A stretch of DNA of 64,000 nt, taken from NCBI GenBank assembly GCA_024405635.1, contig JAKSOL010000007.1:32001-96000 (forward strand). The letters run 5' to 3'. The notes beneath the pieces were generated by a model. The model was given only the letters and a program-made list of their open reading frames with translations, searched no databases and was not told the DNA's origin. The position numbers and the translations under genes are program-made. Positions 1-64,000 of this stretch are shown one piece after another. The stretch comes from Salinivirgaceae bacterium. GTDB taxonomy: Bacteria > Bacteroidota > Bacteroidia > Bacteroidales > SZUA-534. Positions within the stretch are counted from its first letter, which is position 1, and every line of letters begins with the position of its first letter.

Positions 1-354
1 GCATCTTACATATCGCAACGTGGTGCTGAGGCCATTTACACACCAGAAGGCAAGGCTCAAACTCGTGCCACAATTGACTACTACTTGGCAAACGCCATGT
101 ATTTAAAAACCGAATTGCAAAAAATGGGCTACACCGTTTATGGTGGCGACAACGCTCCTTATTTGTGGGTTAAAACTCCAAACGGAATGAAATCGTGGGA
201 TTTTTTCGACCTGCTGCTTAACAAAGCACATTTGGTTGGAACTCCGGGCGTTGGTTTTGGCCCAAGTGGCGAAGGTTATATCAGATTTACAGCCTTTGGC
301 GAAAAAGAAAACTACATTGAGGCGGTTAGCCGTCTGCAACAAATTGAATTATAA
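1..354 (+). CDS. dapL: LL-diaminopimelate aminotransferase, C-terminal part (5' truncated by window edge)
   Basis: Frame is open from base 1 (ASYISQRGAEAIYTPEG...); motifs GGDNAPYLW, SWDFFD and GTPGVGFGPSGEGYIR are typical of DapL. Confidence 0.9.
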   Translation, partial: ASYISQRGAEAIYTPEGKAQTRATIDYYLANAMYLKTELQKMGYTVYGGDNAPYLWVKTPNGMKSWDFFDLLLNKAHLVGTPGVGFGPSGEGYIRFTAFGEKENYIEAVSRLQQIEL

Positions 355-380
355 AAGTTTAACCATAAAATTTTACTATT

Positions 381-2570
381 ATGTCAACCTTACGATTCCA
401 AGTGATTGGCGAAGCTTTTAAAAAGCAACCACTTGAAGTGGAAATGCCAACAAAACGACCTGAGGAGTATTTTGGAGTAAACGTGTTTAACAAAGCAAAC
501 ATGTTCAAATATCTGCCTGGTGATGTTTATGCAAAAATGGTAGATGTTATGGAAAACGGCGCAACAATGGAGCGCTCGTTGGCCGACAAAGTGGCCATTG
601 GTATGAAAAAATGGGCCATGGATTTGGGAGCAACTCACTACACACACTGGTTCCACCCATTGACCGACACCACAGCCGAAAAACACGATGCTTTTATTGA
701 GCACAATGGCAAAGGTGGTGTTCTTGAAGAATTTGAAGGCAAACTTCTAGCCCAACAAGAACCCGATGCTAGCTCGTTCCCTAGTGGCGGTATCCGTGCA
801 ACTTTTGAGGCTCGCGGTTACAGTGCATGGGATCCAACTTCGCCTGCTTTTGTTATGGACGACACCCTTTGCATCCCAACAATCTTTGTATCATATACTG
901 GCGAATCGCTTGACTATAAAGCTCCACTTATCAAAGCTCTTCATGCTGTTGATAAAGCTGCTGTTGACGTTTGCCACTACTTCGATTCAGCTGTTAAAAA
1001 AGTGTACTCGTACCTTGGTTGGGAGCAAGAATACTTTTTGGTTGACGAAGGTTTGTATGCCGCTCGTCCCGACTTGCTAATGAGCGGCCGTACTCTTATG
1101 GGACACGGCTCAGCAAAAGACCAACAACTTGAAGACCACTACTTTGGCGCCATTCCAGAGCGCGTGCAAGCCTTTATGAAAGACCTTGAAGTAGAGGCAA
1201 TGAAACTTGGTATTCCTGCCAAAACACGTCACAACGAGGTTGCACCAAACCAATTTGAGTTGGCTCCAATTTTTGAAGAAACCAACCTTGCTTGCGACCA
1301 TAACATGTTGGTAATGACCTTGATGAAGAAAATTGCCCGCAAACACGGATTCCGTTGCTTGTTGCACGAAAAACCATTTGCAGGAGTAAATGGTAGCGGC
1401 AAACACAACAACTGGTCGTTGGGTACCGACAATGGTCACCGCCTAATGTCGCCCGGAAAAACAACCGAGGAAAACCTAATGTTTGTAACATTTGTGGTTA
1501 ACACTTTGGCTGCCGTTTATCGTCACAACGGATTGCTAAAAGCCAGCATCATGAGTGCAACCAACGCACACCGTTTGGGCGGCAACGAGGCTCCACCGGC
1601 AATCATCTCAAGTTTCCTAGGCAAACAATTATCCGATTTGCTCGACTCACTTGAAAACTCATCGAGTGACGACCTTTTCAAAATTGCAGGCAAAGCAGGC
1701 AAAAAAATGCTTGACATGCCTCAAATTCCAGAATTGCTTATCGACAACACCGACCGCAACCGCACATCGCCATTTGCATTCACAGGCAACCGTTTTGAGT
1801 TCCGTGCAGTTGGTTCAGAGGCAAACTGCGCTAGCGCAATGATTGCACTTAACACCGCAGTTGCTGAGCAATTGGTTGACTTTAAGGCCGCTGTTGATGC
1901 TCTTATTGCAGGCGGAATGGACAAGAAAGAGGCTATTATTAAAGAAGTTCAACGCTTGATTAAGTTCTGCAAACCTGTTCGCTTTGACGGCAACGGCTAC
2001 TCTGACGAGTGGAAAGCTGAGGCTGCTAAACGTGGTTTGGACTGCGAAACTTGCCCTCCAAAAATTTTCCAACACTACACTTGCGAACACAGCGTTAAGA
2101 TGTATGAAAAAGTTGGTGTAATGACCAAAGCCGAACTTGAGGCTCGCAACGAAATTAAATGGGAAACCTACACCAAGAAAGTGCAAATTGAGGCTCGCAT
2201 CTTTGGCGATATGGCTATTAACCACATTATTCCAGTTGCTACAGCTTACCAAAGCCAACTTATCGACAATGTGTACAAAATGAAAGGTATTCTTGGCGAC
2301 GAAGGCGAAAAACTTTCGGCTAGCAACATTGAGTTGATTAAGAAAATTGCTGGTCACGTTCGCGAAATTGAAGAGGGCGTAACCGCTTTGACCAACGCTC
2401 GCAAGGTTGCTAACAAACTTACAAGCGAGTTTGAAAAAGCTATGGCTTACTACGAAACTGTAGTTCCAAAAATGGATGCCATTCGCTATCACATTGACAA
2501 ACTAGAGGAAGTGATTGACAACACTCTTTGGCCATTGCCAAAATATCGCGAGTTGTTGTTCATTCGATAA
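381..2570 (+). CDS. glnN: Glutamine synthetase type III
   Basis: 729 aa; THYTHWFHPLT, EPDASSFPSGG, HNEVAPNQFE, NGSGKHNNWS, DRNRTSPFAFTGNRFEFR. Confidence 0.95.
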   Translation: MSTLRFQVIGEAFKKQPLEVEMPTKRPEEYFGVNVFNKANMFKYLPGDVYAKMVDVMENGATMERSLADKVAIGMKKWAMDLGATHYTHWFHPLTDTTAEKHDAFIEHNGKGGVLEEFEGKLLAQQEPDASSFPSGGIRATFEARGYSAWDPTSPAFVMDDTLCIPTIFVSYTGESLDYKAPLIKALHAVDKAAVDVCHYFDSAVKKVYSYLGWEQEYFLVDEGLYAARPDLLMSGRTLMGHGSAKDQQLEDHYFGAIPERVQAFMKDLEVEAMKLGIPAKTRHNEVAPNQFELAPIFEETNLACDHNMLVMTLMKKIARKHGFRCLLHEKPFAGVNGSGKHNNWSLGTDNGHRLMSPGKTTEENLMFVTFVVNTLAAVYRHNGLLKASIMSATNAHRLGGNEAPPAIISSFLGKQLSDLLDSLENSSSDDLFKIAGKAGKKMLDMPQIPELLIDNTDRNRTSPFAFTGNRFEFRAVGSEANCASAMIALNTAVAEQLVDFKAAVDALIAGGMDKKEAIIKEVQRLIKFCKPVRFDGNGYSDEWKAEAAKRGLDCETCPPKIFQHYTCEHSVKMYEKVGVMTKAELEARNEIKWETYTKKVQIEARIFGDMAINHIIPVATAYQSQLIDNVYKMKGILGDEGEKLSASNIELIKKIAGHVREIEEGVTALTNARKVANKLTSEFEKAMAYYETVVPKMDAIRYHIDKLEEVIDNTLWPLPKYRELLFIR

Positions 2571-2582
2571 CTTACTGATTTT

Positions 2583-2622
2583 AAGAACCAAAGACCAAGG
2601 AAACGGATGGTCTTTGGTTCTT
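2583..2622 (+). terminator. 15-bp stem-loop after GS-III
   Basis: AAGAACCAAAGACCA-10 nt-TGGTCTTTGGTTCTT perfect inverted repeat. Confidence 0.65.
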
Positions 2623-2714
2623 TAAAAAACAACAAAAAGCATTTGCCCAAACAGGGTGAAAGGCCCTTGTTATTCGCAAAACGAACGATTTAGAAATAAA
2701 AAACTGATACTGAA

Positions 2715-5700
2715 ATGGAAACAGAAATCCAACAAAGAGTACAACAAACTGTAGGTTTGTATTCGCCAGAAAATGAGCACGATGCTTGCGGCGTTGGAAT
2801 GGTTGTGAACATTCACGGCAACAAGAGCCACGAACTAGTCGATTCGGCTCTAAAAGTACTTGAAAACATGCGCCACCGTGGTGCCGAAGGTTCTGACGGA
2901 AAGTCGGGCGACGGCGCTGGCATTATGGTGCAAATTCCTCACGAGTTTATCCTTTTGAAAGGTATTCCTGTGCCTGAAAAAGGAAAATACGGAACCGGAC
3001 TTGTGTTTTTGCCAAAAGACAAAACAGAGCAAGATCGTATTTTGAAAATAATGATTGAAGTGATTGAGAGCGAAGGTCTTACATTGATGAAACTACGCGA
3101 TGTGCCTACCAATCCTTCATGCTTGGGCGAGGTTGCTTTGCAATCAGAACCCGATGTTAAGCAAGTTTTCATCACTGGCATTTCAAACGAGGAAGCTCCA
3201 AATCTCGACCGCAAACTTTACGTTATTCGTCGCAAGATTGAAAATCAAGTAACAAACAAGGATTTTTACATTGTTTCCCTTTCAAGCAAAAGCATTGTTT
3301 ACAAAGGTATGCTTGCCAGCCAACAGGTTCGCGAGTACTTTGACGACCTTCGCGACAGCTACTTTACTTCGGGAATGGCTTTGGTTCACTCTCGTTTTTC
3401 AACCAACACATTCCCAACTTGGTCGCTTGCACAACCTTTCCGTTTGCTTTGCCACAACGGCGAGATAAACACAGTGCGCGGCAACCGCAACTGGATGAAA
3501 GCCCGCGAGAGCGTGCTAAACTCTGGCATGCTTGGCAACATTAGCGACATTCGTCCAATTGTTCAACCAAACATGAGCGACTCGGCATCGCTCGACAACG
3601 TGCTCGAATTCTTTGTAATGTCGGGCTTGAGCTTGCCTCACGCAATGGCGTTGTTGGTGCCAGAATCGTTTAACGACAAAAACCCAATTACCGAAGACTT
3701 GAAGGCCTTTTATGAGTACCACTCAATTTTGATGGAACCATGGGACGGTCCTGCTGCTTTGTTGTTCTCCGATGGCCGTTATGTTGGCGGTATGTTGGAT
3801 CGCAACGGTTTGCGCCCTTCGCGTTACCTTATTACCAACAACGACATGATGGTAGTAGCCAGCGAGGTTGGCGTGCTCGACTTTAACCCAAGCCAAATAC
3901 GCCAAAAAGGTCGTCTTGAACCTGGCAAAATTCTTATGGTTGATACCGAAGAGGGTCGCATTTACTACGATGGCGAACTTAAAAAACAACTTGCCACCGA
4001 GCACCCTTACCAACAATGGCTATCGACCAACCGCATCGAACTTGAAAAACTGAAAAGCGGCCGCCACGTTAGCAACTCGGTTGCAAACTACAACAGCAAG
4101 TTGCTCAACTTTGGTTTTGCTAAAGAAGATATTCAGAAAACTATTATACCTATGGCCATTAACGGATCGGAGCCTGTTGCTTCAATGGGTAACGACACTC
4201 CGTTGGCTGTTATTTCCGATCGTCCACAAATATTTTTCAACTACTTCCGCCAACAATTTGCGCAAGTAACCAACCCTGCTATCGACCCAATTCGCGAGGA
4301 GTTGGTAATGTCGCTTACCGAGTACATTGGTTGTGTGGGACACGGAATTCTTACTCCTGACGAGAGCAACTGCAAAATGGTGCGTTTGCCTCACCCAATT
4401 TTAACAAACTCGCAACTCGATATTCTTTGCAACATTCGCTACAAAGGTTTTTTCACCACAAAATTGCCAATGTTGTTTGAGGTAAGCCGCGGCGAAGACG
4501 GACTAAAAGATGCCCTTGACAAGCTTTGCAAAGAGGCTGAGGCTTGCGTTGACAAAGGCGTTAACTACATTATTTTGAGCGACCGCGATGTTGACGATGC
4601 TCACGCTGTTATTCCATCGTTGTTGGCTGTTTCGGCTGTTCACCATTACCTTATCTCGGTTGGCAAGCGCGTACAAACTGCCTTGGTGGTTGAGAGTGGC
4701 GAAATTCGCGAGGTGATGCACGCTGCACTTTTGTTAGGCTACGGCGCTTCTGCTTTGAACCCTTACATGACCTTTGCTGTGCTCGATAAATTGGTTGCAA
4801 ATCACGAGATTCAAGAAGACTACGAAACTGCTGAGCATAACTACATTAAAGCAGTTTGCAAAGGTTTGTACAAGATTATGTCGAAAATGGGTATTTCAAC
4901 CATTCGCTCGTACCGCGGTGCCAAGATTTTTGAGAGCATCGGCTTGAGCGAGAGCTTGTTGCGTACTTATTTCGGTACCGAAATATCAACCATTGGCGGT
5001 ATTGGCCTAAAACACATTGCTGCCGATGCCATTCGCCTTCACAAAGAGGCTATGGCTGCCACCGACGATATGGAACTTCAAGACACTGGCTTGTTCTCGT
5101 ATCGCAAAGACGGCATTGCTCACGCTTGGAACCCTGAAACCATTTCGACTTTGCAAATTGCTACTCACACTGGCAGTTACAAAAAGTACAAAGAGTACAC
5201 AAACTACGTTGACAACAAAGAGCAACCTATTTTTATTCGCGACTTTTTGGACTTTAAGCGTGCTGCAAAACCAATTTCGATTGACGAGGTTGAGCCTGTT
5301 GAGAGCATTGTAAAACACTTTGTTACAGGTGCAATGTCGTTTGGAGCATTGTCAATTGAGGCTCACGAGGCTTTGGCTCTTGCAATGAACAAACTTGGCG
5401 CTCGTAGCAACACTGGCGAGGGCGGCGAGGACAACACACGCTACTATTCGCAAGTTGATGGAGTTTCGCTATCGTCAAAAACAAAACAAATTGCATCGGG
5501 CCGTTTTGGTGTTACTGCCGAGTATTTGGTTAATGCCGAAGAGATTCAAATTAAAGTTGCTCAAGGTGCAAAACCGGGCGAGGGTGGTCAACTTCCTGGC
5601 TACAAGGTAAACGAGATTATTGCCAAGACTCGTAACTCAATTCCTGGCATTTCGCTTATCTCGCCTCCGCCTCATCACGATATTTACTCAATTGAGGATC

Positions 5701-7223
5701 TTGCTCAATTGATTTTCGACCTTAAAAACGTAAACCCAACAGCTGCAGTGAGCGTTAAGTTGGTAGCCGAAAGTGGAGTAGGCACCATTGCTGCAGGTGT
5801 GGCAAAAGCCAATGCCGATTTAATTGTTATTTCGGGAGCTGAGGGTGGAACCGGTGCATCGCCAGTATCGTCGATGCGTTTTGCTGGAGTGTCGCCAGAG
5901 ATTGGTCTTGCCGAAACTCAACAAACTTTGGTTTTGAACGGTTTGCGTGGTCGTGTTCGTTTGCAAACCGACGGTCAACTTAAAGATGGCCGCGACGTTA
6001 TACTAACCGCAATACTTGGTGCCGACGAGTTTAGCTTTGGTACTTTGCCACTTATTGTATTGGGTTGCGTAATGATGCGCAAGTGTAGCTCAAACACATG
6101 CCCTGTTGGTGTGGCTACTCAAGACCCAGCACTTCGTGCTCGTTTCCGTGGCCGTAGCGAGTATGTGGTTAACTTCTTCACTTTCCTTGCACAAGAAGTT
6201 CGCGAGTATTTGGCCGAAATGGGATTCACTAAACTTGACGACATTATTGGTCGCACCGATTTGATTCAGGTTAAACCAATTGCCGACCAAGCTAGCAAAC
6301 CTGCAACTCTTGATTTTGCTCGTTTACTTACCCGCATCAACAGCAAAGAGAGCATTTGTTGGGACAAACGACCTTACACCAAGGTTGTTGGCGTAAAGGA
6401 TATGGATATAATTGCTCAATGCCAACCAGCTATTGAAAACAAACAAACTGTTGACCTTGAATATGCAATTAAAAACACCGATCGTGCTTGCGGTACAATG
6501 CTATCGGGTGCCATTGCCAAAAAGTATGGCGAGGCTGGTTTGCCCGATGGAACTATCAACATTAAGTTCAAAGGCTCGGCTGGTCAATCGTTTGGCGCAT
6601 TCTTAACCAAAGGTGTTGAGTTTAAACTTGAAGGCGAAACCAACGACTACTTTGGTAAAGGCCTTTCGGGCGGTCGCATTGCCATTATGCCTCCAATTAA
6701 GAGCAACTTTGTAGCCGAAGACAACATTATTGCCGGCAACACTGGTTTGTATGGAGCCACCACCGGCGAGGTGTTTGTAAATGGTCGTGTGGGCGAACGT
6801 TTTGCAGTTCGTAACTCGGGTGCCATTGCAGTTGTTGAGGGCGCTGGCGACCACTGCTGCGAGTACATGACTGGCGGTCGTGTGGTTGTGCTTGGTCAAA
6901 CTGGTCGAAATTTTGCCGCTGGTATGAGTGGCGGTGTGGCTTACGTGTGGGACAAAAATCGCAACTTCGATTTCTTCTGCAACATGGACATGGTTGAGTT
7001 GAGCCTTATCGAAGAGTCGAGCTACCGCAAAGAGTTGCACGAACTTATTACCAAACACTGGCAATACACAGGTTCAAGTCTTGCTCGCACTATGCTCGAC
7101 GATTGGAACCACTACGTTGAAGAATTTATTCAAGTAGTGCCAATTGAGTACAAACGAGTGCTTCAAGAAGAGCAACTACGCAAGTTGCAAAGCAAAATTG
7201 CCGACATTAAATCTGAAGAGTGA
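2715..7223 (+). CDS. gltB: Glutamate synthase large subunit
   Basis: 1502 aa; EHDACGVG Ntn start, HSRFSTNTFP, QGAKPGEGGQLPG, GDHCCEYMTGG. Confidence 0.97.
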   Translation: METEIQQRVQQTVGLYSPENEHDACGVGMVVNIHGNKSHELVDSALKVLENMRHRGAEGSDGKSGDGAGIMVQIPHEFILLKGIPVPEKGKYGTGLVFLPKDKTEQDRILKIMIEVIESEGLTLMKLRDVPTNPSCLGEVALQSEPDVKQVFITGISNEEAPNLDRKLYVIRRKIENQVTNKDFYIVSLSSKSIVYKGMLASQQVREYFDDLRDSYFTSGMALVHSRFSTNTFPTWSLAQPFRLLCHNGEINTVRGNRNWMKARESVLNSGMLGNISDIRPIVQPNMSDSASLDNVLEFFVMSGLSLPHAMALLVPESFNDKNPITEDLKAFYEYHSILMEPWDGPAALLFSDGRYVGGMLDRNGLRPSRYLITNNDMMVVASEVGVLDFNPSQIRQKGRLEPGKILMVDTEEGRIYYDGELKKQLATEHPYQQWLSTNRIELEKLKSGRHVSNSVANYNSKLLNFGFAKEDIQKTIIPMAINGSEPVASMGNDTPLAVISDRPQIFFNYFRQQFAQVTNPAIDPIREELVMSLTEYIGCVGHGILTPDESNCKMVRLPHPILTNSQLDILCNIRYKGFFTTKLPMLFEVSRGEDGLKDALDKLCKEAEACVDKGVNYIILSDRDVDDAHAVIPSLLAVSAVHHYLISVGKRVQTALVVESGEIREVMHAALLLGYGASALNPYMTFAVLDKLVANHEIQEDYETAEHNYIKAVCKGLYKIMSKMGISTIRSYRGAKIFESIGLSESLLRTYFGTEISTIGGIGLKHIAADAIRLHKEAMAATDDMELQDTGLFSYRKDGIAHAWNPETISTLQIATHTGSYKKYKEYTNYVDNKEQPIFIRDFLDFKRAAKPISIDEVEPVESIVKHFVTGAMSFGALSIEAHEALALAMNKLGARSNTGEGGEDNTRYYSQVDGVSLSSKTKQIASGRFGVTAEYLVNAEEIQIKVAQGAKPGEGGQLPGYKVNEIIAKTRNSIPGISLISPPPHHDIYSIEDLAQLIFDLKNVNPTAAVSVKLVAESGVGTIAAGVAKANADLIVISGAEGGTGASPVSSMRFAGVSPEIGLAETQQTLVLNGLRGRVRLQTDGQLKDGRDVILTAILGADEFSFGTLPLIVLGCVMMRKCSSNTCPVGVATQDPALRARFRGRSEYVVNFFTFLAQEVREYLAEMGFTKLDDIIGRTDLIQVKPIADQASKPATLDFARLLTRINSKESICWDKRPYTKVVGVKDMDIIAQCQPAIENKQTVDLEYAIKNTDRACGTMLSGAIAKKYGEAGLPDGTINIKFKGSAGQSFGAFLTKGVEFKLEGETNDYFGKGLSGGRIAIMPPIKSNFVAEDNIIAGNTGLYGATTGEVFVNGRVGERFAVRNSGAIAVVEGAGDHCCEYMTGGRVVVLGQTGRNFAAGMSGGVAYVWDKNRNFDFFCNMDMVELSLIEESSYRKELHELITKHWQYTGSSLARTMLDDWNHYVEEFIQVVPIEYKRVLQEEQLRKLQSKIADIKSEE

Positions 7224-7354
7224 TTTTGACCGATAGTGAAAAGTGAATAATTAATAATTGTTAGTTCGTTGCATGCAATGTTCATATTAAACTGAACCAC
7301 AAATAATTGCATTGAGCCAACAATAGCAAACGAACTACTAAAACTGATACAATT

Positions 7355-8695
7355 ATGGGAAATCCAAAAGCATTTATGACCGTTCCTCGCAAGGAGGCCG
7401 GTTATCGCCCAATACAAGACCGCATCCACGATTTTGGCGAAGTGGAGCAGACTCTAAACTCAAAAGATCGCCAATTGCAAGCATCGCGCTGCATGGACTG
7501 CGGTGTGCCATTTTGCCACTGGGCTTGTCCGCTTGGCAACAAACAACCTGAGTGGAACGATGCTCTTTACAAAGGCAACTGGGAAGAGGCCTACAAACTT
7601 TTGTCGGAAACAAACGACTTTCCTGAATTTACAGGTCGCATTTGCCCAGCTTTGTGCGAAAAAAGTTGCGTGCTTAACCTTACAATGGGCGAGCCTACTA
7701 CTTGCCGCGAAAACGAGTGCGCAATTATTGAACACGCTTTTCTTGAGGGCTATGTTGTTCCAAAAAACTACGCTCGCAACGGTAAAAAAGTAGCTGTTAT
7801 TGGTGCTGGTCCTGCTGGTTTGTCGGTTAGCTGCCAACTAAACAAAATGGGCTACACAGTTACCGTGTTTGAAAAAAATGAGTCGGCTGGCGGTTTGCTC
7901 CGATTTGGTATTCCAAACTTCAAACTAAACAAAAGTGTAATCGACCGCCGCGTTGAATTGCTTGAGGCTGAAGGTATTACCTTCCTTTATAACCAAAATA
8001 TCGACTTGCAAAAGTTGCCAGAGGGATTTGATGCATACGCCATTTGCACAGGCACTCCAACAGCTCGCGACTTGAACATTGAGGGCCGCGAACTTAAAGG
8101 CATCTACTTGGCTCTTGAAATGTTGAGCCAACAAAACCGAGTTTTGGCTGGTCAAAAGTTTAAAGACAGCGAATTGGTTAACGCAAAAGGCAAAAAAGTG
8201 CTTGTGATTGGCGGTGGCGACACTGGTTCCGATTGCATTGGCACTGCTAACCGTCAAGGTGCTGTAAGTGTTACACAAATCGAAATTATGCCCGAGCCTC
8301 CTGTAGGTAGCAATCCTGCTACACCTTGGCCAATGTGGCCCAACATTAAAAAGACCACATCGAGCCACAAAGAGGGCTGCGAACGCCGCTGGTTGCTAAA
8401 CTCAAACAAGTTTATAGGCTCAAACGGAAAGCTTACAGGTGTTGAGGTTGAAGGCGTTATTTGGGAGCCAAATCCAAATGGTGGCCGCCCAATTATGAAA
8501 CTCGATGGCAAAAAAGAAATTATTGAGTGCGATATGGTTTTGCTAGCCATGGGATTTATCAAACCCGAGCACCCACAATATGCACCAAATGTGTTCCTAG
8601 TTGGTGATGCTGCAAGCGGTGCTAGTTTGGTTGTTCGCGCTTTGGCTTCGGGCCGAAAGGTTGCCAAAGAAATCGACAATTTCTTGAAACAATAA
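7355..8695 (+). CDS. gltD: Glutamate synthase small subunit
   Basis: RCMDCGVPFC, FPEFTGRICPA, GAGPAGL, GGGDTGSDC; follows gltB. Confidence 0.95.
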   Translation: MGNPKAFMTVPRKEAGYRPIQDRIHDFGEVEQTLNSKDRQLQASRCMDCGVPFCHWACPLGNKQPEWNDALYKGNWEEAYKLLSETNDFPEFTGRICPALCEKSCVLNLTMGEPTTCRENECAIIEHAFLEGYVVPKNYARNGKKVAVIGAGPAGLSVSCQLNKMGYTVTVFEKNESAGGLLRFGIPNFKLNKSVIDRRVELLEAEGITFLYNQNIDLQKLPEGFDAYAICTGTPTARDLNIEGRELKGIYLALEMLSQQNRVLAGQKFKDSELVNAKGKKVLVIGGGDTGSDCIGTANRQGAVSVTQIEIMPEPPVGSNPATPWPMWPNIKKTTSSHKEGCERRWLLNSNKFIGSNGKLTGVEVEGVIWEPNPNGGRPIMKLDGKKEIIECDMVLLAMGFIKPEHPQYAPNVFLVGDAASGASLVVRALASGRKVAKEIDNFLKQ

Positions 8696-8802
8696 AAGCA
8701 AGCAACTAATTAAAAACAGAACGATGAAATAAACGAAGTGGTAAAAACTAAAAGCCAGAAAGAATTAATTGACAGATGTTTAACTAATAAAAATTCAGAA
8801 TT

Positions 8803-9150
8803 ATGAAGAAAATTGAGGCAATTATTCGTAAGACGAAATTTGAGGAAGTAAAAGATGCCCTCCTCAATTCGAACATCGACTGGTTTGAGTACTGCCCAGT
8901 ACATGGTATTGGTCAAAGCCGACAAGAACGCATCTATCGTGGTGTGGTTTACAGCACCGATATGATTGAGCGTATGAAAATTACCATTGTTTGCCGCGAC
9001 GTGTTGGTTGATGCAACAGTTAAAGTTATTCGCGAAACTGCACACACTGGAAATGTAGGTGACGGCCGAATCTTTATCTCCGAAGTACTTGACTGCTGGT
9101 CAATTCGTACAGGCGACAATGGCGACACAGTACTAAAAGACAAGAAATAA
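8803..9150 (+). CDS. glnK: P-II nitrogen regulatory protein
   Basis: MKKIEAIIR, YRG T-loop, TGNVGDGRIFI; directly upstream of amtB. Confidence 0.9.
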   Translation: MKKIEAIIRKTKFEEVKDALLNSNIDWFEYCPVHGIGQSRQERIYRGVVYSTDMIERMKITIVCRDVLVDATVKVIRETAHTGNVGDGRIFISEVLDCWSIRTGDNGDTVLKDKK

Positions 9151-9186
9151 CCATTTGTTTATTAATCATTTAAATGTTTTGAAATT

Positions 9187-10443
9187 ATGTTAGCAACTAT
9201 ATTACAGGCCGTAGCCGAAAGTGCTATGGTTGAAGAAGCAAAGGACTTTGTAAACGGTTTGGATACCCTTTGGGTACTGTTGGGCGCTATGCTCGTGTTT
9301 TGGATGCAGCCAGGTTTTGCGTTGGTTGAGGCTGGTTTAACTCAAGCCAAAAACACCGCCAACATTCTTATGAAGAACTTTATGGACTTTATGGCCGGTA
9401 CTGTTCTTTATTGGATTCTTGGTTTTTCAATCATGTATGGTGCAGGCAACGCATTGTTTGGTTGGAGCGGTTTCTTCTTCATTGGCGAAGACAGCAACGT
9501 TCCTGCTGAGGCTACTTTCATTTTCCAAACTGTGTTTGCAGCAACCACAGCAACCATTGTTTCGGGTGCTATGGCTGAGCGTACCAAATTCTCAATGTAT
9601 GTAATCTACTCAATGCTCATCTCTGCCTTTATTTACCCAATTGAGGGTCACTGGTCATGGGGTGGCGGTTGGATGAGCGAACTTGGTTTCCACGACTTTG
9701 CAGGTTCAACTGTAGTTCACCTTTGCGGTGGAGCCTTGGCTTTGGCTGGTGCCATTGTACTTGGTCCACGTATTGGCAAATACGACAAAAACGGCAACTC
9801 ACGCGCTATTCCAGGTCACAACCTAGTGCTTTGCGCTTTGGGCGTGTTCTGCTTGTGGATTGGTTGGTTTGGTTTCAACCCATGTTCAACTGTTGCTGCA
9901 ACTGGCTACGCAAATGCAGTGTCAATGTCGCACGTGTTTGTAACTACCAACATGGCTGCTGCAGTGGGCGGTTTGGTTGCTTTGTTCTACACTTGGATTG
10001 TAGAGGGAAAACCAGGTTTGTCAATGGTTTGCAACGGTGTGTTGGCCGGTTTGGTTGGTATAACTGCAGGTTGCGATTGCGTTGACATTTGGGCAGCTGC
10101 AATTATTGGTGGCGTTGTGTCATTGGTAATGTGTATGTCGGTAAGCTTTATCGATAAGGTGCTAAAAGTTGACGACCCTGTTGGTGCTGTTTCAGTTCAC
10201 GGCGTGGGCGGTTTGCTTGGTACCATTCTTACTGGCGTATTCTGCAACACTGAGGCTTACGGAGTAGAGGCTAGCATTGGCGTTCAAACTCTTGGCGCTG
10301 TTGCAGTTGCAGTGTTTGCCTTTGTAGTTGGCATGGTATTGTTCACCATCATTAAAAAGACCCACGGCTTGCGTTGCGATCGTCGCATCGAGGAAGAAGG
10401 TCTTGATGTTTACGAACACGGCGAGTCAGCTTACAACAACTAA
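9187..10443 (+). CDS. amtB: Ammonium transporter
   Basis: MQPGFALVEAG, DFAGSTVVH, WIGWFGFN, DDPVGAVSVHG. Confidence 0.95.
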   Translation: MLATILQAVAESAMVEEAKDFVNGLDTLWVLLGAMLVFWMQPGFALVEAGLTQAKNTANILMKNFMDFMAGTVLYWILGFSIMYGAGNALFGWSGFFFIGEDSNVPAEATFIFQTVFAATTATIVSGAMAERTKFSMYVIYSMLISAFIYPIEGHWSWGGGWMSELGFHDFAGSTVVHLCGGALALAGAIVLGPRIGKYDKNGNSRAIPGHNLVLCALGVFCLWIGWFGFNPCSTVAATGYANAVSMSHVFVTTNMAAAVGGLVALFYTWIVEGKPGLSMVCNGVLAGLVGITAGCDCVDIWAAAIIGGVVSLVMCMSVSFIDKVLKVDDPVGAVSVHGVGGLLGTILTGVFCNTEAYGVEASIGVQTLGAVAVAVFAFVVGMVLFTIIKKTHGLRCDRRIEEEGLDVYEHGESAYNN

Positions 10444-10598
10444 TAACAGATTTGTTGAGTATCAGTTTTTATGGGGGCGGCCTTAGGGCCGTCTCTATTT
10501 TAATTTAACTGATGCTCCATTATAAAAACTGATAATTAAACAAACCGATGTCTTTGCTGAACAGACATCAATTTAACTAACTAAAAATTTAACGAACG

Positions 10599-12263
10599 AT
10601 GTGTGGAATTGTAGGTATTTTCAATATTGAGCAGCAATCAACCGAGCTGCGTAACAAGGCGTTAGCCATGTCGGCAAAAATTCGTCACCGTGGTCCCGAT
10701 TGGAGTGGTATTTACTGCGGTCAACGTTGCATCTTGGCTCACGAGCGCCTTTCAATTGTCGATCCTCAAAGTGGTCGCCAACCTTTGTACTCGCCCGACC
10801 GCAAACAAGTTTTGGCGGTTAATGGCGAAATTTACAACCATCAAGCTATTCGTGCTCAATATGCTGGCAAATACGAGTTTCAAACTGGCTCCGACTGCGA
10901 AGTTATTCTTGCTCTTTACCGCGAAAAAGGCATCAATTTTCTTGAAGATTTGAATGGCATTTTTGCTTTTGCTCTTTACGACGAGGAGCGCGACGAATTT
11001 CTTATTGCACGCGACCCAATTGGCGTTATTCCTCTTTACATTGGCAAAGATGCCGATGGCAAAGTGTATGTTGCCAGCGAGTTAAAAGCTCTTGAGGGCT
11101 TTTGCGATAGCTACGAACCTTTCCTTCCGGGCCATTACTATCACAGTGCCGAAGGTGAACTTAAACGCTGGTGGACTCGCGACTGGTTTGAGTATAATGC
11201 AGTAAAAAACAACCCAGCAAGTGTTGCCGAATTGCACGATGCTCTTGAGGCTGCAGTTAAGCGCCAACTTATGAGCGATGTGCCTTACGGTGTATTGCTA
11301 TCGGGCGGTTTAGATAGTTCGGTAACTTCGGCTATTGCTAAAAAATTTGCTAGTAAACGTATTGAGAGTGGCGACAAAACCGAAGCTTGGTGGCCTCAAC
11401 TTCACTCGTTTGCTGTGGGCCTAAAAGGTGCTCCCGATTTGGCCAAAGCCCGCGAGGTTGCTAAACACATTGGAACCGTTCATCACGAGATAAACTACAC
11501 CGTGCAAGAGGGCTTAGACGCCATTCGCGATGTGATTTATTTTATTGAAACATACGATGTTACAACCATTCGTGCCAGCACTCCAATGTATTTGCTTGCC
11601 CGTGTAATTCGCAGCATGGGTATAAAAATGGTATTGAGTGGCGAGGGTGCCGACGAGATTTTTGGCGGTTACCTTTACTTCCACAAAGCTCCAAGTGCCG
11701 AAGAGTTCCACAAAGAAACTGTGCGCAAACTTGGTAAACTATATATGTACGACTGCCTACGTGCCAACAAATCGCTGAGCGCTTGGGGCATCGAAGGTCG
11801 CGTGCCTTTCCTCGACAAAGAATTTCTTGATGTTGCAATGCGCCTAAATCCTGAAGTTAAAATGTGCCCTGGTTCAACCATCGAAAAGAAAATTGTGCGC
11901 GAGGCATTTGCCGATATGTTGCCCGAGAGCGTTGCATGGCGTCAAAAAGAGCAATTCTCCGACGGCGTAGGCTACAGCTGGATTGATAGCTTGAAAGAAC
12001 TAACAGCAAGCCAAGTAACCGACGAGCAAATGGCTCATGCTGCCGAGCGTTTCCCAATAAACCCACCAATGAACAAAGAAGAGTACTACTATCGCAGCAT
12101 CTTTGAGCAACACTTCCCAAGCGATTCGGCTGCGCGTAGTGTGCCTAGCGAAAAAAGTGTGGCTTGCTCTACTGCCATCGCTCTTGAGTGGGACGAGGCT
12201 TTCAAAAACCTTAACGACCCTAGCGGCCGCGCTGTAAAAGGTGTTCACGAAAGTGCTTATTAA
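10599..12263 (+). CDS. asnB: Asparagine synthase (glutamine-hydrolysing)
   Basis: MCGI start, HRGPDWSG, LLSGGLDSS, SGEGADE. Confidence 0.96.
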   Translation: MCGIVGIFNIEQQSTELRNKALAMSAKIRHRGPDWSGIYCGQRCILAHERLSIVDPQSGRQPLYSPDRKQVLAVNGEIYNHQAIRAQYAGKYEFQTGSDCEVILALYREKGINFLEDLNGIFAFALYDEERDEFLIARDPIGVIPLYIGKDADGKVYVASELKALEGFCDSYEPFLPGHYYHSAEGELKRWWTRDWFEYNAVKNNPASVAELHDALEAAVKRQLMSDVPYGVLLSGGLDSSVTSAIAKKFASKRIESGDKTEAWWPQLHSFAVGLKGAPDLAKAREVAKHIGTVHHEINYTVQEGLDAIRDVIYFIETYDVTTIRASTPMYLLARVIRSMGIKMVLSGEGADEIFGGYLYFHKAPSAEEFHKETVRKLGKLYMYDCLRANKSLSAWGIEGRVPFLDKEFLDVAMRLNPEVKMCPGSTIEKKIVREAFADMLPESVAWRQKEQFSDGVGYSWIDSLKELTASQVTDEQMAHAAERFPINPPMNKEEYYYRSIFEQHFPSDSAARSVPSEKSVACSTAIALEWDEAFKNLNDPSGRAVKGVHESAY

Positions 12264-12330
12264 TTTCAGTTAATCGGTTTATAACGAATAACTAACACAA
12301 AAAGGTGAAACGTTTAACAAGAAACTGAGT

Positions 12331-13701
12331 ATGGATTCTTTGCACGAAGAATGTGGCGTTTTTGGCATCTTTGGCGTCGAAAATGCAGCCGAAATGGCCT
12401 ACTATGGACTTCATGCGTTGCAACATCGTGGTCAAGAGGGTTGCGGCATTGTTGCTGTCGATTCTAACGGACAACTTAAACGCATTAAAGGCGAAGGGCT
12501 TGTTCACGAGGTGTTTAACGAGGATAAAATTGCTAATCTGACTGGCAATATGGCCATTGGCCACGTGCGTTACTCAACCACAGGTGGCGGTGGCATCGAA
12601 AATGTGCAGCCGTTTATGTACATACACAGTACAGGCGATTTTGCCTTAGCTCATAATGGCAATCTTGTTAACTACAAGCATCTGCGCGAGCAAATGGAAG
12701 AGACTGGTAGTTTGTTCCGCTCGTCAAGCGATAGCGAAATTCTAGCTCATCTTATTAAGAAAACAACCACAGGCAAAGACCAACCTCGCATCTATGCTCT
12801 TATTGATGCTCTTAACGTAATTGAGGGCGCCTTTGCATTCTTAATAATGACCGCCAACCGCATTTATGCTTGCCGCGACCGCAACGGTTTACGCCCGCTT
12901 GCTATTGGCACTTTGCCCAACGGCGGCTATGTTGTTGCTAGCGAAACATGTGCATTCGACACCATTGGTGCCACTTTTTTGCGCGATGTTGAACCTGGCG
13001 AAATAGTGTCAATCGACAATCACGGTTTGCGAAGCAATTTCTTCACCCAAAACACACGTCATGCCATGTGTGCCATGGAGTTCATATACTTTGCTCGCCC
13101 CGATAGCGATATTGACGGCTGCAATGTTCACACGTTTCGCAAAGAGTCGGGCCGACGTTTGTTTGCCGAGGCTCCTGCCAATGCCGATATGGTGGTTGGT
13201 GTGCCCGACAGTAGTTTGAGCGCTGCTATGGGTTACGCCGAGGCTAGCGGTTTGCCCTACGAAATGGGGTTGATTAAAAACAAATACATTGCCCGAACCT
13301 TTATTCAACCATCGCAAGCGTTGCGCGAAAAAGGTGTTCGCATGAAACTCTCGGCTGTAAAGTCGGTGGTTAACGGAAAAAGGGTAGTGCTAATCGATGA
13401 TTCAATTGTGCGAGGTACTACATCGTTGCGTATTGTAAACATGCTTCGCGAGGCTGGTGCTACCGAGGTTCATGTGCGCATTGCTAGCGCACCATTGCGC
13501 AAACCTTGTTTCTATGGCGTCGATATAAGTAACGAAGATGAACTTATTAGCGCTCGCTTTTCGGTTGACGAGGTTTGCAAAAAAATTGGAGCCGACTCGC
13601 TCGCTTTTCTTTCAGAAGATGCAATGAAAGCTAGTGCAAACCGCAACGACATGTGTTTTGCTTGTTTTAACGGAAAATATCCAACCAATGTTAATGGTTA
13701 A
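12331..13701 (+). CDS. purF: Amidophosphoribosyltransferase
   Basis: EECGVFG, LQHRGQE, GHVRYST, DDSIVRGTT. Confidence 0.95.
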   Translation: MDSLHEECGVFGIFGVENAAEMAYYGLHALQHRGQEGCGIVAVDSNGQLKRIKGEGLVHEVFNEDKIANLTGNMAIGHVRYSTTGGGGIENVQPFMYIHSTGDFALAHNGNLVNYKHLREQMEETGSLFRSSSDSEILAHLIKKTTTGKDQPRIYALIDALNVIEGAFAFLIMTANRIYACRDRNGLRPLAIGTLPNGGYVVASETCAFDTIGATFLRDVEPGEIVSIDNHGLRSNFFTQNTRHAMCAMEFIYFARPDSDIDGCNVHTFRKESGRRLFAEAPANADMVVGVPDSSLSAAMGYAEASGLPYEMGLIKNKYIARTFIQPSQALREKGVRMKLSAVKSVVNGKRVVLIDDSIVRGTTSLRIVNMLREAGATEVHVRIASAPLRKPCFYGVDISNEDELISARFSVDEVCKKIGADSLAFLSEDAMKASANRNDMCFACFNGKYPTNVNG

Positions 13702-13749
13702 ATAGCCATTCCCCCAAAAAAAAACGAGAAACGAAAAACGAATAAATAA

Positions 13750-15360
<1,611 letters not shown>

Positions 15361-15381
15361 CCTTATTTTAAGTTTATTAAA

Positions 15382-15420
15382 ACAAAAAATCCCCAAGTTT
15401 TGGCTTGGGGATTTTTTTGT
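15382..15420. terminator. Bidirectional intrinsic terminator between pyrG and the EamA gene
   Basis: AAAAAATCCCCAAG-loop-CTTGGGGATTTTTT between convergent genes. Confidence 0.75.
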
Positions 15421-15441
15421 ATTGATAGTAAAAATGACTTG

Positions 15442-16368
15442 CTATTCGGTTTTTATCAAATCGCTCTTGGCCTTGCTTTTGTTTACCATTATAACACCAA
15501 CAACAACCAAAATGGCGGCTACCATTTTTTGCCAGTTGAGCGAGTCCATTCCAAGATAAATGCTCATTACAGCAGCAATTAGTGGTTGCAAATAAGTGTA
15601 AAGGCTTACAACGGTTGGCCGCAGACTTTTTTGTCCCACGGGAATAAGAAAATAGGCCACAAAGGTTGCCATAATAATCAAGTAGGATAGTTCAAGGTAG
15701 TAGTTTGTAGGAATGGTTGAGTAATTAACGCTTGCAAGGTCGGTTACACTGAAGGGCAACGACACTAAAAGCGAAAACAAAAACATCCACTTCATAAACG
15801 TAACTACACTGTATTTGGCAATTAGTGGGCGGAAAATGCCAAGGTACATGGCAAAAAATACGTTGTTGAAAATTAAAAGCACCACGCCCATCGGTTTGGT
15901 TTCCGATACACCATTTGAGCCTAGGCTTACGCTGTTGAGTATAAGCATCACCACACCAGCAAAACCAATAATCACGCCGCCTGCTTTTTTCCATGTAATT
16001 GGTTCTTTAAGAGCTATGGCGGCCACAATCATTGTAAAAATGGGCACAAGAGGCGAAATAATTGCAGCATCAAGTGATGTGGTTATGGTTATGCCAACCA
16101 AAAAAGTCATTTGGGTAAGAAACAAACCTAACATTGATGCTATGAATATTTTGCAAAAGTCGGCACGGTCAATTTTTTCTTTTGGCATAAAAACCGAAGC
16201 TAACCAAAGTAGCGCACTAGCGCCAAGTGCACGCAAGGTAAACAACCCTATGGGCGAAATTATGTGCGAGTTGGCAATACCTTTGCACACAATAATGTTG
16301 AATCCAAAAATGGCGTATGCCGTAAAGGCTGCAGCGTGGCCAATAAGTTTGTTGTTGTTTGCGTCCAT
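15442..16368 (-). CDS. DMT/EamA family transporter
   Basis: 308 aa, about 10 hydrophobic segments in two EamA-like halves. Confidence 0.85.
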   Translation of the reverse strand: MDANNNKLIGHAAAFTAYAIFGFNIIVCKGIANSHIISPIGLFTLRALGASALLWLASVFMPKEKIDRADFCKIFIASMLGLFLTQMTFLVGITITTSLDAAIISPLVPIFTMIVAAIALKEPITWKKAGGVIIGFAGVVMLILNSVSLGSNGVSETKPMGVVLLIFNNVFFAMYLGIFRPLIAKYSVVTFMKWMFLFSLLVSLPFSVTDLASVNYSTIPTNYYLELSYLIIMATFVAYFLIPVGQKSLRPTVVSLYTYLQPLIAAVMSIYLGMDSLNWQKMVAAILVVVGVIMVNKSKAKSDLIKTE

Positions 16369-16388
16369 TCTTTATGTTGTTGTTTGTG

Positions 16389-18491
16389 CTACGAAATGCG
16401 GCCCCAATCAAACTCATATCGCCAACGGCGGGTTAATTCGCTTAGCAGAATAGAGTTGTTGTTATTGGCAAGGGTAGGGTCGTTGTCTAGTACTTGCTCG
16501 GCAGCATTTCGGGCAATAATCAAAATTTGGTTGTCGGTGCTAAGGTTGGCAATTTTCAGGTTAATGTCTAGTCCGCTTTGTTGTGTTCCTTCAAGGTCGC
16601 CAGGTCCGCGCAGTTTAAGGTCGGCTTCGGCAATGGCAAAACCGTCGCTTGTTTGCACCATGGTTTGCAAGCGTTGGCGAGCATCGGTGGTAAGTTTATT
16701 GCCCGACATGAGTATGCAGTACGACTGGTCAGCTCCACGGCCTACACGTCCGCGTAATTGGTGCAGTTGGCTCAAACCAAATCGTTCAGCGCTTTCAATA
16801 ACCATTACCGAGGCATTTGGCACGTTTACACCTACTTCAATCACTGTGGTTGCTATCAGTATATCGGCCTGATGGTTTATGAAGTAGTTCATCGATATGT
16901 CTTTGTCGGCTGGTTTCATTTGTCCGTGTACCACGCTTATTGAGTATTGCGGTGGCGGAAAAGCGCGCAATATGCTTTCAACTCCATCTTCAAGGTACTT
17001 GTAGTCGCTCGACTCCGATTCCTTTATCATTGGATACACAATGTAAATCTGTCGGCCAAGTTTTATTTGGTCGCGCATAAATTGAAATACTTGCAGCCTT
17101 TTTGTGTCGAAGAAATGGTAGGTTTTAATTGGTTTTCGGCCTGGTGGCAGTTCGTCAATTACCGACACGTCGAGGTCGCCATACAGAGTCATTGCCAAGG
17201 TGCGAGGAATGGGTGTGGCGGTCATTATAAGCACGTGTGGTGGTGTGTTGTTTTTCTTCCACAATTTGGCGCGTTGTGCTACTCCAAAACGGTGTTGTTC
17301 GTCAATCACTACCATGCCAATGTTGTTAAACACCACGTTGTCTTCAATAAGTGCGTGAGTTCCAACCACAATTTTTAGTTGTCCTGAAGCTAAATCGTCA
17401 AGCAATTTTTTTCGCACCGATTGTTTGGTTGATCCTGTGAGTAATGCTACAGGCAGTCCCATTGGTTGCAGCAAATCGCAAAACGACTTGTAGTGCTGTG
17501 TGGCCAATATTTCGGTTGGTGCCATAATGCAAGCTTGAAAACCGTTGTCAATGGCCAACAATATGCTCATAAGTGCTACAAGTGTTTTTCCGCTACCAAC
17601 ATCGCCTTGCAGCAAACGGTTCATTTGGTAACCAGTGTTGGTGTCGTGTCTAATCTCGTGTAGCACTCGTTTTTGTGCTCCAGTTAGTTCAAACGGAAGG
17701 TGCTTTGAGTAAAAGGTGTTAAAATATTCGCCTACAGTGGTAAACCTATGCCCGCCAAAGGCTTTGGCTCTATGTCCTTTTATTCGTAGCATTTTAAGTT
17801 GTATGTAAAACAACTCTTCAAATTTTAATCGAAAACGAGCCCTTTCAAGTTCTGCTTGGCTTTGTGGAATGTGTATGTTCATTAGCGCATCGCCAAGTTT
17901 CATAAGATTTAGTTGCTCAATAATGTAGGCGGGTAAAGTTTCGTGTATCGAGCCTTTTATTTGTTGGTGTAGAGCTATTTGAATGTTGTGAATGGTGCGC
18001 GATGTTACATTGCGCGTTTTCATTTTTTCGGTAGTGTTATATAGTGGCAATAGCGCTGCCGATAGGTTTTGTTTGTGCTTGTCCATTGTCTCCATTTCGG
18101 GGTGAACAATGTTCAAGTTGCGGTTAAATTCGCTAGGCTTACCAAACACCACATATTCCTCGTTCAGTTTTAGCGACGAGCGTATCCATTTAATTCCGCG
18201 AAACCATACCAACTGAATCAGTCCTGTTTCGTCGGCAAAATAGGCTATCATTCGCTGTTGACGGCCTTCGCCAATAACATCAACTTTGGTAATTCGGCCT
18301 TTAATCTGAACCCAACCAAGTTGCTCGTTTAATTGGTTAATGGGGTAGTATCGAGTGCGGTCAAGATGTCGGTACGGAAAGTAATACAACATGTCGCGAA
18401 CTGTTTTTATGTTCAGTTCGGTTGCTAAAATGTTGGCTCGTTCGGTTCCAACACCTTTTAGGTACGTTATGTTGTCGTCAAGGTTTAGCAA
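16389..18491 (-). CDS. recG: ATP-dependent DNA helicase RecG
   Basis: LLQGDVGSGKT, DEQHRFGV, QLHQLRGRVGRG. Confidence 0.96.
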   Translation of the reverse strand: MLNLDDNITYLKGVGTERANILATELNIKTVRDMLYYFPYRHLDRTRYYPINQLNEQLGWVQIKGRITKVDVIGEGRQQRMIAYFADETGLIQLVWFRGIKWIRSSLKLNEEYVVFGKPSEFNRNLNIVHPEMETMDKHKQNLSAALLPLYNTTEKMKTRNVTSRTIHNIQIALHQQIKGSIHETLPAYIIEQLNLMKLGDALMNIHIPQSQAELERARFRLKFEELFYIQLKMLRIKGHRAKAFGGHRFTTVGEYFNTFYSKHLPFELTGAQKRVLHEIRHDTNTGYQMNRLLQGDVGSGKTLVALMSILLAIDNGFQACIMAPTEILATQHYKSFCDLLQPMGLPVALLTGSTKQSVRKKLLDDLASGQLKIVVGTHALIEDNVVFNNIGMVVIDEQHRFGVAQRAKLWKKNNTPPHVLIMTATPIPRTLAMTLYGDLDVSVIDELPPGRKPIKTYHFFDTKRLQVFQFMRDQIKLGRQIYIVYPMIKESESSDYKYLEDGVESILRAFPPPQYSISVVHGQMKPADKDISMNYFINHQADILIATTVIEVGVNVPNASVMVIESAERFGLSQLHQLRGRVGRGADQSYCILMSGNKLTTDARQRLQTMVQTSDGFAIAEADLKLRGPGDLEGTQQSGLDINLKIANLSTDNQILIIARNAAEQVLDNDPTLANNNNSILLSELTRRWRYEFDWGRIS

Positions 18492-18506
18492 TGTGTTACC
18501 GTTTAA

Positions 18507-21203
18507 CTAAAAGTTGTCGTACCAGCTACGGCTCTTGTTGTATTTCAAGTCTTGCAAAACGGCCGATTTTACGTTAATGCTGAAACTATAGCTTTGGCGG
18601 GCTCCAAATGGAACCAATCGAACCGAAGCAACCCAGCAGTGCAAGTCGCGCGATATTGACATACTTGTATGTGTGAATTGTTTTGTGTCGAAATCGAAAC
18701 CTGAATTCAAACCAATTTTCCATTTTGGAGTTAGGCTTAAGTCGCCGTTAAAACTTAATGTTTGGCTAATTTTTTGCGACAAACCTTGGTTGGTGTATGT
18801 CAGGCTATAGTTTAACGACAAGCTCCAAGGCACATTAAAGTAGTCGTACTCGCGCAATTCGTCGCTCACGCCATCGCTGTGGTCTGCATCAATGTTTTTG
18901 GTTTCTTCGTCTTTGTTCTTTTCTGCTCGTTTTTTCGCTATGTCTTTCGAATTGAATTGATAACTGGTTGATAGCGAAGCTCGTGTTATGCGGAAAGGTT
19001 TGCCAGTAACGTCGTATTCAAATTTATCGATGCGCTTGCCCAAGTCGTCAAGTGCATAAAGGTCGCCTGTTGCATTAAAGTTTACGTTCAGTGTTTTAAA
19101 CAATTTTGTGCGGCCTGTCATCGATATGTTGCTCCATTTGAATTGCTCGGCTAGCATATTGTAAGAGGTTGAAAAATTCAACGCATCAAAAATTACCACT
19201 TTGCGAGTTTGTGTTATTGTGTCTTTTAAGTCGCGCACTTTCATTTCAACTCGGTTGCCTAACGAGAACGAGAACGAACTTGTTTTTCCTTTGCCCGGTA
19301 CTCCGTAAACAGCGTTCTTAAATATCGAATAACGCTTGCTAATGTCGTTTGCATAAGCAGGGCAAGGGTCGCTGCGGTAGTATCCAAATTGATTGGTGCT
19401 AAAATCGGGTTTGTAACTATACGATATGCTTGGAGTCATTACGTGGCGCAATGCCAATATCGGTCCAATTTTGTATTGGTACATGCCATACAATGTGGTA
19501 TTTACGCCTAACGATACGCCATACTCGTGCAACCATTTAAACTGATTGTGTTCTACTTCTTTGTAATGGTAGTCGTATACTTTTTTGTTTGCGCTCGATC
19601 TTGCCTCGTTGAGTGTTGAATCGACAAATACTTTTTCGGTGTATTTCCAATACCATCGGCCTGTGTAGTTCACACCAGGCGACACACTTAGGTATTTAAG
19701 CACCTTAAACGATTTGCTTATGGTTGGTTTGTGTTGTGCTCCGTATATAAACTTGTCTTTGGTTGATGGCGCAAACAAACTATCGATGTGTGTTTTTACC
19801 GAATTTTTGAACGATCCTGAGTACGATATGCCAATGTCTTCGTACCAACGTTGTTTGCCAACTGCATTTTTACGTTTAAATGGTTGAATGCGGCGCATCG
19901 ATAGCGACAAATTAGGCAGTGTTAGGCTCAAACTTGAGTCGCGTGTGTTTTGTGTGTGCAACACGTTTATTGATGCATTAAACGGCGAGTTCCAAATACT
20001 ATTCATTTGGTACGATATGCTCGACGATGTGGTGTTGGTTAAGTAATCGGACGACGATGTTGAAACCTTTTTGTTGTACTCGCTGCTCGAAAAGTTTACG
20101 TTGGCGCTAAAGGTTGTGTTTGGTCGGAATTTTGGGTCTTGTGTGTGTGTCCAAGTTAGTTTGTACGATGTTCCTTCGCTGTAGTCGCTTAAGCCTTTTT
20201 CGCCTGTTACGGTTTTGGCGTATGTAAACGACATGTTGCCCGAGAATTTGTATCTCACTTTGTATCGGGTTGTTGAAGTTGCGTTCCACGAGCCTTTTGA
20301 GTAAACGCTACCACGAACAGTAAAATCAAAGTAATCGTTAATGGCCAAATAATAACCACCGTCTGATAGGTAGAAACCACGGTTGCGCTCTTCGCCTACA
20401 CGTGGCATTATAAAGCCCGATGTTCGTTTTTTGGTAATGGGGAAGTAACCAAACGGCAATGCCAATGGAAGCGGTATGTCGGCCATAACCATATATGCGG
20501 GTCCCGACACTATGGCTTTGTCGGGTATAACTTTTCCTTTTGTTAGCATCAGGTAAAAGTGTGGGTCTTCCAACTCGCAAGTAGTGTATTTTCCGTGCAG
20601 AATGTTAATTGAGTTGTCGGCTTCTTTTTTTGTGAGTTGGCTGTGCAAATAGCCATCTTGTTGTTCGCTATATAGGTTTTCAATGTAGCCGCGCTGTGTG
20701 TTTACGTTGTAGGTCAGCGTTTTAGCTTTCATTTCTTCATTTCCTTGTTTAAATACAGGAGCGCCAGTAACGTTGCCAGTGCTATCGGCAACTCCTTCGG
20801 CATACACAATGCCTTGGTCCATATCGGCCTCAATGTATGCGGCGGTAAGGTTAATGTCGTCAAACTGAATTTCGGCATCGCCATAAAGGTAAACCTTGCC
20901 ACCATCGAGCGAAAAAATGGTAGAGTCTTTGGCTGAGGTTGAAATGGTTGATTTGAATAGCGGCTTTTTATTTTTTTGAGCAGAATCGTTGGCTGCAATA
21001 GCAGATTTGCTCGCATCATTAGCTGGTTTTGATTGAAACTCGCTGCGAGTTTCTGTCGTTGCTATGTGCGATGCAGTGTCGGCTTTTGCAGTTGTAGTGT
21101 CTGTTGCCGGTTTATTATTGTTATTTTCAGCAGTTTGTCCCGATGCACTTGTTGCGCACATCAGTAAAACCAACACCGCTGAGAATATTCCTTTTGCTTT
21201 CAA
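18507..21203 (-). CDS. lptD: Putative LPS-assembly protein LptD (Bacteroidota type)
   Basis: Signal peptide, YTTCE..PHF motif, beta-rich C-terminus ending RDLHCW...; divergent from amidase as usual in Bacteroidota. Confidence 0.8.
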   Translation of the reverse strand: MKAKGIFSAVLVLLMCATSASGQTAENNNNKPATDTTTAKADTASHIATTETRSEFQSKPANDASKSAIAANDSAQKNKKPLFKSTISTSAKDSTIFSLDGGKVYLYGDAEIQFDDINLTAAYIEADMDQGIVYAEGVADSTGNVTGAPVFKQGNEEMKAKTLTYNVNTQRGYIENLYSEQQDGYLHSQLTKKEADNSINILHGKYTTCELEDPHFYLMLTKGKVIPDKAIVSGPAYMVMADIPLPLALPFGYFPITKKRTSGFIMPRVGEERNRGFYLSDGGYYLAINDYFDFTVRGSVYSKGSWNATSTTRYKVRYKFSGNMSFTYAKTVTGEKGLSDYSEGTSYKLTWTHTQDPKFRPNTTFSANVNFSSSEYNKKVSTSSSDYLTNTTSSSISYQMNSIWNSPFNASINVLHTQNTRDSSLSLTLPNLSLSMRRIQPFKRKNAVGKQRWYEDIGISYSGSFKNSVKTHIDSLFAPSTKDKFIYGAQHKPTISKSFKVLKYLSVSPGVNYTGRWYWKYTEKVFVDSTLNEARSSANKKVYDYHYKEVEHNQFKWLHEYGVSLGVNTTLYGMYQYKIGPILALRHVMTPSISYSYKPDFSTNQFGYYRSDPCPAYANDISKRYSIFKNAVYGVPGKGKTSSFSFSLGNRVEMKVRDLKDTITQTRKVVIFDALNFSTSYNMLAEQFKWSNISMTGRTKLFKTLNVNFNATGDLYALDDLGKRIDKFEYDVTGKPFRITRASLSTSYQFNSKDIAKKRAEKNKDEETKNIDADHSDGVSDELREYDYFNVPWSLSLNYSLTYTNQGLSQKISQTLSFNGDLSLTPKWKIGLNSGFDFDTKQFTHTSMSISRDLHCWVASVRLVPFGARQSYSFSINVKSAVLQDLKYNKSRSWYDNF

Positions 21204-21290
21204 ATCAAATAGATTGTACTACTTTTGTTAACCAAAAAATGGCAAAAAAATTGCCGTCAAAACTAATCAAAATTAAAGAGCCATTAAAGC

Positions 21291-22541
21291 ATGAATAAAA
21301 AAATAGCAACTTTGCTGATATTCTTTAATATAGCCACTTTTGGCAACTGTGTTTCGGCTCAGCAAAATGCGTCGGCACAACATTTGGTGGTGCTCGATGC
21401 TGGCCATGGTGGCCACGACACTGGTGCTATTGGTAAAAACAGCCGCGAAAAAGATATTGTTCTTGCCATTACGCTTAAAGTGGGCGAGTACATTACCCAA
21501 AACGTACCTAACGTTAAGGTTATGTACACTCGCAAAACCGACGAGTTTATTGCTCTTGATGAGCGTGCTAACATTGCCAATCGTAACAATGCTGACTTGT
21601 TTGTGTCTATTCACGCCAACTCAAACAAAAGCAACAAACCTTTTGGTACCGAAACTTTTGCAATGGGTTTGCATAAGTCGCAAGGCAACCTCGATGTGGC
21701 TCAAAAAGAGAACTCGGTTATTGTAATGGAGGACGATTACAACACTAAGTACGAGGGTTTTGACCCATCGTCGGCCGAATCGTACATCATCTTTTCGCTA
21801 ATGCAAAACGTGTTTCTTGATAAAAGTTTGTCGCTTGCTAAACAGGTGCAAGACGAGTTTCGCGACCGCGCCCGTCGTACCGACCGAGGTGTAAAACAAG
21901 CAGGTTTCTTGGTGCTTTGGCACACCAAAATGCCTAGCATACTCATCGAAACTGGTTTTATTTCTAATCCCGAAGAGGAAAAGTTCATTAGTTCAACTAA
22001 CGGACAAGATTTGCTTGCATCGGCTATTTATCGTGCTATTAAAAACTACTTTGCCGAAATTGACAAGGACGAAGATTTGATGCGCCAAACCAAACCGCAA
22101 GCTTCTGAAACTAAAAAAGAGGATAAAAAGACCGACAAAAAACCAGCAAACGAGCAACCTAAATCTGAGGCAAAACCTGAACCTAAAGTTGAACCTAAAC
22201 CTCAGCCAAAAACTGAACAAACAACCGCTCCTTCGGCTCAAAAAACGCAACCTCAAGCGCCAAAAACAGTAGCCGAGGCTCACAACATTTGCTACCGTGT
22301 GCAAGTTGCTACTTCAAACTCAAAACTCGACGCTAAAGCTAAGCAGTTTGCGGGTTTTAGCAATGTTTACGAGTTTTGCGAAGGAGGTAAGTATAAATAC
22401 ACGGTTGGTAAATTCGCAACCATTGCCGAGGCTAAAAAGTATCAGCAACAGGTTCGCGCAAAATATCCCGATGCTTTTGTCGTTGCTTTTGATGGTGATA
22501 AGAAAATATCGGTGTCTGAAGCACAAAAACTTGAAAAATAA
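21291..22541 (+). CDS. N-acetylmuramoyl-L-alanine amidase (Amidase_3) with C-terminal SPOR-like domain
   Basis: VVLDAGHGGHD, FVSIHAN, SILIETGFISN; K/P/E-rich linker. Confidence 0.9.
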   Translation: MNKKIATLLIFFNIATFGNCVSAQQNASAQHLVVLDAGHGGHDTGAIGKNSREKDIVLAITLKVGEYITQNVPNVKVMYTRKTDEFIALDERANIANRNNADLFVSIHANSNKSNKPFGTETFAMGLHKSQGNLDVAQKENSVIVMEDDYNTKYEGFDPSSAESYIIFSLMQNVFLDKSLSLAKQVQDEFRDRARRTDRGVKQAGFLVLWHTKMPSILIETGFISNPEEEKFISSTNGQDLLASAIYRAIKNYFAEIDKDEDLMRQTKPQASETKKEDKKTDKKPANEQPKSEAKPEPKVEPKPQPKTEQTTAPSAQKTQPQAPKTVAEAHNICYRVQVATSNSKLDAKAKQFAGFSNVYEFCEGGKYKYTVGKFATIAEAKKYQQQVRAKYPDAFVVAFDGDKKISVSEAQKLEK

Positions 22542-22547
22542 ACTGAC

Positions 22548-23780
22548 GTGAAAAGTCGCATTTTAACAATAACTGGCCTACTTGCGTTTGTTGCAATTGT
22601 AGGAGCCTACGTAGGCATTAATTACTTGAAAGGTTTAAGTGTGTTTAGTCATGCAAACACTTATGTTGTATCGTACTCGCGCATCGACGGTTTGCAAAAA
22701 TCGGCTCATGTGGTGGTCAATGGTTTTCAAATTGGTAACGTAAGCAACGTTTATCTCGATCCCGACCATTCGGGCAACATTACTGTTGAACTTACTGTAA
22801 ATCAACAATACACCATTCCTAAAGCGTCAACTGCAAAAATCTACAGTAGCGACCTTATGGGCACCAAAGCTATTGAGATTATTTATAGCACCGACACTGC
22901 AATGATGCAAAACGGCGACACCTTACGTGCCGACTTTGAAGGCAGCCTTACCGAAATGGTTAGCGTGCAAATGCTTCCACTTAAAAACAAAGCCGAAGAT
23001 TTGATTAAAGAAATGCAAGAGGTAATGGCTATCATTTCGTACATTTTTAATTCCGAAACTCGACAAAACATTACCGAAAGCTTTAGTCACATTAGAGCTA
23101 CAATTGCTCATCTCGAAATGTCGTCAATTGCTCTCGATACCATCGTTTCGGGTCAGCAACGTCGCATCAATCGCATTATGTCAAACGTTGAGCAACTTGC
23201 GCAAACTTTGGGCAACCAATCGGACAATATCAACCAATCGTTGCAAAACATTGCAGGCATCACTTCCGATTTAAACAACGCCGATTTGCAAGGTTTGTTA
23301 TTGTCAATCGACACTGTTGCTCAGTCGCTTAAAACGGTGCTTGCTACTGTTGAGCAAGGGCAGGGCACTGTTGGTAAACTTATGGCCAACGATACACTTT
23401 ACTACAACATTCAGAACCTTTGTGCTAGCTTAAACAATCTTACCGACGACCTTTATGCTAATCCGGGCAAATACATCAATGTGTCGATGATTGGTAAAAG
23501 CAAAAGCACCGTTGTCGCTCCCGACCAAACGCCTATTGAGGGCAACTCTTATTATCGAATTTGCTTAATGTCATCGCGCACCGAATTGCAAACTACCGAC
23601 AAGGTTTTTGCTGGTTACAATGTGGTTCGTTATGCTACAAACGGCACTTATCACTATTTGTATGGCAACTACAAAAAGCAAAACAAAGCTTCCGACGATT
23701 TGGCTGAAATAAAAGCTAAGTTCCCTCAAGCTTGCCTTGTTGAAATGCGAGGTGGCTTTATTGTCGAATTCTTGAAGTAG
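22548..23780 (+). CDS. MlaD/MCE family protein with C-terminal extension
   Basis: N-terminal TM, GLQKSAHVVVNGFQIGNV MCE motif, coiled coil, GQGTVGKL. Confidence 0.85.
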   Translation: MKSRILTITGLLAFVAIVGAYVGINYLKGLSVFSHANTYVVSYSRIDGLQKSAHVVVNGFQIGNVSNVYLDPDHSGNITVELTVNQQYTIPKASTAKIYSSDLMGTKAIEIIYSTDTAMMQNGDTLRADFEGSLTEMVSVQMLPLKNKAEDLIKEMQEVMAIISYIFNSETRQNITESFSHIRATIAHLEMSSIALDTIVSGQQRRINRIMSNVEQLAQTLGNQSDNINQSLQNIAGITSDLNNADLQGLLLSIDTVAQSLKTVLATVEQGQGTVGKLMANDTLYYNIQNLCASLNNLTDDLYANPGKYINVSMIGKSKSTVVAPDQTPIEGNSYYRICLMSSRTELQTTDKVFAGYNVVRYATNGTYHYLYGNYKKQNKASDDLAEIKAKFPQACLVEMRGGFIVEFLK

Positions 23781-23831
23781 TTTTTGCTTGTTGGCTCAAA
23801 ACCTTGAGTCTTTGTATTTTGGTTTATACAC

Positions 23832-23867
23832 AAAAAAAAGCCGGCAACTTAAAAGTGTCGGCTTTTT
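23832..23867. terminator. Bidirectional terminator
   Basis: AAAAAAAGCCGGCA...TGTCGGCTTTTT between convergent genes. Confidence 0.65.
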
Positions 23868-23907
23868 CAACTAATAAACATTTATGAAGTGATTCGGCTA
23901 TCAAGTG

Positions 23908-24627
23908 TTAAATAGAGCGCTTTTCAACAAATTCGTTAAAAATGTCTTTGTACTTGTCGGCAACAATAATCATTTCACCGTTAATAACCACGTGGTTGCG
24001 TTCAATGGCTTCAATGGCATTAAGCGCAATGATAAACGAGCGGTGAATGCGCATAAAACGGTCGGCAGGTAAATTCTCCTCAAGCGTTTTAAGGCTCATA
24101 AGCGTAAGCAACGGGCGTTGGCGCGATTTGGTCCAAACCTTAACATAATCTTTCAAACCCTCAAAGTAATACACATCGTCAAAGTCGATGCGAATTTGTT
24201 TGTAGTCCGATTTTATAAAAATGTAGTCGGCTGCAACTTGAGGTTTTTCGTCGGCTTGTTTTACTAATTTAAACCATTCAAGAGCTTTGTTTGCTGCGGT
24301 AAGAAACTCGTTGTAGTCAAACGGCTTAAGAAGGTAGTCAAGAGCATCAACCTTAAACCCGTCAACGGCATATTTGTCGTAAGCAGTAGTAAAAATGATG
24401 CGGCAGTTTTTGTTAATTAGCATTTTCGACATTTCCATACCAGTTAAACCAGGCATTTGAATGTCAAGAAAAAGCAAATCAACTTGGTTTTGGTTAACAA
24501 AGTTAAGCGCATCCAAACCGTTGCTGAATTTGCCTTTTAGTTCCAAAAACGCAGTTTTGTTAACATAGTCTTCAATCAAGTCGAGCGCCATTGGCTCGTC
24601 GTCGGCAATGATGCAAGTAATGTTCAT
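23908..24627 (-). CDS. LytTR-family response regulator
   Basis: DDEP, FLDIQMP receiver; FMRIHRSFII LytTR motif. Confidence 0.92.
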   Translation of the reverse strand: MNITCIIADDEPMALDLIEDYVNKTAFLELKGKFSNGLDALNFVNQNQVDLLFLDIQMPGLTGMEMSKMLINKNCRIIFTTAYDKYAVDGFKVDALDYLLKPFDYNEFLTAANKALEWFKLVKQADEKPQVAADYIFIKSDYKQIRIDFDDVYYFEGLKDYVKVWTKSRQRPLLTLMSLKTLEENLPADRFMRIHRSFIIALNAIEAIERNHVVINGEMIIVADKYKDIFNEFVEKRSI

Positions 24628-24630
24628 AAT

Positions 24631-25656
24631 CTACACTGTTTCAATTGATAAATATGCGTGGTAGCAATCGTTTTCAATATAAGTCTTAAACTCGTGCTTG
24701 TTTGGATAAAGCAACAAAAGTTGTTTGCTAAGGTTTTCAATTCCTATCGATGCCTTTTCGGTAAGGTCGGCACTCTCTTGTTTAACGTATGGGTTTTTTG
24801 ATGTAAAGGTTATTCTTGTTCCTTCAATGCTAATGTTAAATATGAGTTGCGATTTGCCTTGAGGCAATATTCCATGTTTAAACGAGTTCTCAATAAGCGA
24901 AATAAACATAAGCGGTGCAACTGTAATGCCGTTGGTCGAAGATGGAAAGTTTACTTCAACTTCGGTGTGGGCAGCTGTACGCAGTTTCATTAAGTCGATG
25001 TATTTGCTCATAAAGTCAATTTCTTTGCTAAACTCAACGCGTTCTGAGTTGGTTTCGTAAAGCAAATAGCGCATCAGTTTACTCAAACTAATTAGGGTTT
25101 CTTTGGCCTTTTCGGGCGAACGGTCAACTAACGAGTAAATGTTGTTGAGCGAATTGAAGAAAAAGTGGGGTTGTAGTTGGTATTTAAGGTGTTGCAGTTC
25201 TGACATAAGACGTTTGTTGTCGTTGTCGCGCTGTATTTGTTCCATGTTCTGTAGCCGCGAGTAAGTGCGTATAGCTAAAGCTATAAACAATGGCATAAGC
25301 AACGATATTGCGTTAAAGTAGAACATGTACGAGTTAAACATTGGCCTGTCCATTCCTGGATGGAAAATGTAGTGGCGCAGAATGCTCATTAAGTACGAGC
25401 ATGCAAACAATGCGGCAATGTTTATTATTACAAATAATATCTTCTTGTTGTTAAAGAAAAACTTTTTGATGAAGTAGAAGTAGTTGACATAAAACACTAC
25501 GGCATAAAAAGCAGTGTTAATCCACGAGTGTTCAATTAAAGCTCGCCACCTAAAAGGTTGTGCGCCGCCTAACATAAACATTGCTGGTATGCCTAACATT
25601 GCAATCCACACTAGCAAGTGGCTAATAATAATGGTTGGAGTTCCTGGTTTATTCAT
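24631..25656 (-). CDS. LytS/YehU-type sensor histidine kinase
   Basis: QLQPHFFFNSLNNIY, LIENSFKHG, four N-terminal TMs. Confidence 0.9.
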   Translation of the reverse strand: MNKPGTPTIIISHLLVWIAMLGIPAMFMLGGAQPFRWRALIEHSWINTAFYAVVFYVNYFYFIKKFFFNNKKILFVIINIAALFACSYLMSILRHYIFHPGMDRPMFNSYMFYFNAISLLMPLFIALAIRTYSRLQNMEQIQRDNDNKRLMSELQHLKYQLQPHFFFNSLNNIYSLVDRSPEKAKETLISLSKLMRYLLYETNSERVEFSKEIDFMSKYIDLMKLRTAAHTEVEVNFPSSTNGITVAPLMFISLIENSFKHGILPQGKSQLIFNISIEGTRITFTSKNPYVKQESADLTEKASIGIENLSKQLLLLYPNKHEFKTYIENDCYHAYLSIETV

Positions 25657-25881
25657 ATTTCTTATTATAACAAACGTACGAATGTATTGGTTTGCTATTA
25701 GTTGTCCTAAAAATATAGAAGTTTGGGCAAAATTGAACTATAAAATGGCTGAATGTGTTGCACATTTTTAATGTTGCTTTGTTCCAAAACTAAAGTTTTT
25801 GAATGGGTTTAGAATAATGTAACCTTGCAACTAAATAATTGATATTGGTAAAATATTGTTGGATTTTATTGAAAAAGTTGC

Positions 25882-25909
25882 ATAAAAGTAAAATGTACTT
25901 TTATATTTG
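25882..25909 (+). promoter_or_regulatory. Palindromic operator overlapping a Bacteroidota -7 promoter element upstream of the NrtR-gal operon
   Basis: ATAAAAGTA-N5-TACTTTTAT (25882-25904) overlaps TATATTTG (25902-25909, TAnnTTTG consensus). Confidence 0.6.
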
Positions 25910-25995
25910 TAGTAGCACATTAAAGATGTGTGGCTATAAATATAAACGATTGATAATTAAATAAATAGGGTAAAAATAAAAGGCCCATTTACATA

Positions 25996-26685
25996 ATGAG
26001 AACATCAGAAGAATACGAAATGCAAGAACGTCAGTTGGTGTCAATTGACTGCGCAATATTCGGCTATCACGAGGGCGAACTTAAACTATTGCTTTTTCAT
26101 CGCGAAAAGGAACCTATGATTGGGCATTGGTCGTTGGTTGGTGGCTGGGTTAATGGCAACGAGTCGGTTGACGATGCTGCGCAACGTGTTTTGCAACGCA
26201 TAACAGGCCTTAACCACATATTTATGGAGCAAGTGTCGGTTTTTTCTGATCCACAGCGCGATTCGGGTGGCCGCGTAATAAGCGTGTTGTTTTACTCGCT
26301 TATTGTGCTAAACGAGCAAACAATGGCTTTGTCAAACGAGTTTAATGCTCAATGGTGTTCGGTAAACGATTTGCCACAACTTATTTTTGACCATAACCAA
26401 ATGGTTGACCAAGCATTGGCTAAATTGCAGCAAAAGGCAAGTTACTCGCTAATTGGTCGCGAATTGTTGCCTCAAAACTTTACTATAACTCAGTTGCGCA
26501 GTCTTTACGATTCTATTTTCAATAGAACTTTCGATCCGGGCAATTTTCGTAAAAAAGTTTTGTCGCTTGGTGTGTTGCAACGTCTTGATACAAAAGATAA
26601 TAGCGAGTCGCGTAAAGGCGCTTATTACTATTGTTTCAACAATAACATTATTCCTGAATTATCTGGAAACATAATAAAACTATAA
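25996..26685 (+). CDS. NrtR-family (Nudix + winged-helix) transcriptional regulator
   Basis: SIDCAIFG, WSLVGG, RDSGGRVIS, LIFDH, FTITQLRSLYD, NFRKKV. Confidence 0.9.
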   Translation: MRTSEEYEMQERQLVSIDCAIFGYHEGELKLLLFHREKEPMIGHWSLVGGWVNGNESVDDAAQRVLQRITGLNHIFMEQVSVFSDPQRDSGGRVISVLFYSLIVLNEQTMALSNEFNAQWCSVNDLPQLIFDHNQMVDQALAKLQQKASYSLIGRELLPQNFTITQLRSLYDSIFNRTFDPGNFRKKVLSLGVLQRLDTKDNSESRKGAYYYCFNNNIIPELSGNIIKL

Positions 26686-26697
26686 ATCTGCATAAAT

Positions 26698-27837
26698 ATG
26701 GGCATACAACAGAAATTTGTTGAGTTATTTGGTTCAGAACCAGTAATGTTTGAGGCTCCTGGTCGTGTTAATCTTATAGGCGAGCATACTGATTATAACG
26801 AGGGTTTTGTTCTTCCTGCGGCAGTTGACAAGGCTATAAAGTTTGCAATAAAACCAAACTCTGTAGGTAAATATCGCTTTTATGCTTTTGATTTAAATGA
26901 GTCGTTTGAAACGGCTGATAACCAAATACATAAAAGTAATACTGCGTGGGCAAATTATTTACTTGGTGTTATTGCTCAATTTGAAAAAGATGGAAACATG
27001 GTTCCCGCATTTGATTGCGTGTTTGGAGGCAACGTACCATTGGGAGCAGGCATGTCATCGTCGGCAGCCATTGAGGTTGGTATGGCGTTTGCCATTGATG
27101 TTACTTTTGGTTTTGGATACAACCGTTTACAACTTGTAAAATTCGCCCAAGAGGCTGAGCATGAGTATGCTGGTGTTAATTGCGGTATCATGGATCAATT
27201 TGCATCAATGTTTGGCAAAGCAGGACACGTAATAAAACTTGATTGCCGAAGCCTTGAATATCGCCATTTCCCTCTCGATATGTCGAAATATATGCTAGTG
27301 TTGGTAAACACAGGTGTAAAGCATTCGCTTGCTTCGAGCGAGTACAATAAACGCCGAGACGAGTGCGAAACTGGCGTGTCGGTTATTGCAAAGCATTATG
27401 CTAATATTAAGTCGCTACGCGATGTTACACTTGATATGCTTAATGACCATAAAGCCGAAATGGGCGATGTGGTTTACAAACGTTGCTCGTATATTGTTGA
27501 GGAAAATGCAAGACTTGAGGCCGGTTGTGAAGCTTTGAGTAGAGGAAATTTTGAAGAATTTGGTCGCTGTATGTTTGGTTCGCATGCGGGTTTACGCGAT
27601 AAATACGAGGTTAGTTGCTCTGAACTTGACACGTTGGTTGAAATTGCAAGCAAATCGGCAGGTGTACTTGGTTCGCGCATGATGGGCGGAGGCTTTGGTG
27701 GTTGCACCATTACACTGATTAACAAGAAAAATGTTGCTGAATTTGAAGCCACAGTTCGTTCGCAGTATCAAACTCCCGATGGCAAACAACCTGATATTTT
27801 TGAAGTTGTGATTGCTGATGGTGCACATCTTATTTAA
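26698..27837 (+). CDS. galK: Galactokinase
   Basis: APGRVNLIGEHTDYN, GAGMSSSAA, RMMGGGFGGC. Confidence 0.96.
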   Translation: MGIQQKFVELFGSEPVMFEAPGRVNLIGEHTDYNEGFVLPAAVDKAIKFAIKPNSVGKYRFYAFDLNESFETADNQIHKSNTAWANYLLGVIAQFEKDGNMVPAFDCVFGGNVPLGAGMSSSAAIEVGMAFAIDVTFGFGYNRLQLVKFAQEAEHEYAGVNCGIMDQFASMFGKAGHVIKLDCRSLEYRHFPLDMSKYMLVLVNTGVKHSLASSEYNKRRDECETGVSVIAKHYANIKSLRDVTLDMLNDHKAEMGDVVYKRCSYIVEENARLEAGCEALSRGNFEEFGRCMFGSHAGLRDKYEVSCSELDTLVEIASKSAGVLGSRMMGGGFGGCTITLINKKNVAEFEATVRSQYQTPDGKQPDIFEVVIADGAHLI

Positions 27838-27867
27838 TTGTTAATTAGCATTTTATAACATTTTGAA

Positions 27868-28905
27868 ATGGATTTTACCGAAACAACACACCGTCGATTC
27901 AATCAGCTAAACGGCGAATGGGTATTAGTGTCGCCACATCGTGCAAAACGACCATGGCTGGGGCAAGTTGAAAAAACTACACCCGATAATCGTCCGTCGT
28001 ACGATCCTAAATGCTATTTGTGCCCAGGTAACACTCGCTCAGAAGGTGCAGTTAACGACAATTATACTAGTACATACGTTTTTACTAACGATTTTAGTGC
28101 TTTGTTGCCAAATTCTGAAACGGGCGTTTACAAAGACAATTTGTTGTTGGCCGAAGCTGAACGTGGCATTTGCAAGGTTATTTGCTTCTCGCCCAATCAT
28201 AGCCTTACTGTTCCCGAAATGACAGTTGAAGCCATTGCGCATGTTATTCAAGTGTGGATTGAGCAATTTAAGGAACTGGGCTCGATGAATTTTATCAATC
28301 ACATTCAAATTTTTGAAAACAAAGGCAGCATAATGGGGTGCAGCAACCCGCATCCACATGGCCAAATTTGGGCGCAATCAACTGTGCCAGTTGAAGTTAG
28401 CAAAGAGCAAGCACACCAACAGGCTTATTTTGATGCAAATGGCCGCACTTTGCTCGAAGATTATGTGGCACTTGAACTTGAAAAACGCGAGCGCATTGTG
28501 GTTGAAAACGACACTTTTGTTGCTTTAGTACCTTTTTGGGCAACTTGGCCATTCGAAACAATGATTCTTCCAAAGCGAGCAGTGCAAAATATTACTCAAC
28601 TAACTGATAAAGAACAAGTTGATTTTGCCGATTGTTACAAACGCTTGACCGTAAAATACGATAACCTTTTTGAGGTCTCGTTCCCGTATTCGGCAGGTGT
28701 GCATCAAGCTCCAACCGATGGCGCTAATCATCCAGAGTGGCATTTGCACATGCATTTTTATCCACCATTGTTGCGATCGGCTACCGTTAAAAAATTTATG
28801 GTAGGATATGAGATGATGGCAAATGCTCAACGTGATTTAACTGCCGAACAAGCAGCTGCTAGGTTGAAAGATTTGTCAGAAGTGCATTATAAACAAAAAA
28901 TGTAG
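27868..28905 (+). CDS. galT: Galactose-1-phosphate uridylyltransferase
   Basis: HRAKRPW, CYLCPGN, FENKG...[10 protein letters not shown]. Confidence 0.96.
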
Positions 28906-28940
28906 ATAATCTTGGTTATATAATTAAAAATCAATATAAT

Positions 28941-29978
28941 ATGAAAGGTAAAATTTTAGTAACAGGAGGTACGGGCTACATAGGTTCGCATACAGTGGTT
29001 GAACTTATTGAGCAAGGTTACGAGGTTGTGATTGTGGACAATCTGTCGAACTCAGAGCGTGAGGTAGTTGACCGCATTGAAAAGATTACTGGTGTTAAGC
29101 CAAAGTTTTACGAGTTCGATTTAAAAGATCAGCTAAAGGTTGACCAATTGTTTGCAACCGAAACAGGCATAAATGGTATTATACATTTTGCAGCATCAAA
29201 AGCTGTTGGCGAATCGGTACAAATGCCATTGGTTTATTATCGCAACAACCTGGTATCGCTTGTAAATTTATTGGAAGCAATGCAAAAATATAACGTGCCA
29301 AACATTGTATTCTCGTCATCGTGTACAGTATATGGCCAGCCCGACAAGTTGCCTGTTGACGAGTCGGCTCCAATAAAGCCAGCCGAGTCGCCTTATGGCT
29401 ACACAAAACAAGTGTGCGAGAATATTTTGCGCGATTCAATTCGTGCATTTGCAGGATCGGTTCATGGTATTGCGTTGCGTTACTTCAACCCAATTGGTGC
29501 GCATCCTTCTGGTTTAATTGGCGAGTTGCCTCGCGGTGTGCCAAATAACCTTATGCCATACATCACCCAAACAGGTTACGGTATTCGCGAGCAATTGAGC
29601 GTGTTTGGTGACGATTATAATACTCCCGATGGTAGTTGCATTCGCGACTATATTCACGTTGTTGACCTTGCAAAGGCGCATATTGTGGCCATCAATCGTA
29701 TGATTTCAGGTAAAAACAAAGCCGATTTTGAGATGTTTAACATTGGTACCGGCAATGGCTATTCGGTATTCGATATTATTAAATCGTTTGAGCGTACCTC
29801 AGGCAAAAAACTGAATTACAAAGTAGTAGGCCGTAGAGCTGGCGATATTGAGCAAATTTGGGCCGATACTACTATTGCAAACAACGAGTTAGGTTGGAAA
29901 GCACAACTTACAATCGACGATATGACTCGCTCGGCTTGGCAGTGGGAGTTGAATTGTCGCGAAAAAATGCAGAAATAG
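28941..29978 (+). CDS. galE: UDP-glucose 4-epimerase
   Basis: GGTGYIGSH, YGYTK, LRYFNPIGAH, RDYIHV. Confidence 0.96.
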   Translation: MKGKILVTGGTGYIGSHTVVELIEQGYEVVIVDNLSNSEREVVDRIEKITGVKPKFYEFDLKDQLKVDQLFATETGINGIIHFAASKAVGESVQMPLVYYRNNLVSLVNLLEAMQKYNVPNIVFSSSCTVYGQPDKLPVDESAPIKPAESPYGYTKQVCENILRDSIRAFAGSVHGIALRYFNPIGAHPSGLIGELPRGVPNNLMPYITQTGYGIREQLSVFGDDYNTPDGSCIRDYIHVVDLAKAHIVAINRMISGKNKADFEMFNIGTGNGYSVFDIIKSFERTSGKKLNYKVVGRRAGDIEQIWADTTIANNELGWKAQLTIDDMTRSAWQWELNCREKMQK

Positions 29979-30186
29979 AGTTCGTTTTTAGGTTGTTACT
30001 AAAGCCGCTTGTGCAATTGCAGAGCGGCTTTTTTATTGTCTATTTATTGATAGTTTGTGCCAAAAACAATTGGTTAGTATGCTGGGGCTTTTGGTTGATT
30101 ATTGGTTGATGCCTTTTTGCCAAAATAATAGTGTATGTTGGTTATAGGTGTTATTTTAGCGGCATATCATTAAACAACAATCAAAA

Positions 30187-31749
30187 ATGAACAACAATCA
30201 TCCAAAAGGACTAATAGCAGCCGCTTTAGCTAACATGGGCGAGCGTTTCGGTTACTATATCATGAATGCCGTATTGCTGCTATTTCTTTGCTCAAAGTTT
30301 GGCTTGAGCGACCAAACAAGCGGAATAATCTATTCGGTTTTTTATGCGCTTATTTATGTTTTGAGTCTTGTAGGTGGCATTATTGCCGACCGAAAACAAA
30401 ACTACAAGGGAACCATTATGTCGGGACTTATTGTAATGGCTGTAGGGTATGTGTTGTTGTCGGTTCCAATAATGGCAACATCGTCAAATATGGTTTGGCT
30501 ACTACCATTTACGTGTGCAGCTTTGCTTATGATAGCTTTTGGCAATGGTATGTTTAAAGGTAATTTGCAAGCTATTGTTGGTCAAATGTACGACAACTAC
30601 GAAGCTGAAGCAGCAAAGCAAGGCGAAGAGGCTTTGCGCATAGCAAAAAGTAAACGCGATTCGGGTTTTCAAATATTCTATGTGTTTATAAACATTGGTG
30701 GTTTGGTTGCTCCATTTGTAGCGCCTTTGCTACGCGGTTGGTGGCTTAGTCAAAACGGATTGGCTTACAATGCAAGTTTGCCTGCACTTTGCCATAAGTA
30801 TATAAACGATGCGGCAACAATGAATCAACTTGAATTGTCGAATCTTACAACACTTATTGAACAAGTTGGTGGCTCGGTGAACAACATGACTGATTTTTGT
30901 ATGCAGTACCTGAATGTATTTAACACCGGAGTGCATTATTCGTTTGTTGCATCGGTAGTAGCCATGCTTATTTCACTTGTTATTTTCATTTGCACAAAGA
31001 ATTTGTTTCCAACGCCTGCCAAAAAAACAGCAACAGTGGCAGTGGAGTACACCGCTGACGAAAAAGCTGCAATGGCTGCCGAAATAAAACAGCGATTATA
31101 TGCGTTGTTTGCAGTGCTTGGCATTGCCATTTTCTTTTGGTTCTCGTTCCATCAAAATGGGCAATCGTTGTCAGTTTTTGCTCGCGATTTTGTGGTCACA
31201 TCTTCTATTCCTCCTGAGATTTGGCAAGCTGTTAATCCGTTTTTTGTAATAGTACTTACTCCAATTATCATGTTGATATTCGGTTCGTTAAGTCGAAAAG
31301 GTAAAGAAATATCAACACCAAAGAAAATAGCTATTGGTATGGGCATTGCAGCTCTTGCATACCTGTTTTTGGCTGTGTATGCAGCTGTTCAGTCATATCC
31401 TTCGGGAAACGCTTTTCGTGCAATGGATGTGGCAGCACAAGACCCAATGAAAGCAGGACCTTGGGTACTTATAGTTACTTACTTTTTCCTTACAGTTGCC
31501 GAGTTGTTCATTTCGCCTCTTGGTTTGTCGTTTGTGTCAAAAGTGGCGCCTAAAAACTTGCAAGGGCTTTGCCAAGGTTTGTGGCTTGGTGCTACAGCAG
31601 TAGGTAACTTGCTAATATGGATAGGTCCGCTTATGTATAACAATTTTGAACACCAATCAATGTGTTGGATAGTTTTCCTAGTTGTTTGCATAATATCAAT
31701 GGGTGTTATGTTTGGTATGGTTAAATGGCTTGAACGTGTTTGTAAGTAG
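30187..31749 (+). CDS. Proton-dependent oligopeptide (POT/PTR) MFS transporter
   Basis: ERFGYY, FYVFINIG, AELFISPLGLS. Confidence 0.9.
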   Translation: MNNNHPKGLIAAALANMGERFGYYIMNAVLLLFLCSKFGLSDQTSGIIYSVFYALIYVLSLVGGIIADRKQNYKGTIMSGLIVMAVGYVLLSVPIMATSSNMVWLLPFTCAALLMIAFGNGMFKGNLQAIVGQMYDNYEAEAAKQGEEALRIAKSKRDSGFQIFYVFINIGGLVAPFVAPLLRGWWLSQNGLAYNASLPALCHKYINDAATMNQLELSNLTTLIEQVGGSVNNMTDFCMQYLNVFNTGVHYSFVASVVAMLISLVIFICTKNLFPTPAKKTATVAVEYTADEKAAMAAEIKQRLYALFAVLGIAIFFWFSFHQNGQSLSVFARDFVVTSSIPPEIWQAVNPFFVIVLTPIIMLIFGSLSRKGKEISTPKKIAIGMGIAALAYLFLAVYAAVQSYPSGNAFRAMDVAAQDPMKAGPWVLIVTYFFLTVAELFISPLGLSFVSKVAPKNLQGLCQGLWLGATAVGNLLIWIGPLMYNNFEHQSMCWIVFLVVCIISMGVMFGMVKWLERVCK

Positions 31750-31856
31750 TTCATTTACAATAAAATAAAAGCGCTAACGGTGTGTAGCCGTTAGCATTTT
31801 TTTCAAAGTAGTTGCATGGCTTTATTAATTCACAATCGAAAAAACTAAAATTTGAA

Positions 31857-32399
31857 ATGTTTATAGCTCGCGAAAAAAAGAGAACCAATATTGGCGAATA
31901 CTTCTTGTACATGTTTCAAATTGAAGATATGATACGAGCTTGTAAGTTCGATTCTCAACTTATTGAGCAATATATACTTCCTCGTTATCCGTCTGATCCA
32001 GCAACGCGTTCGCAAATAGGTCAGTGGTATTTCGATTTGGCAGCAATGATGATAGAGGAGCATATTGAACAATCTGGCCATTTGCTAACCATTCGCAACA
32101 AGATTGACGAGGTTTTTGATTTTCACCAGTATTTGCTAACCAATAAAAAAGAAGGTGCGTATCAGCTTGAATTTGAGCAAGTTTGTCCGATTTTGTGTGA
32201 ATTGCAAGCTAAGCAAACAAGTGAGCAAACCGACCTTATGGTGGCGCTAAACGCCATTTATGGCATTGTGTTGCTCAAAATGCAAAACAAAACAGTGTCA
32301 GCAGAAACCTTGTCGGCTATTACACAACTTTCCAAATGGATTGGAACACTATCGCTTCGGTTTAAAGAATATGAGGAAGGCGAGTTTAAATTAGAATAG
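31857..32399 (+). CDS. DUF4924-like conserved Bacteroidota protein
   Basis: MFIAREKKRTNIGEYFLYMFQIEDMIRA; ATG at 31857 preferred to the upstream TTG. Confidence 0.7.
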   Translation: MFIAREKKRTNIGEYFLYMFQIEDMIRACKFDSQLIEQYILPRYPSDPATRSQIGQWYFDLAAMMIEEHIEQSGHLLTIRNKIDEVFDFHQYLLTNKKEGAYQLEFEQVCPILCELQAKQTSEQTDLMVALNAIYGIVLLKMQNKTVSAETLSAITQLSKWIGTLSLRFKEYEEGEFKLE

Positions 32400-35019
32400 T
32401 ACCACCTCGCATTTGCTCCTTTTCTTCTTTGTTCCGAACAATATTACGAACACCAATCACAAGCACATCGTCAATTTGTTCACGACTGCCTTTCCATTCT
32501 TCAAAGGTGTTTTTGAGTAGGTCGCGTTGCTCATTCATAGATAAATCGTAGTTGTCAACAATCAGTTGTTTTAGCCTTTTTGCCATAAATTTCATACCGT
32601 TGTCGCCACCAAATTGGTCTTGGTAGCCATCGGAGAATATGTAGAACGTGTCGCCATCCTTAAAAGGATATGTATGGTTTGTGTATTCTTCGGTTGAAGT
32701 GTTTGTGATGTTGCAAGTGATAGGAATTTTGTTTCCTTTAAGTTCAATCAGCTCTTTGTTCTGGAACAAAAACATTGGTCGCATTGCTCCAGCAAATTCT
32801 AAGGTTTCAGTATCAGCATCAATTACTGCAAGGGCAATATCCATACCATCGTTGTGGTTTTCGTGCACGCTACCGCCTTTTAACGATATTTTGATTTTTC
32901 GGTTTAAGTGTTTAAGAATTGTTGCAGGCTCGTATATGCCGTTGTGAATTATAATAGAGTTGAGTAGGTAGTTGCCCACAATTGACATAAAGGCACCCGG
33001 TACTCCATGACCAGTACAATCAACAGCTGCAATAAAGTATTTGTTGTTAATGCGGTGGTACCAATAAAAATCGCCACTAACAATGTCTTTGGGCATAAAT
33101 AGAACAAAACTTTCGGGGAATTCGCGCTGTAGATGCGAAATTTTGGGCATTAGGGCTGTTTGTATGCGTTTTGCATACTTTATACTTCCAAAAATCTCTT
33201 CTTGTTTTAATTCAAGTTCTTCTTTTTGTCGCAAAGCATTGTTACGTTGTTTTTCTGATTCGCGTTTTTGAACTTCAATTCGGGTTTCGTAAGTTTTTAG
33301 CGATGTTATGTCAGTTTCAATTGAAATAATAATCTTAACCCGGTTGTTTTTGTCCATTACAGGGGTTAATGTTGTTTGTGTCCATTTAGATTCATTACCA
33401 TTTGGGTCTTTGTATTCGGTTTCATAATCTTGGTGCATTTTTTCGCGAATACATGTAGGTAATACCAATTGAAGTTCTTTGTTTTTTATCACATCAAGAA
33501 TATTCATTGGATGTCCTGATTTGTAGGTTTCCAAACTCATATTCATGTGGCGTGAGAATTGCGAGTTAAACCATGTTATGGTTCCGTCGGTTTTAAAAAT
33601 GGCTATACTATTTTGTGTTTTGTCGGTTACTTGAGTTACTTGCTCAAGGGCTATTGTTCGTTGCTCAAGTATCTCTTTTTGCGCTCTAAGCAACTCTCGT
33701 TGGTCAAGCAGGTCGTTGCGTTGTTTGGTAACCAAATCGTGTTGTAGACGAATTTCTTCTTTTTGGCGGTTAATAGTATCGGTGCGCTCTTTTGTGTTTT
33801 GAGCAACGGTTTTGTTCATGTTTAGCACTTTTTGGCGCGATGCATGAAAGTTGTCAAAATACACATATACAATAAATATCATTACTAGTACAGTTGCTAT
33901 TGTTGTGTGTTCTGTGCCTTCTACTGGAGTACCAAATGTTTCGCAAATCAATGGCCACAAAATCAATATGTGTATGGTTATTAAAACTCCAAGTTTAATA
34001 TAGTAGTCAGGATTTTTTTGTTTGTAATTGTATGCTGCAACTGTTAATAGGAAAAGCGATAACAATTCAAGTAATAGAGTAGGATGTATCATAACTCTAT
34101 AGGGCAACACCAACGACACCAACGACACAATCAATCCTAATGTAATGGTAGTATATCCAACTTTACGTGAAAACTTTTGGTCTGGGTCAACCATGCACAT
34201 TGTAATAAAGTAGTTGATTAGCAACAAACTGAGCATGAATAAGAATGTGCGTATAATAGTTAATGTTGCTGTGGGCGAGGTTATTATGTTGCTTATTATG
34301 CACGGGTGCTGGCTTAAAAGCATGGTTAACGAACCTAAAACCAAAGCAACAAATCCCGAAGTGCTTGCTGTTCGTTCAGCCCAAAGCATGTTTATCGATA
34401 GCCATAACTCAACAAACAATATCCAAAACAATCCACCTATCAGTAATTCATGTTTATTGGTCTTGTGTAAATATTCCTTAAACGATGTAAGGCTTATTTT
34501 AGTTGTTTGTGAGTATGGTAGATTTGAAATGCGAGCAGCGTATGTATATTCTGTTTTTGATTCAATGCTAAAATTTACATCAAAGTAATCTGATGGAATA
34601 GGGCGAGTTATAAATGGTTTTGTGCAACCAGTTTTTATAACGCCATGAAATTTAGTTGAGTAAAATTCAACATTACTCAAAAAACTATTTTTTAAACGCC
34701 AAACCAACGATTGGGCAACATTCGATTCGTTGCGAATGGTTACAAAAACCCAATATGTTTTGTTGTTTTGAACAGTAAACATTGGTTCGCTTAACAATGT
34801 GCAGTTCCTTAAATTGCTATCGGCTATAACCTGTTGAAAGGTCATTGTGTCGGTAGGGTCGTAAAACAAAAATGCTTCCTCTTCTAAACTCAAATTACCA
34901 TCAAAATAGTAAAGTGAATCTATTACAATGTCGCATCGGCCTACTAGTGCCGAACAAATAAATATGCCTAATAAAAGGCTTTTGATGGCTATTTGTTTTA
35001 GTTTTTCTATTAGTTGCAT
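32386..35019 (-). CDS. Membrane sensor (7TM-DISM-like) / PAS / SpoIIE (PP2C) phosphatase
   Basis: PKDIVSGDFYW, DCTGHGVPGA, DGMD, SDGYQDQFGG, QIDD; multiple TMs. Confidence 0.85.
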   Translation of the reverse strand: MQLIEKLKQIAIKSLLLGIFICSALVGRCDIVIDSLYYFDGNLSLEEEAFLFYDPTDTMTFQQVIADSNLRNCTLLSEPMFTVQNNKTYWVFVTIRNESNVAQSLVWRLKNSFLSNVEFYSTKFHGVIKTGCTKPFITRPIPSDYFDVNFSIESKTEYTYAARISNLPYSQTTKISLTSFKEYLHKTNKHELLIGGLFWILFVELWLSINMLWAERTASTSGFVALVLGSLTMLLSQHPCIISNIITSPTATLTIIRTFLFMLSLLLINYFITMCMVDPDQKFSRKVGYTTITLGLIVSLVSLVLPYRVMIHPTLLLELLSLFLLTVAAYNYKQKNPDYYIKLGVLITIHILILWPLICETFGTPVEGTEHTTIATVLVMIFIVYVYFDNFHASRQKVLNMNKTVAQNTKERTDTINRQKEEIRLQHDLVTKQRNDLLDQRELLRAQKEILEQRTIALEQVTQVTDKTQNSIAIFKTDGTITWFNSQFSRHMNMSLETYKSGHPMNILDVIKNKELQLVLPTCIREKMHQDYETEYKDPNGNESKWTQTTLTPVMDKNNRVKIIISIETDITSLKTYETRIEVQKRESEKQRNNALRQKEELELKQEEIFGSIKYAKRIQTALMPKISHLQREFPESFVLFMPKDIVSGDFYWYHRINNKYFIAAVDCTGHGVPGAFMSIVGNYLLNSIIIHNGIYEPATILKHLNRKIKISLKGGSVHENHNDGMDIALAVIDADTETLEFAGAMRPMFLFQNKELIELKGNKIPITCNITNTSTEEYTNHTYPFKDGDTFYIFSDGYQDQFGGDNGMKFMAKRLKQLIVDNYDLSMNEQRDLLKNTFEEWKGSREQIDDVLVIGVRNIVRNKEEKEQMRGGTILI

Positions 35020-35024
35020 CTCTT

Positions 35025-37016
35025 TTATCGGTTTTTATAGGCTGTTATTCCACTATTTAAATATTCTATAAATGCATCAACATTTAAGTTATATCCGCGT
35101 GGTTCTGCCAATAGGTTTTCGTCAGCGTCAAGCAGGCAGTAGTATGGTTGAGCATTTATGTTGAATTTGCTCACTTGAATATCGGAATTGACTTTGCCTA
35201 TTGTGGTTTTCATTTTTCCATCGTAGTCAGATTTTTTCCAATCTTGTTCATCAAGTTCGGTTTTGTCGTCAACGTATAGTTCAACTATTATGTAGTTGTC
35301 TGTCAATGTTTTAAGTACTCGGCTGTCTGACCATACACGAGCTTCCATCTCGCGACAGTTTACGCATCCGTGACCTGTAAAACTTACAAACAAAGGTTTG
35401 TTTTGTTTGCGTGCACAATTTAGTGCTTGCTCATAGTCAAAATATCCTTGTAAACCATGTGGTAAATGCAATATGTTGGCATATTTTGGATTTTCGCACA
35501 AATCAAATGTTTTACCATTGCTTTGTAGTGTAGTTTGTTGTACAAAGTCCATTGTTGACATTGGAGGTAAATATCCAGCTAGTGCTTTTAATGGAGCGCC
35601 CCACATGCCAGGAATTAAGTAAACCACAAATGCAAATGTGACAATTGATGTAAATAATCGGCCAACCGATAGCTTCTCAATTGATTCATCATCGTTTGGT
35701 AGTTTTATCTTTCCAATTAGATAAAGTCCTAATAACGAGAAAATTACAATCCATAAAGCAATGTAAACTTCGCGGTCAAGAATGCCCCAATGGTATGTTT
35801 GGTCGGCTACGCTTAAAAATTTTAAACCAAGTGCCAATTCAATAAACCCAAGCACTACTTTAATAGTGTTTAACCAACTTCCTGATTTTGGTAGTTTATT
35901 TAACCAACTAGGAAAAAAAGCAAACAAAGTAAATGGTAGTGCAAATGCTACAGAAAAGGCAATCATTGTAATTATTGGTTCCCAAATGTCGCCACGAGTC
36001 GATTCAACTATAATTGTTCCAACAATTGGTCCTGTGCACGAGAACGAAACCAATACTAAAGTTGCTGCCATAAAAAATACACCAAGCAATCCGCCTTTAT
36101 CTGCGTTTTGGTCGGCTTTGTTAACTAACCAACTTGGTAATGTAATTTCAAATGCACCTAAAAATGATGCAGCAAACACCATAAAAATTACAAAAAACAA
36201 CACATTTGGTAGCCAATGGGTTGATATCCAATTAAAAATATCAGCAGTAATAGATTGACCTCCAATAAAATATGTTGCAAGTATTATAATTGCTATGGGT
36301 AAGGTGTATAATGCTACGATTGACAAACCGTATGCCGATGCATTTAATCTGCTCTGTGATTTGCTTTTGCTATTTCGTATAAAAAACGAAACTGTCATTG
36401 GTATCATTGGAAATACGCAAGGTGTTAACAGTGCTGCAAATCCCCAAAGAATAGCTTCAAGTATTATTTTCCATAAAGTTGACAAGCTGCGCGTTGTTGC
36501 CGCTTCTATCTCTTTTTCAGTAGTTTGTTCGCTTATGTCTTCTGCTTGAAAAATGCTGAAAACTTTTTCACCATTTGTGCATAGTTCGTCGTTGCATGCT
36601 TGATAATTTACTGTTACAGTTGCTGTAGGATTTTTTGTACTAACCTTTATTTGTTGTACAAACACTGCTGTTTGTGAAAAGTAGTAGGTCATTACATTGG
36701 CTATTTTGTCCATTTCGGCAATAGCTTTGCTAACTTCTATCACCGAATCAATAAGTTCAACTCCATTACCAACTGAAAATTCAAATTGCGTAGGTAGAAC
36801 ATAATTGCCTTCTGGCAACGATTGAGCATAAATGTGCCAACCTTTGTCAATGTTAGCAGTCAATTTTAATTCATAAGTTGAATCGGATGTCTGTTTGCAG
36901 CTTTTTTGCCATTTAACGGGCTCAATTAGTTGTGCTTTGGCTGCAATCGATAGCAATAGTACCAATGTTACAAGTGCTATTTGCTTTATATATGTTCTCA
37001 TATATCTATATTTCAA
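35025..37016 (-). CDS. dsbD: Thiol:disulfide interchange protein DsbD family
   Basis: CNDELC, LLTPCVFPMIP, FSCTGP, GCVNCREME. Confidence 0.9.
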   Translation of the reverse strand: MKYRYMRTYIKQIALVTLVLLLSIAAKAQLIEPVKWQKSCKQTSDSTYELKLTANIDKGWHIYAQSLPEGNYVLPTQFEFSVGNGVELIDSVIEVSKAIAEMDKIANVMTYYFSQTAVFVQQIKVSTKNPTATVTVNYQACNDELCTNGEKVFSIFQAEDISEQTTEKEIEAATTRSLSTLWKIILEAILWGFAALLTPCVFPMIPMTVSFFIRNSKSKSQSRLNASAYGLSIVALYTLPIAIIILATYFIGGQSITADIFNWISTHWLPNVLFFVIFMVFAASFLGAFEITLPSWLVNKADQNADKGGLLGVFFMAATLVLVSFSCTGPIVGTIIVESTRGDIWEPIITMIAFSVAFALPFTLFAFFPSWLNKLPKSGSWLNTIKVVLGFIELALGLKFLSVADQTYHWGILDREVYIALWIVIFSLLGLYLIGKIKLPNDDESIEKLSVGRLFTSIVTFAFVVYLIPGMWGAPLKALAGYLPPMSTMDFVQQTTLQSNGKTFDLCENPKYANILHLPHGLQGYFDYEQALNCARKQNKPLFVSFTGHGCVNCREMEARVWSDSRVLKTLTDNYIIVELYVDDKTELDEQDWKKSDYDGKMKTTIGKVNSDIQVSKFNINAQPYYCLLDADENLLAEPRGYNLNVDAFIEYLNSGITAYKNR

Positions 37017-37098
37017 AATCTTTGTTCCGAAATATAGTAAATAGCTTGCTAAACGCGTTGATTTTGGGGCATAAAAAAACGCAACGGTAAATGCTGCG

Positions 37099-38649
37099 TT
37101 ACAAGTATATTTTTTCGTTCTTTTTATCCAAGAAATTGAACTCTAGGAAAGTATTTGCTATTGAAGGGATAACTCGTAAGCGATGTAAGTATCGCATTTT
37201 CCAACGCATCTTTATTGAAAACAAACCTTTGTTTAGATAAGCTGCAATAAATGGGTGAACAACAAGGTTCACTCGTTTGTTTTTATAGTTTGTTAAGCCC
37301 CATCGAATAATATTTTCCAATTCGTCAACAATAAGGAATGGGGGAGTAACTTCGCCAGTTCCGTTGCACGAAGGGCATTTTTCGGTAGTGTGTACCTTTG
37401 TTTCAGGGCGCACACGTTGGCGAGTTATTTGTATTAGTCCAAATTTACTCAATGGCAGAACGTGATGACGTGCGCGGTCGCCTGCCATACATTCTTTCAT
37501 GTATTCGTATAGTTTCTGCTTGTTTTCAGCAGTGTGCATATCAATAAAGTCAATAACAATGATGCCGCCCATATCGCGCAACCTAAGTTGGCGAGCAATC
37601 TCAGCTGCAGCAATCATGTTAACATCAATTGCATTATCTTCTTGATTGATATTGTTTTGTGTCCGGTTGCCAGAGTTTACATCAATTACGTGCAGTGCCT
37701 CAGTGTGCTCAATTACCAAGTATGCACCTTTTTGCATTACTACAACCTTGCCAAATAGTGTTTTAATCTGTTTTTCAAGGCCAAAATGGTCAAAAATTGG
37801 TTGTCCTTTATCGTAGAACTTTACAATTTTTTCTTGCTCAGGAGCAATAGCGTGGATGTAGTTATAGGCTTCCTCAAAAATCTTCTTGTCGTTTGTGTAA
37901 ATGCTATTAAAGTCGGGGCTGAATGAGTCTCGTAGCATTGATGTTGTACGATCAAGTTCGCCAATCACCAATTTTGGTGGGGTCGATTTTCTAATAATGT
38001 TAAAGGCATTTTCCCATTTTTCAACCAATTCGCGTAATTCTGCGTCAAGGTCTGAAATTCGACAATTTTCAGCAACTGTACGTACAATTACACCATAGTT
38101 TTTAGGTTTAACACTTTCAATCATTTGGTGTAAGTGTTTCTTAACCTCGTCGCTTTTTATTTTTTGTGAAATAGAAACTCTGTTTGAAAATGGAATTAGT
38201 ACCAAATTTCGCCCAGCTATTGATATTTCAGAAGTTAGTCTTGGGCCTTTGGTTGAAATGGGTTCTTTTGCTATCTGCACTAGGATTAGTTGACCTTCTT
38301 TAAGTACTTGATTTATTTTCCCGTGCTTGTCGATGTCTGGAGCCAATTCGAGATTGTTGATTGATACAGGCCAATTCTTGCGCGATATAACGTTCTGAAG
38401 GTGGTCGTTCAACGATTTGAATTGGGGACCAAGGTCAAGGTAGTGTAGAAAAGCATCTTTTTCATAACCAACATTTACAAACGCTGCATTCAGCCCAGGC
38501 ATAACCTTTTTTACCTTAGCTAAATAGATATCACCAACCGCGTAATTGAAGTTAGTTTTTTCGCGGTTAAGTTCTACCAGTCGTTTGTCTTCCATAAGTG
38601 CAATTACAACCTCGCTTGGAGTTGAATTGATCACTAGTTCTTTATTCAC
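37099..38649 (-). CDS. Ribonuclease E/G family
   Basis: S1 domain, KEPISTKGPRLT, IDVNSG, LRDMGGIIVIDFIDM, CPSCNG. Confidence 0.93.
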   Translation of the reverse strand: MNKELVINSTPSEVVIALMEDKRLVELNREKTNFNYAVGDIYLAKVKKVMPGLNAAFVNVGYEKDAFLHYLDLGPQFKSLNDHLQNVISRKNWPVSINNLELAPDIDKHGKINQVLKEGQLILVQIAKEPISTKGPRLTSEISIAGRNLVLIPFSNRVSISQKIKSDEVKKHLHQMIESVKPKNYGVIVRTVAENCRISDLDAELRELVEKWENAFNIIRKSTPPKLVIGELDRTTSMLRDSFSPDFNSIYTNDKKIFEEAYNYIHAIAPEQEKIVKFYDKGQPIFDHFGLEKQIKTLFGKVVVMQKGAYLVIEHTEALHVIDVNSGNRTQNNINQEDNAIDVNMIAAAEIARQLRLRDMGGIIVIDFIDMHTAENKQKLYEYMKECMAGDRARHHVLPLSKFGLIQITRQRVRPETKVHTTEKCPSCNGTGEVTPPFLIVDELENIIRWGLTNYKNKRVNLVVHPFIAAYLNKGLFSIKMRWKMRYLHRLRVIPSIANTFLEFNFLDKKNEKIYL

Positions 38650-38799
38650 AATGTTGATTATTGATGGTTACGTTTCTATCAAAAAATGCTGATTGCTAAA
38701 TTGATAGAAAGTTAGAGTTTTTGTTTGTTGCATAAAAAAACAATAAACCTTGAGAGGCCTAGCTCCGAAGGTTTATTGCTTGAAAAGTTAATTAACTAA

Positions 38800-38889
38800 T
38801 TAGCTTTTTTTGTGGCGATTCTTGCGCAAACGTTTTTTACGTTTGTGAGTAGCCATTTTATGTCTTTTGTGTTTTTTACCGTTTGGCAT
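38800..38889 (-). CDS. 30S ribosomal protein bS22 (29 aa, absent from the ORF track)
   Basis: Manual translation MPNGKKHKRHKMATHKRKKRLRKNRHKKS*, between HU and RNase E/G as in Bacteroidota. Confidence 0.85.
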   Translation of the reverse strand: MPNGKKHKRHKMATHKRKKRLRKNRHKKS

Positions 38890-38909
38890 AGTTGTATATT
38901 TTTAAATGA

Positions 38910-39194
38910 TTATTTTTTTACGCTTTTTACTTTAACTGAGAAAGTTTTAGCTGGCTTAAATGATGGAATTGAGTGCTCAGGGATAATCAAAGTTGTGTTC
39001 TTTGAAATATTGCGTGCTGTTTTTTGAGCTCTTGTTTTTACAACAAAACTACCAAAACCTCTTAAGTATACGTTTTCTCCTTTTTCCAACGAAGCTTTGA
39101 TTGAGTTCATGAAAGCCTCTACTGATTTTTGTACTGTTACTTTCTCGATGCCTGTGTGTCTCGAGATTTCGTTAACGATGTCTGCTTTTGTCAT
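38910..39194 (-). CDS. HU/IHF family DNA-binding protein
   Basis: MTKADIV, VYLRGFGSF, ARNISKN, PSFKPAK. Confidence 0.93.
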   Translation of the reverse strand: MTKADIVNEISRHTGIEKVTVQKSVEAFMNSIKASLEKGENVYLRGFGSFVVKTRAQKTARNISKNTTLIIPEHSIPSFKPAKTFSVKVKSVKK

Positions 39195-39393
39195 AGCTAA
39201 ATCTTTTTATAATCAATAATTTAAGTTTTCCTCAAATGAGACCGCAAATATAGAGATTGAATAATGAACTCAAAACAAAAACTCAAAAAAAAAATCTTAA
39301 AATTTTCACTATTAAATGGATGCGTTTTTGCCTTATATATTATTGCGTAAATATGGTTTTTATGAGGTGTTGTGTGTGTTTTATATTGCTTAA

Positions 39394-39729
39394 TTACAAC
39401 ATGTCTTTAACTTCTTTTAGCATGTCGCGAATCGATTCAAGCGAGCGAATGACTTCAAAGTTATTTATGGTGTCCTCTTTGTTGTCTTTTAGCTTTTTCT
39501 TAGCACCGTCAAGTGTGAGCCCGCGTTCTTTTACAAGGTGGTAAATAATGCCAAAGTTGTTTACATCGTTTTGAGTAAACATGCGGTTGCCTTTTTTGTT
39601 TCTTTGTGGTTTAATGACATCAAATTCGCGCTCCCAATATCTTATTAGCGAGGCATTTACGTTAAACATGTCGGCTATTTCACCAATGGTGAAGAATAGC
39701 TTTTCTGTGGGTTGTTCTTTATATGGCAT
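39394..39729 (-). CDS. MerR-family HTH protein
   Basis: FTIGEIA, SLIRYWEREF, KGNRMF. Confidence 0.88.
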   Translation of the reverse strand: MPYKEQPTEKLFFTIGEIADMFNVNASLIRYWEREFDVIKPQRNKKGNRMFTQNDVNNFGIIYHLVKERGLTLDGAKKKLKDNKEDTINNFEVIRSLESIRDMLKEVKDML

Positions 39730-39741
39730 AATAAATAGGTA

Positions 39742-40713
39742 TTAGTCAAAACTCATTGTCATTTGGCTTGATGCGTTTATCATCTCGTCGTATTCCTCTG
39801 GTGTGAGGTCTGCATAGTAGTAGTTTACTGGGTTTTCGGTTTTGTCATTTTTTCGTACTTCGTAGTGTAAGTGTGGTGCTGTTGAACGTCCAGTGTTGCC
39901 AACTTCGCCAATTATATCGCCGCGCTTAACTTTTTTGCCCACTTTAACATATGTATCGTTAAGATGTGCGTATAATGTTTTGTATCCAAAACCGTGGTCT
40001 ATTATTACTTTTTTACCATAGCCACCGCTTGAAAATCCTGCACTAACAACAACACCATCGCCTGTAGCGTGAACTTGTGTGCCAACTGGTGCTGTAAGGT
40101 CAATGCCGTTGTGCATTTTTAGTGTGCGGTATATTGGGTGTATTCTGTATCCAAAACCCGATGCAAATCGAGTTAGGTTTTTGTCTGAAATGGGAGATAT
40201 AGCAGGTATTGATTTTAAATACTGTTCTTTTTCTTGTATCATTTTCATAACCTCGCTATACGATTCGGTTTGAGTTACAATTTTGTGCGTTAATCCGTCA
40301 ATTTTGCTGGCTGTTTCAACCAATAGTTCTGAATTCGAAAGTTCTGATAAGTCTTTGTAAGGATCAACGCCTCCATGTCCTCCTTGTTTTTGGTCGTCTG
40401 TCATGGGGTCAATACCAAATATTAAGCGATAAATATTGTTGTCGTGCTTTTGAATCTCGTCCATGCTTTGCTCTAAGGTCTTTAATTTTTGGTTCAAAAT
40501 GTTGTATTGGGCCAAAAGCTCTTTATTCTCGCGTTTTTGATATTTCTCTGCAGGTGTGTCAAAAAAGAATGAGAAAACAAATACTATGAGGCATGAAATA
40601 GAAAAAAGTATCAGCACATTTTTGAAAAATCGGAGTACACGTTGCTTGCCTGTAACTACAATTTCTTCGTAGCTAAGGTTATCGGGGTTGAATTTGTACT
40701 TGATTTTTGACAT
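39742..40713 (-). CDS. M23 family metallopeptidase
   Basis: HNGIDL, YAHL, STAPHLHYEV. Confidence 0.92.
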   Translation of the reverse strand: MSKIKYKFNPDNLSYEEIVVTGKQRVLRFFKNVLILFSISCLIVFVFSFFFDTPAEKYQKRENKELLAQYNILNQKLKTLEQSMDEIQKHDNNIYRLIFGIDPMTDDQKQGGHGGVDPYKDLSELSNSELLVETASKIDGLTHKIVTQTESYSEVMKMIQEKEQYLKSIPAISPISDKNLTRFASGFGYRIHPIYRTLKMHNGIDLTAPVGTQVHATGDGVVVSAGFSSGGYGKKVIIDHGFGYKTLYAHLNDTYVKVGKKVKRGDIIGEVGNTGRSTAPHLHYEVRKNDKTENPVNYYYADLTPEEYDEMINASSQMTMSFD

Positions 40714-40807
40714 TTTCTTAACGTTTGACAGGCAAAACTAATGAAAAAAGATATTTTTGCAATCTTTTTGAGAAAGTAAAATACATAACAACGATAATTG
40801 TAACTTT

Positions 40808-43417
40808 ATGAATTCTAAAGAGATACGTAACACCTTTAAGGAGTTTTTCGCATCAAAACAACACCAAATTGTGAGCAGTGCTCCAATGGTTGTGAAAGGT
40901 GACCCTACGTTGATGTTCACCAACGCAGGTATGAACCAATTTAAAGACATCTTTTTGGGCATATCGCCTCGTAAATGGCCTCGTGTTGCAAACAGCCAAA
41001 AATGTTTGCGCGTTTCAGGTAAGCATAACGACTTGGAGGAGGTTGGTCACGACACCTACCACCATACAATGTTTGAAATGCTTGGAAACTGGTCGTTTGG
41101 CGATTACTTTAAAGAGGAGGCAATTGCTTGGGCATGGGAGTTGTTAACCGAAGTGTATAAACTTCCTGTCGATCGCTTGTATGCTACTGTGTTTGAGGGC
41201 GATGAGTCTGAAAACCTTGCGCTTGATACTGAGGCTGAAAACTTTTGGTTAAAATATCTTCCTCGCGAACGTGTTATTCATGGCAACAAACATGATAACT
41301 TTTGGGAGATGGGCGCTACAGGTCCTTGCGGTCCTTGCTCTGAAATTCATATTGACTTGCGCGACGATTCGGAACGCGAAAAAATTCCAGGCCGTGAGTT
41401 GGTTAACCAAAGCAACCCTCAAGTGATTGAAATTTGGAACCTTGTGTTTATGCAATATAACCGCAAGGCCGACGGCTCGCTTGAATTGCTACCTCACAAA
41501 CATGTTGATACCGGTATGGGTTTTGAACGCTTGTGCATGGCTTTGCAAGGCAAAAAATCAAACTACGATACCGATGTTTTTCAGCCTATAATTAAAGCTA
41601 TTGGTAAACTTTGCGGTTGTGAGTATGGAAAATCGGAACAAGTTGACGTTGCAATGCGTGTGGTTGCTGACCACTTGCGTACCATTGCATTCTCAATTAC
41701 CGATGGCCAGTTGCCTTCAAACGCTAAAGCTGGTTACGTTATTCGCCGAATTTTGCGTCGTGCTGTTCGTTATGGATACACATTCTTGGGCCAACGTAAC
41801 TCGTTTATGTATAAGTTATTGCCTGCTTTGATTGATAATATGGGCGATGCTTATCCTGAACTTGGATTGCAAAAAAACTTGGTTGAAAAAGTGATGAAAG
41901 AGGAGGAAGATGCATTTCTTCGTACACTCGAAACTGGTATTAAATTGCTTGACAAGGTGATGGCAGAAACTAAAGCTGCTGGTAAAACACAAATTACAGG
42001 TGTAGAGGCATTTACATTGTACGATACCTTCGGTTTTCCTCTCGATTTAACAGAACTGATTCTTCGCGAAAATGGATTGACCGTTAATCAAGAAGAATTT
42101 GATGCTGAAATGCAAAAGCAAAAAGACCGTGCTCGAAATGCTGCATCAATTGAAACTGGCGATTGGGTTGAACTGAAAGAGGGCGAGAGTGAGTTTGTTG
42201 GCTATGATGTACTTGATGTTGATGTTGAGGTACTTCGTTACCGCAAAATCAAACAAAAGAACAAAGAGTTGTTCCAAATAGTACTTAATCGTACTCCTTT
42301 CTATGCTGAAATGGGTGGTCAGTTGGGCGATACTGGTTATCTTGAGAGCGAAGATGGTCGTATTGACATTATTGACACCAAGAAAGAAAACAACTTGAGT
42401 GTGCATTATGCTGAAAAAATGCCAGCAGATCCAACTGTTTCGTTCCGCGCAGTGGTTGATACCGAAAAACGTGAACAAACAACTTGCAACCATACTGCAA
42501 CTCACTTGTTGCACTATGCATTGCGTCAAGTGCTAGGTACTCATGTTGAGCAAAAAGGATCTTTGGTATCGCCTAATAGTTTGCGTTTCGATTTCTCGCA
42601 TTTCCAAAAAGTAACAGACGAAGAGTTGCGCCAAGTTGAGATTATTGCAAACAAACTAGTTCGCGAAGATTTGCCACTTGACGAGGCTCGTAATATGCCA
42701 ATTGACCAAGCAAAGGCAATGGGAGCAATGGCATTGTTTGGTGAAAAATATGGCGATTCGGTTCGAGTTATAAAATATGGCCCATCGGTTGAACTTTGCG
42801 GTGGTACTCACGTAGCATCAACTGGTCACATAGGTTCAATTCGTATTTTGGCCGAAAGTTCTGTTGCTGCAGGTGTTCGCCGTATTGAGGCTGTTACAGC
42901 TGCCAAAGCTGACGAAGTTTTTTACGCATCTCAAGATATTCACCGCAACATTAAAGCTTTGTTCAATAACACACCAAATCTTGAGCAAACAATACGCAAA
43001 GCTCTTGACGAAAACGTTGAATTGAAAAAGCAGATTGAGGAATTTATGGCCGAAAAAGCTAAAGCAGTAAAAGACGAGATTCTTGCTAAAGCTGAAATTA
43101 AAAATGGAGTGAAATTGGTAGTGCTTAAAGGCATTTATCCTGCCGATTTTGTTAAAAATGTTGCATTCCAAATTCGCGGACAAGAGAAAAACGCAACAGC
43201 ATTTATTGCTGCAACCGTTGATACAGAAAAACCATTAATTACTGTTGCTTTGAGCGACGATCTTGTTGTTGCTGGTAAAAATGCAACAAATATGATTCGT
43301 AGCGTTGCCAAAGAAATTCAAGGTGGTGGCGGTGGTCAACCTTTCTTTGCGACTGCGGGCGGTAAAAATGCATCAGGTCTTGAAACTGCATTAAAAATGC
43401 TTGTTGAGTCAATTTAA
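40808..43417 (+). CDS. alaS: Alanine--tRNA ligase
   Basis: [43 protein letters not shown]. Confidence 0.97.
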
Positions 43418-43435
43418 TTAGGTTTTGTTTTTATA

Positions 43436-43467
43436 TAAAAAGCGAGCAGAAATGTTCGCTTTTTTTG
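43436..43467 (+). terminator. Intrinsic terminator after alaS
   Basis: AAAAAGCGAGCA-GAAA-TGTTCGCTTTTTTT. Confidence 0.7.
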
Positions 43468-43694
43468 TTTTAGTAGGGTTCTCTTTAGCAAAAAAGCCGC
43501 CTCGCAATTGAGACGGCTTTTAGCAACTTTACAAAAACCTATTTATGAAAAAAACTTATGAAGCAGATTGTATTATTTCTTCATTTGAACAAGACAAAGA
43601 TACGGCGGTAAAAAACAGCAAAGAGTTAAGGTGTGGTTAAAAACTGTTAAGATTTGGTTAAAACGCGTTAACGGCCATTTAACTTTAACTACTT

Positions 43695-45296
43695 TTGGTC
43701 AATGCTAATAAATACACAACAGAATTGAAACGTCAACATTTTTCGGGATTGATTGTACTTATGATTCTTTCGCTAGTGGGGATTATAATGGTGCAAGTTT
43801 TTTGGATAAAACAAGCAATGAGTGTTCGTGACGAGCAGTTTGCTCAACATGTAAATTGGGCATTGTCTCGAGCATCTTATCGCATTGAACGAAACCAAAA
43901 CTTGTTGTATATAAATCATATAGCGCGTCATGCAGTTAGTCATCCTCATAATCGCGAGGAGTCTTTAATTATGACGTTAAATGATTTTGCCGATAATAGT
44001 CAACCTATTGAACTAACAATAAACGACAAAAAAATGCATGTTACGCACCATAAAAATGGGCTAAATACCGTAACAATGCAGTTCGACACCGTGATAAACA
44101 ATGGAAATTACTCGCAAAACATAAAAACATACACATCAGTTACTCAAGGTGTCGACGATGAAATTGACGATAATAGAGTAGATATTGAAAAACTGATGAA
44201 CCAAATGGCCTATGAAATGGAAATGGGGCAGAATCCTGCTAATTATTTGGAACTATCAGTTGTAAAATCGGCATTGGCATACGAACTACGAAATGTTGGA
44301 CTTGATGCTCCGTTTGAGTTTGCGGTTACTAGCGATGGAAAACCTATGCAAAACCTATCAAGCAAAGGTTTTCGAAATTCGTATCTAAAACACGCATATC
44401 GCACCAATTTGTTCCCAAACGAGATTTTTGCGCATTCAAACCAATTGGTTGTCTTTTTCCCTAATCGATTACAATCAATACTTCGTAAAATATTGTTGCC
44501 AATAGCAGCATCGGTACTATTTGCACTAATAATACTTATAACATTTGGCGTTACGTTGCGAATGATGATTAACCAAAAACGAACTACCGAGGTCAAAACT
44601 GACTTTATGAACAACATGACGCATGAATTTAAAACACCATTGGCTACTATTCAATTAGCAGCCGATTCAATATCGTCGCCAGGTGTGATAACCGAACCTG
44701 AAAAAATTCAACGTTTTATACAAATTATAAAGGAAGAAAACCGAAGAATGAATCGCCAAGTTGAGAGCGTGTTGCAAATGTCGTTACTTGACAAAAAAGA
44801 TTTTAATCTTAACTTGCAACCTGCTCATATAGAACCAATTGTGGCAAAGGCAGTAAATAACTTTGGCCTTCAGATTGAAAAACGAAATGGCACCATAACA
44901 TTTACCAATATGGCCGAAAACGATTGTTCGCGCATAGATGTGAATCACTTTGCAAATGTGATTTATAACCTTATTGACAATGCAAACAAGTACACTATTG
45001 ATACTGAACCGCATATTGAAGTGCTAATGCGCAATGTGGGAAAGCACTTGTTTATTGAGGTGAAAGACAATGGAATAGGAATGGATAGAGAAACTCAAGA
45101 AAAGATTTTTGAGAAATTTTATCGCCATCCAACTGGCGACGTACATACTGTAAAAGGTTTTGGGTTGGGCTTGAGTTATGCCAAGATAATTGTAATGTCG
45201 TGTAAAGGCGAAATACGCGTATCGAGCCAAAAAGGCGAGGGTAGTACATTTGAAATATGCTTGCCTACAATTGAATCGTATGAAGTTGAAAATTAA
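43695..45296 (+). CDS. Sensor histidine kinase (RprX-like); true start may be the TTG at 43725
   Basis: NNMTHEFKTPL H-box, NLIDNANKY, DNGIG, KGFGLGLS. Confidence 0.9.
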   Translation: MVNANKYTTELKRQHFSGLIVLMILSLVGIIMVQVFWIKQAMSVRDEQFAQHVNWALSRASYRIERNQNLLYINHIARHAVSHPHNREESLIMTLNDFADNSQPIELTINDKKMHVTHHKNGLNTVTMQFDTVINNGNYSQNIKTYTSVTQGVDDEIDDNRVDIEKLMNQMAYEMEMGQNPANYLELSVVKSALAYELRNVGLDAPFEFAVTSDGKPMQNLSSKGFRNSYLKHAYRTNLFPNEIFAHSNQLVVFFPNRLQSILRKILLPIAASVLFALIILITFGVTLRMMINQKRTTEVKTDFMNNMTHEFKTPLATIQLAADSISSPGVITEPEKIQRFIQIIKEENRRMNRQVESVLQMSLLDKKDFNLNLQPAHIEPIVAKAVNNFGLQIEKRNGTITFTNMAENDCSRIDVNHFANVIYNLIDNANKYTIDTEPHIEVLMRNVGKHLFIEVKDNGIGMDRETQEKIFEKFYRHPTGDVHTVKGFGLGLSYAKIIVMSCKGEIRVSSQKGEGSTFEICLPTIESYEVEN

Positions 45297-45307
45297 TTAG
45301 TTGCAAT

Positions 45308-46009
45308 ATGACAAAAAAACATATCCTTTTAGTTGAAGATGATTTGAACTTTGGTTCAGTAATGAAATCGTTTCTTGAAATGAACGATTTATATGTCGAT
45401 TGGGTTGATGATGGCCAAAACGCTATTGATACGTTTAAAAAAGGTTTCTATGATCTTTGCATACTTGATGTAATGTTGCCACATGTTGATGGTTTTACCA
45501 TTGGTACGCAGATTAAGCAAACGAAACCAGCTATGCCTATCATTTATCTTACGGCTAAAAACATGAAAGAGGATATTATTAAAGGTTTTAAGATTGGTGC
45601 TGACGATTATATTACTAAACCATTTGACTCTGAGGTTCTTATATATAAAATAAAAGCCATTTTAAAACGTAATCCGTTTTCGCCAGCCGAGGCCGAACGT
45701 AACGATACCACTGTGAATATTGGTAGGTTTGTGTTTAACTTTCGCGATCGCTCGCTTACATTTGAAGATGGCACACAAAGCAAATTGTCGCCCAAAGAGG
45801 CTGATTTGCTCTTCTTTTTGCACCAAAATGTAAATAATGTTCTTGATCGCAATTACACGCTTGAAAAAATATGGGGCGAAACTGGATATTTTACAGCTCG
45901 CAGTATGGATGTTTTTATTACTCGTTTGCGTAAGTTGCTAAAAGCCGACGAGAATATTGAAATATCAAACGTACACGGTAGTGGCTACATTCTGAAAGTT
46001 AAGGAGTAG
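45308..46009 (+). CDS. OmpR-family response regulator (RprY-like)
   Basis: LLVEDD, LDVMLP, GADDYITKPF, RSMDVFITRLRK. Confidence 0.92.
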   Translation: MTKKHILLVEDDLNFGSVMKSFLEMNDLYVDWVDDGQNAIDTFKKGFYDLCILDVMLPHVDGFTIGTQIKQTKPAMPIIYLTAKNMKEDIIKGFKIGADDYITKPFDSEVLIYKIKAILKRNPFSPAEAERNDTTVNIGRFVFNFRDRSLTFEDGTQSKLSPKEADLLFFLHQNVNNVLDRNYTLEKIWGETGYFTARSMDVFITRLRKLLKADENIEISNVHGSGYILKVKE

Positions 46010-46044
46010 CGTCATTTGCTTATTTATTGCAACCAGTTGAAAAC

Positions 46045-46078
46045 AAAAAGGGAATTCACAATGTGAACTCCCTTTTTT
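46045..46078. terminator. Bidirectional terminator
   Basis: AAAAGGGAATTCAC...GTGAACTCCCTTTT between convergent genes. Confidence 0.65.
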
Positions 46079-46096
46079 ATTGATAGTTTATTTTGC

Positions 46097-46777
46097 TTAT
46101 TCAGCAACGTTCAAACTTGCTGCTTTTTCAGGCATATCAAGTGTTGTGTAAATGTTTTGAAGACCTTTAACAACGTTTTTGTTTGTTGGGTCGTACTCGT
46201 ATGCTTTTTCAAACAAAGGCAAAGCTTCTTGGAATTTAGCATCAGCTTTAGCATATTCTGCTTTAAATTTATCAGGGTCGCTAGTGTTCATGCCACTTTC
46301 GTTAGCTGCTTTTTTAATGCTATTTGCTTCGTTGTACAATGGCATAGCTTTCTTTTGATAGCAACTACCAATAAGTTTTTTCATTGAAGCATCGTCAGGG
46401 AATTTGCCCAAACCTGCATTAAGGGTTTCAATTGCACCATCAACATCTTTGGTGTCCATTTGAATTTTGCCAAGTTGTTGGTACGATTTGTCAACCTTAT
46501 AATCGGCCTCAATCGATTTGCGGAACAAAGCTATAGCTTCGTCGTTCATTTTTGCTTTAGCAGCGCAGTAAGCCGCGTTGTAGTTAATGTTTTTGTCAAG
46601 TTCTTTGCCATTTTTTTCGTTATCGGCAAGTACTTGAGTGTAAAGTTCGTATGCTTTTTTGTAGTCTTTGTTGCGATAAGCTTCGTTGCCGCTGTTTGTT
46701 GCTTCAACTACATCAAAATCTTGCGCTTGCACTGTCATTGCGAAGGCCAAAAGCGCCAAGGTGAATAAATTTTTCAT
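46097..46777 (-). CDS. Secreted tetratricopeptide-repeat protein
   Basis: Signal peptide plus repeated TPR-like helices. Confidence 0.8.
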   Translation of the reverse strand: MKNLFTLALLAFAMTVQAQDFDVVEATNSGNEAYRNKDYKKAYELYTQVLADNEKNGKELDKNINYNAAYCAAKAKMNDEAIALFRKSIEADYKVDKSYQQLGKIQMDTKDVDGAIETLNAGLGKFPDDASMKKLIGSCYQKKAMPLYNEANSIKKAANESGMNTSDPDKFKAEYAKADAKFQEALPLFEKAYEYDPTNKNVVKGLQNIYTTLDMPEKAASLNVAE

Positions 46778-46805
46778 AATACTAATGGTTTTAAAGGTTT
46801 ATGTT

Positions 46806-47672
46806 TTATCCAAATACAATAGTCTTGTTGTTGTATACCAATATGCGGCGTTGAATGTGATAGCGAATGGCTCGCGATAGCACAATTTTTTCAAGGTCTC
46901 GACCTTTCAACACTAGCGAGTCAATTGTGTCGCGGTGTGTAATGCGAGTAACATCTTGTTCAATTATTGGACCTTCGTCAAGGTCGGTGGTTACGTAATG
47001 CGAAGTTGCACCAATAATTTTTACACCGCGTTTAAATGCTGCATGGTATGGTTTTGCGCCAGTGAATGCTGGCAAAAACGAGTGGTGTATATTGATGATT
47101 TTGTTTGGGTAGTGGTTTATAAAATCTTCTGACACTACTTGCATGTAACGAGCTAAAACAACAAATGATATGTCGTTGTCTTCCAATAATTTAAGCTCTT
47201 TTGCTTCTTGTTCTGCTTTATTTTCTTTAGTGATAGGAAAACAATAGTAAGGTATGCCAAATTGCTCAACAACTTTACGCATGTCTTCGTGATTGCTTAT
47301 AACCAATGGAATTTCAACTTCCCATTCTTTTGATTGGTATCGAGCCAAAATATCGAACAAGCAGTGGTCCATTTTTGATACAAACAACGCCATGCGAGGT
47401 TTGTCTTCCGATAGGTATATTTTAAACTCCATATCGTACGATGATGCGATAAGAGTTTGGAAATAGTCTTGAATCTTGTTTTTAGGAATAATAAATTCGC
47501 TTAAATCCCACTGAATGCGCATAAAAAACTGCCCATCTTCGTGGTCAACGTGCTGGTCAAGCTGAAGTATGTTTCCGTGGTTATTTTGAATAAACTCTGT
47601 AACCTTGGCTACAATTCCGCGTTGGTCGCGGCAGTGCATCAATATGGTTGCAGTGCTAACAGTAGTGTTCAT
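46806..47672 (-). CDS. purU: Formyltetrahydrofolate deformylase
   Basis: ACT domain, VLARYMQV, INIHHSFLPAF, DEGPIIEQD. Confidence 0.95.
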   Translation of the reverse strand: MNTTVSTATILMHCRDQRGIVAKVTEFIQNNHGNILQLDQHVDHEDGQFFMRIQWDLSEFIIPKNKIQDYFQTLIASSYDMEFKIYLSEDKPRMALFVSKMDHCLFDILARYQSKEWEVEIPLVISNHEDMRKVVEQFGIPYYCFPITKENKAEQEAKELKLLEDNDISFVVLARYMQVVSEDFINHYPNKIINIHHSFLPAFTGAKPYHAAFKRGVKIIGATSHYVTTDLDEGPIIEQDVTRITHRDTIDSLVLKGRDLEKIVLSRAIRYHIQRRILVYNNKTIVFG

Positions 47673-47796
47673 TGTATATACTTTTTTTGAAAAACAGTGC
47701 CAAATGTATAAAAAACCTTACTTGCACAAAAATAATACGCGGGACTTTTTAGATAGCTGAGGATGCTGAGTCAAATAACAAGAACGAAAGTGTTAC

Positions 47797-47831
47797 GTAT
47801 TATATAATGCTCAATCTAAGACAAGTAAAAC
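47797..47831. repeat. Repeat 1 (trailer, degenerate)
   Basis: GTATTATATAATGCTCAATCTAAGACAAGTAAAAC, 4 mismatches to consensus. Confidence 0.85.
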
Positions 47832-47875
47832 CATATCTACTCTTATCAACGGAAATGGACTAAAATGATGTGGAA

Positions 47876-48121
47876 TGTCTACTTTTGTAAAACTAAAACG
47901 CAGAAAAACAACGCCGATGTCTACTTCGGTAAATTATTAATTCAATAAAAAATTTTCTGTGTCTACTTTTTTGAGCTGGTACAAATTTTTTGGTCCAATG
48001 TTTTCATTACCGTCATTTTGATATCAATTTTCGAAAAAAGTTACTGTCATTTTGAGTAGATTTTCCAATATTTTTACCGTCATTTTGAAACTAAATCATA
48101 ATATTTGTACCGTCATTTTGA
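47876..48121 (+). repeat. Periodic short direct repeats upstream of the ATPase gene
   Basis: TGTCTACT at 47876/47918/47960 (42-bp period); TAC(C/T)GTCATTTTGA at 48008/48042/48075/48108 (33-34-bp period). Confidence 0.75.
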
Positions 48122-48139
48122 GCTCAATACTTATTTATC

Positions 48140-49486
48140 ATGGCCGAAATATATCAAAGAGAGGCATTGCAAAGCCTCAGGGAATGGAAGGAAAAGGCTG
48201 AACGCAAACCACTTATATTAAGAGGTCCGCGTCAGGTTGGGAAAACTACACTCGTGGATATTTTCTCAAAGGATTTTGAATCGTACGTTTACCTAAACCT
48301 TGAAATCGAGGAAAACGCAAAACTATTCGATACGAGCAAAAACATAAACGAGCTAATAACCTCGATATTTTTCATTGGCGGGCAAAAGATCAACAAGACA
48401 AGCAGCCTACTTTTCATCGACGAGATACAGAACTCGGCACAGGCTGTTATGATGCTGAGATATTTCTACGAGCAGGCTCCATGGCTTTATGTAATATCAG
48501 CAGGCTCACTATTGGAAAACCTTGAAAAAAGGAATATCTCATTCCCTGTGGGCAGAGTGGAATATATGGCTTTGCGTCCATTCTCGTTCAAGGAATATGC
48601 GTGGGCAAATCTAGGCGAGGATGTCTACAACGCCATCAACTCCGTATCCATACCAGAGGCTTATCACAGCAAGCTGATAAAGGAATTCAACACATACACA
48701 TTGATAGGCGGCATGCCAGAAGTGGTATCCAACTTCATAAAATACAAAGATATTCTGAAACTGAACGAGATATACGACACCCTGCTGACCGCGTATCGTG
48801 ATGACATAGAGAAATACGCTCCAAGAGAGAGCATAACCAAGGCAATGCGTTACATAATGGAACACGGTTTCCCATACGCGTCGCAGGAAATAGTATTGGG
48901 AGGCTTTGCAGGATCGGCTTACAAGTCAAGGGAAATCGGAGAGGCATTCTCGCTGCTATCAAAATCGATGCTAACAGAACTTGTGTATCCATCCACGTCA
49001 ACCGAGATACCGGCTCCTCCAGATATGAAGCGCAGACCCAAACTAATGTGGCTCGATACAGGAATAGTAAACTACGCCTCTGGCCTTAGGAAAGAGATAC
49101 TTGGCGCCAATGATATTCTCGACGTTTACAAAGGTAAGATTGCGGAACACATTGTAGGCCAGGAAATAATATCGACCGACAGCAGATGCTCTTTCCGAAG
49201 AAGCTACTGGGTAAGAAACAAACAAGGCTCTGACGCAGAAATGGATTTCACCTTACAGAAAGACAACAAGATGATCCCAATAGAAGTAAAAGCAGGAACC
49301 AACGCACACTTAAAATCGCTTCACATCTATATGGAAGAATCAGATCAGAATGTAGCCATCAGAATTTGGTCGAACCCGATGCAAATAGATGACATAAAAA
49401 CTCCGAAAGGCAAAACTTTCAAACTGATTAACCTGCCTTTCTACTATGTGAGCAAGATAAACGAGATTTTGGAAAAGGAGATATAA
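48140..49486 (+). CDS. AAA+ ATPase with DUF4143-type C-terminal domain (complete gene inside spacer 1)
   Basis: LRGPRQVGKTT Walker A, LFIDEIQ Walker B, GGMPEVV, EMDF...IPIEVKAG; AGA/ATA-rich codons unlike host genes. Confidence 0.9.
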   Translation: MAEIYQREALQSLREWKEKAERKPLILRGPRQVGKTTLVDIFSKDFESYVYLNLEIEENAKLFDTSKNINELITSIFFIGGQKINKTSSLLFIDEIQNSAQAVMMLRYFYEQAPWLYVISAGSLLENLEKRNISFPVGRVEYMALRPFSFKEYAWANLGEDVYNAINSVSIPEAYHSKLIKEFNTYTLIGGMPEVVSNFIKYKDILKLNEIYDTLLTAYRDDIEKYAPRESITKAMRYIMEHGFPYASQEIVLGGFAGSAYKSREIGEAFSLLSKSMLTELVYPSTSTEIPAPPDMKRRPKLMWLDTGIVNYASGLRKEILGANDILDVYKGKIAEHIVGQEIISTDSRCSFRRSYWVRNKQGSDAEMDFTLQKDNKMIPIEVKAGTNAHLKSLHIYMEESDQNVAIRIWSNPMQIDDIKTPKGKTFKLINLPFYYVSKINEILEKEI

Positions 49487-49494
49487 GAAAAAAA

Positions 49495-49547
49495 TCGGAG
49501 TTTTAGCGGAATCTATCTAAAAAGGGCACATTCCGCTAAAACTCCGA
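49495..49547. repeat. 18-bp perfect inverted repeat (terminator/REP-like)
   Basis: TCGGAGTTTTAGCGGAAT-17 nt-ATTCCGCTAAAACTCCGA just after the ATPase stop. Confidence 0.7.
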
Positions 49548-49705
49548 AAGGCAAATTTTTAATTATTTATCTGATATTGTGAAAATTAGGCTATGTTCTC
49601 AGCAAAATGAGGTAGGGCGTTTTTAGGGATTTTAGGGGAAGTTCGAAAAGGTGAATAACCTGCCTTTCTGGTATACGAGCAAGATTTATGTATCGTGATA
49701 CATAA

Positions 49706-49740
49706 GTTTTACATAATGCTCAATCTAAGACAAGTAAAAC
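49706..49740. repeat. Repeat 2 (variant)
   Basis: GTTTTACATAATGCTCAATCTAAGACAAGTAAAAC, 2 mismatches, both shared with repeat 1. Confidence 0.9.
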
Positions 49741-49974
49741 ATAAGCCATACCCAAATCGCCTTCGTCGATTATTATATTTTTCAATTGTTCGCCTGTAAT
49801 ACGACGTGTTTGCAAAGTTTCCCAACCAAACGGCAGTGTGCCGTCGTTGTTGGCTTGAATGTAGTTCACAGCCTTAACATTAAGATCAGTTCTTGTTTCT
49901 GCTTCGATACAGAAGTAAACATTTTCGTCGCCTTTTATACGAAAAAAATGTCGTTGAATGTCTATTAGTTTCAT
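49741..49974 (-). pseudogene. Hypothetical gene, 3'-truncated by repeat 2 (spacer 2)
   Basis: ORF MKLIDIQRHFF... runs into the repeat and only stops inside it (VLLVLD*). Confidence 0.6.
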
Positions 49975-50004
49975 AATTCTTGTTTTTATGTATTGTTTAG
50001 TTAG

Positions 50005-50193
50005 TTATTTGTTTATTTTTGCATCGAGTTCAGCGTCTTTATCGCTAAACAATGAATTGGCTTCCAACAGCGAGAGCAATTGTAGCTCTCCCATCGCGGA
50101 TAGCCAATTTTTAATTTTACGACTATCGTAATACCACACATTGTTAGTAGCAATAGATTGCTCTATTTTAGTACATATTTTATTGTCATTTTG
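50005..50193 (-). pseudogene. 3' end of a hypothetical gene, 5'-truncated by repeat 3 (spacer 2)
   Basis: 63 open codons QNDNKICTKIEQ...DAKINK* beginning at the repeat edge with no start codon there. Confidence 0.55.
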
Positions 50194-50194
50194 A

Positions 50195-50229
50195 GTTTTA
50201 CATAATGCTCAAACTCAGACAAGTAAAAC
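50195..50229. repeat. Repeat 3
   Basis: Exact consensus. Confidence 0.95.
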
Positions 50230-50285
50230 TAATACAGAACAAGTACAACGAACTTGTTAACCGCATGCAGGCGGTGGTCTTTTAG
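50230..50285 (+). pseudogene. 3' end of a HicB-like antitoxin gene (spacer 3)
   Basis: Encodes IQNKYNELVNRMQAVVF*, identical to the C-terminus of 52667-53062. Confidence 0.75.
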
Positions 50286-50438
50286 GACTTAATCAACATT
50301 AAGGCGGTGCTGCATTCACCGCTTTTTTTTTGCTTTTAAAAAAAATTTTGTAATTTTGTAGTGCTTTATAAGCATCCCTGGACTCGCTCCGAGATTGGGT
50401 TTGTGTCGAAAGGCTCATACCACCAAAGCCTAACAGTG

Positions 50439-50681
50439 TTAGGCTTTTTTTGTTAATGACGAGTTTGTTTTGATGACATTATAGCCGTCGTCAAAGTAAT
50501 AATATACCTTTATTTTATCTATATGCCACAAATTGTACAATGCGTTGATAGCCTTATCTGTATCAATACCTCTTTCTAAGCATTGCAACACGATTTCAGC
50601 CTTTTGATGATTTATGGCATAACGTGCTTTTTTTTCAATATTACCAGTTCCTTTGGTTTGTTTCAAATCTGCTGGAATGCC
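50439..50681 (-). pseudogene. C-terminal fragment of a CdiA-C-like PD-(D/E)XK nuclease (spacer 3)
   Basis: GIPADLKQTKGTGNIEKKARYA...; homologous to 51989-52488; cut by repeat 4. Confidence 0.65.
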
Positions 50682-50716
50682 GTTTTACATAATGCTCAAA
50701 CTCAGACAAGTAAAAC
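50682..50716. repeat. Repeat 4
   Basis: Exact consensus. Confidence 0.95.
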
Positions 50717-51128
50717 TTACAATACCCTTTACAGTGATGTTTTTTATGGTTGCACCGCTCGAATACCCGAATAATCCGATACTGCGTGTTTCAGCCGAAC
50801 TGTCAGCAACATTCATATTCGAAATGGTGTGGTTGTTGCCGTCAAAAACACCTTTAAACGGATTCCTTGCCTCGCCAATGCTAAACCACGGTTGATTGTT
50901 CAGGTCGATGTCCGCAATAAGTTTATAGTGCAAAGTATCAAATCCCTGTGTTCCGGCACTAACAACATACGACATAAACGCCAGTTCGTTAGCGGTTCCA
51001 ATAATATATGGCGACTCTTTGCTGCCATCACCTTCTGTGAATTCTTCCATGGCGCCTTCCCATGCGTCTGCCGCATGAGTGTTAATCACCGCCAACACCA
51101 TGACGATGCTAATGAATGTAATCTTTCT
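50717..51128 (-). pseudogene. N-terminal fragment of a secreted GLUG-type surface protein (whole of spacer 4)
   Basis: Frame is open across the entire spacer: signal-peptide-like RKITFISIVMVLAVINTHA, GDGSKESPYII, YKLIADIDL, FKGVFDGNNHTISN, GLFG. Confidence 0.7.
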
Positions 51129-51163
51129 GTTTTACATAATGCTCAAACTCAGACAAGTAAAAC
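51129..51163. repeat. Repeat 5
   Basis: Exact consensus. Confidence 0.95.
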
Positions 51164-51358
51164 TTTTAGATGTTTCAAATCGGAGGGCGAGAATTTGCCC
51201 ACCTCCGCCTTGTAAGTAACACGTGTTATTTTGCCGTTCTTTACGTAAAAAGAAACTTTTACTACATTGCCGTTCTTTACAGCGTGAACGTGAATGGGTT
51301 TGTGTTCGCCAGAATAGAACAAAATTTTTATTCCAAGATATTCGTATATTACAGGCAT
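51164..51358 (-). pseudogene. DUF4160-like (HicA-fold, putative toxin) gene, 3'-truncated by repeat 5
   Basis: MPVIYEYLGIKILFYSGEHKPIHVHA motif; the stop codon is supplied by the repeat. Confidence 0.7.
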
Positions 51359-51376
51359 AAATTAAAACTCCTTATA

Positions 51377-51697
51377 ATGATTATTTGTAATTCCCACGAA
51401 AGGCTTACTACTACTAAACGTTGCACAACAATGTGCATTAACAAGATTATTGCCGATTGTAAAGCATTTAAGATTGGCAAAACTGGCGACCCTCAAAGCA
51501 GGGCGGCCAATTATGGCGATTTTGACAAAATGTATCTTTTGGTTCAAAGCAAAAATTCGCTTCTGATTGATAGGCTTGAAGGCTACTATACCCAAAAGTA
51601 TTACGGCCATAAAAAAAATATGAATATAAACAGAGGTTCTGCGGCTGTTATGGCTTCTTCTCATAGGACTTACTATTTATATATTGTTGTCAAATAG
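51377..51697 (+). CDS. Hypothetical protein, possibly GIY-YIG-like (spacer 5)
   Basis: FKIGKTGDPQSR motif and a downstream LE resemble GIY-YIG nuclease cores; start uncertain (51377 or 51431). Confidence 0.45.
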   Translation: MIICNSHERLTTTKRCTTMCINKIIADCKAFKIGKTGDPQSRAANYGDFDKMYLLVQSKNSLLIDRLEGYYTQKYYGHKKNMNINRGSAAVMASSHRTYYLYIVVK

Positions 51698-51946
51698 GCC
51701 ATTATACATACTTAACGGATTTATGTCTGCTCCGTTGTCCCAAGTAACAATGCCGTCAACTACGCCAACTTTGGCAAATAATTCTTTGTCGATTAAGGCC
51801 TTAAAAACTGGGAAATAGCCTTTTTGTATGTTGTTTTTTAGATAGCATATTTTTTCTGTGCCATCATAAAATTGCACTTGTAAGGCATATTCGTCTATGT
51901 TATATACTTTAACCGACTTCACATCAAAAAAGGCTTTTTCCTTCAT
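51677..51946 (-). CDS. DUF2442-like putative antitoxin (complete, spacer 5)
   Basis: LQVQFYDG, VFKALID..LF, IVTWDNGADINP. Confidence 0.75.
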   Translation of the reverse strand: MKEKAFFDVKSVKVYNIDEYALQVQFYDGTEKICYLKNNIQKGYFPVFKALIDKELFAKVGVVDGIVTWDNGADINPLSMYNGLFDNNI

Positions 51947-51953
51947 TGTTTTG

Positions 51954-51988
51954 GTTTTACATAATGCTCAAACTCAGACAAGTAAAAC
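51954..51988. repeat. Repeat 6
   Basis: Exact consensus. Confidence 0.95.
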
Positions 51989-52488
51989 ACGATATTAGCA
52001 ATATTAGTGAGTTGGCTGAAAATCGTGCAGAGTTCATGGCGTATGCGACAAATCCTGATTATACATCTACGTTCGACACTGGCAGCGGTGGTTTCTTGGC
52101 TAAACATAACTCACGAATACCTAACGACTCAACGTCAAAGAACGATATAGAGAAGTATGAGAAAGAAATAAGAATGTGCGATGTATTCGTAAAGGCTGGG
52201 CACAAGATTGTTTACAAAGAAGATGTCCAAGGGGAGTATGATGTGTTATTTGACGGAATTCCAGCAGATTTGAAACAAACCAAAGGAACTGGTAATATCG
52301 AGAAATACGCAAGGTACGCCGTGAAGAGTCAGAAAGCAAAAATGGTGCTTTTTTGTTTGGAAAAGGACATAAATAGAAACAAAGCGGAGGAGGCACTAAG
52401 AGCGTTGTATATAGTAGATAAAATCAAAGTGTTGTATTATTATGAGGACAATACGAATGTTGTTTTGTCTAATAAATCACTTCTATAA
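51989..52488 (+). pseudogene. C-terminal CdiA-C-like PD-(D/E)XK nuclease domain (MuF/polymorphic-toxin type), 5'-truncated, in frame with the ATG inside repeat 6
   Basis: E...YDVLFDGIPADLK...KSQKA pattern; the ORF-track N-terminus MLKLRQVK is repeat-encoded. Confidence 0.6.
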
Positions 52489-52666
52489 AATAGAAAAGCC
52501 CAACAATAACATTGTCAGGCTTTTAGTGGTACGAGTCTTTCGACACGTACCCTATCTCGGGGCTAACCCAGGGACTGCCATTTAAGACACTACAAAATTA
52601 CAAAATTTTTTATAAAAGCAAAAGAAAAAGCGGTGAATGCAGCACCGCCTTAATGTTGATTAAGTC

Positions 52667-53062
52667 CTAAAAGACCACCGCCTGCATGCGGTTTACAAGT
52701 TCGTTGTACTTGTTCTGTATTATTGCTTTCTGCTTGTCCGATACTGGTACAAGTTTACGTTTGTATTTGCGCATCATTGCTGCGTTTAGACCTATTTCCT
52801 TGGCGAATGCTGTGGCGTTGATAAATGGAAATTGCTCAAAGAACCCAGATATGTCGTACACGTATTCTACTGCGATATTGTCACTATACCAATCTGGGTA
52901 TTTCCCTGTTTGTTCCATGTGGTATTTGGCTTGCTCAACCATAACTTCCTCGAAGCATGTTTTAGCCTCTTGTTCTGTCATGCCACTGCCGTACACGCCT
53001 TGCGCATCGTTGGTGTAAATAGCAAAACCTCCGTCTGCGCCCCTCTCAATAACTGCTTTCAT
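52667..53062 (-). CDS. hicB: HicB-like antitoxin with C-terminal HTH (complete, spacer 6)
   Basis: MKAVIERGADGGFAIY...GSGMTEQEAK; YVYDISGFF..FPFINATAFAKEIGLN. Confidence 0.75.
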   Translation of the reverse strand: MKAVIERGADGGFAIYTNDAQGVYGSGMTEQEAKTCFEEVMVEQAKYHMEQTGKYPDWYSDNIAVEYVYDISGFFEQFPFINATAFAKEIGLNAAMMRKYKRKLVPVSDKQKAIIQNKYNELVNRMQAVVF

Positions 53063-53131
53063 GTTCGTTTAGTTTTATCATTGTTCTTTAAAAAAAAAGT
53101 TGAACTGCCCCCCACTAAGGGGAGCAGCGTT

Positions 53132-53147
53132 CTACTTTAGTCCTGCG
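53132..53147 (-). pseudogene. Last codons of a probable HicA toxin gene, cut by repeat 7
   Basis: Reads GCA GGA CTA AAG TAG (AGLK*), a typical HicA C-terminus, just upstream of hicB. Confidence 0.5.
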
Positions 53148-53182
53148 GTTTTACATAATGCTCAAACTCAGACAAGTAAAAC
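53148..53182. repeat. Repeat 7
   Basis: Exact consensus. Confidence 0.95.
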
Positions 53183-54047
53183 GGCTAACGCTTTTTCAAA
53201 GGCAATTACCGAGCGCGAAGTCCGCAAAACCGACAAGTATGCTGCCGAGATTAACGCCATTAAAGGCAAGTTGCTCGACTTTATCAACAAAGGCGCTGAA
53301 ATTAAAGATTCGCACTTTGACAAATACAACGATATTGCTAACAAACAAGTGTTGCACCCATTTGTAAAAATTGTGCGTGCTTACATTAAGATTAACGGCA
53401 AAGAAAACGTTAAAAAGCAAGCCAACACCATTTGCACCAACATTGCAAATCTTTGCAAAGTATTGCCAGCCGATTTTGAATTTATGGCACAACTTAAAGC
53501 AATTGAAAAAAGCTTAAACAACTACATTGAGGGCAAAACAGCAACGCCTAAAATGTTGCAAACCGAATTAAGCGGTTTAGGTCGCATTGCCGATAACGAC
53601 GAAGATGCAAGCACTGCATATTTAGTTACTCTATCAAGAAAAGAAGTGTACGAAGATGGTTACAGAGATAGTGAAACATTGCTAAAATCTAACGACTACA
53701 ATGCCGCTATTGCATTTTTTAATGACAAGAAAAAGCAATTGCAAAATATGGCAGAAGATGATGTTTGCGATTATGATTTAACTATGTGGGTAGGCGACTA
53801 TGAGGATATTGTAGAAGAAGAATTTGCAGATTTTATAGGAGAACCAACCGATGGTTATGCGGTTTTAATTAAAGACAGCCATGGTTACTTAATAGAAAAT
53901 GGCGATGGAAAAACCGAAAGGGATTTTGTGCTCGAAGATTGTAAGGTAAAATTAGTTAAGAAAGACGAATTAACAGACGAAATACAAATTAGTTTTGGAT
54001 TTCCAAAACGATGGGTAAAATTAGGTTTAATACCTTCAAGATTATAA
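53183..54047 (+). pseudogene. 3' part of a large hypothetical phage/MGE gene, 5'-truncated by repeat 7
   Basis: Frame is open from the repeat edge; the ORF-track N-terminus merely reads through the repeat (VLHNAQTQTSK). Confidence 0.6.
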
Positions 54048-54062
54048 GATATAACTAACAAC

Positions 54063-54094
54063 AAAAAAGCCGCGCTTAAAGGCGTGGCTTTTTT
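54063..54094. terminator. Bidirectional terminator inside spacer 7
   Basis: AAAAAAGCCGCGC-TTAAAG-GCGTGGCTTTTTT. Confidence 0.7.
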
Positions 54095-54225
54095 ACTTTG
54101 ACAAGGCAAAGTACCTTGATGGCGCAGGGGCGTTAATCAATATTTCAGCCTAACGACAACGTCCGAAACGTATTCCCTGATTGTCCGATGCAAGTATAAG
54201 GAAAAAATATATACACAAACAAGAT

Positions 54226-54702
54226 ATGCGAGAAAAAATAATAGAATATATCAAAAAGGCGTGGAACGGCGAAAAATGCAGCAGATTGCTGGATATAACC
54301 AGTGCAATTGACATACAAGCACTGGAAGTTGCAAATAGTATAATTGATAAATTAAACGAAATACAAGATAGAGAAAAATACGACCACATTAAAAAAGTTA
54401 AAATATATGCAGTCGATTTTGATCACACAAAAGAAAGACATTTTGGTGCAAATGAAACAAGGACAGACCAAATACCTTTAACATTTGATGATATACCTTT
54501 GTTAGTCGATACTTTATTGTCGCCGCAATTGGTAAGATTAGGAACATTACGCCAAGATACAGGAGCAGGAATACACTTTATTAGCCAGTTGGATAATGGT
54601 AAAATGATTTGCGTACTAATAAAAGTTAAGCCGCAAAAAGAAACTTATAAAAATAGAACAATATATAAAAAGAAATTAAAAGATGGAAGCAAGAATAGTT
54701 GA
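54226..54702 (+). CDS. PBECR-like (phage Barnase-EndoU-ColicinE5/D-RelE) putative nuclease
   Basis: HTKERHFG..E....QIPLTFDDIPLLVDTLLSP pattern and C-terminal TIYKKK. Confidence 0.5.
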   Translation: MREKIIEYIKKAWNGEKCSRLLDITSAIDIQALEVANSIIDKLNEIQDREKYDHIKKVKIYAVDFDHTKERHFGANETRTDQIPLTFDDIPLLVDTLLSPQLVRLGTLRQDTGAGIHFISQLDNGKMICVLIKVKPQKETYKNRTIYKKKLKDGSKNS

Positions 54703-55532
54703 TTTTTATATGGTAGAAAACACCAATAAGGACAAACGCCTACGCTTAATGAAAATGAAAGCGCTTGCACTGGCTGAACCGCTTGACGGTTTAGCCACAA
54801 CCAAGTGTGCTAACAATCAACCTGCCGATATTGTTAATCGATATTTGGATTTACTCGATAAGCCAACACGCGCCGCCGCAATGGGCGTTTTGTCGTCGGT
54901 TGAGCGCTTTATTGAGCAAGCCGATAATAATTACCCTTATATGGCTGAATTTGCGGCTATGGCTGTAAGTTTGAGCGATTATATTAACGAAGAAACGGCA
55001 ACACCACAAATTGCAGCCATCGACCTTAATAACATTCATAAAATATCAGGCGTTAATGTTGATAATAGCGAATTAAAAGGCATTGTAAGTAGTAAAACGC
55101 TGCTTGCTCATCAGTTTGAGCCGCTGAACTTTGGTGGTAAGTGGAAACTGTTATTTGGTCGCCCAACCGCGCCTTTTAAGGTAATGGTACACGGAGCGCC
55201 CGGAAATGGCAAATCAACTTTTGCTATACAATTCGCTAAATACCTTGCCAGCAGCCACAAGTTGCGTGTATTGTATATTGCTAATGAAGAGAGTTTTACA
55301 TACACCTTTCAGGAGAAACTTATGCGCCTGAACGCAATAGACGACAACCTGAAAATAGCCGATTCGCTACCTGATAACTTTGACGATTATGATGTAGCGT
55401 TTTTCGATTCAGTAAACACAATGAAACTCGATATTGACGATTTACGACGAATATTCAAACAAAACGACAAAACTTCGTTTGTGTTGATTTTTCAAAACAA
55501 CAAGAAAGGTCAATTTAGGGGTTCGCTTGAGT
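54683..55532 (+). pseudogene. Phage/MGE P-loop ATPase (RecA/Sms-like), 3'-truncated by repeat 8
   Basis: VMVHGAPGNGKST, VLYIANEE, AFFDSV, KKGQFRGS; the stop codon lies inside the repeat. Confidence 0.7.
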
Positions 55533-55567
55533 GTTTTACATAATGCTCAAACTCAGACAAGTAAAAC
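55533..55567. repeat. Repeat 8 (leader-proximal)
   Basis: Exact consensus. Confidence 0.95.
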
Positions 55568-55617
55568 AGACTATTGGCTAATTTATTGAATAAGAGTATA
55601 CTATCATTGGTTTGCTG
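55568..55617 (-). promoter_or_regulatory. Putative 50-bp AT-rich CRISPR leader
   Basis: Non-coding gap between the cas2 stop and the first repeat; contains ATTCAATAAATTA (55591-55579), one mismatch from the IHF consensus. Confidence 0.5.
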
Positions 55618-55938
55618 TTAAAAAAAATCAATCAAATCGGGCTTTTTTAGCAAAATCTCGTCATTTTTTCGTTTCTGTTTTCGTCCAAAATAATGGTAAG
55701 AAGCTTCGTTGTGTTTGTCATCTACCACTACTACACTTATTTGGCATTTGCCGCAAATAGCTTCCATTATTCGCTTTTTATGAACTAATGCGTTGGCCAT
55801 AGAGTAACAATACCGTATATATAGATTGGAGTATAACTTATTGAATCCGTCCTTCTCTAGTTGACGCGAAAAATTCTTTTTACATTCCTTGCCTGTTGAT
55901 GTGCGGTTGGAAATGTTCATAAAAACGTAAATCCACAT
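55618..55938 (-). CDS. cas2: CRISPR-associated Cas2 (type II-C-like, divergent)
   Basis: MWIYVF..., F..QLEKDGF..LYSNLYIRYC...NALVHKKRI; 3 bp downstream of cas1; Asn at the usual catalytic Asp position. Confidence 0.8.
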   Translation of the reverse strand: MWIYVFMNISNRTSTGKECKKNFSRQLEKDGFNKLYSNLYIRYCYSMANALVHKKRIMEAICGKCQISVVVVDDKHNEASYHYFGRKQKRKNDEILLKKPDLIDFF

Positions 55939-55941
55939 AAC

Positions 55942-56799
55942 TTAAAACAATGAAGGGTAATATATTACACGTCGCTCACCTAAGTAAATCTGCGATAGCG
56001 AATAAGTTGTTTGTGACACATCGTCGGGTTTTATTGACTCGTAGAATAGCTCCAAAATGGCTTTTTTGAAGTTGTGGTCAATGCATCTTTGGCCGATGGT
56101 GTATAGTTCAAGCACTTTTTCGTCAACAAATGGTCGATATGGTTCCATAACATCGTCGCTCAACGGAAAGGAGTTGTATCGGTTTTTATGAAAAACACCA
56201 ATCATTGGCAATAAACCTGAATTCATTAGCGCACGCGATACTACCGACCGCAAAATGGCATATCCGTAGTTTAGCATATCGTTGGGACAATTGCCGTAAC
56301 GGTCGCGTATAAAATCTTTGCCTAGCAAAAGTTTCCAATATGTTGCGGCTGCCAAAGCCTCGCGATTTGTTGTGTCGCCACTTTTAACATTCTTATGGTA
56401 CTTGCTCAACACATCTTCTCCCTTGCCCAATTTTTGTAGCAATAGCGACTGGTTGTGTATCTTATGTTCTATTATCTGTTTCCAGATTTGTTTTCTAACG
56501 GGTTCTGTTGTCGCTAACTGCGCGTTAAAGGTCATTGTTTGCCGTACGTTTGACTCTAAGTCTAAAGTCATGCTTACGGGCATGTGGCGCTCGTCGCAAA
56601 AAACTATGCTTATGTTGTTTTGAGACAACTTGTTAAGCAGTGGCACAGTGATGCGTACCGAATGGTTATCGACTAAAATACCCGACACGTCCTCTAACGA
56701 ACGCATGATTGGGTCTTTATCTTCTTGACAAATTAAAAGCTGCCCATCTTTCAACGATAGATCGGCTTTGTTTTCAAATACAAGTGTTTGTTTTGGCAT
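55942..56799 (-). CDS. cas1: CRISPR-associated Cas1 (type II-like)
   Basis: SGDTTNREALAA..YW, NDMLNYGYAILRS, GVFHKNRYNSFPLSDDVMEPYRPFVD; catalytic E/H/E appear retained. Confidence 0.93.
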   Translation of the reverse strand: MPKQTLVFENKADLSLKDGQLLICQEDKDPIMRSLEDVSGILVDNHSVRITVPLLNKLSQNNISIVFCDERHMPVSMTLDLESNVRQTMTFNAQLATTEPVRKQIWKQIIEHKIHNQSLLLQKLGKGEDVLSKYHKNVKSGDTTNREALAAATYWKLLLGKDFIRDRYGNCPNDMLNYGYAILRSVVSRALMNSGLLPMIGVFHKNRYNSFPLSDDVMEPYRPFVDEKVLELYTIGQRCIDHNFKKAILELFYESIKPDDVSQTTYSLSQIYLGERRVIYYPSLF

Positions 56800-56921
56800 A
56801 ATTGTTTTCTAAATGGTTTCTACTAAAGAATGAAAATAACAATGGGTGTGTAGGTTTGGTTGTACACAACCATATTTTTATTAACCTTGCAGTCTAAAAT
56901 TTTGGTGGAGATATATCCACT

Positions 56922-56952
56922 AGAGTGCTTGGTAACCTCTTAAAAAACAAGG
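56922..56952 (+). ncRNA. preQ1 class I-like riboswitch
   Basis: AGAG-TGCTTGGTAAC-CTCT-TAAAAAACAAG; loop CTTG can pair with tail CAAG (pseudoknot); directly upstream of yhhQ-queC-queF. Confidence 0.7.
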
Positions 56953-56954
56953 AT

Positions 56955-57644
56955 ATGGTAAAAAAACAACCAACAGTGAGTGTGCTGTTTATGCTTTTCA
57001 GTGTACTCTTTTGTGTTTGCTTAATAGCTGCAAACATTTTCGAAACAAAGCAAGTGGCATTTTTCAGTCACAGCCAAACTGCAGGTGTAATTGTGTTTCC
57101 AATTTCGTACATCATAAACGATTGTGTGTGCGAGGTTTGGGGGTACAAAAAAACACGTTTACTCATTTGGCTTGGATTCTTAATGAATTTCTTTTTTGTA
57201 GCAGTTGGTGCTTTGTGCGATGCGCTTCCTCCTGCCGAGTATTGGGACAATCAAGCTGGTTTTCATGCAATTTTTGGACTTGCACCACGCATTGCAGCCG
57301 CGTCGTTTGTGGCTTTTGTTTGTGGCTCGTTTATCAATGCTTATGTAATGTCGCGAATGAAACTTCGCGATGGCGAGAATCGTTTTTCGCTTCGAGCTAT
57401 CTTAAGTACAATTTTTGGCGAAAGTGTTGACTCTATTATATTTTTCCCATTGGCTTTGGGCGGCATTGTACCTTGGTCCGAAATGCCATGGCTAATGCTT
57501 TTTCAAGTTGGGTTAAAAACTGTGTACGAAATAATTGCTTTGCCAATCACTATTCGTGTAGTTCGTGCAGTTAAGCGAGCTGAAGGAACCGATGTTTACG
57601 ATGAAGGTATTTCGTATAGCATTTGGAAATTGTTCGATTTGTAG
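56955..57644 (+). CDS. yhhQ: Queuosine precursor transporter (VUT family)
   Basis: FPISYIINDCVCEVWG, RIAAAS, STIFGESVDS; ATG at 56955. Confidence 0.9.
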   Translation: MVKKQPTVSVLFMLFSVLFCVCLIAANIFETKQVAFFSHSQTAGVIVFPISYIINDCVCEVWGYKKTRLLIWLGFLMNFFFVAVGALCDALPPAEYWDNQAGFHAIFGLAPRIAAASFVAFVCGSFINAYVMSRMKLRDGENRFSLRAILSTIFGESVDSIIFFPLALGGIVPWSEMPWLMLFQVGLKTVYEIIALPITIRVVRAVKRAEGTDVYDEGISYSIWKLFDL

Positions 57645-57678
57645 GTGCGAGTAAATTTTTAACCTAAAACCAAAAAAC

Positions 57679-58332
57679 ATGGATAGTGCATTAGTGGTTT
57701 TTAGTGGTGGACAAGATTCTACCACGTGCTTGTTTTGGGCAAAACAAAAGTTTAATAGGGTTGTGGCCTTGTCGTTTACCTACGGACAAAAGCATGCAAA
57801 AGAAGTAGAGCAAGCAGAAATTATTGCTCGCGAGGCTGGTATAGAATGGCAATGTATTGATGCTAGTTTTATTTCAAATTTAGCATCTAACTCGTTAACC
57901 AACAGTACGATGCAAATGGATACTGAAAAACCCGCAGGTTCGCCTCCAAATACGTTTGTGCCTGGGCGGAATTTGTTCTTTTTGAGCATTGCAGCGGTAG
58001 TTGCTCGTGAACATGGCATAAAAAATATTGTTACAGGGGTTTCGCAAACCGATTTCAGTGGTTATCCCGATTGCCGCGACGAGTTTATTAAAAGTCTTAA
58101 TCAAACCATAAATCTAGCAATGGATTACCAGTTTACTATACACACACCGCTAATGTGGATTGATAAATGTCAAACTTGGGAAATGGCAGATAAGTTGGGC
58201 GTTTTTAATATTATTCGTACGCAAACAATAACTTGCTACAATGGAGTTATTGGCGATGGTTGTGGCAATTGTCCTGCTTGTAAATTACGTAAAATAGGAT
58301 TGGATAAATATTTAAAAATCAGAAAAATATGA
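57679..58332 (+). CDS. queC: 7-cyano-7-deazaguanine synthase
   Basis: [30 protein letters not shown]. Confidence 0.96.
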
Positions 58333-58784
58333 AAAGAGAAGATGAAGGCTTGCAACAACTTGGACGCAAAACCGAATACCGACAAGATTACGCTCCAGAG
58401 GTGCTTGAAACATTTATGAACAAACACCCCGAAAACGATTATTGGGTGCGGTTTAATTGTCCAGAATTCACATCGTTATGTCCAATTACCGGTCAGCCCG
58501 ATTTTGCTGAAATTGTGATAAAGTACATACCTGACCAAAAGATGGTTGAGAGCAAAAGTTTGAAACTATATCTATTTAGTTTCCGTAATCATGGCGATTT
58601 TCATGAGGATTGCGTTAATATAATAATGAAAGACCTTATTAAGTTAATGGATCCAAAATACATTGAAGTTATAGGTCTTTTTACGCCGCGCGGAGGTATA
58701 AGTATTTATCCTTATGTAAATTACGGACGTCCGGGTACAAAGTATGCAGAACTGGCAAGTAAGCGTTTTGCTGAACACGAATAG
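58329..58784 (+). CDS. queF: preQ1 synthase (NADPH-dependent nitrile reductase)
   Basis: [32 protein letters not shown]. Confidence 0.96.
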
Positions 58785-58932
58785 CAATAAATATGCATAA
58801 GCAACGGTTGCTAACTTGAAAACTTGTTGAAAAATTAAGAGAAAGTACGTAGTCGTTTGTTCTTGTTCAATGGGTAAAATACATTAGTTTCGCAACACGA
58901 ATAATAGTGCGCAAGCATTATAAAACAAAAAT

Positions 58933-60654
58933 ATGATGAGTGACCTTTTCGAAGTCCTTAAATGGCTTTTTGTTTTTGTAGGTGCCTTGGGTGTGTTCCT
59001 TTATGGAATGAAACTAATGAGCGAGGCAGTACAAAAACTTGCAGGCGATGGAATGCGTGGTATTTTGTCGCGAATGACCTCAAAACCATTCAATGGTATT
59101 CTAACTGGATTGGTAGTTACAACAGCAACCCAATCGTCGTCGGCAACAACGGTGATGGTGGTTAGTTTTGTTAACGCTGGCCTTATTACGTTGGCGGGTG
59201 CAATAGGCATCATTATGGGAGCCAATATAGGTTCAACGGTAACATCGTGGATTATCTCTATTTTTGGTCTTAAATTTTCACTTTCAGCAATAACACTTCC
59301 AATGGTAGCCATTTCGCTACCATTTATTTTTTCGTCAGATGCTAAACGTAAGTCGTTGGGCGAGTTCCTGATTGGCTTTTCGTTGTTGTTTCTTGGTCTC
59401 GATTTTATGACCGACAGTATTCCAGATGTTAGCCAATTTCCTGAAGTACTGAAAATTATTGCAAGTTGGTCAAGTCACGGATATTTGTCAATTATATTAT
59501 TTGCGCTGATTGGTGCAGTGTTTACAATGATAGCGCAAGCATCGTCGGCCATTATGGCGGTTACTTTGTTTATGTGTAACAAAGGTTGGATTGGCTTTGA
59601 TATGGCTGTTGCTTTGGTTATGGGACAAAACATTGGTACAACTATCACAGCAAATTTGGCTGCAATGGTTGCAAATGTTACAGCTAAGAAAGCCGCTCGC
59701 GCACACTTGATTTTTAATTTGGTGGGTGTCATTCTTTGTTTGGTGGTTTTTTATCCATTTATGCATCTACTTGACAATATATCAATGAGCGTGCAAGGCA
59801 TGTCGCCATACAGTGAGCCAAGTGCAATTCCGTTGACATTGTCGCTTTTCCATACAATATTCAATGTGGCAAATACTGTGATTTTGGTTGGGTTTATTCC
59901 TCAACTTATCAAGTTGGTAAATGTTTTGGTAAAATCAAATAAAGAGGAGGACGAAGAGTTCCGCTTGAAATTTATTTCTGGCGGTATGATGAGTACAGCC
60001 GAATTGTCGATAGTTGAGACGTTTAAAGAGATTGGTTTTTTTGCTGAACGGGTTCAGAAAATGTTTGGTTTTGACCAAGAGTTGCTTTATATCGACAACG
60101 AAAAAGATCACAACAAGTTGTTGGGTAGAATTGAAAAGTACGAGAAGATTTGTGACAACCTAGAGTTGGAGATTGGCAGATACATAAACAAAATATCAGA
60201 GGGTAAGTTAAGTGCCGCATCAAAGCAGAAAACCATCTACATTTATCGAGAGGTGTCGGAGATTGAAAGCATTGGCGATAGTTGCTACAATCTTTCGCGC
60301 CACATCAATACAGCATTTTCTGCAAAAGCTCAGTTTACCGATAATCAGCATGCAAACATAAAGCAAATGTTTAATCTTGTTGATTTTGCATTAAACAACA
60401 TGGTTACTTTGGTAAAAGACCGAACAAATGCAGAAGCTATAAATAAAGCCTATGCGCTTGAAAATGAGATAAATGATTTGCGCGCTAAGCTCAAGGCTCA
60501 AAATATATCCGATGTGGGCAATCAAGTTTATGATTATCAGCTTGGAGTGTGGTATTTGGATATTATCACTGAGTGCGAAAAAATAGGCGATTACATAATA
60601 AATGTGATTGAGGCTCGGACTGAAACTAGTAGGAAAACAGTTTCTCAAATATAA
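58933..60654 (+). CDS. Na/Pi cotransporter family protein with PhoU domains
   Basis: QSSSATT, GANIGST, GQNIGTT, EKIGD. Confidence 0.9.
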   Translation: MMSDLFEVLKWLFVFVGALGVFLYGMKLMSEAVQKLAGDGMRGILSRMTSKPFNGILTGLVVTTATQSSSATTVMVVSFVNAGLITLAGAIGIIMGANIGSTVTSWIISIFGLKFSLSAITLPMVAISLPFIFSSDAKRKSLGEFLIGFSLLFLGLDFMTDSIPDVSQFPEVLKIIASWSSHGYLSIILFALIGAVFTMIAQASSAIMAVTLFMCNKGWIGFDMAVALVMGQNIGTTITANLAAMVANVTAKKAARAHLIFNLVGVILCLVVFYPFMHLLDNISMSVQGMSPYSEPSAIPLTLSLFHTIFNVANTVILVGFIPQLIKLVNVLVKSNKEEDEEFRLKFISGGMMSTAELSIVETFKEIGFFAERVQKMFGFDQELLYIDNEKDHNKLLGRIEKYEKICDNLELEIGRYINKISEGKLSAASKQKTIYIYREVSEIESIGDSCYNLSRHINTAFSAKAQFTDNQHANIKQMFNLVDFALNNMVTLVKDRTNAEAINKAYALENEINDLRAKLKAQNISDVGNQVYDYQLGVWYLDIITECEKIGDYIINVIEARTETSRKTVSQI

Positions 60655-60700
60655 TCAAACATTGAACGGGCTTCGGTCCGTTCTTTTTTTAAGCAATTGT

Positions 60701-61972
60701 ATGGGTAGCGGATTGTTGCGATTTAGGTTGATTTTGATGAATTTCCTCGAATTTGCAATTTGGGGTGCATATTTAACTTGTATGGGAACCTATTTGGCAT
60801 CGCATAATTTAGCGGCCAACATTGGAGTGTTTTATTCCATTCAAGGTGTGGTTTCTATTTTTATGCCAGCATTAATGGGCGTTATTGCCGATCGTTGGAT
60901 TCCTGCACAAAAGACTCTTGGTATTTGTCATATTGTTGCTGGTGTGGCAATGATAGGGGCAGGTTACTATGGTGTTATGTCGGGAGAAACGGTTCAGTTT
61001 GCTCCTTTGTTTGGTTTGTATGCTTTAGGCGTGGCGTTTTATATGCCAACACTGGCAATTTCAAATGCAGTAGCTTACAACGCACTTGATAGAGCTGGAT
61101 TAGATACAATTAAAACTTATCCGCCAATACGAATTTTTGGAACAGTTGGTTTTATAGTGTCAATGTTGTTTGTCGATTGGTTTGGATTTCAAAATTCGGC
61201 AGCACAGTTTGTTGTTAGTGGGGTGTTGGGAATAGTGCTTGGTGTGTATGCTTTTACATTGCCACATTGTGATGTTGGTTCTGCAACCGAAAAAAAATCG
61301 CTTGTAGAAGTGCTTGGGTTAAATGCTTTTGCATTATTTAAACAGAAAAAGATGGCGTTGTTTTTCATCTTTTCAATGTTGTTGGGTGTTTCGTTGCAAA
61401 TAACTAATGGCTTTGCAAATCCATTTCTTGCCAGTTTTGAAGACATATCGCAATATGCCGATACTTTTGGTGTGAAACATGCAAATACACTTATTTCAAT
61501 ATCGCAAGTGTCTGAAACACTTTGTATTTTATTAATACCTTTTTGTTTGCATAGATACGGAATAAAGCGGGTGATGCTAATTGCAATGTTTGCATGGGTG
61601 TTTCGGTTTGCATTCTTTGGATTAGGAAATCCAGGCAATGGCGTATGGCTATTTGTTCTATCGTGCATTGTATATGGAGTTGCTTTCGATTTTTTCAATA
61701 TCAGCGGGTCGTTATTTGTTGATAAGGAAACAAATGTTGAAATACGAGCATCGGCACAAGGTTTGTTTATGCTTATGACAAATGGCGTTGGTGCAACTAT
61801 TGGAACGTTAATGGCGCAAATGGTTGTTAATAGGTTTGTGTATTCGCAAACCGAGCCAATGTTAATATGGCAAGGCTGGCAAACTTCGTGGTATGTTTTT
61901 TCAGGATACGCACTTGTTGTGGCAGTGTTGTTTGCACTGATTTTTAAATACAAGCATCAGCTAGATAAATAA
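60701..61972 (+). CDS. Nucleoside:H+ symporter (NupG-like MFS)
   Basis: MNFLEFAIWGAY, YPPIRIFGTVG, SQVSE, YGVAFDFF; ATG at 60701. Confidence 0.88.
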   Translation: MGSGLLRFRLILMNFLEFAIWGAYLTCMGTYLASHNLAANIGVFYSIQGVVSIFMPALMGVIADRWIPAQKTLGICHIVAGVAMIGAGYYGVMSGETVQFAPLFGLYALGVAFYMPTLAISNAVAYNALDRAGLDTIKTYPPIRIFGTVGFIVSMLFVDWFGFQNSAAQFVVSGVLGIVLGVYAFTLPHCDVGSATEKKSLVEVLGLNAFALFKQKKMALFFIFSMLLGVSLQITNGFANPFLASFEDISQYADTFGVKHANTLISISQVSETLCILLIPFCLHRYGIKRVMLIAMFAWVFRFAFFGLGNPGNGVWLFVLSCIVYGVAFDFFNISGSLFVDKETNVEIRASAQGLFMLMTNGVGATIGTLMAQMVVNRFVYSQTEPMLIWQGWQTSWYVFSGYALVVAVLFALIFKYKHQLDK

Positions 61973-61987
61973 ATTACAAAAAATCAA

Positions 61988-62944
61988 ATGGTTATGAAAC
62001 GTATTTCGGTTGGTATTGACATAGGAGGAACCAACACTGCGCTTGGGTTGGTTGATGTTGATGGAAATGTTTTGGCTCAAGATTCGGTAAAGACTTGTGC
62101 CGATGTGAATGACGAGGTTAAAACAATTGCCGATACTATTAGCAAATTGTTGCAAAGTATTGAACCTGTTGAAGTTGTGGGTATTGGCATTGGTGCTCCA
62201 AATGGTAATTATTATAGTGGATGTATTGAAGGGGCAGCAAATCTGCATTGGAAAGGCAAAGTTGAACTTGTTAAATTGATGCGTCAGTATATTGATGTTC
62301 CTACATTTCTTACAAACGATGCAAATGCTGCAGCAATAGGTGAAATGGTGTATGGAGCGGCAAAGGGAATGAAAGATTTTATTGTGATAACGCTAGGAAC
62401 GGGGCTTGGTAGCGGTATTGTTGTTAACGGACGTTTGCTGTATGGTCACGATGGTTTTGCTGGCGAACTTGGGCATGTTAATGCTATTCGTAATGGGCGA
62501 ATTTGTGGTTGCGGACGCCGTGGCTGTGTTGAAACGTATGTTTCTGCAACTGGAGTGGTGCGTACAGCAACAGAACTATTATCGGAAAGTATGGAGCCAA
62601 GCGAGTTGCGCAGTATTCCAAACTCAGAACTTACAAGTCTTGCGGTAACACAGGCGGCTAATCGTGGCGATTCAATAGCTAAGCAAGTATTTGAGCGTAC
62701 TGGCGAAATTCTTGGTCGTGCGTTGGCTGACGCAATTGCGTTTTCTAGTCCACAAGCCATTTTCTTGTTTGGAGGATTAGCTGGCGCGGGCGATTTACTA
62801 TTTGAACCTACACGTCGAAGTTTAGACGAAAATGTACTGAGTATATTTAAAGGGAAAGCAAAAATATTGCCATCAGGATTAAAATCGAATGCTGCTATAT
62901 TGGGAGCAAGCGCTCTTGTTTGGGGTGAGCTTAATCAGAATTAA
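61988..62944 (+). CDS. ROK family sugar kinase (glucokinase-like)
   Basis: GIDIGGT, NDANAAA, TLGTGLG, GELGH, CGCGRRGCVE. Confidence 0.92.
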   Translation: MVMKRISVGIDIGGTNTALGLVDVDGNVLAQDSVKTCADVNDEVKTIADTISKLLQSIEPVEVVGIGIGAPNGNYYSGCIEGAANLHWKGKVELVKLMRQYIDVPTFLTNDANAAAIGEMVYGAAKGMKDFIVITLGTGLGSGIVVNGRLLYGHDGFAGELGHVNAIRNGRICGCGRRGCVETYVSATGVVRTATELLSESMEPSELRSIPNSELTSLAVTQAANRGDSIAKQVFERTGEILGRALADAIAFSSPQAIFLFGGLAGAGDLLFEPTRRSLDENVLSIFKGKAKILPSGLKSNAAILGASALVWGELNQN

Positions 62945-64000
62945 TTTGCTTTTGAGCTTATATGGTATTAAAGGCTGGCCAACTTGGTTAGCCTTTTTTT
63001 TGTTAAATCAAATCTGCATTCTTGAATCAATGTTGTTAAAACGCAAATTTTTGCATCCTCCTGCATTGTGAGTTCAATCAATAATCGTCGCCCATGCTGT
63101 CAGTAACCTGTGTGTCGAGTTTACGAATTCCCGAAGCAGGATTGTAGGCTAGGCCACTCTCAAGGCGTTCAAATGAAAGTTAAACTTTGCTTCTGTACAG
63201 AAGAATATACGTTCGTTATTCTTCAACTAGAATGTTCAGTGTTGGCTTTTAATCTGTTTCATTTTTTTTCTAGTTGTTTCGCTGTTGCTCAGTAATGAAG
63301 TTTATTGTGCTGATTAATAGTGGATTACTATTGATTTGACCTGCTTTTAACCTTCTGACGTTTCAATATTTGTTTTTTAGCTTGCAGTGATACGTAAATA
63401 ATTGATTTTTCAAGTGCTATTGTGGCTTTTTGCGTTTCGAAAGTAGAAAAGTGGTGTTTGTGAAATTCGGCAATCAGTTTCCTGTTGAAACAAAAGAGTA
63501 GAGTAGGAGGCGGTTCAGCTTGAGATGTGATTCTATGCTTTGGTTGAATAGTTAGCGTTTATTGTTCTTGTTTTGAAGTTTCTTGAAAAGTAACAATTTG
63601 TAAGTATTTCGAATTGTAATATAAGGTACAATCTCTATTTTTTACAATCATCAATAATTTAGTTTGTTGTGTGTAAAAGTCGCGTAATCAATCATTTACG
63701 TCATTTATTTAAAACAAAACAACAAGCAGTTGCGGCAATTAATTAAAATTTGGATTGTTTTAGGATTATTTTAAGTCACTAACTAATTAAAAATCAATAA
63801 TATATACTATTAAAGTTAAATATAAAGTTTAACCCTTAAGGCTAGAATTATAAATTTATCTATTTACATTTGTAACAATTCAAAATTTACAAATGTGATA
63901 TTTTGAAAATTTACAAATGTTACATTTGCAAAAAAGTAACAACAAAGGTTTTTATAAATGGAAATAAGTGAACGAATAAAACGAATGATAACAGCCGAAG

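Follow-up and report, generated by a model that had tools for sequence, protein, structure and literature searches.

Type II-C CRISPR-Cas systems of Bacteroidales are organized as cas9-cas1-cas2, with repeats of 36 nt or 47 nt and spacers of about 30 nt, and in CRISPR adaptation, spacer length is treated as fixed and defined by a ruler. Outside RNA-guided immunity, Cas1 serves as a DNA integrase in casposons (Cas1-solo transposons), and ordered units of unrelated DNA are collected at a fixed chromosomal site by integrons. For type II-A, two reports state that Cas1-Cas2 alone integrates unprocessed substrates, trimming to 30 bp requiring the Cas9 supercomplex (PMC8034620), and that host DNA is sampled too in the absence of target destruction (PMC4335292).

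A gut Bacteroidales genome was found to carry a cas1-cas2 module without Cas9, adjoining an array in which 35-bp repeats lie between 0.4-2.4 kb pieces of DNA. The first-pass annotation knew of no described system of this kind, and none was found in the literature searched. The window is the whole stretch of DNA analyzed (64,000 nt), in which all coordinates are given; G000 is the genome carrying the window array, and WIN is the row of the window Cas1. All loci are short-read metagenome assemblies or MAGs, with no long read and no experiment.

Architecture of the locus

Eight direct repeats of 35 nt, confirmed at the positions given in the first-pass annotation, bracket seven segments (Table 1), and the segment lengths (412 to 2350 bp) and the 50-bp gap to the cas genes, read directly, also agreed with it. 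Its repeat ends, GTTTTAC...GTAAAAC, did not hold for R1, which begins GTATTAT. The six leader-proximal repeats are identical, and the variant carried by R2 and the degenerate R1 is that found in the repeat of L046, a 94%-identical relative. A scan of the whole G000 genome with up to 3 mismatches gave 8 matches, 7 in the window array and 1 on contig C8, where the solo repeat lies beside a diverged copy of the leader and the cas2 3' end (81.6% over 125 nt); a backwards control pattern gave 0 matches in the same scan. Judged by what standard finders take for a CRISPR array, the locus qualifies by its leader, its degenerate terminal repeat and the uniform length of its short direct repeats, and fails on short near-uniform spacers of tens of nt, its segments measuring 412-2350 bp.

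Table 1. Features of the cas1-cas2 module and its array, by window position
Feature	Position	Strand	Description
Repeat R1	47797..47831	-	Terminal, degenerate, 4 mismatches
Segment A	47832..49705		1874 bp; complete AAA_14/DUF4143 ATPase gene plus flanks (Pfam)
Repeat R2	49706..49740	-	Older variant, 2 mismatches; variant bases are those of the L046 repeat
Segment B	49741..50194		454 bp; partial homology to decayed element on contig C33
Repeat R3	50195..50229	-	Consensus
Segment C	50230..50681		452 bp; homologous to a stretch of segment F, inverted and diverged
Repeat R4	50682..50716	-	Consensus
Segment D	50717..51128		412 bp; exact copy of host DNA
Repeat R5	51129..51163	-	Consensus
Segment E	51164..51953		790 bp; small ORFs; phrog_37898 match
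Repeat R6	51954..51988	-	Consensus
Segment F	51989..53147		1159 bp; 5'-cut ORF, intergenic stretch, complete 131-aa minus-strand ORF
Repeat R7	53148..53182	-	Consensus
Segment G	53183..55532		2350 bp, phage-like; 5'-cut ORF, 173-aa ORF, 3'-cut ATPase
Repeat R8	55533..55567	-	Consensus, leader-proximal
Leader	55568..55617	-	50 bp; between cas2 stop and newest repeat
cas2	55618..55938	-	106 aa; weak TIGR01573; homology to L040 Cas2
cas1	55942..56799	-	285 aa, type II family; Pfam PF01867 (Cas_Cas1) 1e-30; TIGR03639

The window cas1 encodes the sole Cas1 in G000 and matched NCBIfam TIGR03639 (cas1_NMENI, type II Cas1) with 284.5 bits against a cut-off of 120; among solved structures, type II-A Cas1 proteins come closest (5xvn, 1.8e-36; 4zkj; 6qxf). 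Columns E147, H204, D215, D216, and E219, presumably the Cas1 active site, are invariant in alignment A1. Cas2 matched TIGR01573 weakly (E 0.004, below cut-off). With the neighbor of the L040 Cas1, a Pfam CRISPR_Cas2-positive protein, it shares 38% identity (E 3e-29), and the criterion of a type II Cas1 plus Cas2 was met through the family match of the one and this homology of the other. Vut_1, QueC, and QueF flank cas1 on the side away from the array.

Physical reality of the junctions

Normal 30-bp spacers matching co-occurring phage or host DNA could imitate long spacers if an assembler walked through them, a concern raised by the short-read origin of every locus and by the second context of segment D in the same sample. 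An independent assembly was made of X1, probably the source run, and the contiguity that the first-pass annotation had proposed to confirm was borne out, with short reads only, by X1 contigs joining repeat to repeat. They run from segment A through R2 and segment B into R3 (47956-50224), from R5 through segment E to R6 (51136-51982), from R7 through the whole of segment G to R8 (53153-55561), and from R8 through the leader and cas2 to cas1 (55539-56951). These contigs, at depths of 23-29 like the flanks, are unbranched and lead from inside one repeat across the whole of segments B, E, and G to the next; the array is therefore not an assembly chimera. Three junction types were reproduced by X2, a run from another study, in which contigs link segment A with R2 and R8 with cas1, and a 1121-nt contig contains segment E with letters on both sides placed on repeat copies. 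Segment D branches exactly at the repeat edges, and the second context proved to be nothing more than contig C14 of G000. An assembly artifact is also at odds with the restriction of long spacing to one Cas1 clade, and it is hardly credible. The X1 and X2 contigs and the clade-specific architecture largely refute it.

Origin of the segments

Segment D is identical to G000:C14:45931-46342 (412/412 bp, 100%). The donor sequence makes up the 5' part of a surface-protein gene with a Por_Secre_tail (secretion-system C-terminal sorting) domain, adjoining a MobA/VirD2 relaxase gene. On C14, the sequences flanking the donor are unlike the repeats, contain no repeat and share no microhomology with it, and they are the same as the loose ends seen in the reads. 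Segment B matches a decayed element at G000:C33:64217-64331 (85% over 115 nt), beside two tRNA-like stretches, and segment C is 75.9% identical to positions 267-734 of segment F over 469 nt in inverted orientation, with a 120-nt core at 93%. A donor in the own genome was identifiable for segment D alone among 18 segments tested, so that a single exact case, together with partial homologies, underlies the description of the segments as copies of ambient DNA.

In most segments the cuts fall within genes, and both orientations are present; the first-pass annotation, which had described segment ends within ORFs and genes pointing both ways, was right in this, with reading frames extending to the border in each of segments B to G. 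The 131-aa ORF of segment F matches phrog_23416 from position 270 to 391 of 459 and thus lacks the N-terminal part. The ATPase of segment G matches phrog_6891 (positions 13-159 of 310) and ends at 283 aa inside the repeat, the best relatives having 482-485 aa.

Some segments elsewhere hold complete ordinary genes: cstA, which starts 12 nt past a repeat and is the only copy in G430; AraC and SDR genes in L070; a CPBP/Rce1-like gene with its terminator, forming one segment of L058 (6073-6657); and, in L048, a small gene together with the region upstream of it. For segments like those with cstA and with the AraC and SDR genes, enclosure of host DNA by some rearrangement cannot be excluded. Neat units like those of L058, L048, and cstA are also what a recombinase cassette array would offer, in which the repeats are attC-like sites, segments travel in circular form and cas1-cas2 plays no part; alternatively, prophages or elements may have integrated into CRISPR repeats, as a preprint reports for Streptococcus pyogenes (bioRxiv 10.1101/2020.10.09.333658). 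Either version is very improbable. Pfam scans of all larger ORFs at 40808-60654 of the window detected no integrase or recombinase, nor was one present in the scanned ORFs of L040, L058, and L070. The repeats are identical 35-mers rather than variable structured sites, and they vary from locus to locus together with the Cas1. The segment D donor lacks a repeat on both sides, and the gene-internal cuts and the presence of both orientations also count against cassettes.

The array nevertheless shares with integrons a fixed chromosomal site, ordered unrelated units, a short recurring separator, and some whole genes. It differs in lacking an IntI-type tyrosine recombinase, in repeats that are duplicated on insertion rather than being cassette-borne attC sites, and in units that are random fragments, often with truncated genes, rather than promoterless one-way ORFs. 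The likeness to casposons, in which Cas1 and a family B polymerase lie between terminal inverted repeats, is confined to Cas1 as a DNA integrase outside RNA-guided immunity. No terminal inverted repeats surround a mobile unit, Cas2 is present, Pfam scans revealed no polymerase gene near the window cas1-cas2, and the product is a leader-grown array, not a transposing element.

A Cas1 clade with long inserts and without adjacent Cas9

In a Cas1 tree of 93 rows (quick search), WIN, L046, L040, L070, L071, L069, L047, L041, L048, and L072 formed one clade of 10 rows (SH-aLRT 99), nested among Cas9-linked Bacteroidales Cas1. The first-pass annotation had suggested searching this Cas1 clade and measuring inter-repeat distances, and all six visible clade arrays have 35-nt repeats spaced 211-2385 bp. 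Across 30 segments from 8 arrays, lengths were 176-2350 bp with a median of about 590 bp. Distal degenerate repeats occur in L040, L046, L048, and L058 as well. The clade reaches down to about 50% Cas1 identity, and metagenomes yielded at least 120 Cas1 protein clusters of 52-95% identity, mostly 284-287 aa. Among 80 metagenome loci, the 76 with Cas1 below 49% identity had arrays at 65-67 nt spacing in 62 cases and long spacing in 0; an upstream ORF of at least 900 aa was present in 49 of the 52 such loci whose upstream DNA extends to 3.5 kb or more.

The Cas9 family TIGR01865 had no match in G000 (99.78% complete), G181, or G431. In the positive controls G266 and G288, Cas9 was found, and in G430 it was found on a different contig. 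No Cas9-sized ORF lies upstream of cas1 in any of the 10 clade rows (largest 702 aa), and no ORF over 255 aa upstream of the window cas1. Outside the array, window positions 44000-60000 contain no anti-repeat (local alignment score of at least 15, repeat or complement), an Rfam scan for tracrRNA gave no match at the gathering score, and no other CRISPR array was found in G000. The absence of Cas9 is probably the reason for the long inserts. It had gone unnoticed in the first-pass annotation.

The likeness to Bacteroidales type II-C thus extends to the type II Cas1 (TIGR03639), cas2 following cas1, the leader, the degenerate terminal repeat, the identical newer repeats, and a 35-nt repeat with GTTTTA...AAAAC-type ends. 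In contrast to type II-C, the window genome has neither Cas9 nor an anti-repeat, the inserts measure 176-2350 bp instead of 29-31 nt, and the clade Cas1 has about 285 aa instead of about 294-297 aa; compared with L042 and L043, the window Cas1 shows gaps of 8 and 2 residues near the C-terminus. Whereas the type II-A findings concern a Cas9-Csn2-Cas1-Cas2 supercomplex in the laboratory, the state in the window is natural, fixed in the clade, of kilobase scale, and without Csn2 or Cas9.

Proposed mechanism and function

We consider it likely that DNA fragments enter the array untrimmed at its leader end, inserted by a Cas9-less type II (II-C-like) Cas1-Cas2 integrase. The module would descend from a type II (II-C-like) CRISPR adaptation module that lost Cas9, and Cas1-Cas2 would insert at the leader-proximal repeat, duplicating the 35-bp repeat each time. 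The inserts would be untrimmed double-stranded fragments of about 0.2-2.4 kb and not 30-bp spacers. Presumably they are copied from whatever DNA is at hand, most of it of foreign origin (phage-like, mobile elements) and now and then from the host itself; they would go in either way round, with breakpoints at any position, frequently within genes. Insert length would be unconstrained, as inferred here, because the Cas9-dependent trimming step is gone. Only footprints of insertion were seen, namely, identical newer repeats, older variants distally and a donor without a repeat; catalysis by Cas1-Cas2 and the purpose of the module are inferred.

The long inserts and the self-derived segment D fit the type II-A results (PMC8034620 and PMC4335292). 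The untrimmed substrates described there measured tens of bp rather than kilobases and belonged to a II-A, not a II-C, system. The reading of the first-pass annotation, an adaptation module that adds overlong fragments, is supported by real junctions, six clade loci, polarity, a repeat-free donor and selection, with catalysis still inferred. Its term "DNA archive" describes what is seen, while "integron-like gene capture" remains one possibility.

Both genes are under purifying selection: between WIN and L046, dN/dS was 0.072 for cas1 (216 codons, dS 0.33) and 0.076 for cas2 (106 codons, dS 0.45). This low ratio, the Cas9-less state of the entire clade across its breadth of identity and clusters, and 91 Cas1 columns invariant across four members, including the five presumed active-site residues, argue against a functionless relic in which Cas1-Cas2, left after Cas9 loss, sporadically inserts untrimmed DNA and the arrays are accidental by-products, since functionless genes would not keep these features. 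The module does decay, as judged from the L046 cas1, with a 1-nt deletion (frameshift) and a CAG>TAG change (nonsense codon), and from decayed second copies on G000 contig C8 and G181 contig C7. A relic would also agree with the lack of an effector, anti-repeat, or other array in G000, an IS66 element behind a duplicated leader in L070, short arrays of 3-10 repeats, and a sparse distribution, in which 2/13 genomes of family f3 carry the module and G430 is the only clade member among the 401 genomes of its family (the other match, G502, is an ordinary Cas9-linked system). We regard the relic as improbable. It shares its mechanism of formation with the Cas9-less integrase and differs in the selected role alone.

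As to that role, an integron-like one, in which foreign DNA is collected at a safe site, is conceivable and on balance doubtful; Cas9-independent defense using stored homology, e.g., long antisense RNA, is unlikely. The absence of any selected function in a slowly decaying module is given little weight, and as little is left for some other function. A wider proposal, held with slightly less than even confidence, is that a widespread Bacteroidales Cas1-Cas2 clade has departed from RNA-guided immunity and, acting alone and without need of homology, writes kilobase DNA into a single chromosomal site, a "CRISPR integron," whose stored pieces of invading and neighboring DNA serve gene gain or effector-free homology-based defense (e.g., by long antisense transcripts), Cas1 choosing the ends via a T-rich 3' motif.

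A conserved natural Cas1-Cas2 lineage storing 0.2-2.4 kb inserts would change the picture of fixed spacer length, reveal the behavior of type II integrases in cells without Cas9, and place an evolutionary intermediate between adaptive immunity and integrons or other gene-capture platforms. Because of their spacer-length limits, standard CRISPR finders would skip these arrays, and the class may therefore be much undercounted even with the clusters already visible. Homology-free writing of kilobases at a defined 35-bp site would be of interest for DNA recorders and genome-insertion tools.

Segment ends

A T-rich signature with two-fold symmetry is common to the segments' 3' ends at -3 to -5 and offers a testable handle on substrate choice. 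The junctions had been described in the first-pass annotation as having no common motif, which the 30 pooled segments from 8 arrays contradict. T occupied position -4 from the 3' end at 39/60 ends (P = 6e-9) and position -3 at 32/60. At -4, it was present at 21/30 leader-side and 18/30 distal ends and was enriched in each of the 8 arrays.

Architecture of the array and its adaptation module

A repeat search of the window recovered all eight 35-nt direct repeats (R1 to R8) exactly where the first-pass annotation had placed them. The repeats are separated by intervals of 1874, 454, 452, 412, 790, 1159 and 2350 bp, holding segments A (distal, R1-R2) to G (leader-proximal, R7-R8). Six repeats are identical, and R2 (49706) and R1 (47797) carry two and four mismatches, respectively. 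Across the genome (G000), the repeat pattern with up to three mismatches matched eight times, seven times in the array and once as a solo repeat on contig C8; the backwards pattern, used as a control, gave no match.

Features of the adaptation module in the window
Feature	Position or length	Strand	Description
cas1	55942-56799	-	type II Cas1, TIGR03639, 284.5 bits
cas2	55618-55938	-	between cas1 and leader
leader	50 bp	-	between cas2 and R8; R8 down to R1 follow

The Cas1 is the only one in the genome, and among solved structures type II-A Cas1 proteins come closest to it. Array and module lie among ordinary genes, with a formyltransferase at one end and Vut_1, QueC and QueF at the other. The Cas9 family model, which detected Cas9 in two control relatives, had no match in G000 (99.78% complete). 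Neither a conventional CRISPR array anywhere in this genome nor an anti-repeat near the window locus was found.

Lacking Cas9, tracrRNA and short spacers, the module differs from type II CRISPR-Cas, and it fails the defining tests for an integron and for a casposon. It is a CRISPR adaptation module outside the definitions of all three. The first-pass annotation knew of no described system of this kind, and full-text literature searches, whose coverage excludes most subscription journals, likewise found no account of spacers in the kilobase range or of a type II adaptation clade devoid of Cas9.

Directly upstream of the window (G000:C34:22041-29700), a coding repeat of 70-82 nt occurs six times at intervals of 1.3-1.8 kb, an arrangement that resembles successive Rhs/YD-type toxin-tip cassettes.

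Physical reality of the junctions

An assembly chimera, in which a normal array had been falsely joined to DNA matching its spacers, would produce the same picture and had been named beforehand as grounds for rejecting the array. In an independent assembly of the probable source sequencing run (X1), single contigs at a host-like depth of 23-29 crossed the repeats: 47956-50224 ran through segment A, R2 and segment B into R3; 51136-51982 joined R5, segment E and R6; 53153-55561 joined R7, all 2350 bp of segment G and R8; and 55539-56951 joined R8, the leader, cas2 and cas1. A run from another study (X2) again joined segment A to R2 and R8 to cas1, and had repeat sequence at either side of segment E. 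The chimera is thus regarded as essentially excluded, with long reads still lacking.

Segment D appeared in the reads as a 412-nt contig ending at the exact repeat edges, with loose ends into contig C14 of G000. Its depth of 51 is consistent with two genomic copies, an argument carried by the exact C14 copy rather than by depth. In X2, the depth was at most 0.85 over 52005-55273 (segments F and G), and the flanks, cas1-cas2 and segments A, D and E were covered. The X2 strain looks as if it lacked the two newest segments; no contig bridges the gap, and this was not counted as evidence. Contigs of an RNA run (X8) lay on the segment A gene and cas1 and do not demonstrate transcription.

Logan contigs use 31-letter words. 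Two joints with sides shorter than 30 letters (49740>54075 and 53550>54129) were disregarded as most likely derived from a decayed element on contig C33.

Content and donors of the segments

Segment D (412 bp) is 100% identical to part of C14, where it forms the 5' part of a surface-protein gene that encodes a Por_Secre_tail sorting domain and neighbours a relaxase gene. Segments already flanked by repeats in their donors would have contradicted integration at this locus; the segment D donor site carries neither the repeat nor any microhomology to it, which argues that the repeat was made upon insertion. Segment D remained the only one of 18 segments tested with a donor in its own genome, and none was found for segments of the related loci L040, L058, L046 and L048.

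Segment G stops within an ATPase gene, the profile match ending at position 159 of 310, and leaves 283 aa compared to 482-485 aa in full-length relatives. No donor of segment G was found by blastn against the INPHARED phage collection, and a scan of IMG/VR gave no relatives of the truncated ATPase. Segment F begins inside a gene (profile positions 270-391 of 459 matched). Segment C corresponds to part of segment F in inverted orientation at 76% identity, which indicates that the same region was taken from two related donors.

Among the related loci, the segments of L070 hold ordinary cellular genes (thioesterase, DUF2809, TonB, AraC and SDR), and a segment of L058 carries a complete Rce1/CPBP-like gene with its terminator. 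The L048 array holds the sole cstA of its genome; cstA occurs in 85 of 201 genomes of the family at no more than 71% nucleotide identity, which is uninformative about the donor of this segment. Within one array, GC ranges from 0.31 to 0.53. The segment content is therefore mostly foreign and heterogeneous, lies in both orientations, and is cut regardless of gene boundaries.

A diverged GC-rich stretch between convergent genes is common to segments C and F (50350-50440 and 52490-52580). Terminator-like hairpins lie on its flanks, Rfam gave only a sub-threshold match (rli42, 22 bits), and it may be a small RNA that belongs to the donor element. Over 46000-58000, Rfam matches were sub-threshold and at chance level only. 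In segment A (48010-48125), four CCGTCATTTTGA-like 12-mers precede an AAA_14/DUF4143 ATPase gene, and a similar 12-mer lies at the extreme end of segment B (50183-50194); these are possibly an operator or promoter repeat. Segments B and G resemble neighbouring pieces of the C33 element (85% over 115 nt and 93% over 42 nt, respectively). This stretch (G000:C33:63500-64700; L052 7600-8790), about 1 kb of gene-poor DNA adjoining two apparent tRNA genes, is probably left over from an integrated element akin to the donors.

Distribution of long arrays

The collection of Cas1 relatives drew on 401 genomes of the order, 140 of which gave a match, and on species-representative genomes and metagenome contigs (80 loci). 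As the first-pass annotation had suggested, repeats and Cas1 were sought across relatives and the spacing was measured; the closest Cas1 loci proved to have long spacing, each with its own 35-nt repeat.

Loci with long arrays related to the window
Locus	Cas1 identity	Repeat spacings	Remark
L046	94%	607, 268, 633	
L040 (G181)	55%	444, 267, 377	array upstream of cas1
L058 (G181)		211, 620	second, decayed locus
L069	54%	284, 294, 402, 1248	
L070	54%	665-2250	ten repeats
L048	49%	593, 2288	Alloprevotella MAG

Segment lengths ranged from 176 to 2350 bp with a median of about 590 (n = 30), and none was of normal spacer size. At metagenome loci with Cas1 below 49% identity (n = 76), spacing was 65-67 nt in 62 and long arrays were absent from all. 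In 49 of the 52 such loci with enough upstream DNA, cas1 had a Cas9-sized ORF (900 aa or more) beside it. Cas9 was not found in genomes G181 and G431; G430 has a Cas9, on a contig other than that of its clade locus.

A quick maximum-likelihood tree built from 93 Cas1 rows placed the six long-array loci (the window, L046, L040, L069, L070 and L048) in one clade (SH-aLRT 99), together with three Cas9-less loci without an array flank and L072. Duplicates (L011, L068 and L012-L016), identical sequences and partial proteins below 250 aa except L046 were left out. No long array is visible at L047, L071, L072 and L041, in each of which the cas1- or cas2-side flank is absent or very short. The long-array architecture belongs to a clade and is not one isolated case. 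At least 120 clusters of clade Cas1 proteins exist at 52-95% identity, nearly all of 284-287 aa; every one stems from a metagenome or MAG, and the contigs are often very short.

The window repeat pattern had no match in 32 other genomes of its family. Among 401 genomes of the G430 family no further clade member was found; one extra match, G502, was ruled out, its cas9-cas1-cas2 locus being of the ordinary kind with repeats spaced 65-66 nt. There was no sign of a virus- or plasmid-borne module, the best clade-Cas1 matches there (44% identity in IMG/VR, 18 loci; 40% in PLSDB, 13 records) being ordinary type II.

At L041 (41-760; G034:C63), a cas1-cas2 pair of the clade, without Cas9, is separated by 2.3 kb from an ordinary array with 47-nt repeats and 29-30 nt spacers, a sulfatase gene (from translation, unscanned) lies in between, and the contig stops 83 bp past cas2. 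The ordinary array probably belongs to a second, ordinary type II system of this genome.

Footprints of insertion

The six leader-side repeats of the window are identical, R1 and R2 bear bases of the L046 repeat, and terminal repeats are degenerate in five arrays, as predicted by repeat duplication at the leader. Despite 90% identical cas DNA, none of the segments in the window recurs in L046, which argues that the arrays turn over.

The junctions had been described as sharing no motif. When 60 segment ends were pooled, the strand ending 3' proved to be T-rich, and the earlier miss is attributed to sample size. T occupied position -4 in 39 of 60 ends (background 0.29, P = 6e-9), position -3 in 32 and position -5 in 28. 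The bias at -4 was alike on the leader (21/30) and distal (18/30) sides, and T-richness was seen in every array and fixed in none. A two-fold symmetric 3'-end preference is the expected trace of a symmetric integrase capturing two 3'-OH ends.

Insert length, selection and role

In S. pyogenes, the Cas9-Csn2-Cas1-Cas2 supercomplex is reported to shorten substrates to about 30 bp, and Cas1-Cas2 without partners to integrate them unprocessed (PMC8034620). Host DNA is reported to be freely sampled where targets escape destruction (PMC4335292). From untrimmed integration and free host sampling, a Cas9-less type II integrase should give such arrays. Loss of Cas9 would let the integrase insert untrimmed long DNA, as in the window array, and may explain the insert length; this remains an inference, kilobase substrates being far beyond published tests.

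Between the window and L046, dN/dS was 0.072 for cas1 and 0.076 for cas2 at dS 0.33-0.45, and 91 alignment columns do not vary across four clade members that share just 50-55% identity with the window protein. Judged from these patterns, the integrase has been kept by selection in the absence of Cas9, for a benefit not identified; the broken, decayed and interrupted copies described below count against this. Gene or fragment capture, effector-free defence via stored homology, and slow decay remain open as roles.

Decayed and duplicated modules

The L046 cas1 (1-700) has lost 1 nt from a T run, shows CAG>TAG at codon 94, and is either a recent pseudogene or affected by low-coverage MAG errors. 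G000 and G181 each contain a second, decayed module copy. On G000:C8:646-812 (L007/L053), the solo repeat, with one mismatch, is followed by a diverged leader and cas2 3' end (81.6% over 125 nt); it adjoins apparent acetyltransferase genes (by eye, unscanned), the contig begins 645 bp away and would not show any further array. This stretch is the decayed G000 copy. In L058 (5548-6990; G181:C7), four variant repeats, the distal one degenerate, accompany the same leader, after which some 130 nt from the 5' end of cas1 are joined to the cas2 3' end, an internal deletion of the integrase genes. In L070, the repeat and a 101-nt leader are exactly duplicated 3.8 kb apart (9846-9981 and 13618-13753). 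The second leader copy is followed by IS66-like genes (13788-14530; named by eye) and not by cas1, which looks like tandem modules with one disrupted.

Follow-up and report, generated by a model that had tools for sequence, protein, structure and literature searches.

The stretch of DNA analysed here (the window, 64,000 nt of a contig from a Salinivirgaceae bacterium) carries, close to genes for Cas1 and Cas2, an array in which eight copies of a 35-nt repeat separate seven spacers of 412–2350 nt. The third and the sixth spacer contain related sequence in opposite orientations, which raises the question of how the same short piece of DNA came to be stored twice in one array. The spacers themselves are unusual, for spacer length is viewed as a hard-wired trait of the Cas1-Cas2 integrase and a uniform length of about 30 nt is not seen here. 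The array and the adjoining genes are laid out as follows, with the strand given where a feature has one.

47797–47831: repeat 1, farthest from the cas genes; degenerate, 4 mismatches
47832–49705: spacer 1, 1874 nt
48140–49486, plus strand: complete AAA_14/DUF4143 ATPase gene in spacer 1
49706–49740: repeat 2, 2 mismatches
49741–50194: spacer 2, 454 nt; a minus-strand frame of 84 aa extends into the repeat
50195–50229: repeat 3, exact
50230–50681: spacer 3, 452 nt; inverted, diverged homologue of 52255–52722
50230–50285, plus strand: end of a hicB-like gene in spacer 3, last codons and stop; 55/56 identical to spacer 6
50439–50681, minus strand: end of the toxin domain in spacer 3, last 80 codons and stop; cut at the spacer edge
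50682–50716: repeat 4, exact
50717–51128: spacer 4, 412 nt; 100% identical to G000:C14:45931-46342
51129–51163: repeat 5, exact
51164–51953: spacer 5, 790 nt; a DUF4160 gene and a complete DUF2442 gene
51954–51988: repeat 6, exact
51989–53147: spacer 6, 1159 nt
51991–52488, plus strand: toxin domain in spacer 6, predicted restriction-endonuclease-like fold; frame open from the spacer edge (5'-truncated gene)
52255–52722: segment of spacer 6 homologous to spacer 3 (local alignment)
52667–53062, minus strand: hicB-like antitoxin gene in spacer 6, complete, 131 aa; no hicA alongside
53148–53182: repeat 7, exact
53183–55532: spacer 7, 2350 nt; one frame cut at its 5' end, one complete frame of 173 aa, and a phage-type ATPase cut at its 3' end
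55533–55567: repeat 8, exact; adjoins cas2
55568–55617, minus strand: putative leader, from the cas2 stop to the first repeat
55618–55938, minus strand: putative cas2, divergent, 106 aa
55942–56799, minus strand: type II cas1, 285 aa; catalytic residues kept

From the cas-distal to the cas-proximal end the repeats carry 4, 2, 0, 0, 0, 0, 0 and 0 mismatches, so that identity decays away from the leader and cas2 side. An open frame, with the frames read by eye, is cut at 9 of the 14 spacer ends. The DUF4160 gene of spacer 5 reaches with its 3' end into the repeat, and the truncated ATPase of spacer 7 matches phrog_6891. An assembly artefact was ruled out, because repeat and spacer 5 are also found on independent contigs in sequencing runs X3 and X5 and the same layout recurs in four other assemblies. 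The X3 contig covers repeat and spacer 5 with both flanks, and a separate X3 contig runs from spacer 1 into the next repeat; spacer 6 is uncovered in run X3, and uncovered parts of the runs carry no weight, nor do runs X6–X20, whose word shares are small. Contigs of the sequencing runs also hold joints that go back around spacer 5, and a joint from 49740 to 54075 in runs X2 and X3 (side 29, likeness 88) hints weakly at another capture similar to spacer 7 with a different edge.

The adjacent Cas1 is of type II: it scores 284.5 bits against TIGR03639 (cut-off 120; E 8e-85), and its residues E147, H204, D215/D216 and E219 recur without exception in a set of 48 Cas1 sequences. It has an 8-residue C-terminal deletion. 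The putative Cas2 is divergent, reaching 17.3 bits on TIGR01573 of NCBIfam (cut-off 24.5); of its counterparts scored on PF09827 (cut-off 23.8), L011 (28.5) and L043 (24.4) pass and L089 (17.9) falls below. The effector search of the 99.78%-complete host genome covered Cas9 and Cas3; a Cas12a search carries no weight, as its control matched nothing. It gave no match to Cas9 (TIGR01865), which the same search found in G439 and G002, and no Cas3 above the cut-off. The host genome has a single Cas1 and no conventional CRISPR array. In the flanks of the array, tracrRNA anti-repeats scored at or below the shuffle mean, and the repeat matched no Rfam family at E ≤ 0.1; all that Rfam gave was a chance miRNA match.

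Four other genomes with a Cas1 of the same clade (split 100/99) have the same long-spacer architecture, and the 28 spacers of the clade measure 153–2563 nt. In the sister loci spacers are 29–30 nt long, with a 65–66-nt period in 34 of 42 sister rows; L010, L044 and L091 are too short to link the type of array with their Cas1. The locus resembles the type II-C adaptation modules of Bacteroidales in having a type II Cas1 with its catalytic residues, a small putative Cas2 gene next to it and 35-nt direct repeats that show no mismatch beside the cas genes and lose identity farther out. A further likeness is that the block of cas1, cas2, leader and first repeat is 90% identical to that of the relative G426, and the spacer content is wholly different. 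In contrast to such modules, it combines spacers of 412–2350 nt with a missing Cas9, a missing anti-repeat, the divergent Cas2 and the deletion in Cas1. A literature search found no description of such long-spacer arrays.

The first-pass annotation, made from the sequence alone, described spacer 3 as the reverse-complement homologue of about 52255–52722 in spacer 6, and these coordinates are right: all 452 nt pair in a local alignment, in which 360 of 479 columns are identical. By within-genome BLAST (2.66 Mb) the identity is 76% (E 2.3e-86), with only these two sites genome-wide, and a repeat search returned the inverted arms 50230–50349/52603–52722 (120 nt, 93%) and 50551–50683/52253–52385 (133 nt, 74%) together with three more. 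Along the alignment identity is 43/44 in the first 44 nt, 183/296 in the middle and 134/139 in the last 139 columns. The annotation had read this mosaic as a near-identical hicB 3' end and terminator beside a diverged nuclease gene, quoting the peptides of both variants correctly. That description stands (55/56 over the hicB 3' end including its stop codon, 136/178 between the genes), but it missed that the first 44 nt, which lie in the toxin gene, are near-identical again. Repeats bound each of the two spacers as a unit of its own, and spacers 4 and 5 lie between them.

In both spacers the diverged middle codes for the C-terminal part of a toxin domain of the phage MuF type, and 48 of 80 alignment columns hold identical residues. 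Both toxin frames are open to their stops, and over 77 aligned codons pS is 0.74 and pN 0.28. By this codon comparison the synonymous sites of the two copies are estimated to be near saturation, with dN well below dS. Near-saturated synonymous sites in open frames argue that the copies diverged as working genes before capture, and not by decay of a local duplicate. The fragment in spacer 3 is cut just after the first invariant Asp and lacks the invariant E59 and D84; it therefore cannot be functional or under selection now.

The toxin domain of spacer 6 matches phrog_23416, and its relatives are the C-terminal domains of proteins of 380–880 aa, some of which carry Phage_Mu_F. Among 12 tested relatives, five matched Phage_Mu_F at E ≤ 1e-3 (two above the Pfam cut-off) and seven matched CdiA_C below the cut-off. 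For a structure model of the domain (pLDDT 95.9) the best solved match in Foldseek was CdiA-CT (4g6v_A, E 1.2e-5), followed by Hef/XPF/Mus81 and FokI, and G34, R42, E59, D84 and K95 are invariant in 40 toxin-domain sequences. On this modelled fold and these residues, the domain is a predicted nuclease of the PD-(D/E)xK type, similar to CdiA-CT. It shares with the polymorphic toxins of MuF phages and with CdiA-CT (4g6v) the C-terminal position of the domain, the Phage_Mu_F N-termini of relatives, the fold and the invariant residues of E...D...DxK type. It differs in standing alone (spacer 6) or as its last 80 residues (spacer 3), as dead cargo of an array with no recognised immunity gene.

The 131-aa protein encoded convergently in spacer 6 has a 64% identical counterpart on a viral contig, where HicA, an integrase, MuF and portal are its neighbours, and it shares 57% identity with a protein of Bacteroides phage BS-TP2 that is annotated as HicB and adjoins HicA. 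The HicA that directly precedes these relatives in phages matches PF07927 (E 1e-15). The likeness to the HicAB pairs of Bacteroidales phages thus lies in the protein that follows HicA, whereas spacer 6 has no hicA, and its protein has no HicB match at the Pfam and NCBIfam thresholds. Searches of PDB sequences with the toxin domain and HicB gave no match.

Copying of spacers from mobile elements is indicated by gene content and by one exact source. Spacer 4 is identical to the 5' part, from right after the ATG, of a gene for a T9SS-secreted repeat protein, which adjoins MobC/relaxase genes of a resident mobilizable element, and spacers 6 and 7 contain phage-type genes. For spacers 3 and 6, the donor mapping by BLAST against viral, plasmid and metagenome databases that had been proposed as a check recovered no donor in any collection searched. 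Neither phages nor plasmids gave a blastn match to spacer 6, and three exact conserved DNA patterns were not found in viral contigs. Searching viral contigs with the toxin protein and phages by tblastn with the toxin yielded no donor, and protein-guided scans of viral and metagenome contigs returned only the one 64% relative of HicB. Word-based searches for longer proteins with the fragments of both spacers found only the window's own frame, and the whole array matched nothing above 84% identity, in short stretches only, in 400 genomes of the order. The reading of both variants as resident host loci, which had been named as a possible objection, was not borne out: by BLAST neither occurs elsewhere in the host genome (99.8% complete). 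In another run, a 551-nt contig includes hicB and the terminator at about 98% identity and leaves spacer 6 to the left of 52588; judged by its sequence, it may be a third variant, which departs where spacer 3 also diverges.

We consider that spacers 3 and 6 are probably two separate insertions, in opposite orientations, into an array associated with Cas1-Cas2, taken from two related, distinct temperate phages or similar mobile elements. Each capture would have copied a fragment of the same junction, namely the 3' end of a MuF-type toxin gene, two terminators and a convergent hicB. The array would be a Cas9-less offshoot of type II-C adaptation modules with inserts of hundreds to thousands of bases instead of 30, and its architecture suggests that Cas1-Cas2 performed the integration, presumably at the cas-proximal repeat with duplication of that repeat and with no fixed length ruler. 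The repeated sampling would stem from recurrent encounters, perhaps helped by DNA ends close to the packaging genes, rather than from effector-guided priming. Repeated sampling of a family of related phages or mobile elements had been suggested from the start; the phage-like gene content and the diverged alleles of one junction bear this out, and the choice of two different donors over one two-copy element is a matter of interpretation, no donor having been recovered.

That one donor element carried two diverged paralogous toxin-hicB junctions, each sampled in a separate event, is unlikely. Polymorphic toxin loci do often carry extra diverged C-terminal modules, and the searches brought up no donor that would speak to the matter. 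However, the near-identical part spans the hicB end and both terminators, so that one element would need two copies of the entire junction, and a single hicAB pair is present on the viral contig and in about 10 kb around hicB of BS-TP2. It is very unlikely that spacer 3 was a second capture from the donor of spacer 6 whose middle was later swapped by homologous recombination with an infecting relative at the conserved ends. Inserts hundreds of bases long do offer homology to incoming phage DNA, and in spacer 3 only the two ends are highly identical (43/44 and 134/139), against 62% in the core between them. Yet the shorter homology arm would measure just 44 nt, the ends differ from spacer 6 at 1 and 5 positions, and mosaicism among the donor phages accounts for the pattern without the extra step.

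Effector-guided acquisition, in which an existing spacer against the phage family directed a second capture nearby, would equally give two spacers from the same locus of related invaders. The first-pass annotation had named primed acquisition as one model, and this part is not upheld: with neither Cas9 nor Cas3 above the cut-off, one Cas1, no conventional array in the 99.78%-complete genome and no anti-repeat in the flanks, it is highly improbable. That part of spacer 6 was duplicated locally in inverted orientation and then drifted, an origin already doubted in the annotation, can practically be dismissed even with the copies merely 1.6–2.3 kb apart at one locus, given the sharply uneven divergence, the saturated synonymous sites with dN far below dS in two open frames, the exact bounding of the copy by repeats on both sides, the absence of a third genomic copy, and six identical cas-proximal repeats and a spacer 4 that still equals its source, which make the array too young for about 40% drift.

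Capture from two related elements can be compared with other ways of collecting foreign DNA. Multiple spacers from one invader are known from primed adaptation in type I systems and from hot spots at free DNA ends in type II-A. The present pair is similar in that two memory units come from the same short stretch of related invaders; it differs in that no priming effector was found and in that the units, of 452 and 1159 nt, overlap over 452 nt. In casposons a Cas1-family integrase, the casposase, inserts kilobases of DNA with duplication of the target. The association of such an integrase with kilobase inserts and a duplicated target sequence is shared, whereas here a putative Cas2 is present, the inserts have neither terminal inverted repeats nor a polymerase gene, and random gene fragments pile up as an array at one site. 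Cassette arrays of integrons are likewise made of gene-sized units, several of them of toxin-antitoxin type, between repeats resembling recombination sites beside an integrase-type gene. Integron-like cassettes were nevertheless rejected: open frames are interrupted at 9 of the 14 unit ends, identical 35-mers take the place of variable attC hairpins, and the adjacent enzyme is Cas1 and not a tyrosine recombinase, a family with no match among the 17 neighbouring frames scanned.

For the clade as a whole, we put at about even odds that a Cas9-less, type II-derived Cas1-Cas2 lineage of gut and rumen Bacteroidales copies fragments of 0.15–2.6 kb from phages, mobilizable elements and host mobile DNA, and keeps them between duplicated 35-nt repeats, with no length ruler of the usual kind. 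Were this so, a lineage of effector-less arrays with units 5 to 80 times longer would contradict a hard-wired spacer length, and would point to two natural enzymes that together place kilobases of DNA at one defined position. On that reading, spacers 3 and 6 would document directly that one phage family is sampled more than once, with no fixed orientation. What is stored might work as long antisense RNA, by its homology to incoming DNA or by supplying captured genes. Nothing else inside the array shows as clearly as this pair of spacers that its units were sampled independently from outside DNA rather than produced by rearrangement.

Together with the exact self-copy in spacer 4, which is a protospacer with known flanks, the pair makes the mechanism of acquisition directly testable. 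The flanks of spacer 3 had been proposed by proxy from spacer 6 for a PAM test, and they were read correctly, with CAGAAAGCAA before and GTCAAATAAC after. The four available donor flanks (those of spacer 4 exact, those of spacer 3 by proxy) share no motif. A signature lies within the spacer ends instead: across the 28 spacers of the clade, the fourth position from the spacer end is A in 39 of 56 ends.

The inverted homology between spacers 3 and 6 noticed in the first-pass annotation is real. A repeat search of the window connected 50230-50683 to 52253-52722 by five inverted-repeat pairs, and in local alignment the reverse complement of spacer 3, over all its 452 nt, aligned to 52255-52722 within spacer 6 with 360 of 479 columns identical. 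When spacer 6 was compared by BLAST with the whole 2.66-Mb genome, the matches were itself and spacer 3 only (76% identity, E 2.3e-86). The identity is strongly uneven along the alignment; near-identity at the hicB 3' end and divergence in a "nuclease gene" had been correctly described, and the peptides quoted and the proxy flanks for spacer 3, CAGAAAGCAA before and GTCAAATAAC after, were also read accurately.

Identical columns along the spacer 3/6 alignment
First 44 nt, within the toxin gene: 43/44
Central part: 183/296
Last 139 columns: 134/139
hicB 3' end and stop, part of the last 139 columns: 55/56

In spacer 6 a plus-strand frame is open from the left spacer edge to 52488. An exhaustive profile search gave 202 relatives of this frame at E<=0.001, many of them matching at the C-terminal end of 380-880-residue proteins. 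Among 12 such longer proteins scanned, Phage_Mu_F was present in five at E<=1e-3 (two above the Pfam cut-off), CdiA_C matched seven, all below cut-off, a glutamine deamidase toxin domain was additionally found in two, and one had no domain match. The frame also matches positions 270-391 of phrog_23416 (of 459), and G34, R42, E59, D84 and K95 are invariant in a 40-sequence alignment of the toxin domain. The top solved match of its AlphaFold model (pLDDT 95.9) is the CdiA-CT toxin 4g6v_A (E 1.2e-5, all 132 target residues covered), followed by Hef/XPF/Mus81 and FokI nuclease domains. The domains of the relatives, the phrog and the structural matches thus identify the "nuclease gene" as a C-terminal toxin domain, belonging to a phage MuF-type protein and cut on its 5' side by the spacer edge. 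Facing it is the following gene:

52667-53062, minus strand, hicB-like gene, convergent with the toxin gene

Its protein had no HicB match in Pfam or NCBIfam. It is 64% identical to a viral-contig protein whose gene directly follows hicA (PF07927, E 1e-15); the same contig encodes integrase, MuF protein and portal. It is also 57% identical to the annotated HicB following HicA in Bacteroides phage BS-TP2. Spacer 3 holds the last 80 toxin codons (from after the invariant D84), two terminators and the last hicB codons. The toxin-hicB intergenic stretch (52489-52666 and 50286-50441) has two hairpins resembling terminators. It also includes a 6-bp stem, within a block conserved at approximately 80% (52522-52574), and has no Rfam match.

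The array has eight copies of a 35-nt repeat with 4, 2 and then 0 mismatches toward the cas genes, the six cas-proximal copies being identical, and seven units of 1874, 454, 452, 412, 790, 1159 and 2350 nt. Directly beside it are a divergent Cas2 (106 aa) and a type II Cas1 (285 aa; TIGR03639, E 8e-85), the single Cas1 copy of the 99.78%-complete genome. The effector search covered Cas9 and Cas3; this genome had no Cas9, which the same search did detect in two other genomes, and no Cas3 above cut-off. Neither a conventional CRISPR array in the genome (k-mer scan) nor an anti-repeat in the array flanks was found. Full-text searches of the literature outside subscription journals and supplements turned up no account of type II Cas1-Cas2 arrays that lack Cas9 and have spacers hundreds to thousands of bases long. 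Repeat-spacer 5 is present in independent contigs of other sequencing runs, in run X3 with both flanks, and a separate X3 contig spans spacer 1 into the following repeat.

Spacer 4 (50717-51128) is an exact 412-nt copy of G000:C14:45931-46342, on another contig of the same genome. The source is a gene for a T9SS-secreted repeat protein, and the copy begins at the base after the ATG and ends 412 nt in. Nine of the 14 unit ends interrupt an open frame (by reading of frames), and spacer 4 stops within a gene; the units are thus arbitrary pieces of DNA that were copied, and not cassettes. MobC/NikA and relaxase genes sit immediately upstream of the source gene, the mark of a resident mobilizable element. 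In window orientation the protospacer reads ...CTTCTTTTTGATT, spacer, CATAATTTTTGAAG... Contigs of other runs that match spacer 4 depart from it precisely at its boundaries and continue into dissimilar sequence, the behaviour expected of the source gene.

Over 77 aligned toxin codons, spacers 3 and 6 differ with pS 0.74 and pN 0.28 (pS 0.90 past the first 15 codons); the peptides are identical in 48 of 80 alignment columns, and both frames stay open with stops at equivalent places. No such selection could act on a promoterless fragment from which half of the catalytic residues are missing, so the divergence of the two sequences took place in working genes, before capture. Six identical cas-proximal repeats and a spacer 4 that is 100% identical over 412 nt make the array far too young for approximately 40% drift.

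We consider it probable that spacers 3 and 6 entered the array separately, each inserted at the cas-proximal repeat with duplication of that repeat, and that their sources were related but distinct phages, copied at one and the same toxin-hicB junction, orientation being free. Spacer 3 would have been inserted earlier and spacer 6 later; location beside packaging-region genes may have favoured this sampling. That one donor had two paralogous junctions is unlikely, and replacement of the middle of spacer 3 after capture, by recombination with a related phage, is more improbable still. The annotation had proposed repeated sampling, as in immune memory or primed acquisition. Diverged alleles of one phage-type junction in separate units favour the sampling; no effector was found, which argues for recurrent exposure and leaves priming very improbable. 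Local duplication, already dismissed in the annotation, is the least credible and was rejected, given coding-constrained divergence in an array this young.

A donor of spacer 3 or 6, which the annotation had hoped to reach by BLAST, was absent from all collections searched (phages, plasmids, viral and metagenome contigs, genomes of the order). A 551-nt contig of run X2 spans 52588-53125 with 5 differing letters, has the one-base deletion of spacer 3 at 52624 and leaves the spacer 6 sequence left of 52588, where spacer 3 diverges too; it may represent a third junction variant. The suggested shared flanking motif did not appear across the two exact flanks of spacer 4 and the two proxy flanks of spacer 3, the four that were available. 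Pooled over five genomes (window, L105, L089, L132, L043, L133, L011), 28 long spacers have A at position 4 from the spacer end in 39 of their 56 ends (background 0.30, p 9e-10), with some of the G694 and G439 repeat edges being approximate. This corresponds to 5'-NNNA...TNNN-3', a pattern symmetric between the two ends, and suggests that captured DNA is selected or trimmed in an end-specific way.

Long units beside a Cas1-Cas2 pair recur in four other assemblies, next to housekeeping genes and not Cas9.

Cas1 identity to the window and unit lengths
G426: 94%; 572, 233, 598 nt
G150: 55%; 409, 232, 342 nt; second array 246, 176, 585 nt
G694: 53%; ~430, 278, 304, 348, 590, 1669, 388 nt; second contig 927, 2563, 153 nt
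G439: 49%; ~558, 2252 nt

Cas9 is absent from the whole assemblies of G150, G426 and G440, and in G439 it is on a contig other than that of the long-unit locus. The cas1-cas2-leader-first repeat block of G426 is 90% identical to that of the window, yet the two have no spacer in common. In a Cas1 tree of 48 sequences (partial G426 row dropped), one branch (support 100/99) separates the window, G150, G694 and G439, where long arrays were read, and L010 and L044, placed by Cas1 alone, from 42 others. Arrays with a 65-66-nt period occur at 34 of these 42 loci, with no array in the fetched flank at eight; Cas9 and a canonical Cas2 were seen at one examined sister locus. Five rows of the long-spacer group share an 8-residue C-terminal Cas1 deletion near window residues 255-265, whereas L044 and the 42 ordinary type II-C sequences all keep these residues; catalytic residues show no variation anywhere in the alignment. 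The Cas2 partners of the five score at or below family cut-offs.

Inside spacer 1, upstream of an ATPase gene, a sequence occurs four times in tandem at 48000-48121 with a period of 33-34 nt, every copy ending in ACCGTCATTTTGA. Contigs from X2 and X3 join the end of repeat 2 (49740) to spacer 7-like sequence starting at 54075, and X2/X3 contigs omit 578 nt of spacer 7 (53550-54129), with 8 other letters between; these joints (side 24-29, likeness 88) weakly hint that relatives of the spacer 7 donor either were captured with different edges or circulate as variants. Elsewhere in the genome (L007/L131 set), a degenerate repeat copy (G000:C5:66901-66935, 7 mismatches) lies 250 nt from a contig end and a near-exact one (G000:C8:646-680, 1 mismatch) 645 nt from a contig start, adjoining GNAT acetyltransferase genes; together they are probably a second, cas-less long-spacer array split by assembly. 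In G694, the final 200 nt of a long spacer (L089 9238-9438) recur at 95% identity at G694:C82:8647-8844, likewise ending at a repeat, of a slightly different variant on that second contig; either the array is duplicated or a strain variant was co-assembled.
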